A DNA stretch of 64,000 nucleotides, from contig DAOULP010000114.1 in NCBI GenBank assembly GCA_034420175.1, positions 4,014 to 68,013 of the forward strand. The letters are read 5' to 3'. Under the pieces are notes generated by a model. The model was not told the origin of the DNA. It made no database searches and saw nothing but the letters and a program-made list of their open reading frames with translations. This DNA comes from Dehalococcoidia bacterium (GTDB taxonomy: Bacteria; Chloroflexota; Dehalococcoidia; DSTF01; JALHUB01). The translations under genes and the position numbers were made by a program. Positions 1-64,000 of the stretch are shown here, one piece after another (positions within the stretch are counted from its first letter, which is position 1; each line of letters begins with the position of its first letter).

Positions 1-692
1 AAGCGCGTGTCCAGCGTGCCCGACTCAGGATCACAGACAAACACCACCTGGAAGATAGGCCGGTGCGCCCGGCGCTCAAGCGTCTTGGTGTCTGTATACT
101 CCAGGCTGGTTTGCGCGTAGTCTTCCGGGAAGGCGAAGTAGTACAGTTTGGTCCCTCGACGGTACACGTCGACGATGCACTCGCGGCCCCGTCCCTCCTT
201 CAGCCGGAAGTATGAGCCGAGCGCGTCACCGAGCTCGGACCTGGCGTCCTCATCGTCTCGAGGTTTGGTCCCCAGAATTCCCTCTTGGCGACGAGCCCAG
301 TAGGTACGTGGAAGGCGGTCGGCCTCACAGAACCGGTATGCGACCTCCGCTACATCGTGATGCTCCAGGAAGATCCATAGGGCCTTGTCGTAGAGGCCCC
401 GCAGGCGTTCAAGGTCGTCCACCAAGTCAAGGTGGTGGTATTCGGCTTCATCAAGGATTGCCTGCATACCCTCTTCCTCTGCCAGCCCGCTGACAAGCTC
501 GAAGTCGCTGTTGACCGGTGCCGCTCGTTCCGGGGGCAGCGCCGACCACGCGTCGAAGATGGGCTGGACATCGGTCTCCGCAAGAGACTCGATATCGAGG
601 TCGCTCAGAAGGTCACGTTCGTGGAAGTAGTGGGCAAGCAGCTTGTTCGAGGCTAGACGCAGGAAGTCGCGGGGCGAGTAGTGTCGGGGCAT
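1..692 (-). CDS. Hypothetical protein, N-terminal 231 codons; the gene continues beyond the window edge
   Basis: ATG at 692 (reverse complement) opens a stop-free frame to position 1 (MPRHYSPRDFLRLASNKLLAHYFHERDLLSDLDIESL...YFAFPEDYAQTSLEYTDT...VFVCDPESG). Checked by manual translation of every 60-nt block. Composition is protein-like, but no motif was recognised. Confidence 0.45.
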   Translation of the reverse strand, partial: MPRHYSPRDFLRLASNKLLAHYFHERDLLSDLDIESLAETDVQPIFDAWSALPPERAAPVNSDFELVSGLAEEEGMQAILDEAEYHHLDLVDDLERLRGLYDKALWIFLEHHDVAEVAYRFCEADRLPRTYWARRQEGILGTKPRDDEDARSELGDALGSYFRLKEGRGRECIVDVYRRGTKLYYFAFPEDYAQTSLEYTDTKTLERRAHRPIFQVVFVCDPESGTLDTR

Positions 693-828
693 TCAATTGA
701 CCTCTTAGAGTAGACTCGGATGCCCCGCCACATCCTGTGCGGATTCTAGCACAAGTGCGCGGCTCCTATGATGTCTCGGTGACATAGCCCCGTTGCACTT
801 CTCCTGGCCCTCGCCGCACGCTGCTGCC

Positions 829-1146
829 ATGCCAGACCGACACCCCCTGACCCGTCCCGCCTTCGTCGAGGAGCTGCAGCAGAACGCTCCTCTCAGGTGG
901 CCTGCGATTTGGGGCTTGACCTGTGCCCACATCGAGGCGTGCCTTGAGGCCACGTACGCTGGGCTGGAGTACCTGCTGGCCATCCCAGAGATGCACCGAA
1001 CCCGGCTGAAGAGGGAGATGAGGCAGGTGCTGAGGGTGATAGTCGAGCAGGGTCCCGAGGGGTTGGCCCGATTGCACGAGCGCGGGTGCCGGGAATCGCC
1101 GGGAGCCGAACGACGGCGTTGCCGGGAGAGGCGACCGTCAGGCTAG
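829..1146 (+). CDS. Small hypothetical protein (~105 aa)
   Basis: ORF 793..1146; the internal Met gives MPDRHPLTRPAFVEELQQNAPLRWPAIWG... It is divergent from the left-edge gene. No motif, weak support. Confidence 0.2.
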   Translation: MPDRHPLTRPAFVEELQQNAPLRWPAIWGLTCAHIEACLEATYAGLEYLLAIPEMHRTRLKREMRQVLRVIVEQGPEGLARLHERGCRESPGAERRRCRERRPSG

Positions 1147-1202
1147 GTCGTCAGCGTTGCATTGGCGACTCCGGGCGCGTGCCCAGGCTCTGCCGAATTG
1201 CG

Positions 1203-2195
1203 TCATCTTTCCAGAGGCTCGAGATCAACCGACACGCCAGCAGCCTTCCAGGCCAGGGCTAAACCCTCGGCGTCCGTGGGAACGTCGAACACGGCGGCTG
1301 TGCAGCCAGTGAACCCGGCGCCTACCCATCCCTCGGGTGCGTCGCAGCCGACAGTATCGGCCGCGTCGCCGCTTATGCCGAAGTAGTCTCCTTCGTAGTC
1401 CGCTACCTCCCATTGGCGTTCTCGTTCGTCGGTGAGGACCAGCTCATCGTTGATCTGCGTGCTCGGCTGCATTCGCCGGTTGAGGTCGCTGGCAACCTCA
1501 TAGTAGACGACAATGAACTTCCCTCGAGCCCGTTGGGTGCCTTCGAATTCTGAGTCGATAGTCGATCGGGTCTCGACATCGGTGACCTGGAAGGAGATGG
1601 TACCGGAGAGAGAGTCCTCACCATACAGTTTGGGCAGGTCTTCAGCCTCCACCTCGAAGCTCTCGCCCACCGTGATGGTCGTCAGCTCCGAGATCTCCAC
1701 GGTCTCCTGATCCTCTTCAAAGAAGCCCCCGCTGTCCTCGCTTGGCGCGAAGCCTTCGCAGTCCGTGATGCGCCACTTGCCGTCCTCTCGTACCAGCGTC
1801 TCGGGCTCCTCCTCGCCCTCCGCCGCTTCGACCTCCTCGCCGTCCACCATGAGCACGCTTCGGAGCGTCACGACTGCTCGATCGCCTTCGTACTCTAGAA
1901 CGTCCACACCGGTGATCTCAATCTCCCAATCCTCGCCGATGAAGGCGCGGGCAAAGAGCATGGAGCCCATGAAGTCTTCCAGGCTGGTCTCCTCCCTACA
2001 GCCCTCGGAAAGAAACGTGTAGGCCTTCGCGATCTCATTCTGGCTCAGCGCCTCGGCGAAGGCTCGAACGTCACGCTCAATCTCAGTCTTTGCATCGGTG
2101 GTACCAAGGGGCCCGCCTTCCCCGTCTCCGCAGGCCGATGCCAGGGCCGCCAGCACGAGGAGCACCAGGCAGAAAACGAGCCTCATGTCAAACAC
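1203..2195 (-). CDS. Secreted acidic lipoprotein, function unknown
   Basis: N-terminus MRLVFCLVLLVLAALASACGDGEGG has a hydrophobic core plus a lipobox-like ASAC-G. The mature part is acidic and E/D-rich with no catalytic motif. Confidence 0.6.
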   Translation of the reverse strand: MFDMRLVFCLVLLVLAALASACGDGEGGPLGTTDAKTEIERDVRAFAEALSQNEIAKAYTFLSEGCREETSLEDFMGSMLFARAFIGEDWEIEITGVDVLEYEGDRAVVTLRSVLMVDGEEVEAAEGEEEPETLVREDGKWRITDCEGFAPSEDSGGFFEEDQETVEISELTTITVGESFEVEAEDLPKLYGEDSLSGTISFQVTDVETRSTIDSEFEGTQRARGKFIVVYYEVASDLNRRMQPSTQINDELVLTDERERQWEVADYEGDYFGISGDAADTVGCDAPEGWVGAGFTGCTAAVFDVPTDAEGLALAWKAAGVSVDLEPLER

Positions 2196-2365
2196 CTCCG
2201 TCGTTTACGATTCGACCTGCAGCATTATACTCGCTCCGCATGGTTCCGTGGACGTGTTCTGTTCCCTCGCGCTCTTGCTGCTGAAAGGTCAGGGAACAGG
2301 CCGGCCCTGGTAGAGGCAGCAGGTGGCCTCGCCTCATCAGCCTTCGCCGGTAGCCAAGGAAGGGA

Positions 2366-3364
2366 CTACACCCCTATCGCCTCCGCCACCTTGCCCCAGC
2401 CACGGTCCTCCTGCCCCTCCAGCCGCCTGAGGTACACCGTCGTCACCGCCAATGAGGAGTGGTCCAGGAAGCGGCTCACGTCCTCCACCGTCTCCCCCAC
2501 GTCCCGCCTGAGCTTGGCGGCGGCGTGGCGCAGGATGTGGACCCCGGCCGGGGGCAGTCCCGCCTTCTTGAGGTACCGCCTGAGGTTGCCGTAGAAGGTG
2601 CCGCTGGTGACGCCGCGGCCGTTGCGGGTGCTGGAGGGCCATAGGGACTCGTCCGGGCTCATGGTGGCCAGGTCCTTGCCGAAGGCGGCGAGCGTCGCCT
2701 GGATGGCCTCGAAGGCCGGGCGCGGGAGTTCCCGCTTCCCTTGCTTCCCGCCCTTGCCCCGGTAGGTGTAGAACAACCCACCTGTCTGAGAGATGTCGCC
2801 TGCCGTGAGGTTCAGGACCTCTGAGCGGCGCCGGCCGGTCAGGGTGAGGGTGAGGATGATGGCCCGGTCCCGCAGGCCGGTTGGCGTGTCCGGAACCACC
2901 TCCAGCAGCCGCCGGATCTCCTCGGCGCTGAGGCCTCGGGGCGGGCTGAGGGAGGTCTTGGGCCGCTCGATGGCGTCGCAGGGGTTGGCACCGATGATCT
3001 CCATCCGGATCAGGAAGCGGTAGAAGGAGGACAGGCAGGCCAGCCGGGCCCCGATGGTGACGGGGGAGGGCTCCTTGCCTGAGAGGCCCTTCCCGTAGGC
3101 CCAGGCGAAGACCTCCTGGCTGGTGACCTTGTCTGGGGGCTTGCCCAGGGAGCTGAAGAAGTGCTGGAGCATGCGGGAGTAGCCCTCGACGGTGCGTCGG
3201 GAGCCTGAGCGGCGCTCCTTCTCGGCGAGGAAGGCGTAGAGGGTGCGTTCCCAGGCATGGGCCGAATCGTCGTGGAATACAAGCTGGCCGTCCATCACCG
3301 TGCCTCCTTTGGCTGGGCTTGGGCACGCGCGGTCGCCCCGGTCGCTGGGTATCTCGATAGTCAT
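2366..3364 (-). CDS. Tyrosine site-specific recombinase/integrase (copy 1) with a replaced N-terminus
   Basis: C-terminal catalytic region HILRHAAAKLRRD...HSSLAVTTVYL fits the R...HxxR...Y signature. It is ~90% identical in nucleotides to the gene at 46087..47013 from codon ~38 onward. The first 37 codons (MTIEIPSDRGDRACPSPAKGGTVMDGQLVFHDDSAHA) are unrelated to copy 2. The start ATG overlaps the upstream gene's stop (ATGA). Confidence 0.85.
   Translation of the reverse strand: MTIEIPSDRGDRACPSPAKGGTVMDGQLVFHDDSAHAWERTLYAFLAEKERRSGSRRTVEGYSRMLQHFFSSLGKPPDKVTSQEVFAWAYGKGLSGKEPSPVTIGARLACLSSFYRFLIRMEIIGANPCDAIERPKTSLSPPRGLSAEEIRRLLEVVPDTPTGLRDRAIILTLTLTGRRRSEVLNLTAGDISQTGGLFYTYRGKGGKQGKRELPRPAFEAIQATLAAFGKDLATMSPDESLWPSSTRNGRGVTSGTFYGNLRRYLKKAGLPPAGVHILRHAAAKLRRDVGETVEDVSRFLDHSSLAVTTVYLRRLEGQEDRGWGKVAEAIGV
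3214..3254. repeat. 41-bp direct repeat (copy A) flanking the insertion in integrase 1; copy B at 4684..4724
   Basis: GCTCCTTCTCGGCGAGGAAGGCGTAGAGGGTGCGTTCCCAG occurs at 3214-3254 and at 4684-4724. Both copies align to integrase 2 (46935-46975). The flanks diverge in int1 downstream of 3254 and in the remnant upstream of 4684. Confidence 0.7.
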
Positions 3365-4683
3365 TGGGCCGACGGACCAGTAGCGACCGAGGGAGGCGAC
3401 CGCAACGTGGCTGGGGTCCCCTTCGCATCCCCGCGGCGCGTCACCAGCGTTCCCATGTTCATGTCCACAAGGAAGCGAGGTGAGCCCATCAACTCAGCAA
3501 AGGTCCCCATCTCAACGAGGGCTGGGAGGTACGTAGCTGCGATCGTCAAGTCGAGCGTCTCAGTAAGCCACCCTGGCGGCCGCTCATGATTCACAACGTG
3601 CCTAGCGTAACGAGCTAGACCGCTGACAAGCAGGTCGGCGGCCTGCACCAGCGGGCATTCCTCCGACTTCACCATCACTATCGATTCGACGCATTCGAAA
3701 GCGAACACCATTGTCCGACCGTTCGACAAACGCAGCTCGACGTTCGACTTGGCCCCCTTGTGGAGGTCAAACGCCCACTGATAGCCGCGAGAGAATTCCT
3801 GCGACTCATCATGATAGATGCGTACCGGCTGCATCCCGTAATGGCGCGACAGGGACTCCAGCAGAGACAGGAACGACGCGAGCACAGGGACGTTCACCGT
3901 CCCAAGGGCCCGGGAGGGAAGGCTTGCATTCACCGCTCGTTCGTCAACCGCCACCCTGTCTAGACTGGGTATCGATGCCCTGAACCAGGCCGCCAGACGT
4001 AGTTCGCCCTTCAGTTCGAAGACGGTGGTAAGTCTCAGCGCACAACGGGCCAGCCCTTCGGCATCCTGAGAGCGATAAGCTGCCGCGAATTCGTGGAGCA
4101 ACTCATCATGCATTTCGCTGATCTCGTTCGCCAGTTCCTGCTTCGTTTTCGCGTCGTTGTAGAAGTCCCAAGGAACGCGAGCGTTGTAGAAGGGGTCAAG
4201 GTACGTTTCGACGATCTTGCCAGCGATCCAGTACCTCTTCTCAGTAATGCTGAACACTGGCATCGCACCCGCTCTGCCCATCGCTCGCATGAAGTCAGTG
4301 AAGGCCGATTGGCCCTTCAGAGTTCGGACGACCTTCGTAGCATGGATCTCCTTGGCTCCCAGGCCCAGTCGTTCAGACAGCTTCCAGACGACCTGCTCAG
4401 CCCGCTGTACATACTGCCGAGGGACGAGCCACCCGCCCAATACGTACACGGGTTGGGATGCGTCAAGGAGATTGGGCCCGCTGTTGCCGGATTCATCGCA
4501 GTAGACATGGGCGGCACGGTCGAAACGCGGCGGCGCTACAGGCCGCGTTGTCCGCCGCTTCGTCCTCTTCCTCCTCTGCTGCTTCTTAGCCATGTTGCCA
4601 GCCTATACGCACGACGCAAGTAGTGCCAAGCTTGACGCGTCTGGAAGCGACTGGGGATGCTGCAGTTGTGACCCACCCGGCTG
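3255..4683. mobile_element. 1.47-kb insertion/replacement segment within the 5' end of integrase 1
   Basis: Bounded by the 41-bp direct repeats. Carries the DUF3800-like gene plus a new 37-codon integrase N-terminus. The original integrase N-terminus and promoter are displaced to 4684-4830. Confidence 0.45.
3361..4593 (-). CDS. DUF3800-like protein (410 aa) on the insert inside integrase 1
   Basis: After a basic N-terminus (MAKKQQRRKRTKRR) comes HVYCDESGNSGP, resembling the N-terminal D-E-S-G motif of DUF3800 proteins. The assignment is from memory, not an HMM. The gene lies entirely within the 1.47-kb segment bounded by the 41-bp direct repeats. Its stop overlaps the integrase start (ATGA). 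Confidence 0.5.
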   Translation of the reverse strand: MAKKQQRRKRTKRRTTRPVAPPRFDRAAHVYCDESGNSGPNLLDASQPVYVLGGWLVPRQYVQRAEQVVWKLSERLGLGAKEIHATKVVRTLKGQSAFTDFMRAMGRAGAMPVFSITEKRYWIAGKIVETYLDPFYNARVPWDFYNDAKTKQELANEISEMHDELLHEFAAAYRSQDAEGLARCALRLTTVFELKGELRLAAWFRASIPSLDRVAVDERAVNASLPSRALGTVNVPVLASFLSLLESLSRHYGMQPVRIYHDESQEFSRGYQWAFDLHKGAKSNVELRLSNGRTMVFAFECVESIVMVKSEECPLVQAADLLVSGLARYARHVVNHERPPGWLTETLDLTIAATYLPALVEMGTFAELMGSPRFLVDMNMGTLVTRRGDAKGTPATLRSPPSVATGPSAQ

Positions 4684-4760
4684 CTCCTTCTCGGCGAGGA
4701 AGGCGTAGAGGGTGCGTTCCCAGCCGGCGGCGTCTTGGAAGGGTGAGAGGGTAGTAGTCA
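4684..4760 (-). pseudogene. Displaced N-terminal remnant of the integrase (26 codons)
   Basis: Reverse complement reads MTTTLSPFQDAAGWERTLYAFLAEKE. This matches integrase 2's N-terminus (MATTIAPFQDAAGWERTLYAFLAEKE). Upstream homology stops at 4684. Confidence 0.65.
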
Positions 4761-4761
4761 T

Positions 4762-4830
4762 GACCGGTCTCCTCGCGCTAGAATCGTTGCGACCATATTG
4801 CGTTAGTGTGCGAGGAAGTCAAGTCGGGCT
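4762..4830. promoter_or_regulatory. Conserved integrase-upstream region (putative promoter/operator); second copy at 47015..47078
   Basis: CTCCTCGCGCTAGAATCGT..GACCATATTGCG.T.GTGTGCGAGGAAGTCAAG is nearly identical upstream of both integrase N-terminal segments. It contains a TAGAAT -10-like hexamer on the integrase coding strand's complement and a GAGGAG RBS for the integrase. Confidence 0.4.
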
Positions 4831-4869
4831 ACGAAGCCAGCTCGGAAGGACCTGCCGCTGGGGGACTCC

Positions 4870-5709
4870 ATGATTGACCTGCCCCTCGACCGTGCGCTTG
4901 AAGAAGACGAACTCAACGCAGCCGTGGCGGAGGCTCTCATCAATGATCGTTTGCATCCAGATGTCGATGTTCCGTTCCAGGTAGGCGAGTTTCTTCCGCG
5001 ACTCGGACGCCGTGAACCGGGTTTTCAGAGCGAGTTCTTTTCGGCGAATGGCGGACAAGAAGCCTTGGACCGGAGAGTTGCCGCGTATTGCTGGCGCCTC
5101 GTCGTGCTTGGATACCTTGTCCCGGAGAGGGCAGGATTCGCTGTCACGGAATCAGGGCGCCGATTCCTGGGGGAGTGCGCCGACGACGGACACATGGTCT
5201 TGACCTCAGACGGACTCGTCCGGCGTCTAGCCGAGCGCTGCCCAGGACTGGATCCGGTTACTTCACGCTATGCTGGCCTGGCCCATGAGTGCCTCCTTGC
5301 GGGCCACTACCATGCGTCTGTTGTGTTGTTGGGCGTTGCCTCAGAGGCAGCGCTCGAGCGACTCGCGACCAGCGCCGAAAGGGTGCTGTCCGGGACGGGG
5401 ATGAGGCTCCCTCGGCGCGGTGACAGCGCGGCGCTGACCCTTGATTGGTTGGAGCAGGTCTTTGGCACTCATCGCAAAGCGATCAAGAAGCTGCTTGACA
5501 CGGCCACAGTGGATTCGCGGTGGGTGGGCGATCTTCCTCGACTCCTCGGTACTGGGACTGCCATCAGGCTCACGAGGAATGAGGCCGGACATCCCAGTGA
5601 CACAGTGATACATCGTGATACCGCATTGGGGCTCTTTGTACTCTTCCCACGGATGGCGGAGGCAGCGTTTGCCACGGCCGCTGCTCTCGACGCGGTACCG
5701 TCAAGTTGA
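4870..5709 (+). CDS. Hypothetical protein (279 aa) with a C-terminal R-N-x3-H (HEPN-like) motif
   Basis: ATG at 4870. ...AIRLTRNEAGHPSDTVIHRD contains R-N-E-A-G-H, the Rx4H spacing of HEPN RNase motifs. The motif is short and the assignment tentative. Same strand, 250 bp upstream of the DGQHR gene. A competing minus-strand ORF (4819..5058) overlaps the 5' end. Confidence 0.45.
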   Translation: MIDLPLDRALEEDELNAAVAEALINDRLHPDVDVPFQVGEFLPRLGRREPGFQSEFFSANGGQEALDRRVAAYCWRLVVLGYLVPERAGFAVTESGRRFLGECADDGHMVLTSDGLVRRLAERCPGLDPVTSRYAGLAHECLLAGHYHASVVLLGVASEAALERLATSAERVLSGTGMRLPRRGDSAALTLDWLEQVFGTHRKAIKKLLDTATVDSRWVGDLPRLLGTGTAIRLTRNEAGHPSDTVIHRDTALGLFVLFPRMAEAAFATAAALDAVPSS

Positions 5710-5960
5710 CTTCGCATCTGCACGTGATGAACCTCACGGTGGAGCGGTCGGTTGTCCATCACCATGACCTGATAGTATGCCATGGAGGAACGCGAGCATC
5801 GAGCCCGCAACTTCCATCATCTGGTGCGTGGGATCGACCCGCGGTGCGGGCGACCTCTCGGCTTGCCCACATCACAGTTGTCAGCGGTGCTCATACACTA
5901 GGACGCACCGCGGCTGTATAATGCCACCAGGGTTGTGCCGTTGGAGTAGGTGCAGACGCG

Positions 5961-7478
5961 ATGAAAAGGATTCAGGCCATCCGAGTAGCGCAGTGGCTCG
6001 AGCTATGGGACAAGTTCGAGTATCGGGTAGAAGCTCGGCAGCGGAAGCCAGACCCCTATTTCTACGTGGCGTCCTTTCCGGCCGTTCTGTTGAGAAGGCT
6101 TTCTGGGGTACGGCGCCGCGTTGCCAAGGGACCACGAGCGGAAGATATCGGGATTCAGCGAGGGCACGACGTCGAACGTTCCGATGCCATCGGACGCTTT
6201 GTTCGTGCAGGATACCCGTGGGCTACCCTCAATACCGCGCAGCAGGAGCGATTCCCGGAACTCCAGAAGCCTGGCTGGCTCCCAACCGCAATCGTCGCGA
6301 ATCTGGTCAGCGATTCAACCGAGCGAAGCGGCCAGAGGCCAGATCCCCGCGATCTGATCCAGCTCGAGACGGAAGACGACGGAACGGCGGAGCTCATTCT
6401 TCCTGGAGGCGCCAAGTCGCCCAGATGGAAGCCGAAGGGGAAGATCCACCCAATCGAGATCATCGACGGCCAGCACCGGCTCTACGCCTTCGAGGAACAG
6501 GAGCCGTTGAAAGGGGACTTCGAACTGCCGGTAGTTCTCTTTTGCGACCTCGATATCAGCTGGCAGGCCTACTTGTTCTGGACGATCAACATCACCCCCA
6601 AGCGAATCAGCCCCTCACTAGCCTACGACCTCTACCCGCTGTTGCGCACTGAGGACTGGTTGCAGCAGGTGGAAGGCCCCATGGCCTATAGAGAGACCCG
6701 GGCGCAGGAGCTAACAGAGGCACTCTGGGGACATCCGGAAAGCCCTTGGCAAGGCCGGATCGGAATGCTTGGTCGGGAGCGAGGAAAGGTGACGCAGGCG
6801 GCCTTCGTTAGATCGCTCACCTTGAGCTTCGTTCGTGGCTGGGAGGGAGCCGGCAGGCGCACGGGTGGTCTGTTCGGCACAGCCCTCTCGAAGGATCAGA
6901 CAGATGTGCTGCCGTGGAGTCGTCCGCAGCAGGCGGCCTACCTCATCTTCCTGTGGTCGAAGCTGGAGGAAGCGATTCGGGAATCCAGGGATGAGTGGGT
7001 GACATATCTTCGCGAGAAGACACCTGTCGATGGAAATGTGCCCGACAGCGACCCCGCGTTTACTGGAAGGTTTGCCCTGCTGGCGACCGACCAGGGAGTG
7101 AGAGGCTTCCTGCAAGTCTGCAATGACATCTCCTACGTCATGAGGGACGAGGCGAACTTCCGTGCCTGGAGACGGGATCCCAAGAAGGATGCTGTGGACT
7201 ACGGGGAGGTGTCGGCTGCCCTTCGCGAACTCCGAACAAAGGAGACAAGGATCTCTAGGTTCGTCAGTCGCCTCACCAGTGAAATGGCGAGCTTCGACTG
7301 GCGATCAGCTGCGACCCCAGACTTGCCAGAACAGGTCTTCCACAAGCAGGCGATCTACCGAGGCGGGCCCGGCTACAAGGAAGTCCGCAGGCAGCTTCTT
7401 CATCACCTCGCTCGTGGCAGCGTCGGAGACCTCGCCTCGAGCGCTCGGAAGGTCATCCAGGCGATGGGTTACGAATAG
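5961..7478 (+). CDS. DGQHR-domain protein (DndB/DpdB/SspB-like, ParB-nuclease superfamily)
   Basis: Literal motif ...IHPIEIIDGQHRLYAFEE... A GGAGTAGG RBS precedes the ATG. 505 aa. The next gene starts 4 nt after the stop. Confidence 0.85.
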   Translation: MKRIQAIRVAQWLELWDKFEYRVEARQRKPDPYFYVASFPAVLLRRLSGVRRRVAKGPRAEDIGIQRGHDVERSDAIGRFVRAGYPWATLNTAQQERFPELQKPGWLPTAIVANLVSDSTERSGQRPDPRDLIQLETEDDGTAELILPGGAKSPRWKPKGKIHPIEIIDGQHRLYAFEEQEPLKGDFELPVVLFCDLDISWQAYLFWTINITPKRISPSLAYDLYPLLRTEDWLQQVEGPMAYRETRAQELTEALWGHPESPWQGRIGMLGRERGKVTQAAFVRSLTLSFVRGWEGAGRRTGGLFGTALSKDQTDVLPWSRPQQAAYLIFLWSKLEEAIRESRDEWVTYLREKTPVDGNVPDSDPAFTGRFALLATDQGVRGFLQVCNDISYVMRDEANFRAWRRDPKKDAVDYGEVSAALRELRTKETRISRFVSRLTSEMASFDWRSAATPDLPEQVFHKQAIYRGGPGYKEVRRQLLHHLARGSVGDLASSARKVIQAMGYE

Positions 7479-7481
7479 TCG

Positions 7482-8792
7482 ATGCCAGTGGGCTCGTTGC
7501 CTCCACGGGCGGTTGTCCTGGCTCAAGCCGGCTCGCGAGCTTGTGTAGCTGACACGCTCAGAAGAACACGTCAGCGTCTTCGTCGCTGGAACAGGTTCCT
7601 CAACAAGAAGCATCCATATCGCCGCGACGTGGTGGACGCCCTGAAACACCTTCCAATCGACGCCGGCAGACTCTGCGAATACATCGCCTGCTCAGGTCCC
7701 TTGCATCTACTTGATGGCTGGGGCTACCTGTCGCGGGCGTTCGACAGCGTCGCCCACGGCGACCGCGCTGCAGCCATACACCTCGCCTACTACGCTGAGT
7801 TGCGAGCCGCCGTGTCATTGCTCGCTTCCGAAGGCATGGGGGTGTTCAATACGCGCCACGTCGCGGTTGACGCAAACAGCAACGCTATGGACTGGGCGGG
7901 GAGGCCAACACACAAGGCTGCCTGGGAGCTTCTGACTGCCTGGGCAGACGAAAAGGGTCGCGCCGAAACAATTCTGTCAGCCATCCGGGTGGAGTCACGA
8001 AGCCTTGTCGACTGGCTGATGGTGGCCAATGTCTCGGCAAACGTTAGCTCTACCGTCGCCAGTGACTGGCTCAGCGCCTGGAGTGTCGATCTCCAGGATT
8101 TTACCGAGGATCTTTCCCTTCGCAACGAGATGAGCTACCGTCCCAGCCGCATTCGGGCGCCAGAGCCGCCTCCCGTCAACGTGGAGGAGGAGATCCTGGA
8201 CCCCATTTTCAGAACGTGGGAGGCGCTCGAGCCATCATCCGACAAGAGTGGTATTTCCTTAGACGCAATGTTGTTGCGGCGTGCGATGGAGCACGTCTTC
8301 AAGCGCGGGTGGGCCTATGCGGCAGTCTGGGAGGACTTTGCTGGTCGGTTGGAAGGCACAGCATCGGGGGGACTACTGGAGTACTTGCTCGAAGACGAAC
8401 CGTCTGGTGCATACGTGTTCGACGCTGCGGCAGATCGCGCAACTCCGACTCGAAGGGCAGGGGCGATTCTGGCTCGTGCCATGCTGTTGCTGCGCCTCGC
8501 ATCCGCGAGCAACGCGCATCTCCTATGGACCGCCGGCGTATCGAAGGACGACCTAGCCTTTTGGTGGGAAGCGCATGGGAGGGACAGTGGACTATGGGGC
8601 GACCCCTCGGAGATCGACGATTTCGCCGACCTGTGGGCCAATGTCCGGCGAGACTTGGATGAGATCACAGATATCCTGAGCGAGGGGTCTGGGCCGAGAA
8701 CCGTCCACGAGATCTCCGCAACGATTGGTGGCCTCGCTGCCCTCACCGAGTTCACACGTGCCCCTCTCTGGCTCCTTGGGCTGGAATCGTAG
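7482..8792 (+). CDS. Hypothetical protein (436 aa), operonic partner of the DGQHR protein and the MTase
   Basis: Tightly packed: 4 nt after the DGQHR stop and 11 nt before the MTase start. No recognisable motif and no P-loop. Confidence 0.65.
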   Translation: MPVGSLPPRAVVLAQAGSRACVADTLRRTRQRLRRWNRFLNKKHPYRRDVVDALKHLPIDAGRLCEYIACSGPLHLLDGWGYLSRAFDSVAHGDRAAAIHLAYYAELRAAVSLLASEGMGVFNTRHVAVDANSNAMDWAGRPTHKAAWELLTAWADEKGRAETILSAIRVESRSLVDWLMVANVSANVSSTVASDWLSAWSVDLQDFTEDLSLRNEMSYRPSRIRAPEPPPVNVEEEILDPIFRTWEALEPSSDKSGISLDAMLLRRAMEHVFKRGWAYAAVWEDFAGRLEGTASGGLLEYLLEDEPSGAYVFDAAADRATPTRRAGAILARAMLLLRLASASNAHLLWTAGVSKDDLAFWWEAHGRDSGLWGDPSEIDDFADLWANVRRDLDEITDILSEGSGPRTVHEISATIGGLAALTEFTRAPLWLLGLES

Positions 8793-8803
8793 GGCGAAGA
8801 GGC

Positions 8804-10066
8804 ATGCGTCCACACGGTATCCCTAGTGCCGGGGTTCTCCTGGGCGATGCCCGTAGGCTAAGAGAGTACTTTGGCTCGCTTCGGCCACAGCCACGGACCG
8901 TCATAACATCCCCGCCATACCTCGACCTACAGGACTACCGGGTAGCCGGCCAGATTGGCTTCGGCCAGTCTCAGGAAGAGTATCTGAACGACTTGCGCGA
9001 CGTGTTCCAAGCGTGTGCCGAGATCACGACCGAAGATGCCACGATGTGGTTGGTAGTTGGCGCTGTGCGAAGGAACGCTGAGCTGGTCCAGCTGCCAGCC
9101 TTGCTGGCTCAGTGCGCTCACGCCGCGGGCTGGATCCAGCGTGAGCAGGTTACTTGGGAGAAGGGCAAGTCTTTGCCGTGGACCAAGCACGGGGAGTTGC
9201 GCGACGTGACCGAGCAGGCACTGCTCTTGTCCAAGACCAAGTGCTTTCGCTTTGACCTCGACCAACTGCTGTCGTCCGAGCCAAGTTCCGTCTGGTGGCG
9301 CCGGTACCCTGAGCGCTACTCGCCGGCCGGCCGACGCCCCACCAATCTCTGGAGCATTCCCATCCCCACGCAGGGTTCCTGGCGGGACGGACCCAATCAC
9401 GCCTGCCCGTTCCCACAGGAATTGACGTACAGGATGCTCGCTCTCGTCACGGCGGCCGGAGACGCAGTACTGGATCCCTTCGCCGGCGTGGGCTCAGTTC
9501 CCGCCATGGCCAACGCGATGGGGCGCGCAGGATATGGCCTAGAGATCTGCGAACGTTACGTTGCAGCATACCCAGCCACCCTGCGGACTGCACAGCACTG
9601 GCTCAAGAAGCGCCATGCTGACAACAGACAGGACAGGGAGCGGCGGGCAGAGTTCTCGCGCGTGATCATCCAACTCCGCCTACTGAAGTATGCACGGCTC
9701 GTGGCGTCCCATCTCAGGAAGCGGGGGAACTCTGTGGTCTGGCTACGCGTTCGAAGACGCCCGACCACCCCCAGCGAACCCTTCAAGATAGTCGTGGCTG
9801 ACTTTGACATAGTCGTGGAGGACGGAGAGCCAGATCCCCAGATAGTCGACGCCGCGACGGCCGCAGCAACGAAGCGCCCCTTGTCGAAGTTCGGCATTCA
9901 GCCTCACTTCCGAATCTCGAGAGCTAGCGACGCCGTGCGTTCAGGCTATTGGTATCGAGGAGGGAAGTTCTGGCTTACCCCAACCAGGACGCCGCCGGGT
10001 GGCGATGGTCCACACGTCGTAGCGAGCTTCTGGCCCAATGCTGACGGCCTGGGAGAGCAGCATTAG
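8804..10066 (+). CDS. Beta-class DNA methyltransferase (N6-adenine or N4-cytosine), with a ~170-aa C-terminal extension of unknown function
   Basis: Motif IV TVITSPPYLDLQDY precedes motif I VLDPFAGVGSV...GRAGYGLEI. Motif IV before motif I is the beta-class order. Confidence 0.85.
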   Translation: MRPHGIPSAGVLLGDARRLREYFGSLRPQPRTVITSPPYLDLQDYRVAGQIGFGQSQEEYLNDLRDVFQACAEITTEDATMWLVVGAVRRNAELVQLPALLAQCAHAAGWIQREQVTWEKGKSLPWTKHGELRDVTEQALLLSKTKCFRFDLDQLLSSEPSSVWWRRYPERYSPAGRRPTNLWSIPIPTQGSWRDGPNHACPFPQELTYRMLALVTAAGDAVLDPFAGVGSVPAMANAMGRAGYGLEICERYVAAYPATLRTAQHWLKKRHADNRQDRERRAEFSRVIIQLRLLKYARLVASHLRKRGNSVVWLRVRRRPTTPSEPFKIVVADFDIVVEDGEPDPQIVDAATAAATKRPLSKFGIQPHFRISRASDAVRSGYWYRGGKFWLTPTRTPPGGDGPHVVASFWPNADGLGEQH

Positions 10067-11174
10067 GCCTGTCCCCTTGGCGCCGCTGAGCAGTTAGTGA
10101 CGTTGCCCCCGAGTGCTGACTACGTCCAATCTTCGGTGTCGACCCTTGGCGGGTTGCGACAGGGTCGCTGCCGTGTAGCGGGCCCTATCCCCTCTCTGTA
10201 GGGTGGTGCGCTGGGCACAGCAAGACAGGCTGACCCGACGTATCCCCTTCGTACCCACTAACCCCACGTGGTGTGGCATCGGAGTCCGGCGTGACTCTGC
10301 GGGTCAGCGCCGGACTCCAGACGGGCCATCGGTGTCCTGGTGCCGGCGCGTCTTCTGCGTATTCCTTGGGCCATCCCTGTGTGACGTGCCTGACAGAGCG
10401 GCCCGGACCCAAGAGGCTACCCTGTGGTCACTGATCGTGCGTGCGATACGGGCAGCATCGGTGGCGTGGCACCGTCCCCAACAAGCGCCGCAGGGACAGG
10501 GAGAATGGTCACCCAACAACTGGCGCAGATCATCATTCAGGAACGTAGGCCAGAGGTCGACGGACTCCACCTTGAGCAGCAGGCGCAGACGGACGGTCCG
10601 GTGACGGTGACAGGGCTGCGCTTCTTGACCAGCGCCACCGATCTGCCAGCACGCGCGATTCAGGAGCCGGGCACTACCATCCGTGTCTGGAACGTTCACA
10701 CCTTGAGTTGCCTGACGCAGCAGGGTCCCTCGCCAGTACGGGGTAGACCAGCCCGACACACGCCCTAACCGCGCCCTCGGTCTTGGAGTCCAAGCGGCTT
10801 GCCCGCTCAGGCGGCGGCGAGGAGGGACAGCCGCAGGCGGTGGATTGGACCCACGCGAAACTGATTGGGGATGTTGGAGAACTCCCCTTCGAAAGGGAGA
10901 ATCCTCCTTTCCTACGGCCGCGTCAATGTGGACTGAAGGCAGGGGACGACTTCGGCACCAGTCCCTGCCAGCAGCATACGCAGTACGCAATGGCGAGTCT
11001 GATTCTGACCAGCTGGGTCTGCCCGATGCCTGCAACAAAGTGCAGCTCTCCCGCGGTCTTGCAGCGCAGAGCACTTTGCTCTACTATAGGCAGCGTTCTC
11101 CTCAGGATACCAGCATCAGACTAGTGCCGGGTGGAAGTGCACAACCTGGCGCGTTGGCACGGAGGTCGGCAACG

Positions 11175-14100
11175 ATGCAGCCTTCTCCCAACCCCAAGGC
11201 AGCCTTCGTTGTGAAGCACCATGAGGCCCTCTGTGAGGTCGCGGAGCGCATCAAAGCAGCTCGACCCGATCTGATCGTCGCGCTGGCTCGGAAGGGTCCG
11301 CGCCTCGGGGAGTTAGCTGCCGAATTTGGGATACCGATCTTCCCCGGCGGCGTCCCGGTGGTCTGCGAAAGAGCTTTGCCGTTTCTTGATGCTGGTTCGC
11401 TGCGACGCGTTGTCGTCTTTGACGACGCCGTCATCTGGGGCGGCACCTTGAGAGATACCATCGCGAATCATGTTCTTGAGGGTGCCGACGTAACTCCAAT
11501 CGTGCTTGCGGCCTCTAGATCGAGAGATCCTTCCTTGGTTCCCGGACTGCAACACGTGCTTGATCTCTCTGAGCAGGAAGCGACGGCGTTTAGTACGGAG
11601 CTAGTCGAGGCCTTCCACCTCCTGGCCAAACCCTACAGCGTCGACCACCCCATACTTGAAGTACCACTGTCCCACATTTCAGCGCTGTCCGAAGACGACA
11701 TCTGTGAAGCAGCGAGGAACGATCTGGCTGCCCAGGTCTTCAGACTCACCCAGCCGTTTGAGCGACGCGATGGCCTCTGCAACGTCGTACTGAATCGGCC
11801 AGAACTGCCAGGGTGGCATCTGGTCTGTGGGCCGACATCCGAGCCCTTGCATCTGTTCAAGATAAGATTCTTTGGGAATCGAGGAAGAGATGTTCTTAGG
11901 GTCACCCCCATGCTCATCTTCCGAGCACGCCGGGATGACCTAGCCTCTGGCAAGTTCGTCGCAGCCAAGGCCTTTCCTTCCCTGGCGTCCATCTTTGCAG
12001 ATGCGAGGCAGTTGATTGCCCAAAGCAGCGGCTTTGACGACGAGGGGCTATGTGCTCTCTACAGGCTACAGATGTATCTCGCAGAGCTGTCGCTCGGACT
12101 GCTTTTCGTCCTCTGGCTATGTGATCGTCGTTCCGTGGAGATCCCCGCAGAGATTCAGTCCTGCCTTCCTGCTTGGGACGCCGAGCTTGTCCTGGGGGAG
12201 AAGCTGGCCACGCGAATCCGGGCCGAAAGGAGTTTGCTGGGGGAGGCGATCGCAGTGAGCCGCAGGCCCCATCAGCCTCAGCTGTCTTCGGAGAGTAGCC
12301 ATACGGAGCGCCACAAAGACCGCGACACCGTGTCCGAACTCGAGAGAGATTTCCCGCGCATCGGGGAACGACTGCGGGCGGGGATGTCGCGAGCCCTCTC
12401 GCTCGAGGCCAATGTGTCCGCGCTGTTGAACGCGTTGCGGGAGTGCGACACAGGGACGAGACACCTAGGTTCCTACATACCGAACCGGCTTCATTTCGGC
12501 CTTGCGTTTGGGGAAATCAAGGACATCTTGACGAGATTCGGCATCTCCTTTGAGGATCATCACCTTTCCGGAGTTATCGACTATTTGGTTGACTTCGGAG
12601 TCGGCGTGCCTCTCGTGCAGTCGCGCCCGGACGGAGTCATCGATCGGATAAGTAGGTTCGGCGAGGCTGGGCACGCCATAAGCAAACTGCGCTACGCAGT
12701 CTACACAGCTGTCAATGAATTGCTTAGCCGGCAGCGAGACCTGTCTTCCTCGCATGTTGACGCTCTCCAGCTCACCGTGGTCGACAAAGCGCTGGGCTTC
12801 ATGGCCTTGGTGGGTCAGGCCTCAGGTCAACTTCCGGTCAACGAGCTGGCAGTGAAGCTTGCCTATCATCGATATGGAATAGACTTGCAGGTCGAGGACG
12901 TGTTGAGCGAGGGCCGGCTCCTGCAATGGGCAATCAGCGAGCAGATCGTCAGCATGGATGGTCCTCGCATTCGCCCAAGTCCGACTTTCGAGCTTCGGTT
13001 CCCACCGGATGAGTCCCCCCTGAATCCGGCCATGGTTGCGCTCATTGCAGGCTCGATGCACTGGTTCGCCGATGCCTCGATTGAGACAAGGGACAGCAGC
13101 AACCGATACCGTACCGCGCTCTCCGTGACCACATGCAATACCGCCAAGAGCACAATAGCAGCTATCAAGGCGACGCTGCGACTGTGGTTTGGTGATGTGT
13201 CTCGCCAGAATGCGCAGGGTTGTCTTGACGCCCTGTATGAGGTTACGCGCCTTCTGAGTGAGAATGCCGACACCGGTCGTTTGCGAAGCGCCTCGGCGGA
13301 CCTTGACCAGCGGTGTCGGAGAGGGCCTGCCGATCTGATGAGCCAATCTCGGCTCAAGCTTGAGGTCTTCCGAGACCTCGATCAGACGCGAAGTCGGTTG
13401 CGCGACATCTATGCTCAAGGGCGAAAGCCCGGTCTTGACACCTTCTATCGCGTGTATGTCGAGCCGCTGCTTGATCCCGCGACCACGGCAGGCCAGGAAA
13501 CCGAGCTTGAGGTCTTGGAGCGGTTGGGGAAGCTCTGCCAGTCGTGGACGACCGTTCTTCGAGAGTGCTCGGACCGAGTGGACGCGGTGCTGGCGGATCG
13601 AGGGGCCTCAGGCGCGAAACTCCGGGGGGCAATCGCTGATACCAATAGGGCCGCGGACGAGTTAGGGGGCAAGTCCCGCGTGTTTCGGACCGTCACCCGA
13701 ATCCCCCCCGTCGACTTGGAGATTCAGGACCGAACTCAGTTGAGGTCAACTCTGGAGCCGGTTCAGAGCGCGCTTGCGCAACTGCTGCAGGAACTCGAGT
13801 CCCTAGTCCGCACAACGGTATTCGCGGACATAGAGGCGACCGTGGAGCCGCTTCCTGAAGACTCGTATGTAGTGACCTACGATCTGATTGCCTCGACGGC
13901 CACCGGTGATACCTATGAGGTAGCGCAGCAACGATCTCATCTGAACTCCCACATCGTTCCGTTCGTCAGAGACCACCTGCGCGAAGTGGACTGTGTGCCC
14001 ACAGGCAATGACGAGAACACCTTTGTGGTGGGAACGGCTCTGAATGCGATGCGACTGGTGGATCAACTGTGCAGCAGCTTGGAGGCGATGGGCGGCTGTG

Positions 14101-14405
14101 CGAGGGTCGGCGTTACCTCAACTGCGACCCGGCAACGGTTATTCCAAGATCGCGTATACAAGACCCTTAGCGGTCAGGCGTTTGTTGTTGCAGCGAGAAT
14201 ACGGGACCTCTACCGAGATGAACAATGGCTGAGAGACGGTAGGTCCCATGTATTCCTAGACGAAATCATGCTTCGGGATCTGAGGGGTGCCCTGGAGTGC
14301 CAAGGCTACCTGGCCTCACTGCAGATCCGGGACGACGAGCCGCGTCAACTGAGAGGAGAGGGGCTTCCCGAGGTCCGCGTATGGGAGTACGTCAGGCAGG
14401 CATGA
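11175..14405 (+). CDS. Large multidomain protein (~1077 aa): N-terminal PRTase-like region plus C-terminal nucleotidyl-cyclase-like region
   Basis: ATG at 11175 has a GGAGG RBS 8 nt upstream. The ORF-track start at 10845 gives low-complexity translation. N-terminus PDLIVALARKGPRLGELAAEFGIP...LRRVVVFDDAVIWGGTLRD matches the type-I PRTase hood and PRPP-loop pattern VxxVDDvxxtGGT. C-terminal ~170 aa YVVTYDLIASTATGD...PTGNDENTFVVG...GVTSTATRQRL...GQAFVVAARIRD follows the motif spacing of class III nucleotidyl cyclases, also seen in GGDEF and palm folds. Both assignments are by eye. Confidence 0.75.
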   Translation: MQPSPNPKAAFVVKHHEALCEVAERIKAARPDLIVALARKGPRLGELAAEFGIPIFPGGVPVVCERALPFLDAGSLRRVVVFDDAVIWGGTLRDTIANHVLEGADVTPIVLAASRSRDPSLVPGLQHVLDLSEQEATAFSTELVEAFHLLAKPYSVDHPILEVPLSHISALSEDDICEAARNDLAAQVFRLTQPFERRDGLCNVVLNRPELPGWHLVCGPTSEPLHLFKIRFFGNRGRDVLRVTPMLIFRARRDDLASGKFVAAKAFPSLASIFADARQLIAQSSGFDDEGLCALYRLQMYLAELSLGLLFVLWLCDRRSVEIPAEIQSCLPAWDAELVLGEKLATRIRAERSLLGEAIAVSRRPHQPQLSSESSHTERHKDRDTVSELERDFPRIGERLRAGMSRALSLEANVSALLNALRECDTGTRHLGSYIPNRLHFGLAFGEIKDILTRFGISFEDHHLSGVIDYLVDFGVGVPLVQSRPDGVIDRISRFGEAGHAISKLRYAVYTAVNELLSRQRDLSSSHVDALQLTVVDKALGFMALVGQASGQLPVNELAVKLAYHRYGIDLQVEDVLSEGRLLQWAISEQIVSMDGPRIRPSPTFELRFPPDESPLNPAMVALIAGSMHWFADASIETRDSSNRYRTALSVTTCNTAKSTIAAIKATLRLWFGDVSRQNAQGCLDALYEVTRLLSENADTGRLRSASADLDQRCRRGPADLMSQSRLKLEVFRDLDQTRSRLRDIYAQGRKPGLDTFYRVYVEPLLDPATTAGQETELEVLERLGKLCQSWTTVLRECSDRVDAVLADRGASGAKLRGAIADTNRAADELGGKSRVFRTVTRIPPVDLEIQDRTQLRSTLEPVQSALAQLLQELESLVRTTVFADIEATVEPLPEDSYVVTYDLIASTATGDTYEVAQQRSHLNSHIVPFVRDHLREVDCVPTGNDENTFVVGTALNAMRLVDQLCSSLEAMGGCARVGVTSTATRQRLFQDRVYKTLSGQAFVVAARIRDLYRDEQWLRDGRSHVFLDEIMLRDLRGALECQGYLASLQIRDDEPRQLRGEGLPEVRVWEYVRQA

Positions 14406-15160
14406 GGCTGGCCTTGGTCCGCAGGCGGTACCGCGATCCACGGTATACGGGTGTCGTTATGCGCGCAGCCGCGGTTGCAGAAAGGGACGTGGTCTTGTCC
14501 GACTGTGCCGTCTGTCTTCGGCGAGGGCTGTGACCGCGGTGGCCTTCTCAGTGGAAGCCGAATGCGCGGAGGGTACGCGGAGCGTCTCTTGACGAGACCA
14601 GCCGGACGGCTCGAGTCGTGGAGAAGAGCTTGAGAGATGGCTGCTGGAGCCGCCGTCGCAGTCGGAGCCAATCTCGTCAGAGCCTGCTCTGCGTGCTTCA
14701 CCCTGGACGCTGCAGCCGTGAGCCAAAACCGAACGCCCCTCTTGCGTTGACGTCTACATCGAGTTCGCTTCCAGTCGTTCGAGTTGCTCGACACGGCAAA
14801 CACACCCTGCGCCCACACCCTCCGTTAGCGGGGACGGTGCTGGCCTGCGGGTCTGGCGGTTCGGTCCAAGGCTACCTCCACTAGGTCTTGGGCTCGAAGT
14901 CGGCGACTGCGGCGTCCCGGCTCGAAGGTGTCCACTGGTTGCCGACCCTGCAGTCAACGCCAGCGCTTTCTTCCACTCGATGGCTGACAGGCCGGGTCGT
15001 CGTCGCTGTGGTCAAGCACCGCGTTCGCTCCTGGGCCGGGCGCCACCATGTTCTCTTAGTGTGCGTTCCACGGCCGCCTGTGAGCCAGAGGCCTCCGCTG
15101 GCCTGAGCGGCTGTCTCGAAGACGCCTGAGGCGTGTCCCCCCGCGCTGGCGCAACTGGGG

Positions 15161-16018
15161 CTAGGGTAGGCTCTCACACGCCTCCGTGTCGCCGTCCCCG
15201 TCCAGTCCGTGCGGGTCCTCGGGATAGAACCGCTCGAAGAACTCTTGCGCCTCCGCCTGCGTCGCGAAGTCTTCGCAGTTGCAGTTGGTTGCCGCACATG
15301 GCGGGAGCCATGGGGTTGGCGTTGGAGTTGGAGACGGAGTCGGCGTTAGTGAGGTCGGCGTTGGCGACAAGGGCGGAGGCGGCGAGGGTGACGGAGGTGG
15401 TGGTTCGGTTCCACAAGGAGCGGTTGGGAGCCTGGTTGCGGATTCCGCTTCGCACCGCAAGTTCGTGAGGTACTCCACTTGGACCCTGACTTGCAGCGGG
15501 TTCGCGCTGCCGTGAGAGAAGGCGCCACGTAGTTCGTATTCTGGAGGATCTTCATCCCAGCAGCTGCCTTCCCTGATCAAGCAGGCCTGACGTTTCACCA
15601 TGGACGGAGCGAAGCTCTCCGGAGGCACCGACACCACCACTCGCGCCGACTCACCTTCCCCTATGACGATCGGCTCCGCCGGGAGCGTCACCGGGACTCC
15701 GTTTGCCGCTCCCTCTACAAGCTCCAGCGACTCAAGCATGGTGGAGCCGTCGCCATCGTTGACCAGGAAGGCCTCCAACTCAGCGGCATTGTCGACGAAG
15801 TAGTAGGCAACGACCTCTTCGTGAGGCGGATCGCCCAGGTCTGTCAGCACCATCTCGTCGACGGATCGCGAGAAGGTCACCCCTGCCCCGGTGATAGTAG
15901 GCGCAGGTCCCTGGAAGAAGGCCTGGTTGACCCACATCGCGTAGGCCGGTATGGCACCGATCAATGCTCCGAGTAGACCGCCGGCCGCCAGACCCAGCAG
16001 GCGTCGAAAGCGTTGCAT
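15161..16018 (-). CDS. Secreted protein with a C-terminal Excalibur Ca-binding domain
   Basis: Signal peptide [27 protein letters not shown], then a PT/SP linker ([28 protein letters not shown]), then [45 protein letters not shown] (Excalibur D-x-D-x-DG-x-x-CE). AAGGGGGTG RBS. Confidence 0.75.
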
Positions 16019-16328
16019 CGCACACCCCCTTAGAGAGAAGCCAAGGAGTGGAACTCAACCCCTTGCTCCCGGTGCCCCTTACACCCACCAACTCACAGCG
16101 TGCCGGACTCTGGGCGGCAGGCCGGGCATTCGCCGCAACGACAGCGTCTGCGTCTTTGGAGTCCCTGTGGCTTCTCACCCCCAGCTTGAGGCACACATCC
16201 CTACCTACACAAGCTCTCACAGGGCACTCCGTTCCCGTCCCCATCCAGGCGGTTCGGGTCGCTTGTGTAGGCTCCGAGGCGGGTCTGGGCCTCTGGCTGC
16301 GTGCTGGGGGGCTGATGCAAGTAGAGAT

Positions 16329-17930
16329 CTAGCCACTTATTCTCGCTTTCAGGACCCCAGACCGGTCCTGTGCGAATATAGCGATAGTGTCTGAGGAGAT
16401 TCGCTGTAGGGTTGGCTCAGACTCAGTCGGCTCAGGTTTACCAGAAGGTGGCTCTTTCGCTTGAACATTGGATAGGGCTGCAAGGAGCCTATCGTCGAGG
16501 GTCTGCTCTGCGACGTCTCTGTCTCTTGTCGTGCGCACCCATACCTCCACCGGGTGATCATTCCTATCCCGTGCCTCGACGCCAAAAAGCACATCATTTC
16601 CGCTCATTTCGATGGTGTCCGGCAGGAGCGTCACGTTCTGGAGTTGGGGCAGGACATCTCTGAGTGCGTCGTCGAAGGGGGGCAATTCGCCCCGATCTGC
16701 CGCCCGGGCCGCTAGTGTGGCCAAGAGAAAGAGATCGGCTTTGCTCCTGAACCACAACTCCCCGACTACGGGAGGCGGCTTGAGGCGATCATCCAACAGT
16801 TTCCCGAGCCACCCTGGCGGGTCAACCGAGAGTGCGTCTGCCTTGCGGTCGTAGGCTTCTGACGAGAGATCGCCGTTCTTGCTGTCTTGGTCGTAAGAGC
16901 TAGGCCGAATCACTGCGAAGGATACACCTGCATCGCTCAAGCGATCCTTCACTCGGTCTGTGTGCCCGACGCCCGTCTGCATGGCCGCCGGCGGGCCAGG
17001 AGACTGCCCGACTAGCGCCAAGGTGTTCTTGCTCATCGTGTCGGATCGAACAGAGCAGGCTTCGTAGAACCTCCTGAGCTTCTCAAGGTCTTCCTGGTGC
17101 TCGGGCTTGATTTCTGCCCCTACTTCGGCTGCTTTCGCCTTGATCTCATCAGTGCGCTCAAGTAACTCTTCGCACGAGGCGTCTAGGCTGGCATCCTTCA
17201 GCCGTTCGGACATCCTCTTAGTGAACTCATCTGTCCCAAGGATGAACTCGAGGGCTTCGTCCTCTTTGCCCTGCTCCGCGAAGTCGTTTGCCTTCAGAAT
17301 CTCCGCCTGCGTCAGACCCGCCACAGCGATCTGGTACAGATAGAAGATACTAGGATCGCCTGCATCCCCCGGCCTGATCGGGTATTCGGCCGCGTCGTCT
17401 ATGCCGGCTACGTTGACGTCGGCATAGACCAATGCCATCATTTCCGCAGCGCTAATCTCGCCGTCTTCCAAGAGTTGTACGATGGCGTCCTCGCGCGGCC
17501 CGATCGGCTGTCCCGCAGTGAACGACGGCCTATACCATCGCGTATCCAGGCTGCCGCCCTCTGAAAGAGCGCCTTCTAGTCCGATGTCTCGCAGATCATA
17601 ATCTGCGTACAAACGATTCAGCATGAGCGCTATTTCAACCTGGATGGCCGGCGAATTATGCTTTTCCTCGAGCACGAAGATGGTTCGGTTCGACGCCCCC
17701 TGTGCGACGTGCATCACTTTGCCGATATCGCCAGCAATGTCTTGAGCCATTGCCTCAAGATCGCCAGGGGTGGCTGTCGGCGCTAGTGTCGAGGCGGGTG
17801 TCAGCGTCGGTGTCGGTGCCTTCGCCTCCTCCGAGCCGCAGGCACTCATGACGAGAAGAACAAGGAGGCCCAGGGCCGCGAGCCCTATGGCCCACACTCT
17901 CTGATGTGGCGCGGAGCTGCCCGTCTTCAT
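16329..17930 (-). CDS. Lipoprotein (533 aa), unknown function; translationally coupled downstream of the TIR-HEAT gene
   Basis: MKTGSSAPHQRVWAIGLAALGLLVLLVMSACGSEE gives a lipobox, followed by a PT-rich linker. Its ATG overlaps the TIR gene stop (AGATGAAG). No catalytic motif recognised. Confidence 0.7.
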   Translation of the reverse strand: MKTGSSAPHQRVWAIGLAALGLLVLLVMSACGSEEAKAPTPTLTPASTLAPTATPGDLEAMAQDIAGDIGKVMHVAQGASNRTIFVLEEKHNSPAIQVEIALMLNRLYADYDLRDIGLEGALSEGGSLDTRWYRPSFTAGQPIGPREDAIVQLLEDGEISAAEMMALVYADVNVAGIDDAAEYPIRPGDAGDPSIFYLYQIAVAGLTQAEILKANDFAEQGKEDEALEFILGTDEFTKRMSERLKDASLDASCEELLERTDEIKAKAAEVGAEIKPEHQEDLEKLRRFYEACSVRSDTMSKNTLALVGQSPGPPAAMQTGVGHTDRVKDRLSDAGVSFAVIRPSSYDQDSKNGDLSSEAYDRKADALSVDPPGWLGKLLDDRLKPPPVVGELWFRSKADLFLLATLAARAADRGELPPFDDALRDVLPQLQNVTLLPDTIEMSGNDVLFGVEARDRNDHPVEVWVRTTRDRDVAEQTLDDRLLAALSNVQAKEPPSGKPEPTESEPTLQRISSDTIAIFAQDRSGVLKARISG

Positions 17931-18655
17931 CTAGAGGCTCCTTTCCTTTGCAGCCCTGTCACGGGAGGACATCGCTCATTCAGGGCGTCCTCGATCCCCA
18001 ACCTTGCATATCGATCGGTTTCCTTGTCCCAAGCTGCTCGTAGAGCGGCGCACGCCTCTTCGGTGCCGATCTGCCCTAACGCGTACGCCAACCAGTATCG
18101 AACTGTCGGATGGGTGTCGCTGTCCACATGGAGCCGGCGGGCGAGGATCGGGACCACAAAAGGATTCCGCAGCTTGGCTAGGTGTTGTGCCGCCTTAGCA
18201 CGAGAGTCAGGGTCACCATGAATCAACAGGGCCACGAGAGTTTGAACTTGGCCGGCTGCCCAGATGCCAGACAGCAGTTCTCCAACGCGCTCATCGAAGC
18301 GAGCTAGATCGCGGAAGTCGACGTAACGCAGAACCTTGAGGTCTGGTGGAACTCTGCACTTCTTGAAGAAGATGGGGATGATCTGGAGGCCCTTGCTGTT
18401 CCGGCACTTGAACGCCTCATCGAGCTCAATGGCGCATGCCTCCGACCTCAATGAGCCTGGAGACAGGATGAACAGGAAGGCGTCGCATTCGTCCTTCACT
18501 CCAGTCTGCATTCGGTGCCTCACATGGTGCCCGGTTAGGATTTGGTCCTCGTCAAGCCAAACACCGACGCCGTTGGCCCGTAGCGCCTCTGCTAGACAGA
18601 TGGCGAAGCCGTGCCCGCCGGCAGACCAGGAATGGCTAATGAAGCACCTACACAT
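17927..18655 (-). CDS. TIR-domain protein with C-terminal HEAT/PBS-lyase-like repeats (cytoplasmic)
   Basis: N-terminus CFISHSWSAGGHGFAICLAEAL...VWLDEDQILTGH...AFLFILSPGSLRSEACAIELDEAF is a TIR-like Rossmann pattern. C-terminus HLAKLRNPFVVPILARRLHVDSDTHPTVRYWLAYALGQIGTEEACAAL is a HEAT-like repeat. No signal peptide. Confidence 0.8.
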   Translation of the reverse strand: MCRCFISHSWSAGGHGFAICLAEALRANGVGVWLDEDQILTGHHVRHRMQTGVKDECDAFLFILSPGSLRSEACAIELDEAFKCRNSKGLQIIPIFFKKCRVPPDLKVLRYVDFRDLARFDERVGELLSGIWAAGQVQTLVALLIHGDPDSRAKAAQHLAKLRNPFVVPILARRLHVDSDTHPTVRYWLAYALGQIGTEEACAALRAAWDKETDRYARLGIEDALNERCPPVTGLQRKGASR

Positions 18656-18741
18656 GCTGAGTCCCGGTGTCGAGTCGCCACGTGACTGTCAGCAACCTCG
18701 TTACTCACAGGCTACGAGCACCGTATGAACAGGTCAACTCG

Positions 18742-19914
18742 TCACGGCAACGACTCGCAGGCGACGCCGTCGCTATTGCCGTCGAGGTTGAAGGGATCGT
18801 CAGGGAACGCTTCGAGGCATGCCTGGGCCTCGGCGTGAGTGTCAAAGTCGGCGCAGTCGCAGTCCGTCGCCGCGCACGGCCCGCAGGCCGGCGGCGTTGT
18901 CGCTGGTGTCGCTGTAGGCAAGGGCGTTGGTGGTGGAGTGCCGCTGATCGTGATGGAGTAGGTGCTGCAGTCGGATGTCAGGACCACCGTGCCGTCGAGG
19001 TCGGTCCGGTAGACTGTCGCGCCGTGGGCAGCCAGGCGGTCCAGCGTGTCCTGGGCAGGGTGACCGTACGAATTGTCGGCACCGACGCTGATGACAGCCT
19101 CGTTGGGGGTCACCGAATCCAGGAAGGCGTTCGTGGTCGACGTGCTGGAGCCGTGATGGCCAACCTTGAGCACTTCGGCGTCCAAATCCACTGAGGAGTC
19201 GGCCAGCATGTCGGCCTCGCTGTCCTCGGTGGCGTCCCCGGTCAGCAGCACGTCCACAGACCCGCATGAGACACGAAGCACAAGGGAGTCGGTGTTGGCG
19301 TCGCCGGACAGTGAAGTGGTGGGGTGGAGGGCCGTCAGGCTCACACCGGCGAACTGTGCTGAGTGGCCCCGCGTGATGGCCTCGGCAGCTAGCCCTTCCG
19401 CAGTGACGGCGTTCGCGAAAGGATCATGCTTGGGCCCACTGCCCTCGACGCCGTTGGTCCACAGGTGCTGCACGTCGTACTGGGCAAGCACACCCGGCAG
19501 ACCGCCGAAGTGGTCCAAGTGGGGATGAGTCAAGACGAGCAGGTCGATGTCGGGAATATCCTGGCCGGCCAGGTAGGTCAGGAGACCTGAGTCTTCGGGG
19601 CCGCCGTCCACGAGGATGTCGTCATCGCCCGCTTCGACCAGGATCGCGTCGCCTTGGCCCACGTCGATGAAGTGGATCTTGAAGCTTGTGGGCGCGGGTG
19701 TCGCAGTTGCAGCTGGCTCGGTGGCCGAAGGGCTGGCGGTCAAGTCCCTAGGTTCGATGGTGGCAACTGGCGTCCCTCCTGTTTGGGTAGGAGTGGTCGT
19801 CTGGACGGGGGAGGGCGTGACCGCCTCGGCATCATCACCGTTGTCGCTTCCGCCACACGAGAGGGAGGCGGTAGTCACAAGCACAACCAGATAGGCAAGA
19901 ACAAGCCGTCTCAT
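18742..19914 (-). CDS. Secreted MBL-fold (ComEC-C-terminal-like) hydrolase lipoprotein with a C-terminal Excalibur domain
   Basis: Start at the second Met (GGAGGAGG RBS): [48 protein letters not shown]...[13 protein letters not shown] is the HxHxDH metallo-beta-lactamase motif. C-terminus [47 protein letters not shown] is Excalibur. Confidence 0.85.
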
Positions 19915-20030
19915 ACTGGGCCTCCTCCAAGCCACGGCTACGTGGCCCTGCCAAATCCCCGGCTTCGGAGACTACTCGGTCGTCTTGCAGGCTGGCGCCC
20001 GCCGCAACGCGTCCGAGCGATCGCGACGGC

Positions 20031-20882
20031 CTACTCCGCCCCGTCGTGCACGAAGACCGCTCTGTCTCTGTTTGTTGCCTCGACCTCCAACTGCGGGATC
20101 TGGCTGTACCCCCCGTGGTCCAGTGACGCTCGGACCTTCCGGAGCAGTTCCTTCCGCGAGACGTGGGGATCTCGCCTCAGATGAACGTTGAAGAAGTAGG
20201 TGAAGGCCCCGTGATACCGCTCATCGATGTAGGCGTCAGCAGACGTCTGGTTCGCCATGCAGCCCGCCCAGAGGATGTGGTGCTTGACGGCCCTCTCCCT
20301 GGCACGACTGGCGAACCTCCTAGCCTCCAGCCCGTCTTCTTCACCGGCGAAGCGAAGATAGAGGTCTGCGGGTGGCGGCAGGTAGCGATTGTGAGTGGGG
20401 TGTTCTGCGGCCAGCTCGGGAGGGGGCGGCAGACCCATCTCTCTCAGCCCCGTTCCGGAGTGGCAGCAGTCAAGGATGACCTCCAGCAGGGCGCCCTCTG
20501 GTACGGGGCCGAGGATGCTGTTGAGGGTGTCGTCGGTGATGTAGGTGTGCCTGTCCCAATTCATGTCATGGGGGCAGATGAGCTCATCCAGGTGATCCTC
20601 AAGCTCCTCATCGTCGTCTCTGTCTCGTATCTGTGAACCGTGCCCGGAGAAGTGGAAGACCAGGAAGTCACCGGACGTGGCCCCCTCCACCAGCCATTCC
20701 AGTCTATGGATGATGTTGTCCTGTGTGGCTCGGCTGTCCGTGAGCACGCGGATTTCCTTCGCCTCGAAGCCGAAGAGGCTGCGAAGAGAGAAGTGCATGT
20801 CAAGGACATCGTTGACGCACCCGCCCAGATCGTTTGCCTCCTTGTACTCATTGATGCCGACCAGTAGAGCCTTCTTGGCCAT
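20031..20882 (-). CDS. Caspase-family (C14) peptidase, standalone, cytoplasmic
   Basis: MAKKALLVGINEY..., catalytic His context FHFSGHGSQ, catalytic Cys context LDCCHSGTG. Perfect AAGGAGGAAG RBS. No signal peptide. Confidence 0.85.
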   Translation of the reverse strand: MAKKALLVGINEYKEANDLGGCVNDVLDMHFSLRSLFGFEAKEIRVLTDSRATQDNIIHRLEWLVEGATSGDFLVFHFSGHGSQIRDRDDDEELEDHLDELICPHDMNWDRHTYITDDTLNSILGPVPEGALLEVILDCCHSGTGLREMGLPPPPELAAEHPTHNRYLPPPADLYLRFAGEEDGLEARRFASRARERAVKHHILWAGCMANQTSADAYIDERYHGAFTYFFNVHLRRDPHVSRKELLRKVRASLDHGGYSQIPQLEVEATNRDRAVFVHDGAE

Positions 20883-21243
20883 TTCTTCCTCCTTGGCAAG
20901 AGCCTAGGGTCTCATGGGTTGACATCCAGCAACCAGAGTCCCGTGCGCCACCTCACCTGTGACGAGCCCTCTCGGTCCGGCCAGCTTCCCGCGTCCGTCC
21001 TTGACCGGCACCCTTCATCAGCTCCTGGGTGACCCTGGCCATCCCTTCTCAACCTGGGATGGCCGCAGGCTAGCCCCGCGGACGCGGGCCGATCTATGAC
21101 CTACTTCACGGAAGGGTGCTTTCTGAGAAGGGGATGGGCGGTTCCTTGGTAGCAGTTGACAGTTGCCCCAGGGGCCAGCGGATGGCCTGTTCCGTGGCCA
21201 TATGATTCCATCGTTGTGTGGCCTGGGCGATATCGCCCGGCCG

Positions 21244-21999
21244 CTAGCCGCACAGGCTCTCACAGGGGATGCCATCGTCGTCCCCGTCGAGCCTGTTGGG
21301 ATCGCCTGGGCAAGCGTTGAACACCTCCATGACCTTGTCGCACGTGCTGAAGTCGCCACAGTTGTACTGATCCCGAGAGCAGTCCACGGTGACCGACGAC
21401 GTAGGTGAGGGCGAGGGTGTCACGTCAAGCGTGGGAGACCCACCGCAACCGGCCGGCGGCGGGTAGTCGCAGGCACCCCAGAGGCCTTGTCCCGCCTGGT
21501 ACGCTTGACACTCCAGGGACTTGAACAAGCCCTCGAACATCGTGTCCGGTGGGTAGGTCTTCACGCGAGCATAGCCCTGCTTGACCAGCTCGGCGTCAAG
21601 GAAGGTCTCACATCCTGGGCTGTTTGGGTCGGTGTCCACCCACACGTAGGCCAGGAGCCGTCCGTATTTGTCGGTGCAGGAGATGTCCCGCAGCAGACAA
21701 ACGCTTCGCCCGTCGAGCAGGCTCTTGGTGAAGGCCGAGGCCTCCGGGCCATAGCACTCCACGGGCTTGCTGGGGTGGACGGTCTCGGGCGTGTCGATGC
21801 CGATCAACCGCACGGTGTAGGTCTGGCCGGGGGCAACGTTGCAGTCGAAGTCGGTCTGGTCGAGCCAGAGGGCCTGCACCTTGAAGGTGTCGCCGTCCGT
21901 CACTTGCGTGACCTGGCCGACAGCGCACCTGGCGCCGGTGCCAAGTACCCCCAGGGTCAGTAGAGCTAGCAGAAGTAAGATGAGCCGGACACGACTCAT
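21244..21999 (-). CDS. Secreted thermonuclease (SNase-like) with a C-terminal Excalibur domain
   Basis: Start at the internal Met with an AAGGAGGAAT RBS: MSRVRLILLLLALLTLGVLGTGARC signal. VRLIGIDTPET...YGRLLAYVW is staphylococcal-nuclease-like. C-terminus DCSRDQYNCGDFSTCDKVMEVFNACPGDPNRLDGDDDGIPCESLCG is Excalibur. Confidence 0.85.
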   Translation of the reverse strand: MSRVRLILLLLALLTLGVLGTGARCAVGQVTQVTDGDTFKVQALWLDQTDFDCNVAPGQTYTVRLIGIDTPETVHPSKPVECYGPEASAFTKSLLDGRSVCLLRDISCTDKYGRLLAYVWVDTDPNSPGCETFLDAELVKQGYARVKTYPPDTMFEGLFKSLECQAYQAGQGLWGACDYPPPAGCGGSPTLDVTPSPSPTSSVTVDCSRDQYNCGDFSTCDKVMEVFNACPGDPNRLDGDDDGIPCESLCG

Positions 22000-22397
22000 G
22001 GCATTCCTCCTTCTCATGCGGCGGGGTGGGTGTGGGGAAGAAGGATGAACGAATATGCCTGCATCAGCATTGTACACCCGCTGTCAAGTAGGAGGGTGTC
22101 TCGCACGATCAACAGCTATTCTGTTGCCGTCGCCATTCCTCCCGCTGGGATGGCCGCAGGCTAGCTCCTCGGATGCGGGCCGATCTATGAGCTACCTCAC
22201 GCAGCGGTGCTTTCCGGGAGGAGGATGGGCGGTCGCTTGGGAGATGCGGACGATGGTACCGGGCGACAACGGCTGGATTGCCCAGCCATCACCATTCACG
22301 GATCGTGTGCGGTCGGTTGGTTCCTGCAGAGGCCAACGAGACGTCAGGGGTGGTCTCAAAGACCACCCCCGTGGTTGAATCGTGGACTGCTGGCTAC

Positions 22398-24095
22398 CTA
22401 CGGGTCTCCCGTGCAGTCCACCACGAACGCCTGGGCCAACACCGTGAGCACGTCGCCCATGTCGATCACGCTGTTGGGAGGGCCAGCGTCCCATGGTGGG
22501 TTTGGCCCAGCGCTGGGCGAGCGGTCGTAGCAGAGGCCCTCCTTGTCAGGGGTGGTGTCTCCGTCCATGTCGCAGGAGCCCTTGACAGTATCGTACGAGA
22601 CGCCATTGGCGTTGGGCGGTCCGCCCTCGTCTGCGAAGGTGTAGAAGAGCACACCGAGCACGTCACCGATGTCCACGATCTGATCCCGTGGGCCGTTGGG
22701 CGTCATGTCTGGGCTGGTCGGGGCTGGCACGTCGTAGAAATCATAGGGGTTGAGGGGGTCGTAGGCACCTGTCGAGCCGGGCTTGGGCACCGGGGCTCCG
22801 GCCGGCTCCTCACTGTCTGCGCAGCCATCGACATCTGTGTCAAGGGAGCACCCATCAGTATGATAGACCTGGAGCTCGTCAAGGCTGGTGAGGCCGTCGG
22901 TATCGGGATCTGCGAGTTCATCGGGAAGAGTGGACGTGCAGCGTCGATGCGCGAAGGGGCCGCCATAAATGCCGTGATCATTCGTCTGGCCCCCCATTCC
23001 CGCGGCAGGCAGATCGTCACTCTCAGGGGAGGGGTCACCCGCGTCAACCGATGGGGAGTCGTAACGAAGGCGGTAGTCCAGGGCTCCTCGGAAACGCGGT
23101 GCTTCGACGATGTCCGTCGGTCCGAGTTCATAGGAGCCGATGGATTGATTGCCGTACAGAGTGTTGTAGGAAGTAGCCGCATGCGAGGGGCCATTGACGG
23201 GATCATCGCTCTCGACAAGCACGGTCTGATTCGAGAGGAAGATGTTGTTGCGCACGGTGGGGAAGGACGGGCCATAGCCGTCATCTGCGAGGAACAAGGC
23301 GGCAGTAGTGCCCTCGAATACGTTGTTGATGAGGTATGGGTTGCTCGTGTAGATCTGCGCGCCGAGAAGAGAGCCGCGAAACACGTTGTTTCGAATCTGC
23401 GGATCAGGCCCGGCTCCTTGAGAAGGAGTGTTGTACCAGCCCCAGTAGCCTACGTGGGTGCATTGGGTAATCAGGTTCGTGAAGGTTCCGCTAGTGTGTT
23501 CGCCGTAGACGCCAGCGGAGCAGTTCCGAAGTTCGAATCCATCGATCACATAGCTGGGGTTGTCCTGATGTTCAACGAGAAGCGCACTAGAACCCCCAGC
23601 GTCTATGACGGTGTTCTCAGCTCCGGCACCAATAAGACTGATGTTCTTGAAGCGGACCCTCACGTTCTCGTGATAGGTGCCTGGGCCGACCTGCACCGTG
23701 TCTCCTGGTTGCGCTGCGTCGACGGCCAGTTGAATTGTGGAATAGTCCTCAGGTACTCGTCTGATAGTACCGGGACGGGGCACAAGAACAAGATCGAGCT
23801 CAGACATGACCCCATTCGTGACGGACACGACCTGAGACGCCTCCGCGTAACCCGGCTTGAAGGCAAAGACCCTGTAGGTCCCAGGGCTTAGATCCTGGAG
23901 TGAGTATTGACCCGCAGAGTCCGTTAGGGTCTCAACGCTGGTTCCTTCCACCCACATGACCGCGGAGCCAAGAGGCACGGCTGACGTGTCCATCACTTGC
24001 CCCGTGACACCCTGCGTGACTGCGCCAATGCCGCTTGGCCACGCGAACGCTGCCAGCAAGCCCACAACCAGTATCCGAGTCAGCGAAGCCTTCAC
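22398..24095 (-). CDS. Secreted protein: CarboxypepD_reg-like domain plus right-handed beta-helix plus a C-terminal dockerin-like module
   Basis: GTG start with a GGAAGGAGG RBS. Signal MKASLTRILVVGLLAAFAWPSGIGA. GQVMDTSAVPLGSAVMWVEG...DSAGQYSLQDLSPGTYRV is transthyretin/Cna-B-like. NNVFRG/NNVFEG/NNIFLS are beta-helix repeats. C-terminal ~120 aa ...DIGDVLGVLFYTFADEGGPPNANGVSYD...VIDMGDVLTVLAQAFVVDCTGDP is the module shared with 24150..26054 and the RHS protein. Confidence 0.75.
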   Translation of the reverse strand: MKASLTRILVVGLLAAFAWPSGIGAVTQGVTGQVMDTSAVPLGSAVMWVEGTSVETLTDSAGQYSLQDLSPGTYRVFAFKPGYAEASQVVSVTNGVMSELDLVLVPRPGTIRRVPEDYSTIQLAVDAAQPGDTVQVGPGTYHENVRVRFKNISLIGAGAENTVIDAGGSSALLVEHQDNPSYVIDGFELRNCSAGVYGEHTSGTFTNLITQCTHVGYWGWYNTPSQGAGPDPQIRNNVFRGSLLGAQIYTSNPYLINNVFEGTTAALFLADDGYGPSFPTVRNNIFLSNQTVLVESDDPVNGPSHAATSYNTLYGNQSIGSYELGPTDIVEAPRFRGALDYRLRYDSPSVDAGDPSPESDDLPAAGMGGQTNDHGIYGGPFAHRRCTSTLPDELADPDTDGLTSLDELQVYHTDGCSLDTDVDGCADSEEPAGAPVPKPGSTGAYDPLNPYDFYDVPAPTSPDMTPNGPRDQIVDIGDVLGVLFYTFADEGGPPNANGVSYDTVKGSCDMDGDTTPDKEGLCYDRSPSAGPNPPWDAGPPNSVIDMGDVLTVLAQAFVVDCTGDP

Positions 24096-24149
24096 GTGAA
24101 ACCTCCTTCCCTGACGGTCGTGCCAGAGTGAGTGGTCAGGGGTCCTCGG

Positions 24150-26054
24150 TTACCCTTGGGGTGCCCCAGTGCAGTCCACCACGAACGCCTGCGCCAGCGC
24201 TGCCAGCACGTCACCGATGTCGATGGCGCCATTGGGCGCACCCGCCGGGTCGATGCCGGTGTCTCCGGACGGACCCAGGCCCGGCGACCGATCGTACTTC
24301 AGTCCCTCCTCTATGTTGTGGGTCGGGCTGGCGTCGTTCACGCTGTCCCCGTTGCCGTCCCAACCCTTGACGCTGTCGTAGTCCACGCCGTTCGCATTGG
24401 GCGGGCCGTTGTCGTCCGCAAAGGAGTAGAACAGAACTGCGAGCACGTCACCGATGTCAACTACCTTGTTGCGTGAACCGTTGGCCCCGTCGACGTCGGC
24501 CTTCGCCGGCACCGGCACGTCGTAGACGTCGTACCAGGCGTCCGGGTCGAAGCTGTCTCCCAGGGCGAACTCCTCGGCATCCGTGCAGCCGTCGTCGTCA
24601 GAGTCGTTGACAGGGTCGTCGCACTGGGTGTCGCCCTCTCGGTCGATGCAGGGGCCCGGCGTTGGGGTGATGGTCGGCGTCGGCGTGGTCGTGGCTGCGA
24701 GAGTCGCGGTGGGAGTAGGCGTCGGGCCGGCCGGGCCTCGGTCATGAACGAAGACATCTTCCTCGCCGTTGGTGTCGCCAGACACGAGGTTGGAGGCGTG
24801 TGAGTCAAAGGAGACATAGCGCCCGTTGGCACTGATCTCCAAGTGGTAGCTGCGCGCGTTGCCCTGGGCGCCCGAACTGTCCACGCTCACCAGCTCGGTG
24901 GATCCGGTCAGCCGGTCGTGGACGAATATGTCTCCCTCCTCGTTGGTATCGTTAGGCACAAGGTTGCTCGCATCGGAGTAGAAGGCGATGTATCGGCCGT
25001 CTCCGCTGCTGGATGGCCAGAAGCTAAGGGAATTGCCTTGGTTCTCGCTTGAGTCGACGCTCACCCTGGCGGTCGTGTCTGTCTGTCGATCGCGGACGAA
25101 GATGTCCATGAACCCGTTGGTGTCGCCTGGCACCAGGTCCGAAGCACCAGAGGCGAATGCCACGAACCGGCCATCCCCACTGATCGATGGGCGCTCGCTG
25201 TTGCCGTTGCCCTCAGTGCCGCCCGGCGTGACACTTGCGCACTCGGTGAGGCCGGTTTCCCGATCGTGGACGAAGACATCTGCTCTGGACACACTCGGGT
25301 TGGTGTCGCACTGACCAGGCGCTAGATTCTTCGCCATGGAATAGAATGCGACGTAGCGACCGTCGAAGCTGAGGGAAGGGTTCCCGCTGCTACTATCGGC
25401 CTCATTGCCGTCCGAGTCGACGCTCACCCGCTCTGTCTCCCCAGTCTCGCGGTCGTGCACAAACACATCCCACGTGCCGTTTGTGTCATCTGGCACGAGG
25501 TTGTCCGCTTCGGTCTGGAAGGCCACATAACGGCCATCCCCGCTGATCACTGGGGGATAGCTCCAGCTGTTTGCCTGTGAACCGGCGCTGTCCACGCTCA
25601 CGAGCTGGGTAGCGCTGGTCTGGCGGTCGCGAACAAAGACATCGTTCTGCCCGTTGGTGTCGCCCGGCACCAGATTGGTGGCATCCGACGAGAACGCCAC
25701 ATACCTGCCGCTGGCACTGAGCGCCTGCCCGTGCTCCCACAGTCGGCTGTGACCATTCGCTTGAACGCCCTCGCTGCTCAAGCTGACTAGCTCTGTGCCC
25801 CCGGTCACTCTATCGCGAAGGAATACATCATACTTGCCGTTGGTGTCGTCCAGAACCAGGTCGGATGCGTAGGACTGGAAAGCCACGTAGCGGCCATCCT
25901 CACTGATGGAGGGATGATCGCTGGCGCCGTTGGCCTGTCCCCCGAGGCTATCGACACTGACCCGCTCGGTGGGGCCTGGGGACGCTTGAGTCTGTACAAC
26001 TGCCGTCCATAGGGCGATGGCTGCGACCGGGAGCAAGAGCGCCTTCTTGGACAT
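24150..26054 (-). CDS. Secreted PD40/TolB-like beta-propeller repeat protein with a C-terminal dockerin-like module
   Basis: Start at MSKKALLLPVAAIALWTAVVQTQA (GGAGGTGG RBS). About 8 repeats of S(I)SGDGRYVAF.S.ASNLVPGDTNG..D(V/I)FVHDR.TG. A TPTPTPT linker follows. C-terminus ...VVDIGDVLAVLFYSFADDNGPPNANGVDYDSVKGWDGNGD...AIDIGDVLAALAQAFVVDCTGAPQG. Confidence 0.8.
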   Translation of the reverse strand: MSKKALLLPVAAIALWTAVVQTQASPGPTERVSVDSLGGQANGASDHPSISEDGRYVAFQSYASDLVLDDTNGKYDVFLRDRVTGGTELVSLSSEGVQANGHSRLWEHGQALSASGRYVAFSSDATNLVPGDTNGQNDVFVRDRQTSATQLVSVDSAGSQANSWSYPPVISGDGRYVAFQTEADNLVPDDTNGTWDVFVHDRETGETERVSVDSDGNEADSSSGNPSLSFDGRYVAFYSMAKNLAPGQCDTNPSVSRADVFVHDRETGLTECASVTPGGTEGNGNSERPSISGDGRFVAFASGASDLVPGDTNGFMDIFVRDRQTDTTARVSVDSSENQGNSLSFWPSSSGDGRYIAFYSDASNLVPNDTNEEGDIFVHDRLTGSTELVSVDSSGAQGNARSYHLEISANGRYVSFDSHASNLVSGDTNGEEDVFVHDRGPAGPTPTPTATLAATTTPTPTITPTPGPCIDREGDTQCDDPVNDSDDDGCTDAEEFALGDSFDPDAWYDVYDVPVPAKADVDGANGSRNKVVDIGDVLAVLFYSFADDNGPPNANGVDYDSVKGWDGNGDSVNDASPTHNIEEGLKYDRSPGLGPSGDTGIDPAGAPNGAIDIGDVLAALAQAFVVDCTGAPQG

Positions 26055-26295
26055 GGGTCCACCTCCACAGAGAAGCATAGCCTCGCTGCCACGCGGCGTG
26101 TCCCGAGTCTACCACGCGCAGTCAAAGGGATCGAGCGCGAACAACGCGACGAACCAGCTCCTAGCTCCGTTCGGAGGGAGCAGGAAACACAATGCTGCCA
26201 TAGTGTGCGGCCAAAGGGCACCAGCCGGTGACGAGCCCAAGACGAGGGGCGGCCGCGCAGGCCGCCCCTCCGTCCTGTGGATGCAGACTCCTTGT

Positions 26296-26550
26296 CTACG
26301 GCGCGGTGCAGTCGATCACGAGCGCCTGCGCCAGCACCGCCAGCACGTCACCAATGTCCACTGTGCGGCTGGGCGGTCTGGCATCGACCGACCAGGGCGG
26401 CTTCCGTTGACTGCCCGCGAACCGCCCGATGGCCGGGTCGTAGTAGCGGGCGCGGAGGTAGTAGAAGTGCGTCTCCTCGTCCCACTGCCCGCTGGTGAAG
26501 CGGAAGTCGGTGTCAGCGGGACCCTCGTAGTGCCTCAGCGCGCCGAACAC
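26296..26550 (-). pseudogene. Displaced chimeric fragment: RHS core-end fused to the tail of the dockerin-like module
   Basis: ...HFRFTSGQWDEETHFYYLRARYYDPAIGRFAGSQ...VDIGDVLAVLAQALVIDCTAP. Nucleotide homology to the other RHS core-ends continues upstream of the nominal ATG, to ~26620. So this is a 3' fragment, not a free-standing gene. Confidence 0.55.
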
Positions 26551-26690
26551 GTCGTACCGATAGCTGCCGGTCCTGCTCCCCGTCCCGTCCGTCAGCTCAG
26601 TCGTCGAGCCTAGGCCGTAGCGCAGGGAGTGCTCCGTGCCGGCCCCGTCGGTCTCCTAGACGAATGCGACGGCGTGAACTGGACGTCGTC

Positions 26691-27095
26691 TCAGCCCCTG
26701 TTCAGCTTCTGGCCCGACCAGCCTTCTCGTTGGATGAGTACCGCCATCCAGACACCCCATGCGGCGAGCAGCGGACAAATGACGACCACAGCCAGCCAAC
26801 CGTCTTCAATGACTCGCCAGGCCAACAGGGGGCCGCCGACGAAAGCCATGCCGCCCGCGAACTGCTGTGCTCTTGAGAACCGCCACCGGAGACGGGTTTG
26901 TGGAGGGGGGGCCGACGCTTCTCTGAATGCCGCCCTCAAGTCGGCCACGTTCGCAGGAAGGGCCATCACCACGATGACACCCGCCACGACGGCCAATACC
27001 CACTGTTGGAAAGCAAGGGCGACGGCGCCTGCCCCCAAGATCCACAGAAGCAGAAAGACCCTTGCCCACAGGCGGCCATCTGTTCCTCGTCGCAT
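26691..27095 (-). CDS. Small integral-membrane protein, putative immunity protein for orphan toxin 2
   Basis: 134 aa with 3-4 hydrophobic helices (LLLWILGAGAVALAF..., VVAGVIVVMALPA..., AVVVICPLLAAWGVWMAVLI). Lies immediately downstream of the orphan RHS C-terminal cassette. Confidence 0.55.
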   Translation of the reverse strand: MRRGTDGRLWARVFLLLWILGAGAVALAFQQWVLAVVAGVIVVMALPANVADLRAAFREASAPPPQTRLRWRFSRAQQFAGGMAFVGGPLLAWRVIEDGWLAVVVICPLLAAWGVWMAVLIQREGWSGQKLNRG

Positions 27096-27110
27096 CGTCC
27101 TCTGTTCCTC

Positions 27111-27755
27111 CTAGTCCGCCAAGCACGATGTCACAACCGGCTCAAGGAGCATGAGAAAGGTCGGGAGCGCCCACGGAGCCGTCTCGGGTTGGACAATGCT
27201 GAGACCCCCGGTACCCGCCGCGACACTTGCAGACGAATAGCAGGCCGGCGACCGGCCGGTCAGCGCATCCCAGATCGAACCCACAACAGAGAACAGACCG
27301 CCTGAACCTTGGCCGGGATCGTAGGGCAGAACCTCGCCGCAAGGACCAACGATGAACGCGGTCGGACTTGCACGCACTGGCCTGGGTGTTGGCGTTGGCG
27401 TCGGCGTGGCTGTGGCTCTCGGCGTCGGCGGGGGTGTCACGCCGAGCTTCTCTCCCATCAGCCTAGGCGCCGGCCGGAATGGCGTCGGAGTGGGAGCGCG
27501 ACAGCTACCCTCGTACTGGAGCCCCCAAGGATCTACGAGGTTACATGGGTTGTTGAGCACATAGGCGTACGGGTTCTGCGACTGGGGCATCTCCGCCAGC
27601 CCCGGCCACGGGTCCCCGCTCACGAACCGCCCGATGGCTGGGTCGTAGTAGCGGGCGCGGAGGTAGTAGAGATCCGTCTCCGCATCCCACTGCTCGCCGG
27701 TGAAGCGGAAGTGGGTGTCAGCCGTCCCATCGTAGTAGCGGAGGGAGCCGAACAC
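27111..27755 (-). CDS. Orphan RHS C-terminal/toxin cassette 2 (no N-terminal RHS body)
   Basis: Begins in the RHS core-end (...HFRFTGEQWDAETDLYYLRARYYDPAIGRFVSGDPWPGL...NPCNLVDPWGL), then a PT linker and a ~100-aa unique tip. Nucleotide homology to the main RHS gene extends upstream to ~27830. Confidence 0.6.
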   Translation of the reverse strand: MFGSLRYYDGTADTHFRFTGEQWDAETDLYYLRARYYDPAIGRFVSGDPWPGLAEMPQSQNPYAYVLNNPCNLVDPWGLQYEGSCRAPTPTPFRPAPRLMGEKLGVTPPPTPRATATPTPTPTPRPVRASPTAFIVGPCGEVLPYDPGQGSGGLFSVVGSIWDALTGRSPACYSSASVAAGTGGLSIVQPETAPWALPTFLMLLEPVVTSCLAD

Positions 27756-27830
27756 ATCATACCGATACTTGCCGGTCCTGCTCCCCGTGCTGTCCGCCAG
27801 CTCAGTCGTCGAGCCCAGCGCCCTCTTCCC

Positions 27831-28208
27831 CTACCTCCTACGCGTGTCCCACCAGAACCCCATCAGGTTCGACAGAAGAAGAACCCCCGCCACTGAGCCG
27901 ATGACGGCAGCATCCCCGCTCACCACTGCCACCAGGGCCAAGATGGCCACCGAGACAACGAGCCGAGGCAGCGGTGCATGGGGGAACCTGCTGGTCAGCC
28001 AACCGGCCACGCCCATCTGCTGAGCCAGAAGACCGCCGATGCCGAACACGGCGAGGAGGTTGATGGCAACTCCCTCCCACAGAGCGAGCACCGCACACGT
28101 CAAGGTCGCCCCGATCGCGACCACGAAGGCAATTGCCCCCGTCCAGACCCTGACTGGCCGGCTGAACCTGTACTTCGTCTCTGCGCCTTGCGCTGGCGGG
28201 GAGCTCAT
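27831..28208 (-). CDS. Membrane protein, putative cognate immunity for the main RHS toxin
   Basis: ATG overlaps the RHS stop (AGATGAGC). ~125 aa with three hydrophobic helices (AIAFVVAIGATLTCAVLAL..., LLAVFGIGGLLAQQMGVAGWL, LVVSVAILALVAVV...). The ORF-track upstream extension lies inside the RHS gene and is rejected. Confidence 0.6.
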   Translation of the reverse strand: MSSPPAQGAETKYRFSRPVRVWTGAIAFVVAIGATLTCAVLALWEGVAINLLAVFGIGGLLAQQMGVAGWLTSRFPHAPLPRLVVSVAILALVAVVSGDAAVIGSVAGVLLLSNLMGFWWDTRRR

Positions 28209-31200
28209 CTTGTCACCGAGCACGCCGCTCCCGTCCTGATAGCCAGGGCCTGGTAGGCACCGTACTGCAGAGGCCCGGACCAAAGCGGCACGCCCTCCGG
28301 GGTGCTGACGACGAGGAAAGCGCTCCACCCAGTCAAGGCTACCGCATTGGCATAGCAGAGGGGAGTGCGGGTCGTGGCGAAATCCCACGCGGGATCCACC
28401 AGATGGCGATACACAAGAGTATAGGGGTGATAGTCCCGATAGGCTCTCACAATGTCCCCCCAGTCGATCCCCCACCCGCCGCCAGAAGGCGGGGCGACCA
28501 ATCGGGAGTTGAGGCAGGCACCGCCAGCGATCACCGGGCCACAGAGCGAGATCGCGCCCACTGGAGTCGGCGTAGGTGTCCCGAATGCCCTGCCCTCCAC
28601 GTTGCACAGTCCCCACGGGTCAACCCACCTGACCGGGTTGTTCAGCACGTAGGCGTAGGGGTTCTGCGACTGAGGGAACTGCGCCAACCCCGGCCACGGG
28701 TCCTGACTCACGAACCGCCCGATGGCCGGGTCGTAGTAGCGGGCGCGGAGGTAGTAGAAGTCCGTCTCCTCGTCCCACTGCTCGCCGGTGAAGCGGAAGT
28801 GGGTGTCAGCAGGGCCCTCGTATTCCCTCGCCGCGCCGAACACGTCGTACCGATAGGTCCCGGTCCTGCTCCCCGTCCCGTCCGCCAGCTCACTCGTCGA
28901 GCCCAGGCCGTCGTACAGGTAGTACGTCGCCGTCTCCCCCTCCACCTGCGAGATCAGGTCCAGGCCGTAGACGTAGTAGGTCGTCCCGCCAGCCGCCGTC
29001 TCCTGGAGGATCACGGGCAGGGCCGAGCCGGCGTCCCAGATGTAGTCGGTCGTCGCCCCGTCCACCGTGCGGCTGACGCGCAGGCCGTCGCCGTTGTACT
29101 CGTAGGTCGAGGTCACACCATTGACCGTCGCCTCGATGAGCCGATTCTCGTGATCGTACTCGAAGGTGTCCGCTCCGCGGTCGGTCTGGTTGCCGTTGTC
29201 GTCGTACTCGTAGTCCACAGCACCGTCACCGCTGCAGCCGACCACAAACGTCTGCGCCAGCACCGCCCCCACATCACTCATGTCGATGGCGCTGTTGGGT
29301 GGGCCCGCCGGGTCGATGCCGGTCTCCGGGTCCGGGCCCAAGCCAGGCGAGCGGTCGTACTCGATCCCATCGGCCACGCCGTCGGGCGGAATGTCGGCGA
29401 CCGTGTCTCCGTTGGTGTCGATCCCCTTGTCGGAGTCGTAGTCCACGCCGTTGGCGTTGGGGGGCCCGCCTTCTTCGGTCCAGACGTAGAACAGCACCGC
29501 CATCACGTCACCGATGTCCACACCTCCCGTCTTGGTGCCATTGGCTGCAGGGTCTGCCCTGGCAGGTACGGGCACGTCGTAGACATCGTAGTAGGCGTTG
29601 GGGTCGAAGACGCCGCCCAGGGCCGCCTCCTCGCTCTGGGTGCAGCCGTCGCCGTCGGCGTCCAGTGAGCTGTAGGCGCTCTCCATCTGGTGGGCGTCGT
29701 CGTACTCAGAGGGGTTGTCCCACTTCCAGAGCCGATTGCCGACCTCGTCGTAGTGGTAGGTGTCGAGCTGCGACTCAAGGTTCACGACGTTCCTCAGGCG
29801 GTAGAGCTGGTCGTAGGTGTAGTCGGTGTAGTCCGTCACATCACTAGTATCGGTCAGTTGCGTCCGGTTCCCCACGGCGTCCATGTCGTAGGAGAAGGAG
29901 GAGATGAGGACAGGAGGGTCACCAGGGCCCTCGTTGACGAGGCTCTCCAGGCGGTCGGCGTTGTCGTACGAGTAGGTTGAGACCACGTCGTTGGGAAGAG
30001 TCGCGTCAGCAAGCAGCCTCGCGTCGTCGTACGTGTACGTCGTGACTGCTTCGTTCCAGTCTGTCACTGTCTCCAGGTTGTGCGCCTCATCGTAGGCGTA
30101 CTCGACCTCGTTGCTTCCACCCGGGTAGGTGATAGAGGTCCGGTTGCCAACGTTGTCGTATCCGTAGGCGACCGTGCGCGAGCCGGGGAAGGTAACGGAG
30201 GTCAGGCGGTCCACGTCGTCGTAGTCATAGCTGGTGGTGCCGCTCCCGTCCTCCATCGTCTCGCGGTTGCCCACGGCGTCGTAGGCGAAGGACACGTCGT
30301 CCGTGCCGGCGGGGTAGTCGATGTCGGTGAGGCGGTTGGCGGCATCGTAGGTGTAGGTCGTGGTCTGCTCGTTGCCATCGGTGCGCTCAGTGACGTTGCC
30401 GGCGGCGTCGTAGTCGTAGGAGGTGACGCGGCTGAGGGGATCGGTCACGGACTCCAGCCGGTTGAGGGCGTCGTAGGCGTAGGTGGTGGTCTCGTCGCGG
30501 GCGTCGGTCACCGACGTGCGGTTGCCGTTGTCGTCGTAGCCGTAGGTAGTGCTCTGACCCAGGGCGTCTATCACCTCGACCAGCCGGTCGGCGTCATCAT
30601 AGCCGTAGATGACCGAGGGACAGCCGTCGTCCTCCACCGTGTCGCTGTCGTCGTCGACACCATTGCCCGTGCCGGCCGAGCCGCAGTCATCGCCAGTCTC
30701 GGCGTCCCCGACGGTCTCCCGATTGGCGTCGGTGACGGTCTTGAGGCTCCCCTTGGCGTCATAGGTGTAGGTAGTGACGTTGTCCAGGTTGTCGGTGGCA
30801 GTGACGACGTTGTTCTGAGCGTCGTAGGCATAGGTGGTGGTATGGCCGAGCTCGTTGGTGGACGTGAGCAGGCGGCCGCCCAGGTCATAGGTGAAGGTCG
30901 TCTGGGGAGGGTCCTGGTGTCCGGAGAAGCGGGGGTCTGTGACAGCGGTCTGGTTGCCGTAGTCGTCATAGTCAAACTCGGTGGTGTTGCCGGTGCAGTC
31001 GGTGAGTGTGGTGGACTCGATGAGCTCCGTCACGAGGCCGGTGTCGTCGACGGTGAAGCAGATGCGGGCCTTGGTGGCGCCGCCGTCGTCCTTGCGGATG
31101 ACCTCAGTGACGTTCCCGTCGCCGTCGTACACGTAGTCGGCCTGCCGGCCCAGAGGGTCGGTTGCGAGGTCTACGTCGTTGTTGGCGGTGTAGATGAACT

Positions 31201-33250
31201 CCCAGTCGACGCCGCCCTGCGCCAGGTCGCAGTTGGCGTCGGTGTTGAGGGCGTCGATGATCTGCGTGACGTTGCCATAGGAGTCGTAGTCGTAGGCGGT
31301 CTTGTGGCCTTCCTGGTCGGTGACGCAGGTAGGGTTGTTGTCAGAGTCGTAGTCGTAGTGGACGACGCCGCTCAGCGCGTCCGTGACGTCCGTTGTGCGG
31401 AAGGACGTGTCAAAGTCGTACGTGCTCTTGTGGCCGAGCGGGTCCACCACGACGGTCTGCCCTGGGTCAGGCTCGGGCGTGACGCCGGGGCAGTTCTCGG
31501 TCTCGTTTCCGTAGGCGGGTTCAGTGCCGTAGTAGATGCAAGTCACGTGCTCCTCGGCGTCCCACTGCTCGGCGACACGGTTGGCCGTGTCGTAGAAGTT
31601 GCGGCTGGCGACGTGGCCGTTGGCGTCGGTGAGCGAGGTCATACGGTGGCTATCGTACTCGTAGGCGGTGGTGCCGCTCTTGACGTCCGTGACGGTGACG
31701 AGGTCGCCGGTGCCGGCGCCGTAGGCGAACTCCACAGTCCTGGTGTCGGGAGAGGCCAGAGGATCGGTGACGCTGGTGATCTGGTCGGGGTAGTTGCCGT
31801 TCTCGTAGCCGAACGTGAGGGCTCGGTCGCTGGAGTCCGTCACCGACGAGAGTCGGTCGCTGCCATCGTAGGCGAGCGTTGTCGTGTTGTCGTTGCGGTC
31901 CCTGATGTACTCCAGCCTTCCGTCCTCACTGAAGTCGTAGCTGATCTGTGACTTGGTGGTGAGCGTGTAGGTATCGTCCGGGTTCTGGACGAGGGTGTCG
32001 TAGTTGCCGGGAGGGGCCGTGAAGGAGCCGCCGTCAAGGTGGAAGTAGGCGGTGCCGCCGTGGGCGTACCTGACGCTGACCGAGCCGTCATCGTCGATGC
32101 GCAGCGAGGCGGAGTAGGTGTGGCTCCAGTGGGGGCCCAGGTCACCGACGTAGCTGGACAGAGACAGGTACCTCCTCGTGAACTCCAACGGGACCCCCCT
32201 GCCGGGAATGAGCAGGTCGGTGTGCGAGTGCATCGACTGGCCGGTGGTGGTGTCGAAGGGGTCCCCATCGGTGGCGCTGTGCCAGTCCGGCGCTGATATC
32301 CGCGCCAGCTGATCGGCAGCCACGTTGTCCACGGCGCTGGTGCCGACGGACGAGTGGAACGTGATGATGACGTTCTTGTCGACGTAGGCGTCGCCGACAT
32401 CCAAGACCTTGGTCGTCCAGGCCCTGCTACACGCCGAGCACTGGACGGTGTCCTCGTAGAGCAGGGGTATCGTTTCGGTCGACTCCCATACCTGGATCAC
32501 CAGCTCATGATCGTCCACTTCCGGGAAGGCGTAGTCGACCTCTATCCAACGGGCTGCCAGCACGAACTCCTCCGAGACCAGCCAGCCGCGAAAGAGAGGA
32601 TGCGCCCCGTGGGAGGCATCACTCGCCAACGTCACGTCCTCGGCCTCCCACGCGACGACCACGTCGTGCTGGGTGCCAACATCATCGACTTCGATTGTCC
32701 CGGAGTACGCTTCCACGCGGATTGTGACCGTCTTCCCCCACCAAGGCCCTAGGATGGGAATCGACTTCTCAACCCACGTCTGGCTACATTCGGGGCCGCT
32801 GCAGTCGATGAGCACCCAGGATCCCAACTCCTCGCCCCCCTCGCCGCCATCGAGGATCTTCACCTCAGCATGATTGGTCCCAGGCGTTGGCGCCTGCCAG
32901 CGGAGCCGAACCGCCTCGGTCCCCGGGTCCTGAGTCAGCTCGTAGGCGGAGGACTCAATGTAGCCGCTGGGGCTGATGGTTGCGTACCCGCCCTCGAACG
33001 ACGCTCCGGCGTACGTCCAATGGTCGTCACCAGCGGAGAAGTCGTAGTTGAGGGGCGGCGATCCAATCTCAACTGAGGGAGCGTCGAACGTGTTATTGAC
33101 CGGTGCCACGGTCGTTGCGCCGGATGCGGCTTCCGCCCGGCGCGGCGTATCGTGTGCGGCGGGGAGCCCAAGGCGGGCGGGGGCACTCGTGTTGGAGACC
33201 ACCAGAAGAGCGCTGAGAACGAAACCAGCAAGGAGAAGTCGGCGAAGCAT
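28205..33250 (-). CDS. RHS/YD-repeat polymorphic toxin (~1681 aa) with an embedded dockerin-like module and a unique C-terminal toxin tip
   Basis: Start taken at MLRRLLLAGFVLSALLVVSNTSAPA, a signal-like sequence. Dozens of YD repeats (YxYDxxGN...), then the core-end FRFTGEQWDEETDFYYLRARYYDPAIGRFVSQDPWPGL...DPWGL, then a ~140-aa C-terminal domain. Residues ~1240-1400 carry ...VDIGDVMAVLFYVWTEEGGPPNANGVDYDSDKG...AIDMSDVGAVLAQTFVVGCSGDG. Confidence 0.9.
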   Translation of the reverse strand: MLRRLLLAGFVLSALLVVSNTSAPARLGLPAAHDTPRRAEAASGATTVAPVNNTFDAPSVEIGSPPLNYDFSAGDDHWTYAGASFEGGYATISPSGYIESSAYELTQDPGTEAVRLRWQAPTPGTNHAEVKILDGGEGGEELGSWVLIDCSGPECSQTWVEKSIPILGPWWGKTVTIRVEAYSGTIEVDDVGTQHDVVVAWEAEDVTLASDASHGAHPLFRGWLVSEEFVLAARWIEVDYAFPEVDDHELVIQVWESTETIPLLYEDTVQCSACSRAWTTKVLDVGDAYVDKNVIITFHSSVGTSAVDNVAADQLARISAPDWHSATDGDPFDTTTGQSMHSHTDLLIPGRGVPLEFTRRYLSLSSYVGDLGPHWSHTYSASLRIDDDGSVSVRYAHGGTAYFHLDGGSFTAPPGNYDTLVQNPDDTYTLTTKSQISYDFSEDGRLEYIRDRNDNTTTLAYDGSDRLSSVTDSSDRALTFGYENGNYPDQITSVTDPLASPDTRTVEFAYGAGTGDLVTVTDVKSGTTAYEYDSHRMTSLTDANGHVASRNFYDTANRVAEQWDAEEHVTCIYYGTEPAYGNETENCPGVTPEPDPGQTVVVDPLGHKSTYDFDTSFRTTDVTDALSGVVHYDYDSDNNPTCVTDQEGHKTAYDYDSYGNVTQIIDALNTDANCDLAQGGVDWEFIYTANNDVDLATDPLGRQADYVYDGDGNVTEVIRKDDGGATKARICFTVDDTGLVTELIESTTLTDCTGNTTEFDYDDYGNQTAVTDPRFSGHQDPPQTTFTYDLGGRLLTSTNELGHTTTYAYDAQNNVVTATDNLDNVTTYTYDAKGSLKTVTDANRETVGDAETGDDCGSAGTGNGVDDDSDTVEDDGCPSVIYGYDDADRLVEVIDALGQSTTYGYDDNGNRTSVTDARDETTTYAYDALNRLESVTDPLSRVTSYDYDAAGNVTERTDGNEQTTTYTYDAANRLTDIDYPAGTDDVSFAYDAVGNRETMEDGSGTTSYDYDDVDRLTSVTFPGSRTVAYGYDNVGNRTSITYPGGSNEVEYAYDEAHNLETVTDWNEAVTTYTYDDARLLADATLPNDVVSTYSYDNADRLESLVNEGPGDPPVLISSFSYDMDAVGNRTQLTDTSDVTDYTDYTYDQLYRLRNVVNLESQLDTYHYDEVGNRLWKWDNPSEYDDAHQMESAYSSLDADGDGCTQSEEAALGGVFDPNAYYDVYDVPVPARADPAANGTKTGGVDIGDVMAVLFYVWTEEGGPPNANGVDYDSDKGIDTNGDTVADIPPDGVADGIEYDRSPGLGPDPETGIDPAGPPNSAIDMSDVGAVLAQTFVVGCSGDGAVDYEYDDNGNQTDRGADTFEYDHENRLIEATVNGVTSTYEYNGDGLRVSRTVDGATTDYIWDAGSALPVILQETAAGGTTYYVYGLDLISQVEGETATYYLYDGLGSTSELADGTGSRTGTYRYDVFGAAREYEGPADTHFRFTGEQWDEETDFYYLRARYYDPAIGRFVSQDPWPGLAQFPQSQNPYAYVLNNPVRWVDPWGLCNVEGRAFGTPTPTPVGAISLCGPVIAGGACLNSRLVAPPSGGGWGIDWGDIVRAYRDYHPYTLVYRHLVDPAWDFATTRTPLCYANAVALTGWSAFLVVSTPEGVPLWSGPLQYGAYQALAIRTGAACSVTR
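28696..28920. repeat. RHS core-end recombination repeat (copy C); copies A at ~26411..26620 and B at ~27611..27830
   Basis: ~210-bp near-identical stretches (GAACCGCCCGATGGC.GGGTCGTAGTAGCGGGCGCGGAGGTAGTAGA...GGTGAAGCGGAAGT.GGTGTCAGC...) in direct orientation at the three RHS core-end positions. Confidence 0.7.
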
Positions 33251-33663
33251 GGCTTCCTCCCTGTACCCTGCACGCCGGCCAGGCGGATCCAGACGGTTGA
33301 CCCAGATGCTGTTCACGATGAGAGGACTATGGCTCGTAGACGGTCCACCAGGTAGGAACCAAAAGCCGAGTAAGACTAACCCGCGGCGTTCCGCGCTGTC
33401 AAGCGATAACCTATCAGGATAACATAAGATCGGAGGCACGCGTTTCTGCGCTCAAAGAGGGTACGCCTCTCGTACCGGGTGTGCGGTCGTGGCTGGCGGT
33501 GCCCGCATTGTGGCGGCACCACGCGCTATGGGGTCATGGTGTGCGCTGCTTCGGCCTCCCGGAATCGCCTCGGGTTGCTGGGAGTCACACGGGAGAGGGG
33601 GAATGCGATACTCACAAACGAGACCCGCCGTTGGCGATCGCTATGCCGTAGGGCCCGGTCCCG

Positions 33664-35181
33664 CTAGTCCTCGGCCGCCCGCCGAATGGCCTCCCTCAGT
33701 CGGGCGACGTCGTCCTCGTCGACACCGGGAAGGTCCAAGGGTCCAACGTAGCTCTGGACCGACTCGTGGAGCTCCCTGAGCTTCTCCTTGCCCTCGGTGA
33801 TCGCTCGCCGCTCCTGGGGGCGGGCCAGGTCCTCCCCCTCGAACTCCGCCGACATCTCGTCCAGCACCTGCTCCACCGCCAGCAGCTCCCGCCACCTTAG
33901 CTCGATGCCTTCTTGGAGGTGGGTGGTCAGGGCCTCGGCGACCTCGTTGCGGCCGGAAGAGCCCTTCCGCGGCACGCCGAGCTGGTGGCTCAGGTGGTCG
34001 AGGCCCAGGCCCAGGGGAGCGTGCTGCATGGCCTGGTGGGCGGCCTCTCGGGCCCGGCGCAACCGTCGCACCTCGTCCGCCTTCGAGTCGGGCAGGACAT
34101 CGAAGCGCAGCCCCCAGTCGGGGAACACCGGCACCGGCTCACCGATCCAGTCGTAGAAGGAGCCGCTGTTGACATAAAGGCGACGGCCTCGGCGGGTGCC
34201 GGCCAGGGTTCCTTCCTCCACCAACCGGGCCAGCTCCAGAGTCTTCTCCTTGCGCACCCGCTTCCAGGCCGCCTCCTTCACCAGCGGCTCGTCGTCCCCT
34301 TCCTGGGGCTCTAGGTCTTCATCGGTCCATCCCTCGTACCTCTCGGCCAGCACCTCAGCGAGCTCGGAGGCGGGGACCATCTCCTCGCGGGCCGCCGCCA
34401 GCCGCTGCTGGTAGTCGCTTCTGGTGATGGGCTCCTTGGTGTGGAGGGCGATGTAGGAACCCAGGTCCATCGCCCTGATGGCCCAGAGGTGAAGGGAGAG
34501 GAGCCACCCGTAGCGGGCGTTGAGGAGCTCCAGTGCCTGCCGGAGAATGATCACGTAGAGGGAGACGACCTCGTAGGCTCCTCTCATGAGGCGGATGTAG
34601 TGGTTGAACTCGGAGGCTTGGTGGGGCGGCATCTTGGAGCGGGGCTCGGGGTGCTCGGGCACGCCCTCCTTCCAGGCCCGGAGGACGAGGACGGCCCGCT
34701 CCCTGGCGGTGAGGGCGGGGGCGAGCTTGTTGAGCCTGCCTTCGATGCTCACCGTCGCCACCCCCAATGGCGACCTCGGCCAGTGGCGGCGCTCTCCTGC
34801 AGCCGGGGGAACAGCAGGGACTCCAGGGATCGGACCCTCTCCTCGAGCTCGCCGGCCTCCAGGGCCTTGAGGGAGACCTGGGCCAGGTAGGCGAGGGTGC
34901 GGGAGCGGGCGATGGAGTTCTCCAGGCTGAGGGTGTCCAATACCGCGATCTCCAAAAGCCTGCGGACCTCCTCCACGCTGCCAAGGCCCTCGAAGTCGTA
35001 GGCCCCGGAGGGTCACCTTCTCCTTGCGGCGGCGCAGCCCGCCGAGGCGCCGGGCCTCTGTCGCCTCCTCGGCGTGGTCGGGGGAGTGCCAGAAGCAGAA
35101 GTCGCCGTCGCGGAGCGCCGCCTGGCGGCAGGGCTCTCCGCTCTCGTTCCGGGCCTTACAGGTGCGTTCGGCCATAAGCAC
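33664..35181 (-). pseudogene. Satellite/phage-like hypothetical protein (~505 aa, N-terminal zinc-ribbon-like CxxxC...CxxH), apparently double-frameshifted
   Basis: N-terminus MAERTCKARNESGEPCRQAALRDGDFCFWH and the C-terminal ~330 aa are protein-like. The middle segment in this frame is P/G/R-rich junk. A protein-like translation (AYDFEGLGSVEEVRRLLEIAVLDTLSLENSIARSRTLAYLAQVSLKALEAGELEERV...) exists in the +1 frame between a CCGGGG run at ~34985 and a GGGGG run at ~34770. Confidence 0.5.
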
Positions 35182-35310
35182 TCATAACCTCTGCTTATCG
35201 GGGGCGATGCTTATCCCCTGGTGGCGCACCATCAAGCGATAGTGTGGTGCCTCTGTGTACGAGGCAGACCCCCGCGTGGGGGATCTGCTCTCCGGGACTC
35301 TGGGCCGCGG

Positions 35311-35760
35311 CTAGGCCGTGGGCTCCGGGTCGTCGTTCCTGTGGCCCTCGGGGCAGGCCTCGGGCTCTTGGCCGTCCCCGACCACGAAGCCCTTCTGGCA
35401 GGCGGAGCACCAGTAGCGGACCTGACCCTCCTCCAGCCCTTGCTGGTTGGGGAGCTTCTTGATGGTCCGGAACTTGGAGCCCTTCCCCTTGCCCTTTGGC
35501 TTGGACTCCTTGGCGGCCGGCTCCTGTCCCTCCAGGGACCAGAACCGCCAGCCGTTGCAGGCGACACCGCCCATGACGGCGCTGCCTGCTGAGGAGGGGC
35601 TCTTGAACTCCTTCCCGTTGAGGTCGGGGTGGTCGGGGCAGTCGAGCTTGAAGCCGACCTTGTCGTCCTCCCCGGCCGTGACCACACACGCGTAGGTGTG
35701 GCCCTTGTACTTCGCCGCCAGGCGGGTCCCCGCTTCCAGCTTCCTGTTTTCGAGTGCCAT
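35311..35760 (-). CDS. Hypothetical protein (149 aa), K/G-rich middle, C-terminal CxxC
   Basis: Clean ORF on the same strand as the satellite genes. No motif assignment. Confidence 0.5.
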   Translation of the reverse strand: MALENRKLEAGTRLAAKYKGHTYACVVTAGEDDKVGFKLDCPDHPDLNGKEFKSPSSAGSAVMGGVACNGWRFWSLEGQEPAAKESKPKGKGKGSKFRTIKKLPNQQGLEEGQVRYWCSACQKGFVVGDGQEPEACPEGHRNDDPEPTA

Positions 35761-35811
35761 TGGGCACCTCCTTTCTTGGTGGTCGATACATCACTCGGCG
35801 TCGAGAGGAAG

Positions 35812-37065
35812 TCAACGGGGTGTGTCCCCCTTCTTTGGACTCAGTTCTGCCTTCAGACCGGTGAAGGCCTCCCAACGGGCGAGCACGACCCGGCAATAGT
35901 GGGGGTCGAGCTCCATCCCGTAGCAGACGCGGCCGGTACGCTCGGCGGCGATGAGGGTGCTGCCTGAGCCCAGGAACAGGTCCAGCACCACGTCCCCCGC
36001 CCGGCTGCTGTTCTCGATGGCGCGCTCCACCAAGGCCAGGGGCTTCATGGTTGGGTGCAGGGCCGACTCCGCCGGCCGGTCGATGGTCCAGACGTCGCCC
36101 TGGTCTCTGTCCCCGCACCAGTGGTGGTCGGCGCCGTCGCGCCAGCCGTACCAGATGGGCTCGTACTGGCGCTGGTAGTCGGCCCTTCCCAGGACGAAGC
36201 GGTCCTTGGCCCAGATGATGGTGTCGGACCAGTGGCCTCCCAGTTCCCCGAGGACGCGGGAGACGGTGGGCCACTCCCTGGTGGACATGCAGACGTAGAG
36301 GGCGCCGTCGACCGCGTCCAGCAAGTTCCTCGCCCACGCCCGGCAGAAGGACTCCCACTCCTGGGGAGGGAGGGCGTCGTTCTGGATGCGCCTCTTGCGG
36401 GCGCCGCGTTGCTGGCCGCCGTGGTCCCCGTAGGCCACGTTGTAGGGCGGGTCGGTGAAGGCCATCTGAGCGTTACGGACGTCCAGCAGGCGCCGTACGT
36501 CGCCCACGTCGGCGGCGTCGCCGCATAGCAACCGGTGGTCCCCCAACCGCCACAGGTCGCCGCGTTTCGCAACAGGGGCGGCACGTGCGGCTTCCAGGGC
36601 GGCATCGAGGTCGAAGGACTCGGGCCTCTCTCGTTTCTCCCTGTGGTCCAAGCTCCTGAGGAGCTTCGCCAGCTCCTCCTCGGTGAAGCCGGTGAGGGTG
36701 AGGTCGAGATCTTCAGACGGCTGAAGATCGGCCAGCAGCCGGGCGAGGAGCTCTTGGTCCCAGGTGCCGGAGATCTTGTTGAGAGCCAGGTTGAGCAGAT
36801 GGGCCTTCTCGGGGGAGAGGTCGACGAAGATGACCGGCACCGTCTTGAGGCCCAGCTTGCGGGCGGCGAGGAGTCTTTGGTGGCCGCCGATCACGATTCG
36901 GTCATCGTGTCTGGCGATGATGGGGTCGACGAGGCCGAACTCGCGGATGCTGCGGGTGAGGGCCTCCAGCTCGGCGTCGGAGATCCGCCGGGGGTTGGCC
37001 GGGTCGGGGTGGAGGTCGTCGATGGGGACCTGCTCTACGGTGGGTGTGGCTGTCGCCGCGGTCAT
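35812..37065 (-). CDS. ParB-like nuclease domain / DNA methyltransferase fusion (beta-class, DPPY)
   Basis: Start at MTAATATP with a GGAGTGAGGAG RBS. N-terminus PIDDLHPDPANPRRISDAELEALTRSIREFGLVDPIIA...GGHQRLLAARKLG is the ParB N-terminal domain. FTDPPYNVAYG is MTase motif IV. VVLDLFLGSGSTLIAAERTGRVCYGMELDPHY is motif I. Confidence 0.85.
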   Translation of the reverse strand: MTAATATPTVEQVPIDDLHPDPANPRRISDAELEALTRSIREFGLVDPIIARHDDRIVIGGHQRLLAARKLGLKTVPVIFVDLSPEKAHLLNLALNKISGTWDQELLARLLADLQPSEDLDLTLTGFTEEELAKLLRSLDHREKRERPESFDLDAALEAARAAPVAKRGDLWRLGDHRLLCGDAADVGDVRRLLDVRNAQMAFTDPPYNVAYGDHGGQQRGARKRRIQNDALPPQEWESFCRAWARNLLDAVDGALYVCMSTREWPTVSRVLGELGGHWSDTIIWAKDRFVLGRADYQRQYEPIWYGWRDGADHHWCGDRDQGDVWTIDRPAESALHPTMKPLALVERAIENSSRAGDVVLDLFLGSGSTLIAAERTGRVCYGMELDPHYCRVVLARWEAFTGLKAELSPKKGDTPR

Positions 37066-37070
37066 TCTCC

Positions 37071-37544
37071 TCACTCCTGCACCATCCTTCTGTACTCCTC
37101 GATCGCCACCACGGCCGGGCTCTCTCCCTCCTCCTGCGGCTGCTCGTGCCCGATGCCGGCCCGCAGCCGTGCCATAGGGCTCAGGCACAGTTGGCGGCCC
37201 AGCTCCGCCAGGGTCTCCTCCGCGTCCCGCTTCATGAACCAGAGGGGGTTACGCACCAGGTGCCCGCGTGCTCCCTTCAGCAGCTTCCCTGACTGCTGCA
37301 ACAGCCTCTGGAGCTCACGCCAGTCCGCCCAGGCTTGGCAGTACCTGATGAGGACGGCCCTGTCGATGGAGGAGAGAAGCTCTGCCGCCTTCAGCTCCCC
37401 GACGATGCGACGCCACTCGGCCTTCGCCTCGGGCGGGAGGTCCCTCGGCATGGCTGGACGGCCCACCATGACCGACTTGCCGCTGGTCTGGCGGCGGTTG
37501 CGGCGGCGGGCGTAGGGCTTGGGTAGCGGTCCTCTCTCACCCAT
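37071..37544 (-). CDS. Phage terminase small subunit, P27 family-like
   Basis: ...LPPEAKAEWRRIVGELKAAELLSSIDRAVLIRYCQAWADWRE...LVRNPLWFMKRDAEETLAELGRQLCLSPMARLR matches the P27-family pattern (W...L...D...L..YC.AW...NP...elGLTP.sR.RL). Confidence 0.75.
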   Translation of the reverse strand: MGERGPLPKPYARRRNRRQTSGKSVMVGRPAMPRDLPPEAKAEWRRIVGELKAAELLSSIDRAVLIRYCQAWADWRELQRLLQQSGKLLKGARGHLVRNPLWFMKRDAEETLAELGRQLCLSPMARLRAGIGHEQPQEEGESPAVVAIEEYRRMVQE

Positions 37545-37681
37545 TCAGCAGCCCTTCCTCTCCATGTGATCTTTTCTGGGAAAACCCGTACAGGGTCTCA
37601 GATTGGGCTGGCAGCGCTCGGCGTCCGCCGTCGAGCCCAAAAACATCGACCGCCTCCCCCCGGTCCCCAGAGCGGGGCTCC

Positions 37682-38002
37682 CTAGCGTCCACGGCTGGCC
37701 TCACGCACTGCCGCCTCGAAGGCCGAGATGATGGACCAGTTGACGAGGACCAGGAGGCGGTCATCCGGCAGCCCTCGCAGGGACTTCGGCAGGTGGGGGC
37801 GTAGCTCGGCCAGCACAGAGGCCACCGTCCGGTCCAGGGGTACTCCCAGCGCGACGAGGAGTTCCGCCTTGTGGTCGTGGAGGGCCCGGCGCAGGTCCTC
37901 CGGAAGGGGGCTCGCCCTGCCACGCACCAGCAGCCGGTCGTTCTCCACCACCAGGTCGGCGTCGTGGGCCCGCACCTTCTCGATGATCTCGATGGCGTTC
38001 AC
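37682..38002 (-). CDS. Small hypothetical protein (106 aa) between the primase and the small terminase
   Basis: Protein-like ORF (MNAIEIIEKVRAHDADLVVENDRLLVRG...). Its stop overlaps the primase region by 4 nt. Confidence 0.45.
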   Translation of the reverse strand: MNAIEIIEKVRAHDADLVVENDRLLVRGRASPLPEDLRRALHDHKAELLVALGVPLDRTVASVLAELRPHLPKSLRGLPDDRLLVLVNWSIISAFEAAVREASRGR

Positions 38003-40638
38003 GTGACCTCCTCTACCCAGGCGGGCTCTTCCTCGTCAGAGCGAAGTTGCGGGACGTTGTGCGGGACGTTGGAGGGTACCAGAGCCGAAGGTCCCGCGGG
38101 ATCGGCGCTGGTCTTGAATCTGTCTGCGGGACCTGCGGGACGTTGCGGGACGTTTGACGCGGTTCCTTCCACATCTTGTTCTGGAGATGTTCTTCGCGCG
38201 TGGAGGTCGGAAAAAGGTCCCGCAAGGTACCGCACGTCCCGCAACTGAATCTGAGAATCGGTGTCTTCTTGCGGGACGTTGGCCGAAATCTGCGGGACGT
38301 TGAGGGCAAGGTCCCGCATTCCCGAAGCCTCTAAGTGGTACATCGTCGCCTTCTCGTGCGCGTCGGCTTGGGTGCGGACCACCAACTCACCGAAGCAGCG
38401 GTCCCGGCGTCGCCGCAGCGCCAGCCCGAGGCGGGTCGTCAGCGCCCGGTCAGTGGCGTCGTCCTTCGCCCCACCGAAGACCGACGGCAACAGTTCCTGA
38501 TCACGGCACAGGGCGTACAGGTCGCCAGCCTTCACCGGCGTCTCTGTGTGCGCTTCCCACCAGGCACTGACGAACAGACGCCACTCCTCGGTCTCGGCGT
38601 CGGTCCGGGCGTAGAGCTCCTCCCGGTTCTCGAGAAACCCGCCGATGCTTGCCGCCTGCAGGATGCCCCCGACAACCGACGACCACGCTTCATAGGATCC
38701 CAAGGGCACCCCGTCCCAGGCGGGCCGCCCGCAAGCGATCCAGTGTTGGACGAGCACCAGGAACGCCCATACCAGTTCGTGACGGTGACGTCGCAGCCAG
38801 GCTGGAAGATCTGGGTGACGGAACGAGGTCCGCTGCCAGGGTCGGTCTACTCGGGCGTCCAGCCGGACCCACACTGTCCTCCGGGCGATCTCGTTGTCGA
38901 GCTGCAGGTTGTTGCCGGTAGCCAGCCAGACACAGCGAATCGGCAGTTCGACGATCTGGTTCCGGCCGAGGATTCGGTCCGACCACTGGCGGGCCGTCAG
39001 GGCCGCCGCGAGTGCGGCCGACCGGAGCGGCCGCTTGACGTTGTCGAGGAGCACAACCGGCAGGCCGGCGCAGAGACTGGAGGTGATCCGCTTTCGCATC
39101 TCCTCCTCGTGCCGGGTCTCCGTCATCACGGCGGGCGGCATGCCCAGGGCGACGATCCCGATGCCGTGGGCCAGCAGGCCCTTGCCGGTGCCGGCCACCG
39201 GACAGTCAATGGCGAACAGGGGAGTTGGCCCGTCTATCAGCTCTCGGGCAACAGCCGTGAGGGGTGTGGCGACCGTGTTGGCACAGGAGGCCTCGTCCAC
39301 GAAGGGGAAGTCGCTCAGCCATTCCAGCCTGACGATCTCCTTCGCCCGCTGCAGATCGGTGGCGTCTGGCCTTTCGGCGACGGACGGCAGTGCCTCGCCG
39401 CTCGGCTCGTAGTAGAGGCCGGTGTCCCGCTGGTAGCCCGCCTCGGTGACCAGCGAGCCGTTGGCCGCGAAGACCGGCGTCTTGACCACGCCGCGAAGGA
39501 TGGGTAGAGGGCGGGGGAGCGCAAGCATGTCTTCGACCACCTCCTTCGGCGGCCAGGCGGGCCGCAGTCCTTCCTTGCTCTGCCGCAGCCACTCAGCAGA
39601 GCGGTCCAGCCGCCCGCGGAGGCCAGCCGGGGTCAGGTGAGAGATGCGAGCGCAGCCGTCGTCGTCGCGCCCGATCTCGGCGATGACGCCGCCGTGGCGG
39701 AACAGTACTGGAGGAGAGTCGCTGCCCAGGAGCGCATCCCAGCCGTCCTGGGCGAGCGCGTGGAGACGGCGGTCGGTGACCATGATCCGTCGCTGCTTGC
39801 CCAACACCATCACCGGATCGTGGGTGGGCCGCCGCTCACGCCCCTCGATGAAGTGCGTCCCGATGTCCAGGAGTTCGCTCTCCGGCAGCGGGGGTGAGCA
39901 CTGCCGTTTGTTGACGACCTGCAGCAGATCGATAAGCGTCTCCGCCGCCATCCCCTCCACCCAGACCTTGGCGGCGTACGAAACCAGCGCATTGTGGCGG
40001 CCCCCACCCTCGTGGACGATACCGGCCAGTGCCTCGTAGTCTCGGCGGCCGTCTGGCTGCTCGGAGGCGAGGGCGAACCTGAAGGCGGGCAGCAGCCTGG
40101 CGAGCCAGGCAACGGGGTCGTCCACCTCCATCGGTGCTATCCCGTCAGGGCTCAAACGGACGTACGGCCTGCCCCCGATGACGCTTGGCGGGACGAGGAC
40201 GTAGGCGCGGGCGGCCTTGAGTTCACCCAGCTTGCGTCCATCCTGGAGGTGGAGGGTCCGAGACTGGACGGGTGCTGACGAAACGGCGACAATGTGGAGG
40301 CCTTCACGAGGGGTTCGGATGATCTCGGTCGTCAGGGGGAGAGCGACATCCTTGACGAGTTCCTCGGCCACGTCTGGTAGGTCGATGTCGATGCGAGGGG
40401 CCTGGTCGGTGCAGACAGCGAGGTTGGCGGAGGGCCACCTCTGCCACCAGCCCTGGATGGTGTCAGGGTCGGAGGTAGCGTCGTCAAGTCCGTTCTTGGT
40501 GAGGGGGTGCTTGCCGGGAGACGGGCAGGCCGCCGCTTTGGGGCACTGGCAGAGGCCGTCGTCATCGGTCCACCAAATCGGTAGCACACACGGGCCCACG
40601 CGGGAGCGCCCCAAGGCGGCCTCCAGCAGCGGGTTCAT
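37999..40638 (-). CDS. Bifunctional primase-polymerase (PrimPol N-terminal domain) / P4-alpha-like replication protein
   Basis: N-terminus ...PGKHPLTKNGLDDATSDPDTIQGWWQRWPSANLAVCTDQAPRIDIDLPD is the PrimPol signature. Central ...DCPVAGTGKGLLAHG is a P-loop-like motif. The C-terminal tail contains NVPQ repeats encoded by the iteron array. Confidence 0.85.
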   Translation of the reverse strand: MNPLLEAALGRSRVGPCVLPIWWTDDDGLCQCPKAAACPSPGKHPLTKNGLDDATSDPDTIQGWWQRWPSANLAVCTDQAPRIDIDLPDVAEELVKDVALPLTTEIIRTPREGLHIVAVSSAPVQSRTLHLQDGRKLGELKAARAYVLVPPSVIGGRPYVRLSPDGIAPMEVDDPVAWLARLLPAFRFALASEQPDGRRDYEALAGIVHEGGGRHNALVSYAAKVWVEGMAAETLIDLLQVVNKRQCSPPLPESELLDIGTHFIEGRERRPTHDPVMVLGKQRRIMVTDRRLHALAQDGWDALLGSDSPPVLFRHGGVIAEIGRDDDGCARISHLTPAGLRGRLDRSAEWLRQSKEGLRPAWPPKEVVEDMLALPRPLPILRGVVKTPVFAANGSLVTEAGYQRDTGLYYEPSGEALPSVAERPDATDLQRAKEIVRLEWLSDFPFVDEASCANTVATPLTAVARELIDGPTPLFAIDCPVAGTGKGLLAHGIGIVALGMPPAVMTETRHEEEMRKRITSSLCAGLPVVLLDNVKRPLRSAALAAALTARQWSDRILGRNQIVELPIRCVWLATGNNLQLDNEIARRTVWVRLDARVDRPWQRTSFRHPDLPAWLRRHRHELVWAFLVLVQHWIACGRPAWDGVPLGSYEAWSSVVGGILQAASIGGFLENREELYARTDAETEEWRLFVSAWWEAHTETPVKAGDLYALCRDQELLPSVFGGAKDDATDRALTTRLGLALRRRRDRCFGELVVRTQADAHEKATMYHLEASGMRDLALNVPQISANVPQEDTDSQIQLRDVRYLAGPFSDLHARRTSPEQDVEGTASNVPQRPAGPADRFKTSADPAGPSALVPSNVPHNVPQLRSDEEEPAWVEEVT
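38040..38330. repeat. Iteron array, putative replication origin: >=10 copies of TGCGGGAC(G/C)T in both orientations
   Basis: TTGCGGGACGTT at 38047, 38059, 38133, 38144, 38269 and 38290. Inverted copies (ACGTCCCGCA / GGTCCCGCA) at ~38091, 38215, 38236 and 38308. They lie within the last ~100 codons of the primase gene. Confidence 0.65.
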
Positions 40639-40681
40639 AGCGCGACCACCCTCTGGAGCTTGGTGTAGTTCTGACTCGCAC

Positions 40682-41161
40682 GCGTGCCCCTGCGGCTTCT
40701 ACCAGGACCCGACGAAGGAGTGTAGCTGCAGTGAATCGACGGTCAGCCGCTACCAGAAGCGGATATCCGGGCCGCTCATGGACCGCGTGGACATCTTCGT
40801 CGAAGTGCCGCGCGTGGACTACGAGAAGCTGGCCGCCGAGACGGCCGGCGAGCCTTCGGCCGCGGTTCGCGCCCGGGTAGAGGGCGGCCGGCGGGTCCAG
40901 GGGGCCCGCTTCGAGGGCAGCCGCCTGGCGTGCAACGCCGAGATGGGCCCGACGGAGGTGCGGGAGTTCTGTCAGGACCGGCTGGAGGAGTCCGCACGCT
41001 CCCTCCTTCGGTTGGCCATGCAGCAGTTGGCGCTGTCGGCGCGGGCCTTTCACCGGGTGCTCAAGCTCGCTCGCACCATCGCCGACCTTGCCAGCCAAGA
41101 AGAGATCGCCTCTCAGCACGTGGCGGAGGCGATCCAGTACCGGAACCGAGGCCGTGCCTGA
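40682..41161 (+). pseudogene. comM: 3' fragment (~158 codons) of comM/yifB (Mg-chelatase-like AAA+ protein)
   Basis: ARPCGFYQDPTKECSCSESTVSRYQKRISGPLMDRVDIFVEVPRVDYEKL...FHRVLKLARTIADLASQEEIASQHVAEAIQYR aligns by eye with the YifB/ComM C-terminus (CxCG..GDP...C.C......Y..RiSGPllDRiDl.veVp...). No N-terminal AAA+/Lon part is found anywhere in the window. Confidence 0.8.
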
Positions 41162-41210
41162 GGCCGCGGACGGACTCGTCCGCGGCTGCCATTGGAAGAG
41201 GTGAACTCGT

Positions 41211-42593
41211 ATGAATCGATTCGTGTTGTTCGTAGTGGTCTTTGCGCTGGTGCTCGCGGCGTGCGGGGGGAACGGCGAGCCCGCCGGCCCGACCCAGCCT
41301 GCTGAAGATGGTGCTCCCTCCGGTCCGGTAAGCATCACCTTCTGGCACTCGGAGACGGCGTCGTCCAGCGACAACCTCGTGAAGCTCATCGATCGGTTTA
41401 ACGCCTCCCAGGACGAGGTGAAGGTGGAGCCCATCTTTCAGGGCACCGACGCCGACCTGACGCTCAAGCTCATAGCCGGTCTCTCCGGCGGGAACGTACC
41501 GGCGGTCGCCTACGCGTCAGAGCCGTACACGCAGACGATGATCGATAGCCAGCAGATAATCCCCATCCAGGAGTACGTCGACCGCGACGGCTATGACCTC
41601 TCGGATATCGCCGCGCCGGCGCTCGCCTACTACACCGTTGACGACACCCTCTACGCGATGCCGTACAGCCTGGCGGTGCCGCTCATGTACTACAACAAGA
41701 TCCCATTCCGAGAGGTGGGGCTCGACCCGGAGCAGCCGCCTCGAGACCTTGACGAAGCACGGGCCGCATCGGAGAAGCTCCTGCAGAGGGACTCGGCCGG
41801 CAACATCACCCGTCACGGCTTCGCGCTGGAGATTCACCCCTGGTACATGGAGCTCATACTGGCCGGCGCCGGCGAGCTCTATGTGAACAACGAGAACGGG
41901 AGGGAAGGCGTCGCCACGGAGGTCGCGTTCGACAACGACGCCGGCCGGACGCTGTTCCAGTGGTGGCACGACATGGTTGCCGAGGGCCTGGCTCTGAACG
42001 TCGGTGTGGACCCCAGCGGCGCCAACGGCCTGCTGGCGGTTGGCGCTGGACAGGCTGTCATGGTCTTCAGCACCTCGTCCGCGCTGCGTTCGATCTTCGA
42101 TGTCCTGGAGACGGGACTAGAGGGCCTCGAGCTGGGCGTCGCGCCCGTTCCGGGCATCCCCGGGGCGGTGCCGGAGGGTTCGCCCGGTGTCTACTCTCGG
42201 GCGCTGTGGATCATGAGCCCGCGCCCGGAAGCGGAGCAGGAGGCGGGCTGGAAGTTCATTCAGTGGCTGATGGAGCCGGAGCAGCAGGCGGAGTGGTTCG
42301 CGGGAAGCGGGTACCTCCCCGTACGCGAGTCTGCCTACGACCAGCCGGCGGCGCAAGATACCATCGCTAGCTACCCGGAGTTCCAGATACCGGTCGACCT
42401 ATTCGCGAAGACGGCGACAACGACGGCTGCCCTCGGTCCCCTCCTTGGTCCCTTCCAACAGGTGCGGGAAGCCGTCATTGATGCTATCGAGAGCTTGGTA
42501 TCCGGCAGCGCCGACCCGGACCAGGCGATGGACGCCGCGGTCAAGGCGGGGAACGCTGCCATCGACGAGTACAACCGCCGTCTCGACCGCTGA
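41211..42593 (+). CDS. ABC transporter extracellular solute-binding lipoprotein (family 1, sugar-type)
   Basis: MNRFVLFVVVFALVLAACGG lipobox. Overall SBP-family-1 pattern (..ITFWH...W...F..AS.NLVKLIDRFN...). Its RBS lies within the comM fragment's end. Confidence 0.8.
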   Translation: MNRFVLFVVVFALVLAACGGNGEPAGPTQPAEDGAPSGPVSITFWHSETASSSDNLVKLIDRFNASQDEVKVEPIFQGTDADLTLKLIAGLSGGNVPAVAYASEPYTQTMIDSQQIIPIQEYVDRDGYDLSDIAAPALAYYTVDDTLYAMPYSLAVPLMYYNKIPFREVGLDPEQPPRDLDEARAASEKLLQRDSAGNITRHGFALEIHPWYMELILAGAGELYVNNENGREGVATEVAFDNDAGRTLFQWWHDMVAEGLALNVGVDPSGANGLLAVGAGQAVMVFSTSSALRSIFDVLETGLEGLELGVAPVPGIPGAVPEGSPGVYSRALWIMSPRPEAEQEAGWKFIQWLMEPEQQAEWFAGSGYLPVRESAYDQPAAQDTIASYPEFQIPVDLFAKTATTTAALGPLLGPFQQVREAVIDAIESLVSGSADPDQAMDAAVKAGNAAIDEYNRRLDR

Positions 42594-42830
42594 GCGTGTG
42601 GTGAAGCGAGAGAGCCTCGCCCTCGACCCACCGTGACCAGTGGCGCTCTGGGCGAGGTGTTGGTGGCGGCGGTGCGCAGGCATCTCTGGCCGTGCGGCCG
42701 TCCCCAGCCCCTGACGCGACTCCGTCGCCCAGTTGGCTGCGGACAGTATCCAGGACCAAGCGCCGGCATCGGATCATCGGGCCGAACATGCTCTTGCCAG
42801 GCTCTGTGCTCCGGTCTAAGATCAGGTAGT

Positions 42831-42906
42831 GCCCCCGTAGCTCAGTTGGATAGAGCACCGGCCTCCGGAGCCGGGTGCGTGGGTTCGAGTCCCGCCGGGG
42901 GTACCA
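42831..42906 (+). tRNA. tRNA-Arg (anticodon CCG), CCA encoded
   Basis: GCCCCCGTAGCTCAGTTGGATAGAGCACCGGCCTCCGGAGCCGGGTGCGTGGGTTCGAGTCCCGCCGGGGGTACCA. Cloverleaf has a 7-bp acceptor stem, D-arm GCTC/GAGC, anticodon stem CCGGC/GCCGG with loop CTCCGGA, and T-arm GGG..TTCGAGT..CCC. Confidence 0.85.
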
Positions 42907-44341
42907 TACCCACACAAGTTGGTCGGCACATATCACGCCGAATCACAAACAGCGGCTCGAACTCCGGCCACGGGCGGACCCAGAGCCGCTTGCCGCGAGT
43001 ATCTATCCTCACCCACTGGAACAAGATGCGGCAGGCCTCCCGCCGCTCTTCCATCGTCATCCCGTTCCACACCTGGCCGATGCTGGTCAGCCGCTCTCCG
43101 GCGAAGCGGACGACGTCCGGAGAGCCGACCGGTAGCCGGGCGAGACGATCATCGATGGCCTGCAGCTGAAGCCGCCATTCCTGCTCGGACAGCGCTGCTT
43201 CGACGTAGGCCATCGTGGCTCTCCGCTTCTTGGCCTCCAGTTCCGTTCGCTCACCGTCGTCGTGCTTGGGCAAGCGTCGCGCTTCGCGGTCGATCTCCGC
43301 CAGCCAGTCGCGGTCCATCGCCATCTCGTGGATGATTCGGTCGACCTCGGCCTCCGCCTGCTCGCACCGCCACATAGCCCCAGCGATGGGGCAGGGATCC
43401 CCGCGCAGGTGGGAAGTCTCCCGGTAGTAGGCGTATCGGTTGCCCGTCCCTGACTTGGTTTGGTGGATCGGTCCGTCGCACTCAGAGCACCGGGCGAGGC
43501 CCGAGAGCATTCGCGGCTGCCGGGCGTGAGAGGACTGCCTCCGCACGCGCTGTTGAGCTGCCAGCCACAGGTCCTCCGTGGTGATGGCCTCGTGCGCTCC
43601 CCGGCGGCGCTCGCCCTTGTAGTGCACGAATCCGGCGTAGAAGTCGTTCTCGATGATCGACTGCACAGCGGAGACTGTGAACGTCGTGTGGCCCTGCTTG
43701 GAGTGCGGGCGGAGTCCCTGCGCGTTCCAGCGGCGGGCGATCTCCGTGTAGCCCGCGCCGGCGGCATAGTCGCGCACGGCTTCCGCGATCGCTGCTGCCT
43801 CCTCGGGCACCGGCACCAGCGGATGCTTGGTGGTTTCCCCCCTGCGATAGCCAAATGGAACATCCCCGACATGTAGCCCCAGCTCGAACCGCTCCCGCAT
43901 CGACTTCTTGATGTGGAAGCTCATCTTGCGAGACCAGTACGAGCCAAGGCTCAGGTCGATGCCGAGCATCATGCGCCCTTCGGGCGTGTGGTAGTCAATG
44001 TCGGGGCTAGAGGCGTTGACGAGTTTGATGTCGTTCCGATCGAGGAGATTGAAGATACCGTGTCCCAATTCCTCGTCGCGGGCGAAGCGGCTTAGGTCGT
44101 GCACAAGCAGGACATCGATGACGTGTTGCTCCACGTCACGCTTGATATCAAGCATCGTCTTGCGCTTGCCGATTTCGTTGGTGAAGGCGGATTCACCGGC
44201 GCCGATGTACTCGCGGACCACCTGCCAGCCTCTTTGCCGACAGAGGTTCCCAATCACCCGGCGCTGGGCGTCCAGCGACAGTCGCTCGCTCAATGCCTGA
44301 TCGGCGTCACTCACTCGGAGAAGCCGGCCCGCTCGTGTCAT
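42842..44341 (-). CDS. Large serine recombinase (integrase); the ORF's last ~21 codons overlap the tRNA-Arg gene
   Basis: N-terminal resolvase catalytic domain LLRVSDADQALSERLSLDAQRR...VVREYIGAGESAF...IDVLLVHDLSRFAR. Recombinase domain ...GDVPFGYRR...F.R. Zn-ribbon-like LARCSECDGPIH. A coiled-coil follows. Confidence 0.85.
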   Translation of the reverse strand: MTRAGRLLRVSDADQALSERLSLDAQRRVIGNLCRQRGWQVVREYIGAGESAFTNEIGKRKTMLDIKRDVEQHVIDVLLVHDLSRFARDEELGHGIFNLLDRNDIKLVNASSPDIDYHTPEGRMMLGIDLSLGSYWSRKMSFHIKKSMRERFELGLHVGDVPFGYRRGETTKHPLVPVPEEAAAIAEAVRDYAAGAGYTEIARRWNAQGLRPHSKQGHTTFTVSAVQSIIENDFYAGFVHYKGERRRGAHEAITTEDLWLAAQQRVRRQSSHARQPRMLSGLARCSECDGPIHQTKSGTGNRYAYYRETSHLRGDPCPIAGAMWRCEQAEAEVDRIIHEMAMDRDWLAEIDREARRLPKHDDGERTELEAKKRRATMAYVEAALSEQEWRLQLQAIDDRLARLPVGSPDVVRFAGERLTSIGQVWNGMTMEERREACRILFQWVRIDTRGKRLWVRPWPEFEPLFVIRRDMCRPTCVGMVPPAGLEPTHPAPEAGALSN

Positions 44342-44573
44342 GCTCCGCTATCTGCTCCATCAATTGCCTGCGCCAGGACCGCACCAGCAGTTCCGCCAGC
44401 CGGTCCCGCCGGGCGCTACCAATCTCCCGATGGCATCGGTGGTATATGGGCGTAACCCTTGGCAAGAAGTCAACCGTTCCGTCCAAACAAACAAGGCTCC
44501 CTCGAACCCTTCCCAGGTCCGATGGGGGCCTCTCCGCCACCCCGAGCGACGTATCAGGTTGTCCCAGTCAATC

Positions 44574-44801
44574 CTAGAGCTTCGGCTCTAGGTCGATCTC
44601 AAGCTCGCCGTTCCTCCTTTTGCGCCAGGTCAGCCGCCCGTAGTCGAGCGATCGCAAGAGCACGCCACGGTTGGCTTCCAGCTTCTGCTTTATGGCCTCA
44701 ACCAACTGGTCCACGAGCCGGGCGCGCTCGTCCACCATACCCTCACGTTGCTTCCATGCGCTCTGCCAGCGCTGGCTGAACGTAGACCTTCTCCCGTCCA
44801 T
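44574..44801 (-). CDS. Small hypothetical protein (75 aa) between ImmA and the serine recombinase
   Basis: Protein-like ORF (…MVDERARLVDQLVEAIKQKLEANRGVLLRSLDYGRLTW…). Function unknown; it may be a recombination directionality or regulatory factor. Inference only. Confidence 0.3.
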   Translation of the reverse strand: MDGRRSTFSQRWQSAWKQREGMVDERARLVDQLVEAIKQKLEANRGVLLRSLDYGRLTWRKRRNGELEIDLEPKL

Positions 44802-45489
44802 CTTCCCTGTTCACTACGATCCACCCTTCAAGGGTCAACTGCGTGACGAGAGCGGAGATGTTGGCCCCGATGTCCCCCGCTGCTCGGTAGAGCAGCGGCC
44901 AAGCACCAGGAGCTGGGCCGGATGAACGACAGCCCAGACGGCAGAGCCTCTGGAAGGACTCTGACCGGGCCAGAGCTGGCAGCGAAATGGCCGCGGCGCG
45001 CCCCGCCTCCTCCGCCCAGAACTCCCGCTGCTGCTCCTCAGGAGGGGCGCCACGCCTCAGCGAGCGGTGGCAAGTGATGACCGGGCCAGCCTCGAATCCG
45101 GGCAGCGAAGACTGCGGAGCCACCTTCAGCATGTCTAGGTCACGCACCACGTGTATGACCTCGTGCCACTTGCCCACGTTCTGCACGCCCTCTGCGTCCT
45201 TCACGCCGGGGATTTGCCCCGTCAGCGTGTTCACCCGCACCGCCGGCCGGCCATCCTCCCATCGGGTTTCGGCGAATCGGTTGTCCCCCAGTGGCACGTA
45301 TCGCAGGTCTACACCCAGGAAGTCAGTGAGGAGCTCGTCCACGACCTTGGCGGGCGGGGGCGGCACGGCGACACCGTACTCGCGCTGGTACTCCCCGAGG
45401 AGACCATCTCTCAGCCTCCGGCCAAAGGCCCACGCTTCCTCTCGGACCTTGCGTCTCCCGTCAGCCTTCGGTGTCATCGTCCTCGCCAT
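44743..45489 (-). CDS. ImmA/IrrE-family zinc metallopeptidase
   Basis: HEVIHVV is an HExxH motif in the typical ImmA context (...AETRWEDGRPAVRVN...). Start chosen at the internal Met (MARTMTPK) to limit overlap with the upstream HTH gene. Confidence 0.7.
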   Translation of the reverse strand: MARTMTPKADGRRKVREEAWAFGRRLRDGLLGEYQREYGVAVPPPPAKVVDELLTDFLGVDLRYVPLGDNRFAETRWEDGRPAVRVNTLTGQIPGVKDAEGVQNVGKWHEVIHVVRDLDMLKVAPQSSLPGFEAGPVITCHRSLRRGAPPEEQQREFWAEEAGRAAAISLPALARSESFQRLCRLGCRSSGPAPGAWPLLYRAAGDIGANISALVTQLTLEGWIVVNREDGREKVYVQPALAERMEAT

Positions 45490-46018
45490 GGAGGCTCTGG
45501 AGCAGGTTCGCCACAGCGGCCCGCCGCCCCCTCTCAAGCTGCAGAAGCTGTTGAATGGCTCTGGCTGTGCTCCTGGCTTCTGCTTCTGGAAGGCCGACCT
45601 CCCGCGCCAGGGCCAAAGCACGAGGATCGACCTCCTCACCCGTGCCACGGAGAGAACTGTCGCCACTGGCCGACCTCCGCAGCGCCGTCTGTCCCACCCT
45701 ATCCCCTTCGCCAACCATGCGATCCAGGATCTGACGCGGCAGACAATCCGCCAGCTCCAGCATCAGTTTCAGATCCCCGCCGAGTGCATCGGCGATTCGG
45801 GCCACGGTGTCCGCCTTGGGCACTGTTGAGTCGTTCTCAACTCGCGACAAGTGAGAGTACGACAGGCCCGTCCGGTCCGCGACCGTCTGCAGGCTGCATT
45901 TCTGCCCTCGCCTTAGGCGCCGGATGTACTCTCCCAGGGACAGTTGAGCATCCATCTCGAGCAGATGGTAGCACAGGTTGCTGTACAGCGCAATAGTTGC
46001 CAGAGAAGATTTCTTCAC
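45461..46018 (-). CDS. XRE-family helix-turn-helix transcriptional regulator (ImmR-like)
   Basis: LGEYIRRLRRGQKCSLQTVADRTGLSYSHLSRVENDSTVPKADTVARIADALGGDL is a canonical HTH_3. Paired with ImmA downstream. Confidence 0.75.
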   Translation of the reverse strand: MKKSSLATIALYSNLCYHLLEMDAQLSLGEYIRRLRRGQKCSLQTVADRTGLSYSHLSRVENDSTVPKADTVARIADALGGDLKLMLELADCLPRQILDRMVGEGDRVGQTALRRSASGDSSLRGTGEEVDPRALALAREVGLPEAEARSTARAIQQLLQLERGRRAAVANLLQSLHGEDDDTEG

Positions 46019-46086
46019 CCGCTATCGTGATTGTGTCAGAAGTCCGAGTTCAGGCCGGCGTCGCCTGCTGTCCAGCCGGAGCACGA

Positions 46087-47013
46087 CTACACCCCAATAG
46101 CCTCCGCTACCTTCCCCCAGCTCCGATCCTCCTGCCCCTCCAGCCGCCGGAGGTACACCGTCGTCACGGCCAGCGAGCTGTGGTCCAGGAACCGGCTCAC
46201 GTCCTCCACCGTCTCTCCCACGTCCCGCCTGAGCTTGGCCGCGGCGTGCCGCAGGATGTGGACACCAGCGGGGGGCAGTCCCGCCTTCCTGAGATACCGC
46301 CTGAGGTTGCCGTAGAAGGTGCCGCTGGTGACGCCCCGTCCGTTGCGGGTGCTAGAGGGCCACAGTGACTCGTCCGGGCTCACTGTCGCCAGGTCCTTGC
46401 CGAAGGCTGCCAGCGCCACCTGGATGGCCTCGAAGGCCGGGCGAGGCAGCTCCCGCTTGCCCTGCTTGCCGCCCTTGCCCCGATAGGTGTAGAACAGCCC
46501 GCCAGCCTGGGAGATGTCGCCTGCCGTCAGGTTCAGGACCTCGGAGCGGCGCCGGCCGGTCAGGGTGAGGGTGAGGATGATGGCCCGGTCCCGCAGGCCA
46601 GTCGCCGTGTCAGGGATCACGTCCAGCAGTCGTCGAATCTCCTCGGCGCTGAGTCCTCGGGGCGGGCTGAGGGAGGTCTTGGGGCGCTCGATCGCATCGC
46701 AGGGGTTGGACGCGACGATCTCCATCCGGATCAGGAAGCGGTAGAAGGAGGAGAGGCAGGCCAGCCGGGCCCCGATGGTGACGGGCGAGGGCTCCTTGCC
46801 TGACAGCCCCTTGCCGTAGGCCCAGGCGAAGACCTCCTGGCTCGTGACCTGATGGGGCGGCTTGCCCAGGGTGCCGAAGAAGTGCTGGAGCATTCTGGAG
46901 TAGCCCTCGACGGTGCGGCGGGAGCCTGAGCGGCGCTCCTTCTCGGCGAGGAAGGCGTAGAGGGTACGTTCCCAGCCGGCGGCGTCCTGGAAGGGTGCGA
47001 TGGTGGTAGCCAT
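46087..47013 (-). CDS. Tyrosine site-specific recombinase/integrase (copy 2, intact)
   Basis: MATTIAPFQDAAGWERTLYAFLAEKERRSGSRRTVEGYSRMLQHFF...HILRHAAAKLRRD...HSSLAVTTVYL. ~90% identical in nucleotides to 2366..3254. GAGGAG RBS. Confidence 0.9.
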   Translation of the reverse strand: MATTIAPFQDAAGWERTLYAFLAEKERRSGSRRTVEGYSRMLQHFFGTLGKPPHQVTSQEVFAWAYGKGLSGKEPSPVTIGARLACLSSFYRFLIRMEIVASNPCDAIERPKTSLSPPRGLSAEEIRRLLDVIPDTATGLRDRAIILTLTLTGRRRSEVLNLTAGDISQAGGLFYTYRGKGGKQGKRELPRPAFEAIQVALAAFGKDLATVSPDESLWPSSTRNGRGVTSGTFYGNLRRYLRKAGLPPAGVHILRHAAAKLRRDVGETVEDVSRFLDHSSLAVTTVYLRRLEGQEDRSWGKVAEAIGV

Positions 47014-47057
47014 GGTCGGTCTCCTCGCGCTAGAATCGTCATGACCATATTGCGATT

Positions 47058-47870
47058 GTGTGCGAGGAAGTCAAGCAAGGCAGTCAACCCCGGGTGAGCC
47101 GCTTCGCCGACCTTCTAGCAGAGTCCTTCCCTTCGATCGCCGCGAGTCCCGTGGATAGCTCGTGCCTGCTCTCGAAGCACTACCATCACGACCGGCCAGA
47201 GCTCGATCCCATATCCGAGGCCGTGGAGATCGTGGACACGTTCGGCCAGCGTGGAGCTCTGGTACGACGGCTCAGACTCCAACACCCGTCAGGAGATGTG
47301 CACAAAGAGCAGTTCGACTTGCGGGCCCTGGACGTGATGACGGAAGCCTGCGCGTTCGCTTGGGCCGCGACGGTGGCGCTGCTCGGGACGCCTTCGTTTG
47401 TTGACCAGGATGGCGCTCCGGACCTGCTCTGCGACTCTGGCTGGTGGGTCGAGGCCAAGGGAATCCATGAGTCGCGTGAGGAAAGTGAGCTGCGGCGTCG
47501 GATGCTCGCGACAGGTGAGATCACCGGGGGCCCGGTGCAGGGTCCGGGCCCCGGCCTCGTGGCCAAGTTCCGGTCGGCCTTTGGGGACGCCTACCGCAAG
47601 TTCCAACGTCAGGGGAATGGGCTCCTGGCCGTGTTCTTCAACCTGACATCGCTTGACATTGCCCAGTGGGCGATGAAGGACGACGTCTTGGCCGATCTCG
47701 TTCGGAGCATAGATTCCATGACCCGGGCGGTGCCAAGTACCGCCGTCACATTGTGCTACGCCTACGATTGGAGGCGATCCTGGTGGCGACCCGACATTGA
47801 ATCGCCGACGGGGGCCCTGCCCTCACAGGCCAAACACGAGGTGGACGATGAGAACTCCCCTGCTCTCTGA
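47058..47870 (+). CDS. Hypothetical protein (~260-270 aa), divergent from integrase 2
   Basis: GTG start within the conserved integrase-upstream region (an alternative GTG lies ~47091). Protein-like throughout. No motif recognised. Confidence 0.5.
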   Translation: MCEEVKQGSQPRVSRFADLLAESFPSIAASPVDSSCLLSKHYHHDRPELDPISEAVEIVDTFGQRGALVRRLRLQHPSGDVHKEQFDLRALDVMTEACAFAWAATVALLGTPSFVDQDGAPDLLCDSGWWVEAKGIHESREESELRRRMLATGEITGGPVQGPGPGLVAKFRSAFGDAYRKFQRQGNGLLAVFFNLTSLDIAQWAMKDDVLADLVRSIDSMTRAVPSTAVTLCYAYDWRRSWWRPDIESPTGALPSQAKHEVDDENSPAL

Positions 47871-48633
47871 TTGGATATGGGTAAGGCCCGGGCTGGTTCT
47901 CGCTGCCGCCGTGCTCGGGTACGGTGCATGGGCTGGCGTTTCGAGAGACCCTTGGTTCGACAATGGGGAGCAATTCCTGGCAGCTTTCGCGATCGCCTTG
48001 GCTGTCCTGGCTGTCTGTCCAGTCATACTGGCGTGGGGGAGCTCGCCTACTCCTCTGATAGAAGCAGCCACAACTCTCCCAAGACCCATTCGGGTTCAGG
48101 AACTCGCGGTGCATCATCTGGCGGTGTGGAACTATGAGGTTCGGCCTGCCATTCGTCCGCTGGTGCTGCGTGTGGCGCCGGAAGGGTGCCAGATTAGGGT
48201 CCGATACACAAACGTCGAGACGCAAGGGCAGATGTTGGGGGCCGAGTGGCTATTGGCCCGCTGGAATGACAACCAGGAACCGGTGACGGAGGTCGGTGGC
48301 CACCTAAGTCTGCCCTCGATGATACGCAATCGCCGACTGCAGCCCAAGCTGTTCCCGAGTGAACCGAAGGGGCATCGCAATGCGTATCCGTTCACAGTTG
48401 CGTTTGCCATCAAGCGTCGCGGCGATGAATGCTTCTATCACTTCTGCGACGAGTCCTACCAGTGGGGGGGCGATGAGGGCTTGTGGCTCAACCCTGACTG
48501 GAGACTGCCCAAAGGGACCTACCGGGTGGACGTCGAACTCACGGGATATGGTCTGGTTCATCCATCAGCCGCCGCCTTCCGCCTCCGCAATGAAGGCCCG
48601 CGGCATGAGGACTTTGTTCTCGAACCTTGGTGA
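47848..48633 (+). CDS. Membrane-anchored hypothetical protein (two N-terminal TM helices plus a soluble domain)
   Basis: ATG (MRTPLLSDWIWVRPGLVLAAAVLGYGAW...FLAAFAIALAVLAVCPVILAW) overlaps the upstream gene's end by ~20 nt. The C-terminal ~200 aa are of unknown function. Confidence 0.5.
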   Translation: MRTPLLSDWIWVRPGLVLAAAVLGYGAWAGVSRDPWFDNGEQFLAAFAIALAVLAVCPVILAWGSSPTPLIEAATTLPRPIRVQELAVHHLAVWNYEVRPAIRPLVLRVAPEGCQIRVRYTNVETQGQMLGAEWLLARWNDNQEPVTEVGGHLSLPSMIRNRRLQPKLFPSEPKGHRNAYPFTVAFAIKRRGDECFYHFCDESYQWGGDEGLWLNPDWRLPKGTYRVDVELTGYGLVHPSAAAFRLRNEGPRHEDFVLEPW

Positions 48634-48816
48634 GGGTGAGCAGAGCTCCGAGGGGAAGGGACATCGGACCACGCACGATGACCTGATCGTGGGTGCCCAG
48701 CCCCGCCTCAGGGCGCGCACGAGCCCCAATGACGGCATGCCGCGGGTGTCCGAGTCGCCTTGCCATCAGACTGGCGCGGACGCATAATTGCGTCGCTCGG
48801 GGGACGTGTACATGTC

Positions 48817-51800
48817 ATGTGCGCCATCGAACGACGGCTAGAGGAGTGGAAGCGGCGCCTTCTTGACTTGTCTGGGCGCAACCCGTTGCTGTACTTCGGG
48901 CGAACCCGAAGAACAGCGGTCCAGATCACCTCGCCGTCAGTCGTCGACCTCTGCAACGGACTCTGGGATGGGAGGCGACTTCGTTTCCCTGAGCCGCATC
49001 AGGGTACACTCCTCGATCTGCTTGCCTCCGAGGAGGAAGAGGATGGCTCCAGGCGGGCTCAGTCTCGGCCTGGCGACGTTGAGACGCCGCTGGATGTGGA
49101 TGACCTCCAGCGCAAGTTGAGTCGCCTCCGGTCACAAGCGCGCAGCTCCATCGAAGAACAAGGGATAAACACCCTCTACCTGGCAGTGGGGATGTTAGAG
49201 TGGCGCGAGTCAGATTCCGCCGAAGAGCACGTGCGATCCCCTTTGGTCCTGATTCCCGTGGCGCTGAGGTACGAGCGCAACAGGCCGTTCCTGTTGGAGG
49301 CACTCGACGAGGACATTGCGAACAACGCGGCACTGGGGTATCGACTGGAACTCGACTACCACATGCAGCTGCCTGCCCTGCCTGACCCGGAGCAACTAAC
49401 GGGCGAGGCTGTGCGGGCTTATCTAGCCGACGTCGAACGCCTGGTAGTCGGGCGGGGCTGGCGGGTTCTGCGGGAATCCTGGATAAGCATCTTCTCCTTC
49501 GAAAGCCTGGTGCTCTATCGCGACATTGCGGACAACGCCGAACGGTACTCTGCGCACCCGGTTCTGCAGTGGCTTGCTGGAGATACGAAGCCGGACGATG
49601 GGGGTACGGTGGACCTGAGCGATACGGACTCCACGGTGGATCCGGGCGAGGTCTTCCCAGTGCTGGATGCGGACGACAGCGAGCTAGAGGTCCTTCTGAG
49701 AGCGAGATCGGGCCAGAACCTGGTGGTCCACGGGCCTCCGGGTACTGGCAAGAGTCAGACCATCGCCAATCTGATAGCTCAAAGCGTGCGGGACAGGAAG
49801 ACCGTCCTCTTCGTGAGCAGGAAGATGGCAGCCCTCGAGGTAGTATACGACCGGCTGCAACGGGCCGGCCTTGAAGATGTGTGTCTGGAGGTCCACAGCC
49901 ACCGGTCGAACAAGCGGGAGGTCATACGAAGGCTAAATGACTCTCTGGAGCGCGGGCCGTTTCGCGCTGCTTACGCTGCGGAGGAGTTCGCCCGGCTCAG
50001 CAGATTGAGAGAGAGGCTCAATGCCTACGCAAGGGCTCTGCGACAGCCAGCCGACGCCAGAGGACGTTTCCCCTACCAGATCTACGGGGTCTTGGCCAAG
50101 CTCTGGGATGCTCCAAGTGTGAAGGCCCCGGTTGCCTCCAGGGAAGCGGTTGAGCTCAATCCACAACGGGAGGATGAACTGACGTCGGCGATTCAGCAGC
50201 TCGCAGACTTGGCTCATGTCTTTGACGGTATGGACAGTCATCCCTGGCGGGGTGCCGCTGTTCGGAGGGTCGACCCGCAATCCCGACTACAGCTTGAGGA
50301 CTCACTGCGAGCTGCTTCGCGGACCTTGCCTGACATCGTCTCAGTCTGGGGCCCCTTGGCGGATCTGACAGGCCTGGCGGGGCCTTCCTGTGCGCTTCAG
50401 GTCCCGCGGGCTGCCGCGGTTGCGGAACACCTCACCTCGACGCCCCGCCTACCTGGGAGCCTCTCCACACTGGCCTCGGACGAGATCGCCACTCTGGCCC
50501 GCAGAGTGCGCCGCATTAGCAAACGCCGCACGCGGATGCTCGAGGCGCGGGAGCGGTACCGGGAGCACTTCTCTGATCAGGTCCTGGACCTCCCGGTCGC
50601 TGAAATCGAAGAGCGTTACCGGACGGCGTATCGGGCCATCATTCGCTTTCTGATGCCATCCTATCGGCGAGATGCCGCTCAATTGCGCTCCGTGTCAGCC
50701 ACGGGTGCGCCCATCCGCTTCGGCGCGGCCGCCGAGGGGCTTGCTGCATGCGTTGAGTACATAGGACACCGGGGGTGGCTGACTTCCCAGGCGGAGTCGC
50801 TCCGCGATGTTCTTGGGCTCCTGGTGGAGGATGGCGCCGATAGCGCCTGGCAGGACATCGAGGGTGCGCTCGATTGGATAAGTCAACTCCTGCGATTGCT
50901 CGAATCGGACGCCTTGCCCGAAGCACTTAGTCAAACGGCAGACCGAAGTGCGCCGGCCCTGCGGGATGCCTCGAGTGGCACACTTGAGGATCTGACGCGG
51001 GCGTGGTCCCAGCTTCAGCCGTGTGTCGAGTTCCTCACGGGAGTCTTCCCCGAGGGCTTTGACGGAACACAGATCGAGTCATTCCAGTTCCCTCACCTGC
51101 TGGTGCAAACCAGCAACTGGCTCTCCTCGCTGTCCACGCTGGACGAGTGGGCCAGCTTCCGTCGTGCTCTCGATAGCTGCGAGCATCTTGGTCTGTCTCC
51201 CTTCATTGAGGACGCAAGAGACCGGGATGTGCAAGGGAGTCAACTCCCCAACGCGTTCAAGAAGGCGCTTGCCGCCGCTTGGATTACCGACGTGCAAAGC
51301 CGAGTGCCCGTACTCGCCGACTTCAATCCAGCTGAGTACGATAGACTACGCCAGGAGTTCCAACACCTGGATAGGGGGCTCCGGCGAGCGGCTGTCCATG
51401 CCACGTTGGCTAGTGCCACGGCTCAGCGACCGGAGACTGCCGCTGGTGTGGTAGCTGCCTCAGAAATAGGGATCCTCCGTCGGCAAGGCCAGTTACAGCG
51501 GCGCCACCTCCCGCTCCGGAGGCTCTTCACCGCGACACCGACCCTACTGCCAGTCCTCAAGCCGTGTCTATTGATGAGCCCGCTTTCGGTGGCGAGCTAC
51601 CTCCCCCAAGGCGTGCTCCGATTCGACCTCGTCATCTTCGACGAGGCGTCGCAGATTCCTCCGGAGGAGGCAGTCGGTGCCATAGTGCGAGGCCGTCAGG
51701 TCGTGGTGGCAGGTGACGAGAAGCAACTGCCGCCAACAAGCTTCTTCAGGGCGATGGTGGAGGACGAGGCGTCGAGCGACGACGAGGAAGAAGACCTGAC

Positions 51801-53847
51801 ACCCCTGACTGACAGCATCTTGGAGGAGTGTGTACCGCTCTTTCCCGAAGCCTACCTGTGCTGGCACTACAGGAGTCGTCACGAGAGCCTCATTGCCTTT
51901 TCCAACCGGGAGTTCTACGACCAGCGGCTCATCACATTCCCATCCCCGGATCAGAATGCCAGTGACGGTGGGGTCAGCTTCGTTCATGTGGCTGAAGGCG
52001 TCTTCGACCGAGGTGCTTCCAAGACGAACCGTGCGGAGGCTCGTCGAGTGGCCGAGATGGTCATCGATCATCTCAGAAGATGGCCGACTCGTTCCCTTGG
52101 TGTCATCACGATGAGCCTCTCACAGCAGGAGGCAGTCGACCGTGAGCTCTTTCGCTTGCGGTCGGAGAATCCAGACCTCGAAGAGGCTTTTTCGGAGGAC
52201 CGCTTCGAGCACCTCTTCGTCAAGAACCTTGAGCGCGTTCAGGGTGACGAGCGGGATGCGATCATCATCAGCCTGGGCTATGGCCGGAGTCACGATGGCG
52301 TACTTCGCATGCAGTTCGGTCCCCTTAGCCGCCCTGGCGGTCAGCGACGGCTGAATGTGGGCGTCACCAGGGGCAAGCTTCAGACAGCCCTTGTGAGCTC
52401 ACTGTTGCCCCAGGATCTCGACCTGACTCGTCTAACGACTGGAAGCCGGGACGTCGCAGTTCTCCAGCGCTATATGGAGTATGCAGCCAACGGCGGGCGT
52501 TTCTCGCCGGAGCCTTCCGAGTCCGTAGGCGAGCCAGAGTCTGAATTTGAGGAAGCGGTTCTTGAGCGGCTCACAAGGGAGGGGTTGGCGGTAGATCCGC
52601 AGGTTGGCGCATCATCGTTTCGTATCGATATGGCGATCCGTCATCCGGACCGCCCCGCACGATATATCCTCGGTGTCGAGTGCGACGGCGCCGCCTTCCA
52701 CCGCACGAAGACGGCCAGAGAGCGCGACCGGCTGCGGCAAGAAGTGCTGGAAGGGCTCGGCTGGAGGATCTTCCGAATCTGGTCTCCCGACTGGCTGCGC
52801 GACCCGGACCGTGTGGCGAGCCAAGTGACAGAGCTTGTAGACGAGCTGCGCCACACTGACGATCCAGGCATGCCGGCGTCAAATCCCGGCGCAAAGGCCG
52901 CATCCTCAGAGGAGGAGGCGCCCCCAGCCGACGACGAACTCTCGGATTGGATGGCACGTACGGGAGACGACGCAAGACAGGTGGACGGCAGCGCGCACGA
53001 CAAGCCAGAGATCTTCCCTGAGTACCAGAAGCACGTCCCGCGTGCCCAGCAGCCGCGGGATACGTTCTACTGGGCACCGGTGAGGACAATCGAGGGTCTG
53101 GTTGTGGATGCGGTCGATGTCGAGGCGCCGGTACACCAATCTGTGGTCGCGCAGCGAGTCGCCGGTGCCTTCGGCATCAGCAGAGTCGGACGGAACGTCC
53201 GAAGCATCGTCAACCGGGCTATCCAAGCTGCCGTCAGGGATGAACGAGTACGCCTGCGAGAGGAATTCCTTTGGCGTCCCGCCGACGATGAAGTGACGCC
53301 GAGGCATCCGAAGCGCGGGGAGACTCCGCGGCGGATATCGGAGATCGCACGTGAAGAGGTTGCGGCGGCTATCGAGTGGGTGCTTCGTCAGCACATGGGG
53401 ATGCCGCGGGAAGAGGTGGTACGCCAGGTCGCTCGCGGGTTGGGCTACGATCGCGTTGGCCATCACGTGCAGCGGCACATCGATGGGACTGTGGCGTGGC
53501 TGCTTGAGGGACAGCGCCTTGTTCAACGCGGCCAGGTAATCTCCCTGCCAAGGAGAGCCATTGAGGCTCGTGAACCGGTGTCACTCAGTCCTCAGAAGCG
53601 TGCCAAACGGGTACCCCCTAGGGCCGAGACCACACCAAGGATGAACAGAAGCGATCCGTTGACCGAAGTGGTGCAACGTGTGCTGTCCATGAACCTCTCA
53701 TTAGTGGACCAGCGTTCTAAGGGAGGGGCGCTTTGGGTCATCGGAGGAGAATCCCTGCGCAACCTGCTTTCCCCCCATGGCTTCAAGTTCGCCCCGAACG
53801 GAAGTCGAGCGACCAAGCACCGGCCGGCTTGGTACAGAAGCAACTAG
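48817..53847 (+). CDS. Giant SF1 (Upf1-like) helicase with DUF4011-like N-terminus, Vsr/DUF559-like endonuclease domain and C-terminal extension (~1676 aa)
   Basis: Start at MCAIERRLEEWKRRLLDLSGRNPLLYF (the ORF-track TTG start at 48760 is also possible). Walker A LVVHGPPGTGKSQTIANLI. Motif II VIFDEASQ plus VVAGDEKQLPP. YRSRHESLI, then VQGDERDAIIISLGYGR...RRLNVGVTRGK is the AAA_12-like C-terminal RecA domain. Then ...RIDMAIRHPDRPARYILGVECDGAAFH...WRIFRIWSPDW is a Vsr/DUF559-like restriction-endonuclease fold. A DUF3320-like tail follows. DUF assignments are from memory. Confidence 0.85.
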   Translation: MCAIERRLEEWKRRLLDLSGRNPLLYFGRTRRTAVQITSPSVVDLCNGLWDGRRLRFPEPHQGTLLDLLASEEEEDGSRRAQSRPGDVETPLDVDDLQRKLSRLRSQARSSIEEQGINTLYLAVGMLEWRESDSAEEHVRSPLVLIPVALRYERNRPFLLEALDEDIANNAALGYRLELDYHMQLPALPDPEQLTGEAVRAYLADVERLVVGRGWRVLRESWISIFSFESLVLYRDIADNAERYSAHPVLQWLAGDTKPDDGGTVDLSDTDSTVDPGEVFPVLDADDSELEVLLRARSGQNLVVHGPPGTGKSQTIANLIAQSVRDRKTVLFVSRKMAALEVVYDRLQRAGLEDVCLEVHSHRSNKREVIRRLNDSLERGPFRAAYAAEEFARLSRLRERLNAYARALRQPADARGRFPYQIYGVLAKLWDAPSVKAPVASREAVELNPQREDELTSAIQQLADLAHVFDGMDSHPWRGAAVRRVDPQSRLQLEDSLRAASRTLPDIVSVWGPLADLTGLAGPSCALQVPRAAAVAEHLTSTPRLPGSLSTLASDEIATLARRVRRISKRRTRMLEARERYREHFSDQVLDLPVAEIEERYRTAYRAIIRFLMPSYRRDAAQLRSVSATGAPIRFGAAAEGLAACVEYIGHRGWLTSQAESLRDVLGLLVEDGADSAWQDIEGALDWISQLLRLLESDALPEALSQTADRSAPALRDASSGTLEDLTRAWSQLQPCVEFLTGVFPEGFDGTQIESFQFPHLLVQTSNWLSSLSTLDEWASFRRALDSCEHLGLSPFIEDARDRDVQGSQLPNAFKKALAAAWITDVQSRVPVLADFNPAEYDRLRQEFQHLDRGLRRAAVHATLASATAQRPETAAGVVAASEIGILRRQGQLQRRHLPLRRLFTATPTLLPVLKPCLLMSPLSVASYLPQGVLRFDLVIFDEASQIPPEEAVGAIVRGRQVVVAGDEKQLPPTSFFRAMVEDEASSDDEEEDLTPLTDSILEECVPLFPEAYLCWHYRSRHESLIAFSNREFYDQRLITFPSPDQNASDGGVSFVHVAEGVFDRGASKTNRAEARRVAEMVIDHLRRWPTRSLGVITMSLSQQEAVDRELFRLRSENPDLEEAFSEDRFEHLFVKNLERVQGDERDAIIISLGYGRSHDGVLRMQFGPLSRPGGQRRLNVGVTRGKLQTALVSSLLPQDLDLTRLTTGSRDVAVLQRYMEYAANGGRFSPEPSESVGEPESEFEEAVLERLTREGLAVDPQVGASSFRIDMAIRHPDRPARYILGVECDGAAFHRTKTARERDRLRQEVLEGLGWRIFRIWSPDWLRDPDRVASQVTELVDELRHTDDPGMPASNPGAKAASSEEEAPPADDELSDWMARTGDDARQVDGSAHDKPEIFPEYQKHVPRAQQPRDTFYWAPVRTIEGLVVDAVDVEAPVHQSVVAQRVAGAFGISRVGRNVRSIVNRAIQAAVRDERVRLREEFLWRPADDEVTPRHPKRGETPRRISEIAREEVAAAIEWVLRQHMGMPREEVVRQVARGLGYDRVGHHVQRHIDGTVAWLLEGQRLVQRGQVISLPRRAIEAREPVSLSPQKRAKRVPPRAETTPRMNRSDPLTEVVQRVLSMNLSLVDQRSKGGALWVIGGESLRNLLSPHGFKFAPNGSRATKHRPAWYRSN

Positions 53848-54201
53848 GTTGACCGACCCTGTGGTCCAGACTTCGGCAACACCTGCCTGATCATCCCACC
53901 ACCGTGCCAGACCAGGTCCGCTGTCGCGGTCCGCGTCGCGTCTCGTGTCCGCCCGCTTTGCTGGTCCATGGCGGCGGAGCGGGGCAGTCTGAGCACTCGC
54001 CGAAGTTGCCTGTCACCATCCCCACCCAATGTGCGTTCACATCGAAGGCGGTCGAGCCAGACGTGGCGGTGGCCCAGGCCAGGCGCCGCGTGCCCCTGCG
54101 TTCCGGTAGCGGATGTTGGGCGATCCCTAACCTTGACGAACTGCGGAGCCGCGGCAAGAATGGTTGCGTATCGATCCGCAGGCTGAAGCGCGAAAGACCG
54201 A

Positions 54202-55473
54202 GTGGCAGCCATGACCGCGTTCAGATTCGTCCATACCGGTGACCTGCACCTCGACAGCCCCTTCGTCGGGCTCCAGGACATCGACGAGCGAGTGGCGCGC
54301 GAGCTACGGGAGGCCACGTTTCAGACCTTTGACCGCATCGTTGCCCTCTGCCTTGAGGGCAACGCCGACTTCCTCCTAGTCGCGGGGGACATCTATGATG
54401 GCCGTGACCGAAGTCTGCGAGCCCAACTACGGTTTCGGGATGGCCTCAGGCGTCTGAGCGAGGCAGGAATCTCCAGCTTCATCGTTCATGGCAACCACGA
54501 TCCGCTGGACACCTGGGCCGCGACCCTGGAATGGCCGGACGGTGTCCATGTCTTTGATGGAGATTCGGTCACGGCCCAGCCGGTTGAACGCAACGGCGAG
54601 ACGATCTCGCACGTGTACGGCATCAGCTACGCCACACAGGAAGTCAGAGAGAATCTCGCCAAGAGGTTTCGGCGGACCGAGGATGGCCCCTTCGCCATTG
54701 GACTGCTTCACTGCAACGTTGGCGATGACACCGGCCACGAGCCGTACGCTCCATGCAACCTGCAAGACTTGACCCGAGCTGGCATGGACTACTGGGCTCT
54801 CGGGCACGTGCACAACCACCGCATCCTGTCCATCAGGGACCCGATGATCGTGTACCCCGGCAATCCGCAGGGGCGAAACCCGCGCGAGCTGGGAGCGCGA
54901 GGATGCTACGTCGTCGAAGTCGATGAGACGGGCCACCCGACCGCCCAGTTCGTCGCCGTGGACACGGTCTGCTGGCTATGGGAGTCCGTGCCGATCGGGG
55001 AGCTTGGCACGGACGAGGAGCTAGTTTCGGTGGTCGAACGGACCTGCCAGCGGATGCGGGAGGAAGCTGAGGGCCGCTCGGTCGTCGGTCGCCTAAGTCT
55101 TACCGGTCGGGGTCCCGCCTACACGTCTCTGGCACGGCCTGGATTTGTCACCGGACTCCTCGAATCGATACGAGAGACGGAAGGCGCCGATGATCCGTTC
55201 GTCTGGATTGAACGTCTGGAAGTGGACACCCGACCGCCTCTCGACCTGGAAGCTCGCCGCGCCGGTCAGGATTTCGTGGCCGATCTTCTGACCCTGACTG
55301 AGGGCTACCGCTGGGATCCAGAGCACCTCCAATCTCTTCGGCAGCACCTCGAGCCTTTGTTCCTTCGCCGCGGACAGCGATACCTAGAAGACCCAACTGA
55401 CGAAGAGCTTACCCGATGGCTGGACAGGGCCGAGGCGATGTGTGCCGATCTGCTTACGGACGAGGAAAGCTGA
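54202..55473 (+). CDS. SbcD/Mre11-family metallophosphoesterase (YhaO-like)
   Basis: Motifs FVHTGDLHLDSPF, LLVAGDIYDG, FIVHGNHDP, GHVHN. Its stop overlaps the next gene's ATG (ATGA). Confidence 0.85.
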   Translation: MAAMTAFRFVHTGDLHLDSPFVGLQDIDERVARELREATFQTFDRIVALCLEGNADFLLVAGDIYDGRDRSLRAQLRFRDGLRRLSEAGISSFIVHGNHDPLDTWAATLEWPDGVHVFDGDSVTAQPVERNGETISHVYGISYATQEVRENLAKRFRRTEDGPFAIGLLHCNVGDDTGHEPYAPCNLQDLTRAGMDYWALGHVHNHRILSIRDPMIVYPGNPQGRNPRELGARGCYVVEVDETGHPTAQFVAVDTVCWLWESVPIGELGTDEELVSVVERTCQRMREEAEGRSVVGRLSLTGRGPAYTSLARPGFVTGLLESIRETEGADDPFVWIERLEVDTRPPLDLEARRAGQDFVADLLTLTEGYRWDPEHLQSLRQHLEPLFLRRGQRYLEDPTDEELTRWLDRAEAMCADLLTDEES

Positions 55474-58400
55474 TGCGCGTCGAGCGAATCTACATCGACG
55501 GATATGGCATCTTTGGGGACTTCACCCTGGACGAGCTATCCCCAAGGATGACGGTGCTCGTGGGCCCGAACGAGTCCGGGAAGACCACTCTCCTCTCCTT
55601 CATTCGCACGATCCTGTTTGGCTTCCTGGGCAAGCGGAGTGAGAACCCGTGCGAACCTCTGCGAGGTGGCCGGCACGGCGGTCGCATCTTCGTCACGGAC
55701 GATCGAGATGAGTCGTATGTGATTGAGCGCTTCGCCGGTCCGAAAGGCGGCGCACTTGCACTCACGCTCCCGAGCGGGGCCCCTGGCAGCGCCGCGGACC
55801 TGGCCGACCTGCTCGGTCACGCCTCCCGGGACCTCTTCCGCAACGTATTTGCCTTCAGCCTGGTGGAGCTCCAGACCTTCGACACTCTACGCAGCGAGGA
55901 CGTGCGAACCCGTATCTACGGCGCGGGGTTGGGTGCTGGGCGTCTTGACCTCCCCGAGATCGAGAAGAAGGTGCAGCAGGCCCGCGAGAGTCTATTCAAG
56001 GAGGGCGGCAGTGCACAGATCATCGCCGGGTTGATCCACAAGGCCGACGACGACCGCGCGCGGTTGCGCGCTCTCAGCGGACAGGTGGCGGAGCACGACC
56101 GCCTGCGCAGGTCGCTCGAAGGCCTGAGTCTTGCGATTGAGACGAAGCGGGAGGAGCGTCGAACCCAGCAAGCCGCGGTCTCCCACATCTCAAACCTCGT
56201 TACCGCGTGGGCCGACTGGACCGAGTTCCAGTCGGCGCAAGAGCGCCTAGGGGAGCTGCCTCAGGTCACCCGGTTCCCCGCTGACGGGATCGCGAGGCTG
56301 GAGCGTTTCGTCCAGCAGCACGACAATCTCGAGGAAAGGATCGAAGAGCTCCGAGGCGACATCACCCGCGCCGAGCAGGAGATTCACAGTACCGAAGTGG
56401 ATGAACGAGTCCTGGAGCAGGCGGCCGAGATCGAGGGACTCAAGCGGGGCCTGGACAGGTACGAGTCGGCCAGGAGTGACCTGCCAAGGCGGCAAACCGA
56501 GATCGAGGGCGCCTTGGATGGTCTTGAGGAGGAACTGAGGGGTCTGGGCACCGGCTGGGACGAGGCGCGCGTCAACGCATTCGATACGTCCCTTCCCACC
56601 CGTGAGGCCGTGCGGGGCTTTGGCGAGCAGCTCGAGGACAGCGCCAGCCGACTGCACGACGCTGAGCGGGATGCGGAGCATGCCCGGCAGAGTCTGCAGG
56701 GCACACGCTCCGAGCACGGTCGCCTGGAGCAGGAACTGAAGGAACTCGGGGAGCCGCCGGAGCGGGACCGTGGAATCCTTGACGAACGCCGGCGCAAGCT
56801 GCGGGAACTGCGCGGTATCCTCTCAGCTCATGCCACGAGTCAACAGAAGCTGGAGCACTTGGAGGAGCGCAAGGTTGACCTAAGCTCGCGAATCGAATGG
56901 CTCGGACGACAAGCAGCACGCAAGGCGCATTCGCTGTCAACGTGGCCCGCCATCGCCCTGCCTTTGGGCGGGAGCGCCATTGCTGCGGTGCTCGCGGTTT
57001 TGGTCGGATGGGTTACTGCGGTGGTGATCTCCGTGAGCGGCCTGGTCGCGGGTCTGATCTACGCCGGTCTGCGCATCTGGCTGAAGACACGTGCCGGGCT
57101 CGAACTGATCGACGCAGAACTGGAGAGCCTGTACGGCCAGCTGGCCGGCATCGAGAAGCAGGCGACCGCGGTCAATTCCGACGTCAAGGAAGAGGCCAAC
57201 TCGATGGAGCGTCTGGCCCAAGATGTTGGATTCCACGGCGCCGATACGCGGAACCTCGACGCTGCAGACGATGCGCTAGAGAGGGACATCGAGACTCTGA
57301 GAGAGTGGGAAGCTGCCGGCCAGCGGGTCAAGGAGGCTACCCAGCGGATCGAGGGACTGGAGGAACATGTACGGAAGGCAGAGGAGGCGGCTAGTCGAGC
57401 TCAGAGCCATGACCAGAAGGCGAGGGAGGCCTGGGATGCGTGGCTGGGCAGCCGCAACATTGACCTGACAACGAGCCCCGACACATGCCTGGAGCTGCTC
57501 TCGCGGGTGGACACCCTTCGGGGGAAAGTCAAGGCGATCGATGGCCTGAGAACGCGGATAGGCGCAATTGAGAAAGCGTTGCTGGATTTCGAAGAGCGAA
57601 CGAACCTGGTACGCCAAGCGTGCGACCGACAGGCCGAGGACCGGAGCGGCTTCCCCCGCGCGACTGATGAACTGATCGAAGCATCCAACGCCGCGCGGCA
57701 GGATTCCGAGCGCGTTAGACAGCTGCGAGAGGAGATTGAGACAGCTGCCAGCAGGAAGAAGACCCGCGAGACGACGGCCAAGGAAGTGGAGGCGGGTATT
57801 TCGGGGCTGTTGTCGGAGGCGGGCGCTGCTAACCAAGAGGACTTCCGCCATCGAGCGGACATCTTTAGCGAGCGCGAGAAGCTGCTGCAGGCTGTCAGGG
57901 AGCGCCGCAGGAACTTGGAGCGGATCGCCGGACGCGACAGGGTCCTTGAGGCGTTCATGAAAGAACTCGAGACCGCCGACCCCGAACAGCTGTACCAGGC
58001 GAAGCAGGAGGCCGAGGAGTGGCTCGCGAGCACCGAGGAAGAACTGGCGACGATGGAGCGTGAGAAGGGTCAAGTGATGGAGCAACTCCGCCAGCTCGAG
58101 ACACAAGAGGAGTCATCCAGGCTTCGACTGCGACTCTCGGTGCTGAGAGAGCAGATCAGTGCCGAGGCGGAGAAGTGGTCCGTGCTGACGATCGCGAAGG
58201 CGATGCTCGAGGAAACACGACTGAAGTACGAGAGGGAACGCCAGCCGGCCGTGATTCAGGAAGCTCAGGCCTTCTTCTCGAGCTTCACCAATGGCAGATA
58301 CGTACGCATCTTCTCACTGCCCGGCGAGAATCGCGTCGAAGTAGAGGACCAGACGGGAGCGAGGAAGGACATCCCCGATCTCAGCCGCGGCACTGCCGAA

Positions 58401-58652
58401 CAGCTCTATCTTGCCCTCCGCTTCGGTCTCGTGCGCGAGTTCGCTAGACGAGCTGAGCCACTGCCAGTGGTGATGGACGACATCCTCGTCAACTTCGACC
58501 CCGAGCGGGCGCGCGAGGCGTGCCGCGCGCTTGGTGGACTATCGAAAGATCAGCAGGTGTTGCTCTTCACATGCCATCCGGAGACAGTCGAGTTGCTGCA
58601 GTCCGAGGTGCAGGACTGCAAGGTCATCGAACTCCATCTCGAAAACAGGTAG
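55473..58652 (+). CDS. SbcC/Rad50-like AAA ATPase with long coiled coils (YhaN-like)
   Basis: MRVERIYIDGYGIFGDF...TVLVGPNESGKTTLLSFIRTILFG is the Walker A. ~800 aa of coiled coil with two central hydrophobic segments (AIALPLGGSAIAAVLAVLVGWVTAVVISVSGLVAGLIYAGL). C-terminus ...LYLALRFGL...PVVMDDILVNFD is the signature/Walker B/D-loop. Confidence 0.85.
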   Translation: MRVERIYIDGYGIFGDFTLDELSPRMTVLVGPNESGKTTLLSFIRTILFGFLGKRSENPCEPLRGGRHGGRIFVTDDRDESYVIERFAGPKGGALALTLPSGAPGSAADLADLLGHASRDLFRNVFAFSLVELQTFDTLRSEDVRTRIYGAGLGAGRLDLPEIEKKVQQARESLFKEGGSAQIIAGLIHKADDDRARLRALSGQVAEHDRLRRSLEGLSLAIETKREERRTQQAAVSHISNLVTAWADWTEFQSAQERLGELPQVTRFPADGIARLERFVQQHDNLEERIEELRGDITRAEQEIHSTEVDERVLEQAAEIEGLKRGLDRYESARSDLPRRQTEIEGALDGLEEELRGLGTGWDEARVNAFDTSLPTREAVRGFGEQLEDSASRLHDAERDAEHARQSLQGTRSEHGRLEQELKELGEPPERDRGILDERRRKLRELRGILSAHATSQQKLEHLEERKVDLSSRIEWLGRQAARKAHSLSTWPAIALPLGGSAIAAVLAVLVGWVTAVVISVSGLVAGLIYAGLRIWLKTRAGLELIDAELESLYGQLAGIEKQATAVNSDVKEEANSMERLAQDVGFHGADTRNLDAADDALERDIETLREWEAAGQRVKEATQRIEGLEEHVRKAEEAASRAQSHDQKAREAWDAWLGSRNIDLTTSPDTCLELLSRVDTLRGKVKAIDGLRTRIGAIEKALLDFEERTNLVRQACDRQAEDRSGFPRATDELIEASNAARQDSERVRQLREEIETAASRKKTRETTAKEVEAGISGLLSEAGAANQEDFRHRADIFSEREKLLQAVRERRRNLERIAGRDRVLEAFMKELETADPEQLYQAKQEAEEWLASTEEELATMEREKGQVMEQLRQLETQEESSRLRLRLSVLREQISAEAEKWSVLTIAKAMLEETRLKYERERQPAVIQEAQAFFSSFTNGRYVRIFSLPGENRVEVEDQTGARKDIPDLSRGTAEQLYLALRFGLVREFARRAEPLPVVMDDILVNFDPERAREACRALGGLSKDQQVLLFTCHPETVELLQSEVQDCKVIELHLENR

Positions 58653-59510
58653 CACCGCCTGCGACACCCGCAGCTTGCGGGCTCATGCGCGCGCGTTTGG
58701 GGGCCTTGGGAATCCCGGTCGAGTACAGCGGGAATCGTGAGACGTCACTGATACTGCCCAGGGACTCCCCGCCTCCGAGCGTATTGCTGCGCCAAGACGC
58801 GCTGCTGGCTCAGTCGCGAAATGCGGACGTCCCATGTGCCGCATGGCCCGGCGGGGCGAGAGCGGAGCCGCTCTCCCAGTGGGCTCCGCAAGCATCACAG
58901 GTCCCAGAAGAACCGCGCAACTACGGAACGAAAGAACCTCTCTCGGACCATCCTGGATGCGATTTCTGATGCTGGCGGAGAGCTGTTGCGGCGGTGAGTC
59001 CAACGAGGATTTCACGGCCGCAGCGCAGCATTGCAGGAACGGTTCGATTGAACCCCCTCGGCACAGTATGCAGACTCAGTGGGGTTTCTTGGCGCCCACA
59101 CCATTTGGCCATAGTGTGGTCTTGGCAAGCTCGTCAAGTGTCAACGCTGACCGCAGCGGCGCGTCTGTCGGCTGTGTGCCTTGGAACCCGCCGACCCCTT
59201 CACCTCCCCCCGAGCAGCATTCTGAGGTGCGCACTGCTGTGGTTGAGGTTCCCGCCGTTCAGGGGTCGGTCTGCGACAGCAGGGCGCGAGTCTGATGCCG
59301 CCTAGTGGCCTCGGCGATCGCGCTTTCGCGCTCGCTGGTCAGAAGGCCGAGAACAGCGGCGTCGTCCTCGGAGGGGACAGACAAGACGAGGCTGCCATCG
59401 CGTGGCAGTCACTGTTGTTGTGGGCTACAGGAGGGATAGCAGGAGTCGACCCAACAGCTCCACGTCAAGGTGTCCGCCACCGTGCCCCGTCGCCGTTCGA
59501 TGCGGCCTCC

Positions 59511-60347
59511 TCAGGTTCGCGGCACGCGCCGGCCGGAAACTCCAGGCCCCGAGAACAAGCCAGACGCAATCAACACGCCACTGGCCATGATGCCCAAGAC
59601 GGCCCCCGGTGCCTCTGACCAAGGAACAGGCGAATACCAGAGGAATGCCTCTGTTCTGGTCCCGTACCAAGTGATTCCAAGGCCCACCAAGCCTAGCATC
59701 AGGTAGGTCACGGCCACCACACCAGACCGCTGCTGAGATTGCGACAGCGCTCGGGAAAGGGCCAGAAGAGCACCAACGACACCCACCACAGGTATCAGCA
59801 GGACCACACTGTACATACGTAGGCCTTCGCCGGTGAGGCATGGCCTGCCAAACAAGGGATCGGTGCAGCTGACAAGCGACCACCACGCGTTGGCGAGGCT
59901 AACAGACCTGCGCGCTCCGTCATCCCACCATGTGCCAACGGCTGGGATGAAGAACGACCCCGCTAGAGCTGCGCTGCCGCCGAGCGCAAGCAAGTCAGGT
60001 ACCCACGTGGTCCTTGTAGCCGCCGAGTCACTGCTCGGGCTGGCCTCGCGAGCCTTTGCTGCCCGCGCTGGACCGGTGTCATCTGCCGTCGGCGCATTGG
60101 AGCACTCATAGCAGTGGCCAGGTCGCCGCGTACGCAGCTTGTCGGTCACACCAAGAACCTTGCCGCAGGACGCGCAGGTTTCGAGAGGCGGCAGCGGCTT
60201 GGGCTCCTCGCGAGGTCCTGGCGACGGAGCATAGTTCCAACGACGCTCGGCAAAGCAGGAATTGCAGAGCCTTGGCATCCGCGACTTCTCCTCTACAGAC
60301 AGATCGAGCCTGCCACACCCCTCGCATCCGCCCCGTGTGTGCGCCAT
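59511..60347 (-). CDS. Membrane protein with N-terminal double zinc-ribbon (CxxC...CxxC x2)
   Basis: MAHTRGGCEGCGRLD...CNSCF...CASCGKV...CYECS, followed by 4-5 hydrophobic helices. Function unknown. Confidence 0.5.
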   Translation of the reverse strand: MAHTRGGCEGCGRLDLSVEEKSRMPRLCNSCFAERRWNYAPSPGPREEPKPLPPLETCASCGKVLGVTDKLRTRRPGHCYECSNAPTADDTGPARAAKAREASPSSDSAATRTTWVPDLLALGGSAALAGSFFIPAVGTWWDDGARRSVSLANAWWSLVSCTDPLFGRPCLTGEGLRMYSVVLLIPVVGVVGALLALSRALSQSQQRSGVVAVTYLMLGLVGLGITWYGTRTEAFLWYSPVPWSEAPGAVLGIMASGVLIASGLFSGPGVSGRRVPRT

Positions 60348-60642
60348 GATTAACCCCCCTCTGGTGGAGCGCGCCAGGCGGAGGGTTCGCTATGTGCCGT
60401 TGCCCGGCGCCTGAGTCCGCGCGCAACCCCGATTGTGCTTGATTCATTGGCTTCAGGAATCCACTCACGAAGGCTAACCCCGTGGGGCGTACACCTTCGC
60501 CAACACCGCCAGTCCCCGGCCGGCTCAGCTCGCCTAAGAGCCACCATGTTCTCATGGTGTATGAGGTCGCGGATACCCGTCATGGGGGCCGCGCAGGCGC
60601 GCGGGTTGGGACGCTCAGCGGAACACAAGGGTGGGGCGTCAG

Positions 60643-61143
60643 TCATTGTGATATTTCGTATAGGCTGTTACCAAGCGATAGCAGCAGACATATCCTCGCT
60701 GCCCGACGCGGCTGAGGTAGGCCAACGTTCACTTCGAGACCGGCCTTCCTCGCTTCAGGAAGATAGGGGCAAGCTTGCTGTCTGCGGGTCGCTCTGCGTC
60801 GTCGCCAGTCAAGACGGGTACCAGGGTATTCAACCGCGTTGAAGCTTCGCGCCCTAGGTGCAAAGGCGTCTTCACCCGCTACTGCTGCGGCTCTCCAGCC
60901 GTAGGCTCGGGCGAACAGGCCGGCCAGCACGGCAAAGACTGCAATGAGCACGCCGATCCCGGAAAGCACAACGGTGACCGTCGGACCGATGCCCAGCAAC
61001 GCGGGCGCCGTCCGCCAGCTCGCGGCTCTGAGTTCGGTCGAGTCCAATTTGTCCTGCAGGCGCGCGCTCGCCCTGTCAAGCATCACACCTGCCTTCCCGG
61101 ACGGCGCAGCGTATCCAGCCCGCCCCCGCCAGGTAGCCGACAA
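60643..61143 (-). CDS. Possible small membrane protein; the true extent is probably shorter, from the internal MLDRASARL
   Basis: One clear TM helix (LLGIGPTVTVVLSGIGVLIAVFAVLAGLFA). The C-terminal half of the ORF is low quality. Confidence 0.3.
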   Translation of the reverse strand: MSATWRGRAGYAAPSGKAGVMLDRASARLQDKLDSTELRAASWRTAPALLGIGPTVTVVLSGIGVLIAVFAVLAGLFARAYGWRAAAVAGEDAFAPRARSFNAVEYPGTRLDWRRRRATRRQQACPYLPEARKAGLEVNVGLPQPRRAARICLLLSLGNSLYEISQ

Positions 61144-61732
61144 TCACAGGGGCGCCCAGCACCCGCAGCGCCCACAGCCAAACGGCGACCAGGGCTCTGT
61201 ACGTCGACCCCTCCGTGGTCAGCAGGCTGACAGAAGCGAAAGCCAGGACGTCGGCCGAAACGAGGCTGCGTGCCGCTGCCCCGACTGACGAGGCGGAGGG
61301 CCGCCGGTCGGCGATCCAGATGCGGATGATTGCCGAGAAGATGCCGAATCCGGCCAGGAGGCCGCCACGTACCGTCCCGCTCACCTTCGACCGGCCCAGG
61401 CGCCGCCTGCGCCCCGTCTCCACTTCGACTATCGTGAGGCCGCGCAACGCTGCCTTGGCGACCATCTCCGCGGTCCAACCGTGCCAACGCTCGCGCAGCG
61501 CCAGCGACTGGAGCGTGCCGGGATGGATTACCTCGAAGGACTGCAGGTCGCTTGGAGGGGTGCACCAGGACACGAGGCGTATGAGCGACGTGAGAGCAGT
61601 GTTGCCTAGGCGCTGATGCCAGGGCATCGCTCCCGGCTTAACGGCTCCTGCCCGAATAGCCAGCGTCACTGCCGCTTCGCCGCGCAGCACGGGCTCCAGC
61701 AGCTCACCAAGCCGGGGCGGCTCGTCGCTCAC
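61076..61732 (-). pseudogene. GT2-family glycosyltransferase C-terminal fragment; the N-terminal DxD region is absent
   Basis: ...WHQRLGNTALTSLIRLVSW...LQSFEVIHPGTL...LTIVEVETGRRRR resembles the C-terminal two-thirds of DPM1-like GT2 enzymes. The ORF begins 4 nt inside the preceding gene's end, leaving no room for the catalytic N-terminus. Confidence 0.45.
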
Positions 61733-63666
61733 TGACGGAAATCAGCGAGCCTGGCAGCCTCCAGCAGGTGGGTGTTGGCGGCGCGGCTGCGCCCCAGTGA
61801 CTCGTAGATCGCTGCGGCCTGTCGACGCACCGAGATGTTGTTCGGATCAAGCCGAACTGCGCTCTCAACTAGGCGCGAAACGCCTGAAGGGGGGACATGC
61901 CCAAGCACTGACATCTTCGCAAGAGCAGAGGCCTCTAGGAGAGTGCTGTGGGCCTCTGGGTGAAACAGTCCGTTGGCAGCGTGATAGTCATTGGCAGCGG
62001 CCGTCAAGCCAGGGATCGGGTCAGCAGAGGAGAGTGCCAGCGCTTCGCGATACTGGGCTAGCTGCACCAAGTAGCGCCGCTGAGCCGGATTGAACAGCGT
62101 TGCACGCTGTGCGAGCCGAACAGCGTCTTGGTAGTCGCCTGCCCTCGCCGCGTCTTGGGCTTGACCGGCCGACACGTCGGCCCACAGCCACACGGCAGAG
62201 CCAACAATAAAGACCAAGCCGGCCACAGCCGATGACAGGCCCACCGCCGCCCAGAGCCGCGGCGGCATCTGGGCCGATGTGCCGGGACTGCTGCCTGACT
62301 TGGCGGCCGCCACTCCCAACCCCACCAGCACCCACAACACCCACGTGCTCGTTGCTTCAGCGTAGCCGAAGAACAAAGCAGCAAGATATGACGCCGCTCC
62401 CACAAGAAGGCCAGCGCTCAGGAGTCTCACATCCGTATTCGTTGCGGCGCGGTAGAACCGTACCTGTACGGCTCCGACTGCGCCGAGCAACAGCACGAAA
62501 GCAGCTAGGCCAACCAGCCCAGTGCCGGTTGCGACATCGAGGAAGACGTTGTGAGCACTCTCGGGGCGCACGTTTGCTGAGCCGATGCCCGGCAGGTCTG
62601 CCGAACGGTACTCCCCGAAGATCGCTCCCAATGAATCCTGGCCGGCTCCTAGCAGTGGCCTGTCGCCAATCATCTGGAACGACAAGCGCCATAGGCCAAG
62701 ACGCGCCGCGACGGGTGTCTCCTCTAGATCCCCAGACGAGGTAAGGCGGTCCCAACTGCCGGACAACGTCGCTCGCACTGGTCCTATGACGACGAGTATG
62801 AGGACCAGGGCGAGAACAGGAGCCAAGAACCACGCCGTCAGGGCTTCTCGTCGTCGACACCAGGATCCCATCCAGCGTTGGGGTCGGCCGGCACACAATA
62901 TCATGAGCGCGATGCCTAGGCCCGCGCCCAACCAGGCGGCCCGGCTGAGGGTGAAGAGTATCGCCGCCAGGACGGCGGCGAGGAGGAGAGCCAAACTGAT
63001 GCGCGACTGTCGGCGGGAGGCCAGCAACAACGCCATGATTACAGGGACGGTCGCCGCCAGAAAGGCACCCAGGAAGTTTGGTTGCGCAAAGGTGGATCCA
63101 ACCCTACCGGGTGGTAGACCTTGCCATTGCACCCAGTCGAGGCCGGCCTTCTGAATGACCGCATAGACACTCGTTCCCAAGGCACCAAGCGCCAACGCCC
63201 AGCAGACCAGTTTCACCTGGATCAGTGACCTTGCGGACAAGACCACCAAGCCGAAGAGCATCAAGTAGAGAAGCTGACTGGCCAGTCCCTGATAACGTTG
63301 GTATTCGCCGATGATGCTGGACCGGGGGTCGAGGGATAGTCCCGCCGCCAGCACGTTGGCACCCGCGTATGGCAAGATTGCCAGCAGCACCCCCACGTGT
63401 GGCTCAGGCCGCGTTCTTGCCCTGGCCAAGCGCAAGCCCACGACCAGCCAGCCACTCCCAACCAGCGCCGCGTTCGTGGCCAACTTGGGAAGGCTCACCT
63501 GGTCTTGCAGCGGAGTGACAACAACCAGAGGAGTGACGGCGCATAGTATCAGAAGGAGGGGCATTGCCCCTTCCAGGGCAGCACCGTCTCTCACGTTCGG
63601 TTCCGCTGTCACGCCGAATCCGGCTGTCTCCCGGGACGAGCACCCTGTTCGCGGCCTATGATGCAA
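61729..63666 (-). CDS. O-antigen ligase/polymerase-like polytopic membrane protein with C-terminal TPR repeats
   Basis: >=10 hydrophobic helices. ...FTLSRAAWLGAGLG... is Wzy_C-like. The C-terminal ~170 aa are TPR-like (…AARAGDYQDAVRLAQRATLFNP...). The start is probably the internal MPLLLILCAV. Confidence 0.7.
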   Translation of the reverse strand: MHHRPRTGCSSRETAGFGVTAEPNVRDGAALEGAMPLLLILCAVTPLVVVTPLQDQVSLPKLATNAALVGSGWLVVGLRLARARTRPEPHVGVLLAILPYAGANVLAAGLSLDPRSSIIGEYQRYQGLASQLLYLMLFGLVVLSARSLIQVKLVCWALALGALGTSVYAVIQKAGLDWVQWQGLPPGRVGSTFAQPNFLGAFLAATVPVIMALLLASRRQSRISLALLLAAVLAAILFTLSRAAWLGAGLGIALMILCAGRPQRWMGSWCRRREALTAWFLAPVLALVLILVVIGPVRATLSGSWDRLTSSGDLEETPVAARLGLWRLSFQMIGDRPLLGAGQDSLGAIFGEYRSADLPGIGSANVRPESAHNVFLDVATGTGLVGLAAFVLLLGAVGAVQVRFYRAATNTDVRLLSAGLLVGAASYLAALFFGYAEATSTWVLWVLVGLGVAAAKSGSSPGTSAQMPPRLWAAVGLSSAVAGLVFIVGSAVWLWADVSAGQAQDAARAGDYQDAVRLAQRATLFNPAQRRYLVQLAQYREALALSSADPIPGLTAAANDYHAANGLFHPEAHSTLLEASALAKMSVLGHVPPSGVSRLVESAVRLDPNNISVRRQAAAIYESLGRSRAANTHLLEAARLADFRQ

Positions 63667-64000
63667 AGGCAGCCCCCGACCGGCTCGTTCCGAGCACGCG
63701 CGAAACAGACTACAGGCTGGTCACCTGCTGGGACACTTTGCCACGGCTTGGTGGCAGGGCCAAGCCTGCGAGCAGGCGGAACATGGGGGTGAAGGGGGAA
63801 GTGCAAACCAGGACCAGCGAGGAAGGCGACATTGCCTGCGGCCCGCTGGCTGATGGTAAATCGACACCAAGGCCTCTCAGCAGCAATGCGACGACGAATA
63901 TCCCGAGAAGCTCCCGCGAGAGCAGTACTGGAGCTCTGGCCGGGCTTGGGGATCGACTTCGCGCGATCGTCGTGGCCACAGCCACGCTCGGTCTGCGGAC

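Follow-up and report, generated by a model that had tools for sequence, protein, structure and literature searches.

We analyzed a window of 64,000 nucleotides from a Dehalococcoidia bacterium. Five open reading frames on the plus strand are present in the region studied (Table 1). A sequence-only reading of this DNA had called these five frames and quoted motifs from them, and all of the frames and motifs were found where it had placed them. B, C, the methyltransferase (MTase), and the giant protein have full-length homologues elsewhere, which implies that these four are real genes and rules out chance open reading frames of a GC-rich genome. The integrase and DUF3800 genes that precede them (2366-4593) constitute a mobile-island setting. 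A large serine recombinase is encoded farther upstream in the source contig, as is a truncated ComM.

Table 1. Genes, motifs, and intervals of the region (nucleotide positions in the window).
Feature	Position	Strand	Remarks
Integrase, tyrosine type	2366-3364	-	Phage_integrase, 9.4e-19; ~1.5 kb upstream of A
DUF3800 gene	3361-4593	-	DUF3800, 5.6e-13; weak PADLOC PDC-M04A match; between integrase and A
A, orphan ORF, 279 aa	4870-5709	+	Neighbor of the triad, outside the conserved unit
RNEAGH of A	5575-5592		aa 236-241
B, DGQHR-domain protein, 505 aa	5961-7478	+	ParB/Srx-fold, DndB/DpdB/SspB superfamily; triad core gene 1
DGQHR of B	6465-6479		aa 169-173
FxxxN of B	6576-6590		
C, protein with HEPN-fold domain, 436 aa	7482-8792	+	Triad core gene 2, directly downstream of B
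HLAYYAELR of C	7779-7805		Invariant
RNxxxY of C	8121-8138		Invariant
Beta-class N6/N4 DNA MTase, 420 aa	8804-10066	+	Pfam N6_N4_Mtase, 3.5e-30; triad core gene 3, exchangeable partner
SPPY of MTase	8909-8920		aa 36-39
FxGxG of MTase	9479-9493		aa 226-230
Spacer, triad to giant gene	10067-11174		1.1 kb; no convincing gene or RNA
Giant protein E, 1076 aa	11175-14405	+	Stand-alone, outside the triad; PRTase-like N-terminus, helical middle, class-III-cyclase-like C-terminus
PRPP loop of giant protein	11409-11450		
Cyclase-like C-terminal domain	~13827-14405		D903, D946, R1008

The B, C, and MTase genes are tightly packed. The gap on the MTase side of C is 11 nt, as reported earlier, and that on the B side measures 3 nt rather than 4 nt. 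By contrast, gaps of 252 nt upstream of B and 1.1 kb upstream of the giant gene set A and the giant protein apart from this group. Public gene calls in the 1.1-kb spacer conflict (244 aa on the minus strand versus 114 aa on the plus strand), and neither repeats nor Rfam matches below E = 0.3 were found there.

Protein B exceeded the curated cut-off of the TIGR03187 "DGQHR domain" model (69.7 versus 58.85 bits), which bears out its earlier assignment to this group, and matched Pfam DndB at 30.8 bits. It fell far below the cut-offs of the Dnd-associated DGQHR equivalog (61.9 versus 450 bits) and of the DpdB equivalog (26.4 versus 300 bits), and a desulfurase, TGT, or PAPS-reductase partner is not a conserved feature of 80 B-C loci. 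Both results agree with the earlier view that the cluster lies outside the Dnd, Dpd, and Ssp systems. Homologues of B form more than 2500 clusters, the best 120 of which share 56-78% full-length identity, and conservation reaches 97% or more at about 80 positions in 70 sequences from many phyla.

The HEPN role had previously been placed on protein A; however, the protein in which a HEPN fold was detected is C, which had been listed as an unknown of 436 aa. A is a HEPN candidate by virtue of its motif. This fold was previously unrecognised in C; the match covers about 110-125 of the 436 residues, and the remainder gave no structural match. In the second of the two invariant motifs of C, an invariant Tyr takes the place of the His in the canonical HEPN Rx4-6H, and RNase activity of C is therefore uncertain. 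The invariant polar residues of C suggest catalysis rather than scaffolding.

The MTase has SPPY ahead of FxGxG, which is the beta-class motif order, and this order and the Pfam match together uphold its earlier classification. Its C-terminal extension, earlier given as ~170 aa, is indeed present (~165 residues beyond the catalytic core) but is confined to the beta-class orthologues of ~417 aa; being clade-specific, it was rejected as a shared adapter. Beta-class orthologues that are ~50% identical adjoin B-C in 12-13 loci, and an MTase of the D12/Dam class fills this position in ~53 other loci (Pfam MethyltransfD12, 2.6e-47 and 3e-13), where the MTase gene often overlaps the end of C, stop codon included, by 3-36 nt.

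Of 80 genome loci, about 78 have B immediately 5' of C. More than 10 phyla contribute to this set, with an archaeon among the carriers (Chloroflexota, Acidimicrobiia, Alphaproteobacteria, Bacteroidota, Cyanobacteria, Planctomycetota, Patescibacteria, and Methanoregula are represented), and the genes flanking these loci are otherwise unrelated among genomes. The linkage is also kept in metagenome, plasmid, and viral-contig loci, and the pair has spread widely by horizontal transfer. A co-oriented MTase adjoins B-C in ~66 of the ~74 complete loci, this count being limited to loci with sequence on both sides, and ~7 complete loci have neither type of MTase. A plasmid record of Zymomonas mobilis ZM4 contains the intact triad, its MTase being of the Dam family, and there the triad adjoins DUF4433/macro (DarTG-type) genes. 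An effector pair that stays the same while the methylase family beside it varies is the signature of restriction-modification (R-M) logic, and we read the DGQHR/ParB-like protein B, the HEPN-fold protein C, and the DNA methylase as a putative, widespread R-M-like cassette. The earlier intuition that a DGQHR protein and an MTase form a modification/restriction-like pair fits these data.

The sequence-only reading had further united all five genes in one defense or modification system or operon, in which the giant protein would act as a signaling or depleting effector and A as a HEPN RNase. All five genes are co-oriented within a single mobile island, and the identical arrangement occurs in assembly L002, although its 100% identity implies that L002 is the same organism as that of the window. 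However, A and the giant protein are missing at all of the ~90 other loci with a B-C pair, and the closest relative of the triad, whose B is 78% identical, keeps the gene order and ends at the MTase. Comparison of gene neighborhoods likewise placed giant homologues, and the one relative found for A, at sites that lack B and C. That relative is 71% identical, retains the motif, and lies on a metagenome contig; A had no match in Pfam, NCBIfam, PADLOC, or PDB. The absence of co-occurrence largely refutes a five-gene system, which we now regard as very improbable. Instead, A is an orphan gene unrelated to the triad.

The giant protein retrieved only itself in a word-index search, and an exhaustive phmmer search returned 209 representatives among 1.84 billion proteins, mostly of 1000-1200 aa. 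At the PRPP loop, the family profile matched type I PRTases (1vdm at 4.4e-6 and ~50 other PRTases, a partial match of ~40 residues), and the C-terminal profile marginally matched class III cyclases (E ~1e-3; 1ybt at 8.8e-4 and Ma1120 at 3-5e-3), with an invariant D, D, and R of the family aligned with the metal-binding Asp pair and Arg of the cyclases. These searches back the earlier description of both termini. The long helical middle (~700 aa) contains the most conserved block of the protein, at aa ~430-570. No Pfam or PADLOC matches were found, and a single-sequence AF2 model had a pLDDT of 36.6, too low to be informative. Homologues in five other contexts stand alone; two of these contexts share one integrative-element backbone, and in one a homologue is beside a complete Pycsar system. 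Judged from its sequence and contexts, the giant protein forms a single-gene module of its own, with predicted PRTase-like and class-III-cyclase-like domains, located on integrative elements and in defense islands, and we infer that it is a nucleotide-signaling or nucleotide-depleting conflict protein. It is possible, if unlikely, that it is instead a housekeeping or sensory enzyme, in which a PRTase fold, like those of PurR and PyrR, senses PRPP or nucleotides to control a cyclase that forms cNMP. The family profile also matched the PRTase-fold regulators PurR and PyrR, one homologue is alone amid metabolic genes, and a cNMP-binding effector is neither fused nor consistently adjacent in the giant-family contexts. 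Against a housekeeping function, the family is rare and patchy, three of its six contexts are integrative elements or defense islands, and the ShosTA, PsyrTA, and retron defense systems use PRTase domains as toxins or effectors.

We assign a probability of roughly 0.58 to the reading that the region comprises an R-M-like triad (5961-10066), an independent giant PRTase-cyclase module, and the unrelated orphan A. In such a triad, the MTase would mark host DNA and thereby protect it. ParB/DUF262 modules are NTPase sensors that switch on fused nucleases in GmrSD and SspE (PMC12065111), and binding of both ATP and GTP has been reported for a DndB-like protein (bioRxiv 10.1101/2025.10.10.680097). 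By analogy with its ParB, DUF262, SspB, and DpdB relatives, B would bind or scan DNA in an NTP-dependent manner, and upon meeting unmodified DNA it may nick the DNA itself or activate its obligate partner C. C would be the effector, whose HEPN-fold domain, with its invariant non-canonical R-N-x3-Y and invariant His, Glu, and Arg, may cut nucleic acid, most likely RNA, and so abort the infection or block expression of the invader.

The triad could instead be a modification machine. B would then assist or regulate the methylase through loading, nicking, or ATPase activity, in the manner of SspB, DpdB, and DndB, the HEPN fold of C would serve regulation or scaffolding and not act as a nuclease, and the mark would be used by an unlinked reader. 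Where DGQHR proteins have been studied, in three systems, they belong to the modification and not the restriction side, DndB being a regulator, SspB a nickase, and DpdB an ATPase. Two reports give DndB as a regulator (PMC4507180, PMC10853773). The missing HEPN RNase catalytic His of C and the lack of a classical DNase fold in the triad proteins also favor a modification machine. We nonetheless consider it distinctly unlikely, because two unrelated MTase classes interchange around a B-C pair that is constant and far more conserved, MTases of the Dam type and beta class normally work without a helper, and the polar residues of C point to catalysis. Moreover, the SMRT methylome of Z. mobilis ZM4 contains only three m6A motifs, each assigned to other enzymes (PMC8432527), and thus no extra motif. 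A strain from the same study that lacks the other restriction systems accepted all DNA tested (PMC8432527). Set against the plasmid triad, the methylome and the DNA acceptance also argue against constitutive, site-specific R-M in that strain, presuming that the methylome strain carries and expresses the plasmid triad. Still less probable, in our estimation, is a mainly selfish addiction (post-segregational killing) cassette, in which loss of the methylase exposes the host to B-C and phage protection is incidental. Consistent with addiction, the triad is distributed patchily over phyla, occurs on plasmids, on integrative islands, and on contigs from viruses or prophages, and has C and the MTase tightly coupled in translation. 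However, many copies are flanked by housekeeping genes and have no mobility genes in their vicinity, and the addiction mechanism overlaps the R-M-like reading, since classical R-M systems behave likewise.

The nearest precedent of the triad is a line in Table 1 of Anantharaman et al. (2013; PMC3710099), a computational note of operons for a HEPN protein (MAE_28990 family), a ParB nuclease, and a DNA methylase. These operons match the triad in their three components (HEPN fold, ParB superfamily, DNA methylase), and they were read by the same logic, as containing an R-M-associated HEPN effector; their description is that single line, which leaves the ParB partner undescribed (PMC3710099). C is set apart from the MAE_28990 family by the listed motif, which is the canonical Rx4-6H rather than RNxxxY, and by the Pfam model, as none of 67 C-family members matched HEPN_MAE_28990 or other Pfam HEPN models at E up to 1. 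B shares with DndB, SspB, and DpdB the DGQHR domain, the QR and FxxxN signatures, and co-encoding with a DNA-modifying enzyme. Unlike the Dnd, Ssp, and Dpd systems, the triad lacks DndACDE, SspACD, and DpdA/TGT, its modification would be base methylation, and its invariable partner is a HEPN-fold protein.

GmrSD, SspE, BrxU, and Menshen NsnA resemble the proposed triad in pairing a ParB-fold NTPase with a nucleic-acid-cutting effector that reads DNA modification (PMC12065111, PMC4619093). In these proteins, DGQQR/DUF262 is fused to an HNH/DUF1524 DNase, cutting is modification-dependent (Type IV), and there is no cognate methylase, whereas the triad has a DGQHR protein, a separate HEPN-fold effector, and a linked methylase. 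Classical Type II R-M systems share with the triad a compact cassette, a site-modifying MTase of a standard class, horizontal mobility, and exchange of the MTase class around a constant "R" module. The triad differs from them in containing no PD-(D/E)XK, HNH, GIY-YIG, PLD, or half-pipe endonuclease, in having an "R" side of two proteins with ParB and HEPN folds, and in that the carrier ZM4 lacks a matching methylation motif. In its predicted class-III-type cyclase core, with a pair of metal-binding Asp and one Arg, the giant protein resembles Pycsar PycC (a direct profile comparison with a PycC was not significant), and in its PRTase-type PRPP loop it resembles ShosT, PsyrT, and retron effectors. 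Unlike Pycsar, it has no cNMP-binding effector partner, and unlike both groups it joins the two domains in one 1076-aa chain through a helical middle of ~700 aa. Domains of each type serve in anti-phage systems.

All five plus-strand ORFs that a sequence-only reading of this region had joined into one system are present in the window, together with every motif quoted for them. The claim that they belong together did not survive comparison with homologous loci. In seven contexts of homologues of the DGQHR protein (B), each queried in tblastn searches with the five proteins of the window, B, the protein C encoded downstream of it, and a DNA methyltransferase (MTase) were found in 7/7, and the upstream ORF (A) and the PRTase-like/cyclase-like giant protein in 0/7. 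The nearest relative, whose B is 78% identical, keeps B, C, and MTase in this order, with nothing further. Scanning the C-family alignment against one genome per species gave 80 loci, in Chloroflexota, Acidimicrobiia, Alphaproteobacteria, Bacteroidota, Cyanobacteria, Planctomycetota, Patescibacteria, Actinomycetota, and Methanoregula. In ≈78 of the 80, C is immediately preceded by B; none carries A or the giant protein, and ORF clustering showed that, besides methylases, no gene family recurs next to B-C.

The methylase itself varies. By iterated HMM searches that allowed for partial tblastn ends, ≈53 loci carry an adjoining co-oriented D12 MTase, often with a 3-36 nt overlap with the C stop codon, and 12-13 carry a beta-class SPPY enzyme, as in the window; ≈7 complete loci have neither methylase class, and a further 6-7 are cut by contig ends. 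An apparent C paralogue beside C, which emerged from the ORF clustering, proved to be an N6-adenine methylase of the D12/Dam class (Pfam MethyltransfD12, 2.6e-47 and 3e-13). This single-linkage artefact was caused by an 826-aa ORF at one locus (about 8000-10500) that apparently fuses C with the downstream D12 methylase; the fusion may be genuine or may stem from a frameshift in the assembly.

The three genes are also carried on plasmids of Zymomonas mobilis and Rhizobium tumorigenes, where they are annotated "DGQHR domain-containing protein", "hypothetical protein", and "Dam family" or "DNA adenine methylase". They further occur on nine IMG/VR contigs detected with the C-family alignment; viral contig scans with the single C sequence or with the alignment of the giant-protein family gave no match. 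The constancy of B-C, the methylase counts, and the plasmid and viral copies together imply that the unit is B, C, and an exchangeable methylase (the triad, 5961-10066), and that it is horizontally mobile. In Z. mobilis ZM4, plasmid pZZM405 (NC_013788.1) carries an intact DGQHR/C-homologue/Dam-family MTase set at 4983-8645, ≈2 kb from DUF4433 and macro (DarTG-type) genes.

B is a DGQHR-family protein, as had been read from its motif. It scores 69.7 bits on the DGQHR domain model TIGR03187 (curated cut-off 58.85), with DGQHR at aa 169-173 and FWTIN (FxxxN) at aa 206-210; its Pfam DndB match is confined to aa 165-221 (30.8 bits). Over 70 sequences from many phyla, ≈80 positions show an identity of 97% or more, Q66, R67, D169-R173, F206, and N210 among them, a conservation that is unusually tight for a mobile gene. 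Homologue clusters number more than 2500; for the best 120, identity over the full length is 56-78%. Nine Bacteroidota loci have the order D12 MTase-B-C, and B in these is ≈725 aa long, with a ≈220-aa N-terminal extension that has no Pfam match.

C has no match in Pfam, NCBIfam, or PADLOC, and none of the 212 matches that make up its family is assigned a Pfam domain. Positions invariant in 76 sequences include H75, W80, H100-L-A-Y-Y-A-E-L-R108, H144, D210, R214, and Y219. AlphaFold2 with a 67-sequence alignment returned a confident model (pLDDT 92.8, pTM 0.93) that shows the HEPN four-helix up-down bundle, and Foldseek searches of PDB and BFVD found no whole-chain match to it. C is therefore, by this model, a HEPN-fold protein with large extra helical regions. 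It lacks the catalytic Rx4-6H motif: the invariant motif is R214-N-x3-Y219, and the Arg of R95-x4-H100 in the window protein is not conserved in the family. None of 67 C-family members matched any Pfam HEPN model; this includes the HMM of HEPN_MAE_28990 (E up to 1), whose operon context of a ParB-family gene and a methylase is present here. In the NCBI annotation, C begins only at 7629 (387 aa), which leaves out 7482-7628. The 436-aa form starting at 7482 is backed by homologue alignments and by high pLDDT from about residue 10.

The MTase is, as proposed earlier, a beta-class N6/N4 enzyme: it matches PF01555 (3.5e-30), and SPPY (aa 36-39) precedes FAGVG (aa 226-230). Its C-terminal extension is restricted to ≈417-aa beta-class orthologues, which ruled out an adapter domain shared among the MTases.

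The sequence-only reading had placed the HEPN component in A. The HEPN fold of C implies that the HEPN component of the cluster is C, the protein then listed as a 436-aa unknown, and probably not A. A carries the HEPN-like motif RNEAGH and has no match in Pfam, NCBIfam, PADLOC, or PDB, and its comparison with the C family by hhalign was not significant (probability 1%). Its one relative, from a metagenome, is 71% identical and keeps RNEAGH, and the neighbors on that contig are unrelated to the triad. We conclude that A is an orphan neighbor.

The giant protein likewise has no match in Pfam, NCBIfam, or PADLOC. A word-index search found only the protein itself and thus no close relatives; exhaustive searching gave 209 representatives, mostly 1000-1200 aa long. 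At the N-terminus, a 50-sequence family profile matches ≈50 type I PRTases, only over positions ≈72-126 (1vdm, 4.4e-6), as well as PurR and PyrR, with a weak match to the preceding "ARGG"-type loop; D83, D84, G89, and T91 of the PRPP loop are at least 90% conserved. At the C-terminus, a profile built from the final ≈190 residues matches the class III cyclases Rv1900c (1ybt, 8.8e-4) and Ma1120 (3-5e-3). In this domain, only D903, D946, and R1008 are invariant, and in the alignment they fall on the two metal-binding Asp residues and on the "AAR"-helix Arg; the cyclase Asn is not conserved in the family. Thus, the PRTase and cyclase guesses are both backed at the level of remote homology by these profiles, but members of the C-terminal domain match no Pfam model, including Guanylate_cyc. 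The most conserved block of the protein is aa ≈430-570, and the profile of this middle region (aa 405-600) has no match in PDB and no detectable relative; a winged-helix reading of it was dropped on that result. The single-sequence AlphaFold2 model (pLDDT 36.6) was of no use for fold assignment and backs neither domain.

In five contexts of homologues, the giant protein is a stand-alone gene, in each case with no DGQHR gene beside it. Two of the five share an integrative-element backbone (D12 MTase, DUF87, relaxase, integrase, serine recombinase), one lies amid metabolic genes, and two are on short contigs. In one integrative-element copy (7001-12330 of its locus), a 35%-identical homologue is 540 nt upstream of a Pycsar pair, PycTIR (2e-94) then PycC (2.5e-96), which is complete without the homologue. 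The giant protein differs from Pycsar in having neither a PADLOC PycC match nor a cNMP-binding gene beside it in the window, and comparing its cyclase-like domain with a PycC by hhalign gave no significant similarity. In the ShosTA, PsyrTA, and retron systems, PRTase domains are known to act as toxins. We regard the giant protein as unrelated to the triad and as an independent, probably conflict-related single-gene module. Its putative domain pairing is rare and undescribed, and the two domain types are each employed on their own in known anti-phage systems.

Upstream of A are genes for a DUF3800 protein and a tyrosine integrase. On the source contig (CAZWDW010000003.1, assembly GCA_964632905.1) upstream of the window (1-2672), a truncated 366-aa ComM/Mg-chelatase-like gene and a large serine recombinase gene adjoin with a slight overlap. 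These features together imply that the region is a mobile island. The adjoining pair suggests an insertion of the entire island in comM; a search of the window for the missing 3' part of that gene, which would fix the end of the island, found nothing. The mobile or mosaic region may reach ≈41-43 kb of the window. A defence-island-like run of minus-strand genes lies at 15161-22077. In the 1.1-kb gap between the MTase and giant-protein genes (10067-11174), we found no RNA family, repeat, or terminator, and no convincing gene; two public annotations call different ORFs there, on opposite strands.

Features of the window, with positions in nucleotides
Feature	Position	Strand	Remark
DUF3800 protein, between integrase and A	3361-4593	-	weak match (6e-6) to PADLOC candidate family PDC-M04A
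A (279 aa)	4870-5709	+	orphan neighbor
B (505 aa)	5961-7478	+	DGQHR protein
C (436 aa)	7482-8792	+	HEPN fold (AlphaFold2 model)
MTase (420 aa)	8804-10066	+	beta class
Hairpin-like segment	10269-10328		miRNA matches at chance level only
Giant protein (1076 aa)	11175-14405	+	PRTase-like and cyclase-like
Excalibur-domain protein	15161-16018	-	
533-aa protein	16329-17930	-	no assigned function; overlaps TIR+HEAT gene
TIR+HEAT protein	17927-18655	-	
MBL-fold protein	18742-19935	-	PADLOC LmuA/ComEC-like matches
Caspase	20031-20882	-	
SNase+Excalibur nuclease	21244-22077	-	
RHS-repeat toxin (1744 aa)	28205-33439		
Prim-Pol/PriCT primase	37999-40638		typical of integrative elements
tRNA-Arg (CCG)	42831-42906		sole tRNA gene of the window

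The main finding is a widespread, uncatalogued DGQHR-HEPN-methylase triad, which, as far as gene content and sequence comparison go, appears to be a new variant of restriction-modification (R-M)-like, modification-based defence. It is common and very widely spread: the homologue clusters of B come from over 10 bacterial phyla and an archaeon, and also from plasmids and contigs of prophage-like type. Even so, Pfam does not include C, NCBIfam naming gives "hypothetical protein", and PADLOC does not list the triad. In the literature on DGQHR, DndB-like, MADS, and MAE_28990 proteins, the only precedent found is one table line, on HEPN (MAE_28990 family)/ParB/methylase operons, in a 2013 survey (Anantharaman et al., PMC3710099, Table 1). 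The observations of the sequence-only reading are confirmed, and its interpretation is partly supported.

A constant two-protein module combined with interchangeable methylase classes is a hallmark of R-M logic. Published comparative work already records HEPN domains within R-M operons, ParB/DUF262 modules are NTPase sensors that activate fused nucleases in GmrSD and SspE (PMC12065111), and a DndB-like protein binds ATP and GTP (bioRxiv 10.1101/2025.10.10.680097). From these points together we infer a mechanism, step by biochemical step, in which the MTase would mark self DNA, B would sense unmarked DNA in an NTP-dependent manner and may nick it, and C would act as the effector. The missing HEPN catalytic His of C argues against this mechanism. 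Known DGQHR proteins act on the modification side of their systems, a role that likewise speaks against it. A further objection comes from Z. mobilis ZM4, whose SMRT methylome lists only CAGN4CTG, GAAGN7TCC, and GANTC, each attributed to another enzyme (PMC8432527), and so no m6A motif that fits the Dam-family MTase of pZZM405, although the sequenced strain may differ in plasmid presence or expression. In a Z. mobilis strain that lacks the other restriction systems, none of the DNA tested was rejected (PMC8432527). As a hint from the methylome, the methylase may act other than as a constitutive, site-specific enzyme.

A bolder reading, less likely than not at a probability of roughly 0.3 for its two parts jointly, is that the triad represents methylation-gated immunity of a new class and that the giant protein is a self-contained signal-and-effector defence protein. 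In the triad, a DGQHR ParB-type NTP switch would read methylation and license an RNxxxY HEPN effector, as an RNA-targeting or abortive "restriction" arm rather than a DNase; in the giant protein, the cyclase domain would control the PRTase toxin domain in cis.

Comparison with known systems agrees with the earlier proposal that B is not a Dnd, Dpd, or Ssp component. B scores 61.9 on TIGR04172 for Dnd (cut-off 450) and 26.4 on NF041060 for Dpd (cut-off 300), with a partial PADLOC DpdB match of 7e-6; with respect to Ssp, this weak DpdB match is all that PADLOC returns. In the 80 loci, neither a TGT-like gene, as in Dpd, nor sspACD-type partners (cysteine desulfurase, PAPS-reductase-like protein, ATPase) are conserved beside B-C. 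Because B scores far under the equivalog cut-offs for DndB-type proteins and for DpdB and has no conserved Dnd, Ssp, or Dpd partner, we place it outside those systems. Compared with Type II R-M, the MTase is present and a known REase fold is absent. If the triad is a defence system, it would add an R-M-like class in which ParB and HEPN folds take the place of a classical endonuclease in the effector arm, and would offer a tractable three-gene case, for example on the Z. mobilis plasmid, for ParB-type NTP switches that read DNA modification. Base methylation would then be the fourth DGQHR context, besides Dnd, Ssp, and Dpd.

What the first reader, a model, noticed from the sequence alone, without database searches (positions are those of the whole stretch)
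15161..22077. Cytoplasmic TIR-HEAT protein and standalone caspase embedded in a co-oriented run of secreted Excalibur-domain hydrolases
All six genes are on the minus strand, in this order: a thermonuclease-Excalibur (secreted), a caspase C14 with no signal peptide, an MBL-hydrolase-Excalibur lipoprotein, a TIR-HEAT protein with no signal peptide, a 533-aa lipoprotein whose ATG overlaps the TIR stop (ATGA), and an unknown-Excalibur protein. TIR domains (NADases) and caspase-like proteases are hallmarks of prokaryotic immune and cell-death modules. Here they are wired to secreted nucleases or hydrolases and a lipoprotein rather than to the usual cytoplasmic effectors. The arrangement could be a regulated cell-death or eDNA-release module, or a membrane-signalling defence system with a TIR sensor and a lipoprotein partner.
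Basis: partly seen in the sequence, partly recalled or inferred. Interest (0 to 1): 0.68.

Follow-up and report, generated by a model that had tools for sequence, protein, structure and literature searches.

The report
TIR death-enzyme paired with surface lipoprotein
The six genes are real, but only two form a conserved unit: a cytoplasmic TIR-HEAT enzyme translationally coupled to an exported hydrolase-like lipoprotein, a pairing found in three phyla with interchangeable "cell-death" enzyme heads and apparently not yet described; the caspase and the secreted nucleases are just neighbours.

Summary
All six minus-strand genes exist with the stated domains. The six-gene "module" does not hold up. 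Across 54 related loci, the caspase, SNase-Excalibur and unknown-Excalibur genes never accompany the TIR-lipoprotein pair. The MBL-Excalibur gene does so only in one close relative. Caspase homologues (71-78% identical) sit in unrelated neighbourhoods. What is conserved is a two-gene unit. Gene 1 is a variable N-terminal enzyme fused to a constant HEAT module of about 100 aa. The enzyme is TIR here; elsewhere it is CHAT protease, PNP_UDP nucleosidase, TIR plus deoxyribosyltransferase, or helical/Gly-rich domains. Gene 2, immediately downstream and often overlapping (ATGA here), is a ~530-aa lipoprotein. I found the pair in 21 distinct loci from Chloroflexota, Actinomycetota and an archaeon. 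The lipoprotein has no Pfam match, but its model resembles erythromycin esterases, and it carries the invariant 2His/2Glu motif of the TIKI/Ere superfamily. The TIR keeps its catalytic Glu (E77). NUDIX or NrtR-like genes recur beside the pair. Best reading (inferred): a new effector-swapping conflict module in which the HEAT adaptor couples a NAD-destroying effector to the lipoprotein, possibly through its unusual signal peptide. How a cytoplasmic effector and an exported enzyme communicate is unresolved.

The parts
17927..18655 (-). Gene 1 of the conserved pair: a 242-aa cytoplasmic TIR-HEAT protein. The TIR domain is residues 5-128 (nt 18272-18643) and the HEAT module is residues ~138-228 (nt ~17972-18244).
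   Evidence: Pfam TIR_2 1.1e-22 and HEAT_2 2.4e-15. The AF2 model has pLDDT 88 and pTM 0.81. Foldseek hits to TIR domains of TRR-2, SPARTA, SARM1 and AbTir. The HEAT part matches alphaRep-type HEAT_PBS repeats. No signal peptide.
18425..18427 (-). Codon of Glu77, the putative catalytic glutamate of the TIR NADase, in the motif SPGSLRSEACAIEL.
   Evidence: Invariant in 23 family members together with S65, P66, S71 and C74. It aligns with the Glu of the 'YEL'/'KEL' motif in AbTIR 8g83 and PdTIR 3h16.
17927..17930 (-). ATGA overlap: the stop codon of the TIR-HEAT gene and the start codon of the lipoprotein gene (translational coupling), with a GGAAAGGAG ribosome-binding site just upstream.
   Evidence: Read directly from the sequence. 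The ORF list shows the same 4-nt overlap in the Amycolatopsis locus L013, where partner 8592-9848 meets lipoprotein 9845-11416. Short gaps or overlaps occur in the other loci.
16329..17930 (-). Gene 2 of the conserved pair: a 533-aa lipoprotein. Signal peptide residues 1-30 (nt 17841-17930), lipobox Cys31 (nt 17838-17840), Pro/Thr linker, TIKI/Ere-like catalytic domain (residues ~57-380), and an alpha/beta C-terminal domain (residues ~390-533).
   Evidence: No Pfam, NCBIfam or PADLOC family. The AF2 model has pLDDT 85.8 and pTM 0.83. The only Foldseek PDB hits of note are EreC 6xcq, Bcr135 3b55 and 2rad (E 2.6e-3 to 1.3e-2, probability 0.94-0.77). The signal peptide and lipobox are conserved across the family.
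16962..17666 (-). Span holding the predicted 2His/2Glu catalytic residues of the lipoprotein: E89 (17664-17666), H91 (17658-17660), E119 (17574-17576) and H323 (16962-16964).
   Evidence: All four are invariant in 28 homologues and in 18 partnered homologues. The E-x-H pattern and the 28-residue H-to-E spacing equal those of RRSP (E3900/H3902/E3930) and Bcr135 (H85/E113), as given in PMC6254334.
18742..19935 (-). Neighbour, not part of the conserved pair: a lipoprotein with a ComEC-type MBL domain and an Excalibur-like tail, probably an extracellular nuclease or phosphodiesterase.
   Evidence: Lactamase_B 1.7e-21. ComEC_Rec2 C-terminal region 3.6e-43. Tail homologous to Excalibur tails. Syntenic only in the close relative L050 and absent from the other related loci.
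20031..20882 (-). Neighbour, not part of the pair: a stand-alone 283-aa caspase-like (C14) protease.
   Evidence: Peptidase_C14 1.9e-32. More than 5000 homologues, the best ones 60-78% identical across phyla. Three homologue neighbourhoods are unrelated to this one.
21244..22077 (-). Neighbour, not part of the pair: a secreted thermonuclease with an Excalibur tail (the likely start gives 21244-21999).
   Evidence: SNase 3.4e-23 and Excalibur 9.5e-4. 361-nt gap to the caspase gene. Absent from related loci.
15161..16018 (-). Neighbour, not part of the pair: a secreted protein of unknown fold with an Excalibur tail.
   Evidence: Excalibur 3e-4. 310-nt gap after the lipoprotein gene. Replaced by an RHS gene in L050 and absent elsewhere.

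Best explanation
SHOWN. The functional unit is two genes, not six. Gene 1 encodes a cytoplasmic protein with a swappable N-terminal enzyme and a constant C-terminal HEAT module of about 100 aa. Here the enzyme is a TIR domain with an intact catalytic Glu. Gene 2, translationally coupled to gene 1, encodes an exported lipoprotein. Its catalytic domain looks like a TIKI/erythromycin-esterase-superfamily hydrolase with an intact 2His/2Glu site. The caspase and the three Excalibur proteins are independent neighbours in a variable island of secreted and conflict-related genes.

INFERRED. The pair is a conflict (abortive-infection-type) module.
- The N-terminal domain is the executioner; here it would deplete NAD+.
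- The HEAT module is a dedicated adaptor that ties the executioner's activity to the state of the lipoprotein partner.
- The effector is cytoplasmic and the mature lipoprotein is outside the cell. The most economical coupling is therefore that HEAT engages the partner before or during export. The contact could be the partner's unusually long, conserved signal-peptide n-region (R-x(0-3)-W) or its C-terminal domain.
- A disturbance of export or envelope maturation would then free or assemble the effector.
- NUDIX or NrtR-like genes next to many copies would buffer or sense the ADP-ribose-type products.
For: Pair conservation:
- A HEAT-bearing gene lies immediately upstream, on the same strand, in 21 distinct loci besides the window. 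These include Litorilinea and other Chloroflexota, Amycolatopsis (2 loci), Kibdelosporangium, Labedaea and a Thermoplasmata MAG.
- All-against-all clustering of the flanks finds only these two families shared.

Effector swapping on a constant HEAT module:
- TIR in many loci; CHAT in L007; PNP_UDP_1 in L013, L015, L016, L019 and L042; TIR-HEAT plus Nuc_deoxyrib_tr in P0051; Gly-rich/helical in L005, P0067 and P0069; helical in P0068; Zn-ribbon-like in L024.
- Swaps occur among close lipoprotein relatives. The CHAT-linked and TIR-linked partners are both about 50% identical to the window's lipoprotein.
- The CHAT and PNP heads match defence-effector HMMs: PADLOC 'chat' 1.4e-27 and CBASS 'Effector PN-superfamily' 1.8e-23.

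Active sites retained:
- TIR E77 is invariant and aligns with the AbTIR Glu.
- The lipoprotein's E89/H91/E119/H323 are invariant and match the TIKI 2His/2Glu spacing. Foldseek's top hits are EreC and Bcr135.

Tight coupling: the ATGA overlap with an RBS.

Signal-peptide correlation: R-x(0-3)-W occurs in 16 of 24 partnered versus 1 of 19 unpartnered lipoproteins (Fisher 3.7e-5, not phylogeny-corrected).

Other support:
- P0066 is a natural chimera joining TIR, the lipoprotein C-terminal domain and half of the HEAT module.
- NUDIX genes lie next to the pair in L023, L055, L013, L015, L016 and L042.
- The surroundings are conflict-type in the window (DndB-like, methylase, DUF3800, RHS), in L050 (RHS) and in L055 (T4SS genes).
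Against: - There is no experimental evidence of any kind.
- The compartments do not match. The TIR-HEAT protein has no export signal and nine cysteines, while the partner has a conserved lipobox and PT linker.
- About 16 distinct loci carry the lipoprotein without any HEAT partner. Some family members are fused to LysM, SH3b or Tcp10_C repeats. The lipoprotein therefore has a function of its own at the cell surface.
- Several partnered loci sit among ordinary metabolic genes rather than defence islands.
- The lipoprotein matches no PADLOC model.
- The NrtR-like regulators could equally point to NAD metabolism.
- The Ere/TIKI fold match is weak (E ~1e-3, TM ~0.2), and no Pfam TIKI-type model hits.
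Confidence: 0.45

Rival explanations
1. All six genes form one regulated cell-death or eDNA-release module. TIR and caspase kill the cell, and the secreted SNase, MBL and Excalibur proteins process the released DNA.
For: - The six genes are adjacent and co-oriented, and the gaps from caspase to MBL to TIR are short (95 and 86 nt).
- MBL-Excalibur, TIR-HEAT and the lipoprotein are syntenic in one relative, L050.
- Nuclease-type domains are present.
Against: - None of the caspase, SNase, MBL or unknown-Excalibur genes occurs in the other 47 lipoprotein-anchored loci.
- Caspase homologues have unrelated neighbours.
- L050 is about 75% identical at the DNA level, so its synteny is expected by descent. 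Even there the downstream Excalibur gene is replaced by an RHS gene.
- The minus-strand run extends over more than 14 genes.
- The block is bounded by gaps of 361 and 310 nt.
Confidence: 0.05
2. The pair is a NAD/nucleotide turnover or signalling module rather than an immune system. An N-glycosidase (TIR, PNP_UDP, deoxyribosyltransferase) cleaves NAD(P), NMN or nucleosides under control of an NrtR-type, ADP-ribose-sensing repressor. The lipoprotein acts on a related extracellular substrate.
For: - NrtR-like NUDIX-wHTH genes lie directly beside PNP_UDP-HEAT in L013, L015, L016 and L042.
- In L013, L015 and L016 they are divergent, and conserved palindromes occupy the shared promoter region.
- NUDIX genes lie upstream of TIR-HEAT in L023 and L055.
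- Most N-terminal heads are nucleotide N-glycosidases.
- Several loci have metabolic neighbours.
Against: - CHAT protease, Gly-rich/helical and Zn-ribbon heads do not fit nucleotide metabolism.
- Head-swapping on a constant adaptor is the signature of conflict systems.
- The PNP and CHAT heads score best with defence-effector HMMs.
- The distribution is patchy across three phyla.
- NUDIX domains are also common in NAD-centred conflict systems.
Confidence: 0.2
3. Hitchhiker export. The HEAT module binds the folded lipoprotein in the cytoplasm, and the complex is exported (Tat-type). The TIR, PNP or CHAT enzyme is then displayed on the cell surface for scavenging extracellular nucleotides or for antagonising neighbours.
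For: - Partnered lipoproteins have long n-regions. Twin arginines occur in 12 of 24 versus 3 of 19 unpartnered ones, and the R-x(0-3)-W motif is enriched.
- The actinobacterial members have Tat-like signal peptides, such as KRRYWLQWAGSAALAVVLTGC.
- The model would resolve the compartment mismatch.
- In the window and in L050 the neighbours are secreted nucleases.
Against: - The window's own signal peptide has QR rather than RR, and a long, very hydrophobic Sec-type h-region.
- TIR-HEAT has nine cysteines, including invariant C74, which is typical of a cytoplasmic protein.
- NAD+ and ATP are intracellular substrates.
- No Tat components or other export genes are linked.
Confidence: 0.1
4. The HEAT protein is simply a dedicated chaperone or escort for the lipoprotein precursor, like the signal-peptide-binding chaperones of Tat substrates. 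The enzymatic heads are secondary additions without a death function.
For: - Some partners carry little more than the HEAT module, for example L024 (176 aa, with a Zn-ribbon-like N-terminus).
- The HEAT module is conserved rather than hypervariable.
- The signal-peptide motif correlates with presence of a partner.
Against: - Catalytic residues of the TIR, CHAT (HG and C motifs) and PNP (EMEGAG) heads are retained.
- Half of the lipoprotein family manages without a partner.
- Repeated acquisition of different death-type enzymes needs an explanation.
Confidence: 0.1

Closest known systems
TIR-effector defence systems (Thoeris ThsB, SPARTA TIR-APAZ, CBASS/Pycsar TIR effectors, AbTir-type NADases)
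   Same: - A TIR fold with the conserved catalytic Glu in the S..S..C..EL motif.
- Weak hits to TIR HMMs of ThsB, SAVED-TIR and short-pAgo-associated (Aga) proteins, and to Thoeris type III ThcB4 (far below cutoff).
   Different: - No ThsA (SIR2/SLOG/Macro), Argonaute, cyclase or SAVED partner is nearby.
- The TIR is fused to a family-specific HEAT adaptor and paired with an exported lipoprotein, a combination not represented in PADLOC 2.0.
Effector-swapping conflict systems (CBASS effectors; Kaur/Burroughs/Aravind NTP-dependent ternary systems; fungal and bacterial NLRs with N-terminal TIR, PNP_UDP or caspase-like heads)
   Same: - The same repertoire of interchangeable heads (TIR, PNP-superfamily nucleosidase, CHAT/caspase, membrane-type) sits on a constant scaffold.
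- PNPase and TIR are named as alternative effectors in PMC7159879.
   Different: - There is no STAND/NACHT, MoxR, vWA or GTPase component and no nucleotide cyclase.
- The constant part is only ~100 aa of HEAT repeats.
- The invariant partner is an extracytoplasmic enzyme rather than a cytoplasmic sensor.
TIKI / erythromycin esterase / ChaN / TraB-PrgY superfamily (EreC 6xcq, Bcr135 3b55, RRSP, HopBA1)
   Same: - The best structural matches of the lipoprotein model are EreC and Bcr135/Bcr136.
- Invariant E-x-H, a Glu 28 residues later, and a distal His reproduce the 2His/2Glu catalytic motif.
- Like PrgY, Tiki and ChaN, the protein is extracytoplasmic.
   Different: - No Pfam model of that superfamily hits.
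- The Foldseek scores are marginal (E ~1e-3, TM ~0.2).
- There is a ~130-residue helical insertion between the two halves of the site, and an extra C-terminal alpha/beta domain.
- The substrate is unknown.
Signal-peptide-binding chaperones and hitchhiker export of Tat substrates (TorD/DmsD/NapD type). This is a functional analogy only, recalled from general knowledge.
   Same: - A cytoplasmic all-helical protein is encoded in the same operon as an exported partner.
- The partner's signal-peptide n-region carries a conserved Arg-containing motif that correlates with presence of the partner.
   Different: - No sequence or fold relationship was tested.
- The window's signal peptide lacks the twin arginine.
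- The helical protein carries a death-type enzyme.
- Binding is unproven.

Membership tests
TIR-domain NAD+ hydrolase (AbTir/SARM1/ThsB-type effector) | TIR (flavodoxin-like) fold | tested here: met
   Pfam TIR_2 1.1e-22. In the AF2 model residues 1-115 give strand/helix alternation. Foldseek TM 0.68-0.83 (normalised to the target) to the TRR-2, SARM1 and AbTir TIR domains.
TIR-domain NAD+ hydrolase (AbTir/SARM1/ThsB-type effector) | Catalytic glutamate in the conserved position after strand C | tested here: met
   E77 is invariant in 23 sequences. It aligns with the Glu of the YEL motif in AbTIR 8g83 and KEL in PdTIR 3h16. That this Glu is the catalytic one in AbTir is from my own knowledge.
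TIR-domain NAD+ hydrolase (AbTir/SARM1/ThsB-type effector) | NAD+ cleavage activity, usually upon oligomerisation | not testable with these tools
   Needs an enzyme assay.
Thoeris defence system | A ThsB TIR protein together with a ThsA effector (SIR2/SLOG, Macro or TM) in the same locus | tested here: not met
   There is no SIR2, SLOG or Macro gene in 12-26 kb of the window or in the related loci. The NCBIfam ThcB4 hit scores 24.6 bits against a cutoff of 220.
STAND/NLR-type (Avs-like) immune receptor | Central NTPase (NACHT/NB-ARC) domain between effector and repeats | tested here: not met
   The 242-aa protein consists only of TIR, a linker helix and HEAT. No NTPase gene is conserved next to the pair.
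TIKI / Ere / ChaN / TraB superfamily hydrolase (for the lipoprotein) | 2His/2Glu catalytic motif: E-x-H, a Glu ~28 residues downstream, and a distal His | tested here: met
   E89, H91, E119 and H323 are invariant in 28 homologues. The spacing is identical to RRSP E3900/H3902/E3930 and Bcr135 H85/E113.
TIKI / Ere / ChaN / TraB superfamily hydrolase (for the lipoprotein) | Core parallel beta-sheet flanked by helices, superposable on Ere/Bcr135 | tested here: inconclusive
TIKI / Ere / ChaN / TraB superfamily hydrolase (for the lipoprotein) | Match to a curated sequence model of the superfamily (Erythro_esteras, TraB_PrgY_gumN, Cofac_haem_bdg) | tested here: not met
   No Pfam or NCBIfam family at E <= 0.01. 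The profile search against PDB sequences gave no relevant hit.
Bacterial lipoprotein | N-terminal signal peptide ending in a lipobox with an invariant Cys | tested here: met
   The window has LLVMSAC-G, with Cys31 invariant among partnered homologues. A lipobox-type Cys is present in nearly all of about 50 homologues and is followed by a Pro/Thr linker. Lipidation itself is not testable here.
Caspase/gasdermin or CHAT-based defence modules (for the caspase gene) | Conserved linkage of the protease to a gasdermin, a CRISPR/CBASS sensor, or here to the TIR pair | tested here: not met
   Three homologue neighbourhoods share no gene with the window or with each other. The PADLOC 'caspase' hit is domain-level only.
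Six-gene operon/module as proposed | Co-occurrence of the six families in other genomes | tested here: not met
   BLAST of all six proteins against every ORF of 49 loci: four of the families are found only in L001, the identical sequence. L050 keeps three of the six.

The most novel reading that the evidence does not exclude
This would be a trans-envelope surveillance system of a new kind. A dedicated HEAT adaptor lets interchangeable cytoplasmic death enzymes (TIR NADase, PNP nucleosidase, CHAT protease and others) monitor the export or maturation of a specific TIKI-like surface lipoprotein, by reading its signal peptide or its unexported precursor. Interference with the envelope or secretion machinery, for example by phage, would trigger NAD+ depletion. 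In effect this is a 'guard' of lipoprotein export.
Probability: 0.15. Interest if true: 0.8.

Novelty: new variant of a known kind. Interest (0 to 1): 0.56.

Why it matters
TIR, PNP and caspase-like enzymes are the shared executioners of bacterial, plant and animal immunity. What varies, and what is least understood, is how they are switched on. In this module the constant partner is neither a nucleotide cyclase, an NTPase nor a nucleic-acid sensor. It is an exported, enzyme-like lipoprotein, linked through a small dedicated HEAT adaptor. If the coupling is real, it points to an unexplored way of triggering cell-death effectors from the state of the cell envelope or the secretion pathway. It would also give a function to a sizeable family without annotation (about 2400 clusters at 50% identity). 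The analysis further shows that adjacency of 'death' domains and secreted nucleases in an island is not evidence of a joint system.

Tried and rejected
1. Six-gene module: rejected by neighbourhood comparison.
2. Operon signals: the promoter and terminator consensus scan of 14400-22500 was at chance level and is uninformative.
3. Direct test of HEAT-lipoprotein binding: I built a paired alignment of 18 lipoprotein-linker-HEAT fusions for AF2.
5. Sequence-profile search of the lipoprotein family against PDB sequences: only spurious de novo NTF2 hits to the C-terminal domain.
6. The search of 1.84 billion representatives was meant to reach annotated TIKI-type relatives. It showed the family is large (2432 hits). 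The 150 proteins listed are all close family members, so no bridge to a Pfam family was obtained. Scanning the longest of them showed only accessory LysM, Tcp10_C, TPR and CdiA_C domains.
7. A third universally conserved gene: none was found. NUDIX genes recur only in subsets.
8. Rosetta-stone argument from P0066: I kept it only as weak evidence. Its TIR is a paralogue of the adjacent TIR-TPR gene, so the protein may be a recombination chimera.
9. Literature: no paper in the library combines TIR, HEAT repeats, lipoprotein and anti-phage, and none links erythromycin-esterase-like proteins to TIR defence. The two Aravind-lab surveys mention HEAT only as a generic repeat.
10. Source organism: it could not be named. 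I infer Chloroflexota from the flexitail domains and from the taxonomy of the homologues.

Full report
**1.

Six minus-strand ORFs occupy 15161-22077. Pfam gives the following.
- SNase plus Excalibur: 21244-22077.
- Peptidase_C14: 20031-20882.
- Lactamase_B: 18742-19935.
- TIR_2 plus HEAT_2: 17927-18655.
- Nothing for the 533-aa protein at 16329-17930.
- Excalibur at the C-terminus of 15161-16018.

Further details:
- The MBL protein's tail is not called by Pfam. It is 63% identical over 46 aa to the Excalibur tail of 15161-16018, so three Excalibur-type tails are present.
- The MBL domain is of the ComEC C-terminal type (TIGR00361, 3.6e-43).
- Signal peptides or lipoboxes are present on the SNase, the MBL protein, the 533-aa protein and the last gene. 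They are absent from the caspase and from TIR-HEAT.
- The TIR-HEAT stop codon and the lipoprotein start codon overlap as ATGA, behind a GGAAAGGAG ribosome-binding site.

Two qualifications:
- The same-strand run continues for at least 14 genes, up to about 41.4 kb, so co-orientation carries no weight.
- The block is bounded internally by gaps of 361 nt (SNase to caspase) and 310 nt (lipoprotein to last gene). Consensus promoter and terminator scans were at chance level.

**2. The six genes are not a conserved unit**

I anchored on the least common gene, the 533-aa lipoprotein. This gave 39 homologues in the word-indexed search. I then fetched 48 loci from metagenomes and GTDB genomes.

- I ran BLAST of all six window proteins against every ORF of these loci. 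The caspase, SNase, MBL and unknown-Excalibur proteins appeared only in L001, a contig identical to the window.
- A relative with about 75% DNA identity over 3.4 kb (L050) keeps MBL-Excalibur, TIR-HEAT and the lipoprotein. An RHS gene follows directly where the window has the unknown-Excalibur gene. At that distance synteny is expected by descent.
- From the caspase side, the family is huge: 5290 hits, the best 60-78% identical, from Chloroflexi-like metagenomes to Methanotrichaceae, Desulfogranum and Acidobacteriota.
- Three homologues on long contigs lie next to unrelated genes, with no TIR, nuclease or lipoprotein nearby. The neighbours are PGK/DXS/FtsZ, a sigma-54 regulator with a DctM transporter, and a trypsin-like gene with phage-tail-like genes.

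**3. What is conserved is a two-gene unit**

- In 21 distinct loci besides the window, the gene immediately upstream of the lipoprotein homologue carries the same C-terminal HEAT module of about 100 aa. It is on the same strand, and gaps run from a 4-nt overlap to about 170 nt. The module has the consensus ...AAQxLxxLxNPFTVPILARRL...DPDPTVRYWLAYALGQIGGEEACAAL...GIExGL.
- Hosts include Litorilinea and other Chloroflexota, Amycolatopsis silviterrae, A. oliviviridis, Kibdelosporangium persicum, a Labedaea MAG and a Thermoplasmata MAG.
- The 4-nt overlap recurs in Amycolatopsis (L013).
- All-against-all clustering of ORFs in 20 such loci found no third family common to all.
- About 16 distinct loci, mostly an Anaerolineae-type subfamily, have the lipoprotein without a HEAT partner.
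- An exhaustive profile search shows the lipoprotein family is large: 2432 clusters at E <= 1e-3 and 385 at <= 1e-30.
- Occasional fusions to LysM, SH3b, Tcp10_C repeats, and in one case TPR plus CdiA_C, fit a cell-surface location.

**4. Gene 1: a swappable head on a constant adaptor**

The domain joined to the HEAT module varies between loci:
- TIR in the window and in at least 12 loci.
- TIR-HEAT followed by a nucleoside 2-deoxyribosyltransferase domain (P0051).
- A CHAT protease with the His and Cys motifs (L007).
- A PNP_UDP_1 nucleosidase with the GVAGG and EMEGAG motifs (L013, L015, L016, L019, L042).
- A Gly-rich/helical domain (L005, P0067, P0069).
- Another helical domain (P0068).
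- A Zn-ribbon-like stub (L024).

The swaps occur between close relatives. The lipoproteins linked to CHAT (L007, 51% identity to the window's lipoprotein), to TIR (L002, 50%) and to the helical head (L005, 46%) are equally near the window's protein.

The CHAT and PNP heads score best against defence-effector models: PADLOC 'chat' 1.4e-27 and CBASS 'Effector PN-superfamily' 1.8e-23.

For the window's protein:
- The TIR fold is confirmed. The model has pLDDT 88 and pTM 0.81, with Foldseek hits to TRR-2, SPARTA, SARM1 and AbTir.
- Glu77 is invariant and aligns with the Glu of the YEL motif of AbTIR.
- The HEAT part resembles alphaRep/HEAT_PBS repeats, which are generic protein-binding scaffolds. 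Here it is conserved rather than hypervariable, which suits an adaptor better than a diversifying sensor.

**5. Gene 2: an exported enzyme-like lipoprotein**

- The family has a conserved signal peptide, lipobox Cys and Pro/Thr linker.
- The AF2 model is confident (pLDDT 85.8, pTM 0.83).
- Its only meaningful PDB neighbours are erythromycin esterase EreC and the Ere-like Bcr135/Bcr136, and the scores are marginal.
- Independently, the alignment has invariant E89-x-H91, E119 and H323. The TIKI/Ere superfamily is defined by a 2His/2Glu site. RRSP has E3900, H3902, E3930 and H4030, and Bcr135 has the H85/E113 pair (PMC6254334). The E-x-H pattern and the 28-residue spacing from His to Glu are the same.
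- I therefore regard the protein as a divergent TIKI/Ere-type hydrolase (esterase or peptidase) acting outside the membrane. No curated sequence model of that superfamily hits it.

**6. Clues to how the two are coupled (leads, not proof)**

(a) Signal-peptide motif. Partnered lipoproteins have long signal-peptide n-regions (median 11 versus 8 residues), with an R-x(0-3)-W motif at the n/h boundary. The motif occurs in 16 of 24 partnered versus 1 of 19 unpartnered proteins (Fisher 3.7e-5). This is not corrected for phylogeny, but the motif is present in both the Chloroflexi and the actinobacterial groups. Twin arginines occur in 12 of 24 versus 3 of 19. The window itself has HQRVW.

(b) A natural chimera. 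P0066 joins a TIR, the lipoprotein's C-terminal domain and half of the HEAT module in one cytoplasmic protein, and is seen in two samples. It may be a recombination product.

(c) NUDIX genes recur next to the pair.
- A NUDIX gene and a 160-aa protein lie upstream of TIR-HEAT in L023 and L055.
- NrtR-like NUDIX-wHTH regulators lie beside PNP_UDP-HEAT in L013, L015, L016 and L042.
- In L013, L015 and L016 these regulators are divergent, and conserved palindromes occupy the shared promoter region.
- This ties the module to NAD/ADP-ribose chemistry.

(d) Context is conflict-like in some loci and ordinary in others.
- Conflict-like: the window has DUF3800, a DndB-like gene, a methylase and an RHS gene. 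L050 has an RHS gene. L055 has T4SS genes.
- Ordinary: L002 and L005.

**7. Interpretation**

Shown:
- A conserved, translationally coupled pair.
- Head swapping on gene 1.
- Retained catalytic residues in both proteins.
- Opposite predicted compartments.

Inferred: a conflict-type module in which HEAT links a death effector (here NAD+ hydrolysis) to the state of the lipoprotein. I favour contact with the precursor or its signal peptide, that is, surveillance of export or envelope maturation. The reason is that the effector looks cytoplasmic: it has no export signal, nine cysteines, and intracellular substrates.

Alternatives I cannot exclude:
- An NrtR-controlled NAD/nucleotide turnover module.
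- Hitchhiker (Tat-type) co-export that puts the enzyme on the surface.
- A plain escort-chaperone role for HEAT.

**8. Novelty**

- The pair matches no PADLOC 2.0 system beyond domain-level hits to the heads.
- Literature searches found no description of it.
- It uses familiar executioners in the familiar swap-the-effector logic, so I class it as a new variant of a known kind.
- The unusual element is the exported TIKI-like partner and the dedicated HEAT adaptor.

**9. Verdict**

- The six-gene interpretation is not supported.
- The narrower idea of a TIR protein with a lipoprotein partner is supported and extended.
- Interest is moderate to fairly high (0.56). This is a real, broadly distributed and apparently unannotated gene pair with a genuinely puzzling topology, but there is no functional evidence and the mechanism is uncertain.

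Noticed in passing
window 10845-14405 (+), with 3361-10066 upstream: A 1186-aa ORF has no Pfam, NCBIfam or PADLOC match but carries a phosphoribosyltransferase-like motif (VVVFDDAVIWGGT). It follows a DUF3800 gene, a DndB-like gene, an unknown 436-aa gene and an N6/N4 DNA methylase. This looks like a defence island with an uncharacterised large component.
   Followed up: partly
window 20031-20882 (-); L051, L053, L054: The stand-alone 283-aa caspase belongs to a family of more than 5000 proteins. The best hits are 60-78% identical across distant phyla, including archaea, yet no neighbours are conserved. That is unusually strong conservation for an orphan protease of unknown role.
   Followed up: partly
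L055:2895-4055 (P0066) and the whole of L055: P0066 is a chimeric ORF joining a TIR, the lipoprotein's C-terminal domain and half of the HEAT module. It lies between TIR-HEAT and the lipoprotein together with a TIR-TM-TPR gene. The locus starts with a NUDIX gene and a 160-aa gene and is flanked by PrgI and TraC-like conjugation genes.
   Followed up: partly
L013:6826-8592, L015:7904-8919, L016:8080-8820, L042:1744-2508: NrtR-like NUDIX-wHTH regulator genes lie directly next to the PNP_UDP-HEAT/lipoprotein pair in actinobacteria (two copies in L013). In L013, L015 and L016 the regulator is divergent, and the intergenic region holds conserved palindromes GTCAAnTTGAC and CGTCAGnCTGACG.
   Followed up: partly
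window 17841-17930 and homologues (signal peptides): Lipoproteins with a HEAT partner have long n-regions with an R-x(0-3)-W motif and often twin arginines. Unpartnered ones have short Sec-type n-regions (16 of 24 versus 1 of 19).
   Followed up: yes
window 22398-24095 and 24150-26078 (-); 28205-33439 (-): Two secreted proteins end in the 'flexitail' surface-anchor domain (NCBIfam NF041520), which points to a Chloroflexota host. They are followed by a 1744-aa RHS/DUF6531 toxin gene. In the relative L050 the RHS homologue lies directly next to the lipoprotein gene.
   Followed up: partly
window 17927-18655 (-), P0041: A database copy from NCBI (P0041, 194 aa, 100% identical) starts at Met49 and cuts off the first strands of the TIR. 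Twenty-two homologues support the 242-aa start used here.
   Followed up: yes
P0306, P0038, P0012, P0217 (lipoprotein family members elsewhere): Some family members carry LysM, SH3b or Tcp10_C repeat modules. One is TPR plus a TIKI-like domain plus a CdiA C-terminal toxin domain. This suggests cell-wall association and, in one case, a toxin-delivery context.
   Followed up: partly
literature (PMC6254334) versus window 16329-18655: HopBA1 is listed among TIKI-superfamily folds. From memory, it is the bacterial effector sensed by the plant TIR-only receptor RBA1. That is a curious parallel to a TIR protein paired with a TIKI-like protein. It is untested and possibly coincidental.
   Followed up: no

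What the first reader, a model, noticed from the sequence alone, without database searches (positions are those of the whole stretch)
22398..29660. A ~120-aa dockerin-like double Ca-loop module shared by a beta-helix protein, a PD40 protein, and, embedded internally, the RHS toxin
The module consensus is ...PVP..AD...NG..N.V.DIGDVLAVLFY.FAD..GPPNANGVDYDS.KG.D.NGD ... GL.YDRSPGLGP...TGIDPAG.PN.AIDIGDVLAALAQAFVVDCTG. It forms the C-terminus of 22398-24095 and 24150-26054, and residues ~1240-1400 of the RHS protein, inserted between YD-repeat blocks. Its tail is fused directly to an RHS core-end in the fragment at 26296-26550. The two D-x-D/N-x-DG...D(I/V)GDVL segments resemble paired dockerin or EF-hand-like loops. 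Placement inside an RHS shell is unusual. It suggests either a cell-surface anchoring or cohesin-like interaction system common to all three secreted proteins, or recombination hot-spot activity between these genes.
Basis: seen in the sequence. Interest (0 to 1): 0.6.

Follow-up and report, generated by a model that had tools for sequence, protein, structure and literature searches.

The report
Flexitail docking module inside RHS toxin
Three secreted proteins in a Chloroflexota genome share a ~145-residue calcium-loop module (the catalogued but unstudied "flexitail" domain), one copy of which is built into the shell of an RHS toxin; in related genomes it is often fused to cohesin-like domains, so it probably tethers proteins to the cell surface much as dockerins do.

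Summary
Three full copies of a ~145-aa module (48-65% identical) sit at the C-termini of a beta-helix protein and a PD40 protein and inside an RHS toxin. A fourth, partial copy is fused to an RHS core remnant.

The module is NCBIfam NF041520 "flexitail". This is a Chloroflexota family (about 1,400 clusters at 50% identity) with no literature and no known machinery.

It is not a statistically supported dockerin. Pfam, hhalign and Foldseek are all sub-threshold, although dockerins keep ranking first. It does share dockerin design features:
- an internal duplication of a loop-helix unit (hhalign E 1e-8);
- an invariant EF-hand loop;
- an invariant cysteine near each end.

AlphaFold2 folds the RHS-internal copy as a compact domain (pLDDT 95).

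New here: 37 of 207 retrieved flexitail proteins (31 with strong hits) carry a genuine, distant cohesin domain in the same chain (PDB profile E 2e-6). Some cohesin carriers end in a transmembrane anchor.

The RHS-internal copy is conserved in at least four other RHS proteins. A related RHS has a canonical dockerin about 40 residues downstream of that site.

Best reading: a calcium-dependent surface-tethering module, probably cohesin-binding, placed inside the RHS shell because the C-terminus carries the toxin. No cohesin was found in the window. An envelope-binding role remains a live rival.

The parts
22398..24095 (-). Secreted protein of 565 aa: signal peptide, CarboxypepD_reg domain, parallel beta-helix region, TSP3-like loops, C-terminal flexitail.
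   Evidence: Translation. Pfam CarboxypepD_reg E 3e-13. NCBIfam flexitail 66 bits at aa 419-561, plus beta_helix and NosD-like hits.
22401..22838 (-). Flexitail copy 1 (C-terminal, ends ...VVDCTGDP*). It has an extra Cys pair (KGSC...EGLC) in the middle loop.
24150..26078 (-). Secreted PD40 (TolB-like beta-propeller repeat) protein: Pro/Thr linker, then C-terminal flexitail. The likely start is MSKK at 26054.
   Evidence: Translation. Pfam PD40 E 8e-17. NCBIfam flexitail 36.8 bits at aa 492-636, just under the 40-bit cut-off.
24153..24599 (-). Flexitail copy 2 (C-terminal, ends ...VVDCTGAPQG*).
   Evidence: AF2 model 1 has pLDDT 83.6.
28205..33250 (-). RHS polymorphic toxin of 1681 aa counted from M64 of the mechanical ORF 28205-33439. 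Order: Sec signal peptide, DUF6531 plug, YD-repeat shell, internal flexitail, Rhs core with DPWGL, then a C-terminal toxin tip of about 130 aa.
   Evidence: Translation. RHS_repeat E 2.8e-73 and DUF6531 E 6.5e-17. Rhs_assc_core 84 bits. P0086 is identical to the ORF from M64. Gene call on the NCBI contig.
29225..29671 (-). Flexitail copy 3, embedded in the RHS shell (aa 1257-1405 of the mechanical ORF). It is inserted immediately before the conserved block of about 200 residues that ends in the Rhs core.
   Evidence: NCBIfam flexitail 42.8 bits when scanned alone. AF2 pLDDT 95.4, pTM 0.89. Solved RHS structures align continuously starting at the first residues after the module (8h8a_A 950-1151). 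The same insertion is present in L011, P0198, P0203 and P0205.
26296..26550 (-). Chimeric remnant of 84 aa. RHS core sequence (aa 1-44, ending at DPAIGRF and lacking DPxGL) is fused in frame to the last ~35 aa of a C-terminal-type flexitail (26299-26403, ends ...IDCTAP*). It is probably a decayed product of deletion or recombination.
   Evidence: Translations. Rhs_assc_core positions 1-46 of 76. The RHS part is 91% identical over 213 nt to the main RHS core. The tail is 89% identical over 53 nt to the PD40 gene's tail.
27831..28223 (-). Multi-pass membrane protein of 130 aa immediately downstream of the RHS stop and overlapping it. Candidate immunity protein.
   Evidence: Frame translation. 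Gene call. Function inferred from position only.
27111..27755 (-). Orphan RHS C-terminal cassette (core end with DPWGL plus an alternative C-terminal domain).
   Evidence: 86% nt identity over 272 nt to the main RHS core. Gene call.
26691..27095 (-). Membrane protein of 134 aa after the orphan cassette. Candidate second immunity protein.
   Evidence: Function inferred from position only.

Best explanation
The module is the Chloroflexota "flexitail" domain. It is an autonomously folding extracellular domain of about 145 residues with little secondary structure.

It is built from:
- an N-terminal canonical EF-hand loop (DxDxDGCxxxEE);
- two copies of a dockerin-style loop-helix unit (YD...(N/A)GxxNxx(V/I)DxxDVLAxL);
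- an acidic central loop;
- an invariant cysteine near each end, inferred to form a disulfide clasp that brings the two termini together.

I propose that it is a calcium-dependent docking module that holds Sec-exported proteins on the cell surface. Its most likely partner is the distant cohesin domain that is so often fused or adjacent to flexitail in related genomes. Some of those cohesin carriers end in a transmembrane anchor. The layout therefore resembles a non-cellulosomal cohesin-dockerin system with anchoring proteins, COH-FLEX adaptors and cargo carrying a terminal FLEX.

In the window the cargoes are a beta-helix protein, a PD40 propeller protein and an RHS toxin. In the RHS the C-terminus must carry the encapsulated toxin tip. 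The docking module is therefore inserted as a loop-out domain in the shell, just before the conserved C-terminal block. The toxin cocoon would then be displayed on the producer's surface. This is functionally like the wall-associated WapA-type RHS toxins of Gram-positive bacteria.

Shown: the identity, repeat structure, fold confidence and distribution of the module; conservation of the RHS insertion; the cohesin identity of the companion domain and its fusion to flexitail.

Inferred: calcium binding, the disulfide, outward orientation on the RHS shell, binding to cohesin, and surface display.
For: Identity and distribution:
- NF041520 flexitail hits score 66, 36.8 and 42.8 bits for the three copies.
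- 1397, 530 and 223 clusters at 50% identity match at E<=1e-3, 1e-10 and 1e-30.
- 47 genomic loci were found, nearly all in Dehalococcoidia or Chloroflexia MAGs, with many paralogues per MAG.
- 168 of 188 proteins have the module at the extreme C-terminus.
- Passenger domains are diverse.
- A choice-of-anchor X domain sits directly before flexitail in P0102.

Domain anatomy:
- The two halves align at probability 95%, E 1e-8.
- D-x-D-G-C-x4-E is invariant in 31 of 31 sequences that reach it, and the C-terminal Cys is present in 42 of 43.
- The loop aligns with calmodulin EF loops at E 0.05-0.5, which is sub-threshold.
- The AF2 model of the RHS-internal copy has pLDDT 95.4 and pTM 0.89, with helices exactly at the two DVLAxL segments.

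Dockerin leads (all sub-threshold):
- Dockerin_1 is the second most frequent Pfam match among the 43 members of alignment A1: 4 of 43, best E 0.054.
- The repeat profile hits the F-hand loops of 4wi0_B, 4u3s_B and 2ccl_B at E 0.18-0.69.
- Type II X-dockerin chains are the top Foldseek hits for both models, and 7 of the 9 hits for the better model.
- Terminal clasps are a general dockerin feature (PMC3821032). The canonical dockerins of P0193 and P0256 are Cys-flanked.

Cohesin link:
- The companion domain profile hits only cohesins in the PDB: 17 of 17 hits, best 3l8q_A E 2e-6, four further entries near 2e-4.
- 37 of 207 flexitail proteins carry it in the same chain, 31 of them with scores above 50 bits.
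- 13 of 46 flexitail loci have it in the same ORF or within 6 kb.
- The only metagenome locus found with the cohesin query is again COH-FLEX-FLEX.
- P0190, P0176 and L042 3095-4003 combine cohesin, a PT linker and a C-terminal GGIAE[LA]P-TM-RRR anchor.

RHS:
- The insertion is conserved in L011 (46% identity over 1321 aa), P0198, P0203 and P0205.
- P0256 is a related RHS C-terminal block (42% identity) with a canonical Pfam dockerin inserted about 40 residues downstream.
- The window RHS has a Sec signal peptide, and the Pfam and NCBIfam scans returned no T6SS or T7SS domain.
- Gram-positive WapA RHS toxins are Sec-exported and wall-anchored (PMC12704120).
Against: - Every direct test of dockerin homology fails significance. 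The window modules have no Pfam hit even at E<=10. hhalign against a small canonical dockerin profile gives probability 1-2%. Foldseek gives E>=1 and TM about 0.29.
- The two repeats are 55-60 residues apart, against 8-18 in dockerins. Repeat 2 lacks ligand residues at loop positions 1 and 3.
- No cohesin-like ORF occurs in the 64-kb window or in about 20 kb of flanks, although a fourth flexitail gene does.
- A Dehalococcoidia MAG with flexitail proteins also encodes a cohesin-like domain fused to a canonical dockerin (P0193). The cohesins may therefore have canonical dockerins as partners.
- Fusion of two domains in one chain shows functional association, not that they bind each other.
- No coordinates were available, so the Cys-Cys distance, the calcium sites and the orientation on the RHS shell could not be checked.
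Confidence: 0.5

Rival explanations
1. Flexitail is a cell-envelope anchor, analogous to SLH or cell-wall-binding modules of anchoring scaffoldins. It would bind an S-layer, glycan or lipid component directly and not a cohesin. The fused cohesin domains would recruit other proteins carrying canonical dockerins.
For: - COH-FLEX and COH-FLEX-FLEX architectures with flexitail at the C-terminus mirror cohesin-SLH anchoring scaffoldins.
- Canonical dockerins coexist in at least one flexitail MAG, fused to the same cohesin-like family (P0193).
- NCBIfam calls the family a putative surface protein domain.
- A choice-of-anchor X domain precedes flexitail in P0102.
- No cohesin lies near the three window genes.
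Against: - P0176 carries flexitail, a cohesin and its own transmembrane anchor, which would be redundant for an envelope anchor.
- Canonical F-hand motifs are rare in the flexitail loci: 3 single motifs in 47 loci and none in the window. Flexitail is the regular companion of the cohesins.
- The duplicated loop-helix design and the repeated top ranking of dockerin chains fit a dockerin-type role.
Confidence: 0.27
2. Flexitail is a C-terminal sorting domain recognised and removed by dedicated export or attachment machinery, comparable to the T9SS C-terminal domain or to sortase and exosortase signals.
For: - It is strictly C-terminal in 168 of 188 proteins and ends in a conserved xDC(S/T)GPP motif.
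- There are many paralogues per genome in a restricted lineage.
Against: - It has no transmembrane helix or basic tail. The window copies end ...DCTGDP* and ...DCTGAPQG*.
- It is a 145-aa domain folded at pLDDT 95.
- It occurs internally or in tandem in about 11% of proteins.
- It is conserved inside RHS proteins, where it cannot be a terminal signal.
- The window and its 20-kb flanks contain no sortase-like or exosortase-like gene among the ORFs scanned.
Confidence: 0.08
3. The module is only a calcium-stabilised structural spacer, like thrombospondin type 3 repeats, with no specific partner. Its recurrence in neighbouring genes reflects local duplication and recombination between them, as in the reader's hot-spot idea.
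For: - The N-terminal loop matches TSP3_bac in 9 of 43 members.
- The structure is mostly coil with many conserved Asp and Asn.
- A chimeric RHS-core/flexitail fragment exists at 26296-26550.
Against: - The window copies are only 66-73% identical at DNA level, so there has been no recent conversion.
- The RHS insertion predates a 46%-identity divergence.
- Terminal placement on very diverse passengers, and frequent fusion to cohesins, argue for a targeting role over a spacer role.
Confidence: 0.1

Closest known systems
NCBIfam NF041520 'flexitail domain-containing putative surface protein'
   Same: The window modules match this HMM over its whole length. The family is Chloroflexota-centred, usually C-terminal, and has many copies per genome.
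   Different: The catalogue entry is only a name. No paper on it was found. The RHS-internal placement, the internal repeat, the EF loop with its Cys pair, and the cohesin association are not conveyed by that name. The PD40 copy scores 36.8 bits, just under the 40-bit cut-off.
Dockerin modules (Pfam PF00404), especially the type II X-dockerins of cellulosomal scaffoldins (PDB 4U3S, 4WI0, 5M0Y, 2B59)
   Same: - Duplicated calcium-loop plus helix unit with the signature xGx(V/I)(D/N)xxD(V/L)L.
- Usually the C-terminal module of secreted multidomain proteins.
- Termini apparently clasped together.
- Found with cohesins in the same proteins and loci.
- Dockerin chains are the best-ranked sequence and fold matches.
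   Different: - No significant sequence or structural match.
- More than twice the size.
- The repeats are separated by about 55-60 residues that contain further conserved motifs (PNANGVDYDS, YDRSPG).
- Repeat 2 lacks canonical ligands.
- There is an extra N-terminal EF loop and an invariant Cys pair.
- The cargo domains seen are not carbohydrate-active enzyme families.
Cohesin domains (type II ScaB cohesins of Acetivibrio cellulolyticus, PDB 3L8Q, 1QZN, 4U3S; NagJ cohesin 2JH2)
   Same: The domain of about 160 aa fused to flexitail in relatives matches only cohesins in the PDB (E 2e-6 to 0.3). It also gives a sub-threshold Pfam Cohesin hit.
   Different: It is very divergent, falling below Pfam's gathering score. 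It has two invariant cysteines. It is not present in the window, and binding to flexitail is untested.
WapA-type RHS toxins of Gram-positive bacteria (Bacillus subtilis, Streptococcus suis)
   Same: Sec signal peptide, RHS shell, polymorphic C-terminal toxin with a downstream immunity gene and orphan cassettes, and a module for retention on the producer's surface (PMC12704120; window).
   Different: WapA carries its wall-binding domain at the N-terminus. Here the putative tether is a domain inserted into the shell about 200 residues before the end of the core. The Chloroflexota hosts have a different envelope.
RHS C-terminal block with an inserted canonical dockerin (P0256, GCA_040961615.1)
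   Same: It has the same conserved RHS C-terminal block (42% identity) and an inserted Cys-flanked docking module within one YD hairpin of the flexitail site.
   Different: The insert is a 55-aa Pfam-recognised dockerin and not a flexitail. It lies about 40 residues further downstream. Only a 442-aa gene on a 2.6-kb contig is known.

Membership tests
NCBIfam NF041520 flexitail | HMM score at or above the curated 40-bit cut-off | tested here: met
   Beta-helix copy 66 bits. RHS-internal copy 42.8 bits when scanned alone. PD40 copy 36.8 bits, just under the cut-off, but 65% identical to the RHS copy.
NCBIfam NF041520 flexitail | C-terminal position in secreted proteins of Chloroflexota, with multiple paralogues per genome | tested here: met
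   Two of the three window copies are C-terminal. 168 of 188 relatives are C-terminal. The loci come almost entirely from Dehalococcoidia or Chloroflexia MAGs, with up to 16 or more loci in one MAG. The RHS copy is the exception.
Dockerin (Pfam PF00404) | Significant match to the dockerin profile | tested here: not met
   No hit for the three window modules at E<=10. 4 of 43 relatives match, with best E 0.054. hhalign against canonical dockerins of P0193 and P0256 gives probability 1-2%.
Dockerin (Pfam PF00404) | Tandem duplication of an F-hand calcium loop plus helix | tested here: met
   The two halves align at probability 95%, E 1e-8. AF2 places helices at both DVLAxL segments. The spacing is atypical, at about 55-60 residues.
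Dockerin (Pfam PF00404) | Asp/Asn ligands at loop positions 1, 3, 5, 9 and 12 in both repeats | tested here: inconclusive
   Repeat 1 is N-G-x-(R/K)-(N/D)-x-x-V-(D/N)-x-x-D, with N and the final D at least 90% conserved. Repeat 2 is (A/P)-G-x-P-(N/D)-x-x-(V/I)-D-x-x-D and lacks ligands at positions 1 and 3.
Dockerin (Pfam PF00404) | Dockerin fold | tested here: inconclusive
Dockerin (Pfam PF00404) | Binds a cohesin | not testable with these tools
   The evidence is contextual only. There is a cohesin-like domain in the same chain in 37 of 207 relatives, and none in the window.
Cohesin (for the companion domain in related loci) | Significant similarity to solved cohesins | tested here: met
   Profile A3 against PDB sequences returns cohesins for all 17 hits. 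The best is 3l8q_A at E 2e-6, and four more are near 2e-4.
RHS / YD-repeat polymorphic toxin | YD repeats, N-terminal plug domain, Rhs-associated core with DPxGL, variable C-terminal tip, downstream immunity gene | tested here: met
   RHS_repeat E 2.8e-73 and DUF6531. TIGR03696 at 84 bits. VDPWGL is present in the sequence. Small membrane ORFs and orphan cassettes lie downstream. The immunity function is inferred.
C-terminal sorting signals (LPXTG, PEP-CTERM, T9SS CTD) | Obligatory C-terminal position; for the sortase and exosortase types, a motif plus TM helix plus basic tail | tested here: not met
   The window copies have no TM helix or basic tail. Internal and tandem copies are common. The RHS-internal copy is conserved.
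EF-hand | Canonical 12-residue loop D-x-D-x-D-G-x-x-x-x-x-E | tested here: met
   The motif is met at sequence level only. The N-terminal loop (DSDDDGCTDAEE in the PD40 copy, DADGDGCTQSEE in the RHS copy) has D, D, G, C and E invariant in 31 of 31 sequences. It aligns to calmodulin loops at E 0.05-0.5, which is sub-threshold. Metal binding was not tested.

The most novel reading that the evidence does not exclude
Flexitail modules and the divergent cohesins fused to them form a previously unrecognised, phylum-wide, non-cellulosomal cohesin-dockerin-like system. This system assembles the cell surface of Chloroflexota. RHS toxins plug into it through a docking domain embedded in their shell. That would be a secretion-system-independent way of displaying a toxin cocoon for contact-dependent killing.
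Probability: 0.3. Interest if true: 0.75.

Novelty: new variant of a known kind. Interest (0 to 1): 0.6.

Why it matters
How Chloroflexota, and especially Dehalococcoidia, hold proteins on their unusual cell envelope is largely unknown.

A lineage-specific docking module is present in about 1,400 protein clusters and is repeatedly fused to cohesins. It would supply a testable organising principle for their surface proteome. It would also extend cohesin-dockerin-type assembly well beyond cellulosomes.

For polymorphic-toxin biology, a docking domain inserted in the RHS shell is a distinct finding. It appears as flexitail in one lineage and as a canonical dockerin in another. This indicates that Sec-exported RHS cocoons can be tethered through the shell itself, leaving both ends free for the plug and the toxin.

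The module is also a compact, confidently predicted, probably calcium-switchable tag. It could be of use for surface display.

Tried and rejected
- **Pfam scan of the modules at E<=10.** Nothing was found, including Dockerin_1 and EF-hand.
- **Literature search for "flexitail".** Only unrelated antibody-engineering papers turned up. Searches for dockerin + cohesin + Chloroflexi and for dockerin + Rhs gave nothing on this module. Only a general remark was found that polymorphic PT-TG toxins can carry cohesin or dockerin domains.
- **hhalign of flexitail against a small canonical dockerin profile.** Not significant.
- **Search for a cohesin-like partner.** Two HMMs were run over the window and about 20 kb of flanking contig. 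No hit was found; the best is E 0.09 in ORF 10845-14405, treated as noise.
- **Metagenome scan with the cohesin alignment.** A3 was too divergent to seed a scan. A2 returned a single locus.
- **P0086 as independent evidence.** I first counted it as a second RHS with an internal flexitail. It is identical to the window's own protein and was dropped.
- **Recent gene conversion between the copies.** Rejected on 66-73% DNA identity.
- **Assembly artefact.** Rejected on conservation in other genomes.
- **Source contig look-ups.** Two look-ups with mechanical ORF starts failed before corrected starts worked.

Full report
**1. What is in the sequence**

The region holds three minus-strand genes for Sec-type secreted proteins.
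- ORF 22398-24095 encodes a CarboxypepD_reg plus parallel beta-helix protein.
- ORF 24150-26078 encodes a PD40 beta-propeller-repeat protein.
- ORF 28205-33439 encodes an RHS toxin. It has 16 RHS repeats, a DUF6531 plug and a TIGR03696 Rhs core.

The public record calls the RHS gene from Met64, giving 1681 aa (window 28205-33250), and that protein is identical to the window's.

A module of about 145 aa ends the first two proteins. It also occupies aa 1257-1405 of the RHS ORF, between YD repeats. The copies find each other by tblastn at 48-65% identity, E 1e-36 to 4e-54.

Between the RHS and the PD40 gene lie four further elements:
- a 130-aa membrane protein (27831-28223);
- an orphan RHS C-terminal cassette (27111-27755);
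- a 134-aa membrane protein (26691-27095);
- the 84-aa ORF 26296-26550.

In that last ORF, an RHS core that stops at DPAIGRF is fused in frame to the last ~35 residues of a C-terminal-type copy of the module.

**2. Identity of the module**

NCBIfam recognises it as NF041520, "flexitail domain-containing putative surface protein". The scores are 66, 36.8 and 42.8 bits against a 40-bit cut-off. Pfam has nothing for it, even at E<=10. A full-text search finds no paper on the bacterial domain.

A profile of 43 sequences finds 1397 clusters at 50% identity at E<=1e-3, and 530 at E<=1e-10.

In one-genome-per-species contigs, 47 loci were recovered. Nearly all come from Dehalococcoidia or Chloroflexia MAGs, and there are often 10 or more loci in one MAG. 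A few MAGs carry other labels (Gammaproteobacteria, Patescibacteria, Promethearchaeota).

The window itself comes from NCBI MAG GCA_964632905.1, contig CAZWDW010000003.1. A fourth complete flexitail gene lies about 9 kb beyond the window's right end.

In 168 of 188 fetched proteins the module is at the extreme C-terminus and ends xDC(S/T)GPP. Passenger domains are very diverse. They include FG-GAP, NHL, CARDB, Big_1, M36 protease, PD40, beta-helix and RHS.

**3. Anatomy**

The family alignment shows these features in order:
- an N-terminal D-x-D-x-D-G-C-x-x-x-E-E loop, in which D, D, G, C and E are invariant in all 31 sequences that reach it;
- a YDxYDVPVP motif;
- a first loop-helix, NGxRNxxVDxxDVLAVLFY;
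- a PNANGVDYDSxKG motif;
- a variable acidic loop;
- a YDRSPG motif;
- a second loop-helix, AGPPNGxVDxxDVLAxLAQ;
- a C-terminal Cys, present in 42 of 43 sequences.

The first loop is a canonical EF-hand loop. It aligns to calmodulin loops at sub-threshold E values of 0.05-0.5, and it matches TSP3_bac in 9 of 43 members.

The two loop-helix halves are homologous to each other (hhalign probability 95%, E 1e-8).

AlphaFold2 gave a borderline model with the first alignment: pLDDT 83.6 for the best model and 53-61 for the other four. With 72 sequences it gave a very confident model of the RHS-internal copy. That model has pLDDT 95.4 and pTM 0.89, and four of the five models exceed pLDDT 87. Short helices sit exactly at the two DVLAxL segments, and there is little other secondary structure.

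The module is therefore an autonomous compact domain. I infer, but could not verify, that the terminal cysteines form a disulfide. Such a bond would put the N- and C-termini together, which is what a domain needs in order to be inserted into a loop of another protein.

**4. Is it a dockerin?**

Dockerins are duplicated F-hand loop-helix modules whose termini are clasped (PMC3821032). Flexitail shares that design, and dockerins keep surfacing as the best weak matches.
- Dockerin_1 is the second most frequent Pfam match among the 43 members of alignment A1, in 4 of 43 with best E 0.054.
- A profile of the stacked repeats aligns to the F-hand loops of 4wi0_B, 4u3s_B and 2ccl_B at E 0.18-0.69.
- Type II X-dockerin chains are the top Foldseek hits for both models, and 7 of the 9 hits for the better model.

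None of this is significant. Foldseek gives E>=1 and TM about 0.29. hhalign against canonical dockerins gives probability 1-2%. The second repeat lacks ligand residues at loop positions 1 and 3. The repeats are about 55-60 residues apart.

I therefore do not file flexitail as a member of the dockerin family. The claim is that it may work like one.

**5. The companion domain**

Among the 20 proteins whose last flexitail is not C-terminal, eight continue into a shared domain of about 165 aa.

A 12-sequence profile of that domain hits only cohesins in the PDB. All 17 hits are cohesins. The best is 3l8q_A (ScaB) at E 2e-6, and four further ScaB cohesin entries lie near 2e-4. NagJ cohesin scores about 0.01. 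It is a distant but genuine cohesin.

With that profile, 37 of 207 flexitail proteins carry a cohesin in the same chain, 31 of them with scores above 50 bits. The orders seen are SP-COH-FLEX, COH-FLEX-FLEX, COH-COH-FLEX and FLEX-COH.

Thirteen of 46 flexitail loci have it in the same ORF or within 6 kb. The single metagenome locus found with the cohesin query is again COH-FLEX-FLEX.

Three cohesin carriers (P0190, P0176 and L042 3095-4003) end in a PT linker, a GGIAE[LA]P motif, a hydrophobic helix and an Arg-rich tail. That is a C-terminal membrane anchor or sorting signal. A choice-of-anchor X domain precedes flexitail in P0102.

This is the architecture of an anchoring-scaffoldin, adaptor and cargo system, here without any carbohydrate-active cargo.

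**6. The RHS copy**

The insertion is conserved.
- An RHS protein from another Dehalococcoidia MAG (L011) is 46% identical over 1321 aa and has flexitail at the same place.
- Three metagenomic RHS fragments show flexitail running directly into the same YxYDDNGNQT... block. These are P0198, P0203 and P0205. P0203's flexitail is divergent and its RHS ends in a C-terminal tail unlike the window's.

Solved RHS and teneurin structures align continuously from the first residues after the module to the end of the core (for example 8h8a_A 950-1151). Flexitail is thus an insertion at the boundary of the conserved block of about 200 residues at the C-terminus.

P0256 is a related RHS C-terminal block, 42% identical. 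It carries a Pfam-recognised, Cys-flanked canonical dockerin inserted about 40 residues downstream of that site.

Two different docking-type modules have therefore been inserted independently into the same part of RHS shells.

The simplest rationale is that the C-terminus of an RHS protein is reserved for the encapsulated toxin, so a normally C-terminal tether has to be placed internally. The window RHS has a Sec signal peptide, and the Pfam and NCBIfam scans returned no T6SS or T7SS domain. In this it resembles wall-associated WapA toxins (PMC12704120).

**7. What weakens the cohesin-binding step**

- No cohesin-like ORF is present in the 64-kb window or the 20 kb of flanks I could reach.
- One flexitail-bearing MAG also encodes the cohesin-like domain fused to a canonical dockerin (P0193). 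The cohesins could therefore pair with canonical dockerins while flexitail anchors the assembly to the envelope, as SLH domains do.
- Against that rival, canonical F-hand motifs are rare in the flexitail loci. P0176 also combines flexitail with its own membrane anchor.
- I cannot decide this computationally with the tools available.

**8. Other readings**

- A cleaved sorting signal is unlikely. The domain is large and well folded, has no TM helix or basic tail, and occurs internally and in tandem.
- A recombination hot spot is not supported. The copies are 66-73% identical at DNA level.
- The fragment at 26296-26550 is a one-off chimera. Its RHS part is 91% identical to the main RHS core, and its tail is 89% identical to the PD40 gene's tail. 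The junction falls where the two parents share a YD...PPW-like stretch. It lacks DPxGL and a toxin tip, so it is probably a decayed remnant.

**9. Verdict**

The module is a catalogued but uncharacterised family. What is new here is its dissection, its strong association with divergent cohesins, and the conserved insertion into RHS shells, with a canonical-dockerin parallel.

I rate it a new variant of a known kind (cohesin-dockerin-type surface assembly, and surface-tethered RHS toxins), with interest 0.6.

Noticed in passing
window 26691-28223 (-): Downstream of the RHS gene there is a classic polymorphic-toxin tail. It comprises a 130-aa multi-pass membrane ORF overlapping the RHS stop, an orphan RHS C-terminal cassette with a different tip (27111-27755), and a second 134-aa membrane ORF. 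The RHS tip itself (about 130 aa after DPWGL) is hydrophobic and has no family match.
   Followed up: partly
L042 3095-4003; proteins P0190 and P0176: Cohesin-bearing proteins of related Chloroflexota end in a recurrent C-terminal signal: PT linker, GGIAE[LA]P, hydrophobic helix, then AWYA(R/G)RRW. No NCBIfam model matched P0190 or P0176. It may be an undescribed sorting signal.
   Followed up: partly
L051 439-1767 (P0256); L049 8001-8648 (P0193): Both carry canonical dockerins flanked by a Cys at each end. One is inserted inside an RHS C-terminal block. The other follows a cohesin-like domain in a Dehalococcoidia MAG that also has flexitail proteins.
   Followed up: partly
L053 363-1841 (same contig, about 9 kb beyond window position 64000): A fourth complete flexitail protein (492 aa, C-terminal module, 153 bits) is encoded just outside the window, near a Peptidase_M6 gene.
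   Followed up: partly
window 15161-22077 (-): A run of defence-like or stress-like genes lies next to the flexitail genes. It includes a TIR-HEAT protein (17927-18655), a caspase-like Peptidase_C14 (20031-20882), a metallo-beta-lactamase-fold protein (18742-19935) and a secreted SNase with an Excalibur calcium-binding tail (21244-22077). A second Excalibur-tailed protein is at 15161-16018.
   Followed up: no
window 1-10066 and 37999-58652: The surroundings look like an integrated mobile or defence island. Genes include a tyrosine integrase (2366-3364), DUF3800, DndB-like plus N6/N4 methylase (5961-10066), Prim-Pol (37999-40638), a large serine recombinase abutting tRNA-Arg (42831-44341), a 1695-aa DUF4011/AAA_11/AAA_12/MTES_1575 helicase-nuclease (48760-53847), and a Metallophos plus SMC-like pair (54202-58652).
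   Followed up: no
window 30001-32000: There is strong strand composition bias (GC skew +0.16, AT skew -0.28) over the YD-repeat part of the RHS gene. It presumably reflects the repetitive Tyr/Asp/Gly/Thr-rich coding.
   Followed up: no
L006 856-3394: A cohesin-like ORF ends in DSDGDGCANSEE and then runs out of frame. The overlapping next ORF starts with the rest of a flexitail. This is probably one COH-FLEX-FLEX gene split by a frameshift or an assembly error.
   Followed up: no
PDB chain 5fce_A (LPXTG family cell surface protein Fms2): The best PDB sequence hit of the flexitail repeat profile (E 0.0026) is a segment PNKSVNASDVHAVLTYGW in an enterococcal LPXTG surface protein, not a dockerin. 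It was not examined further.
   Followed up: no
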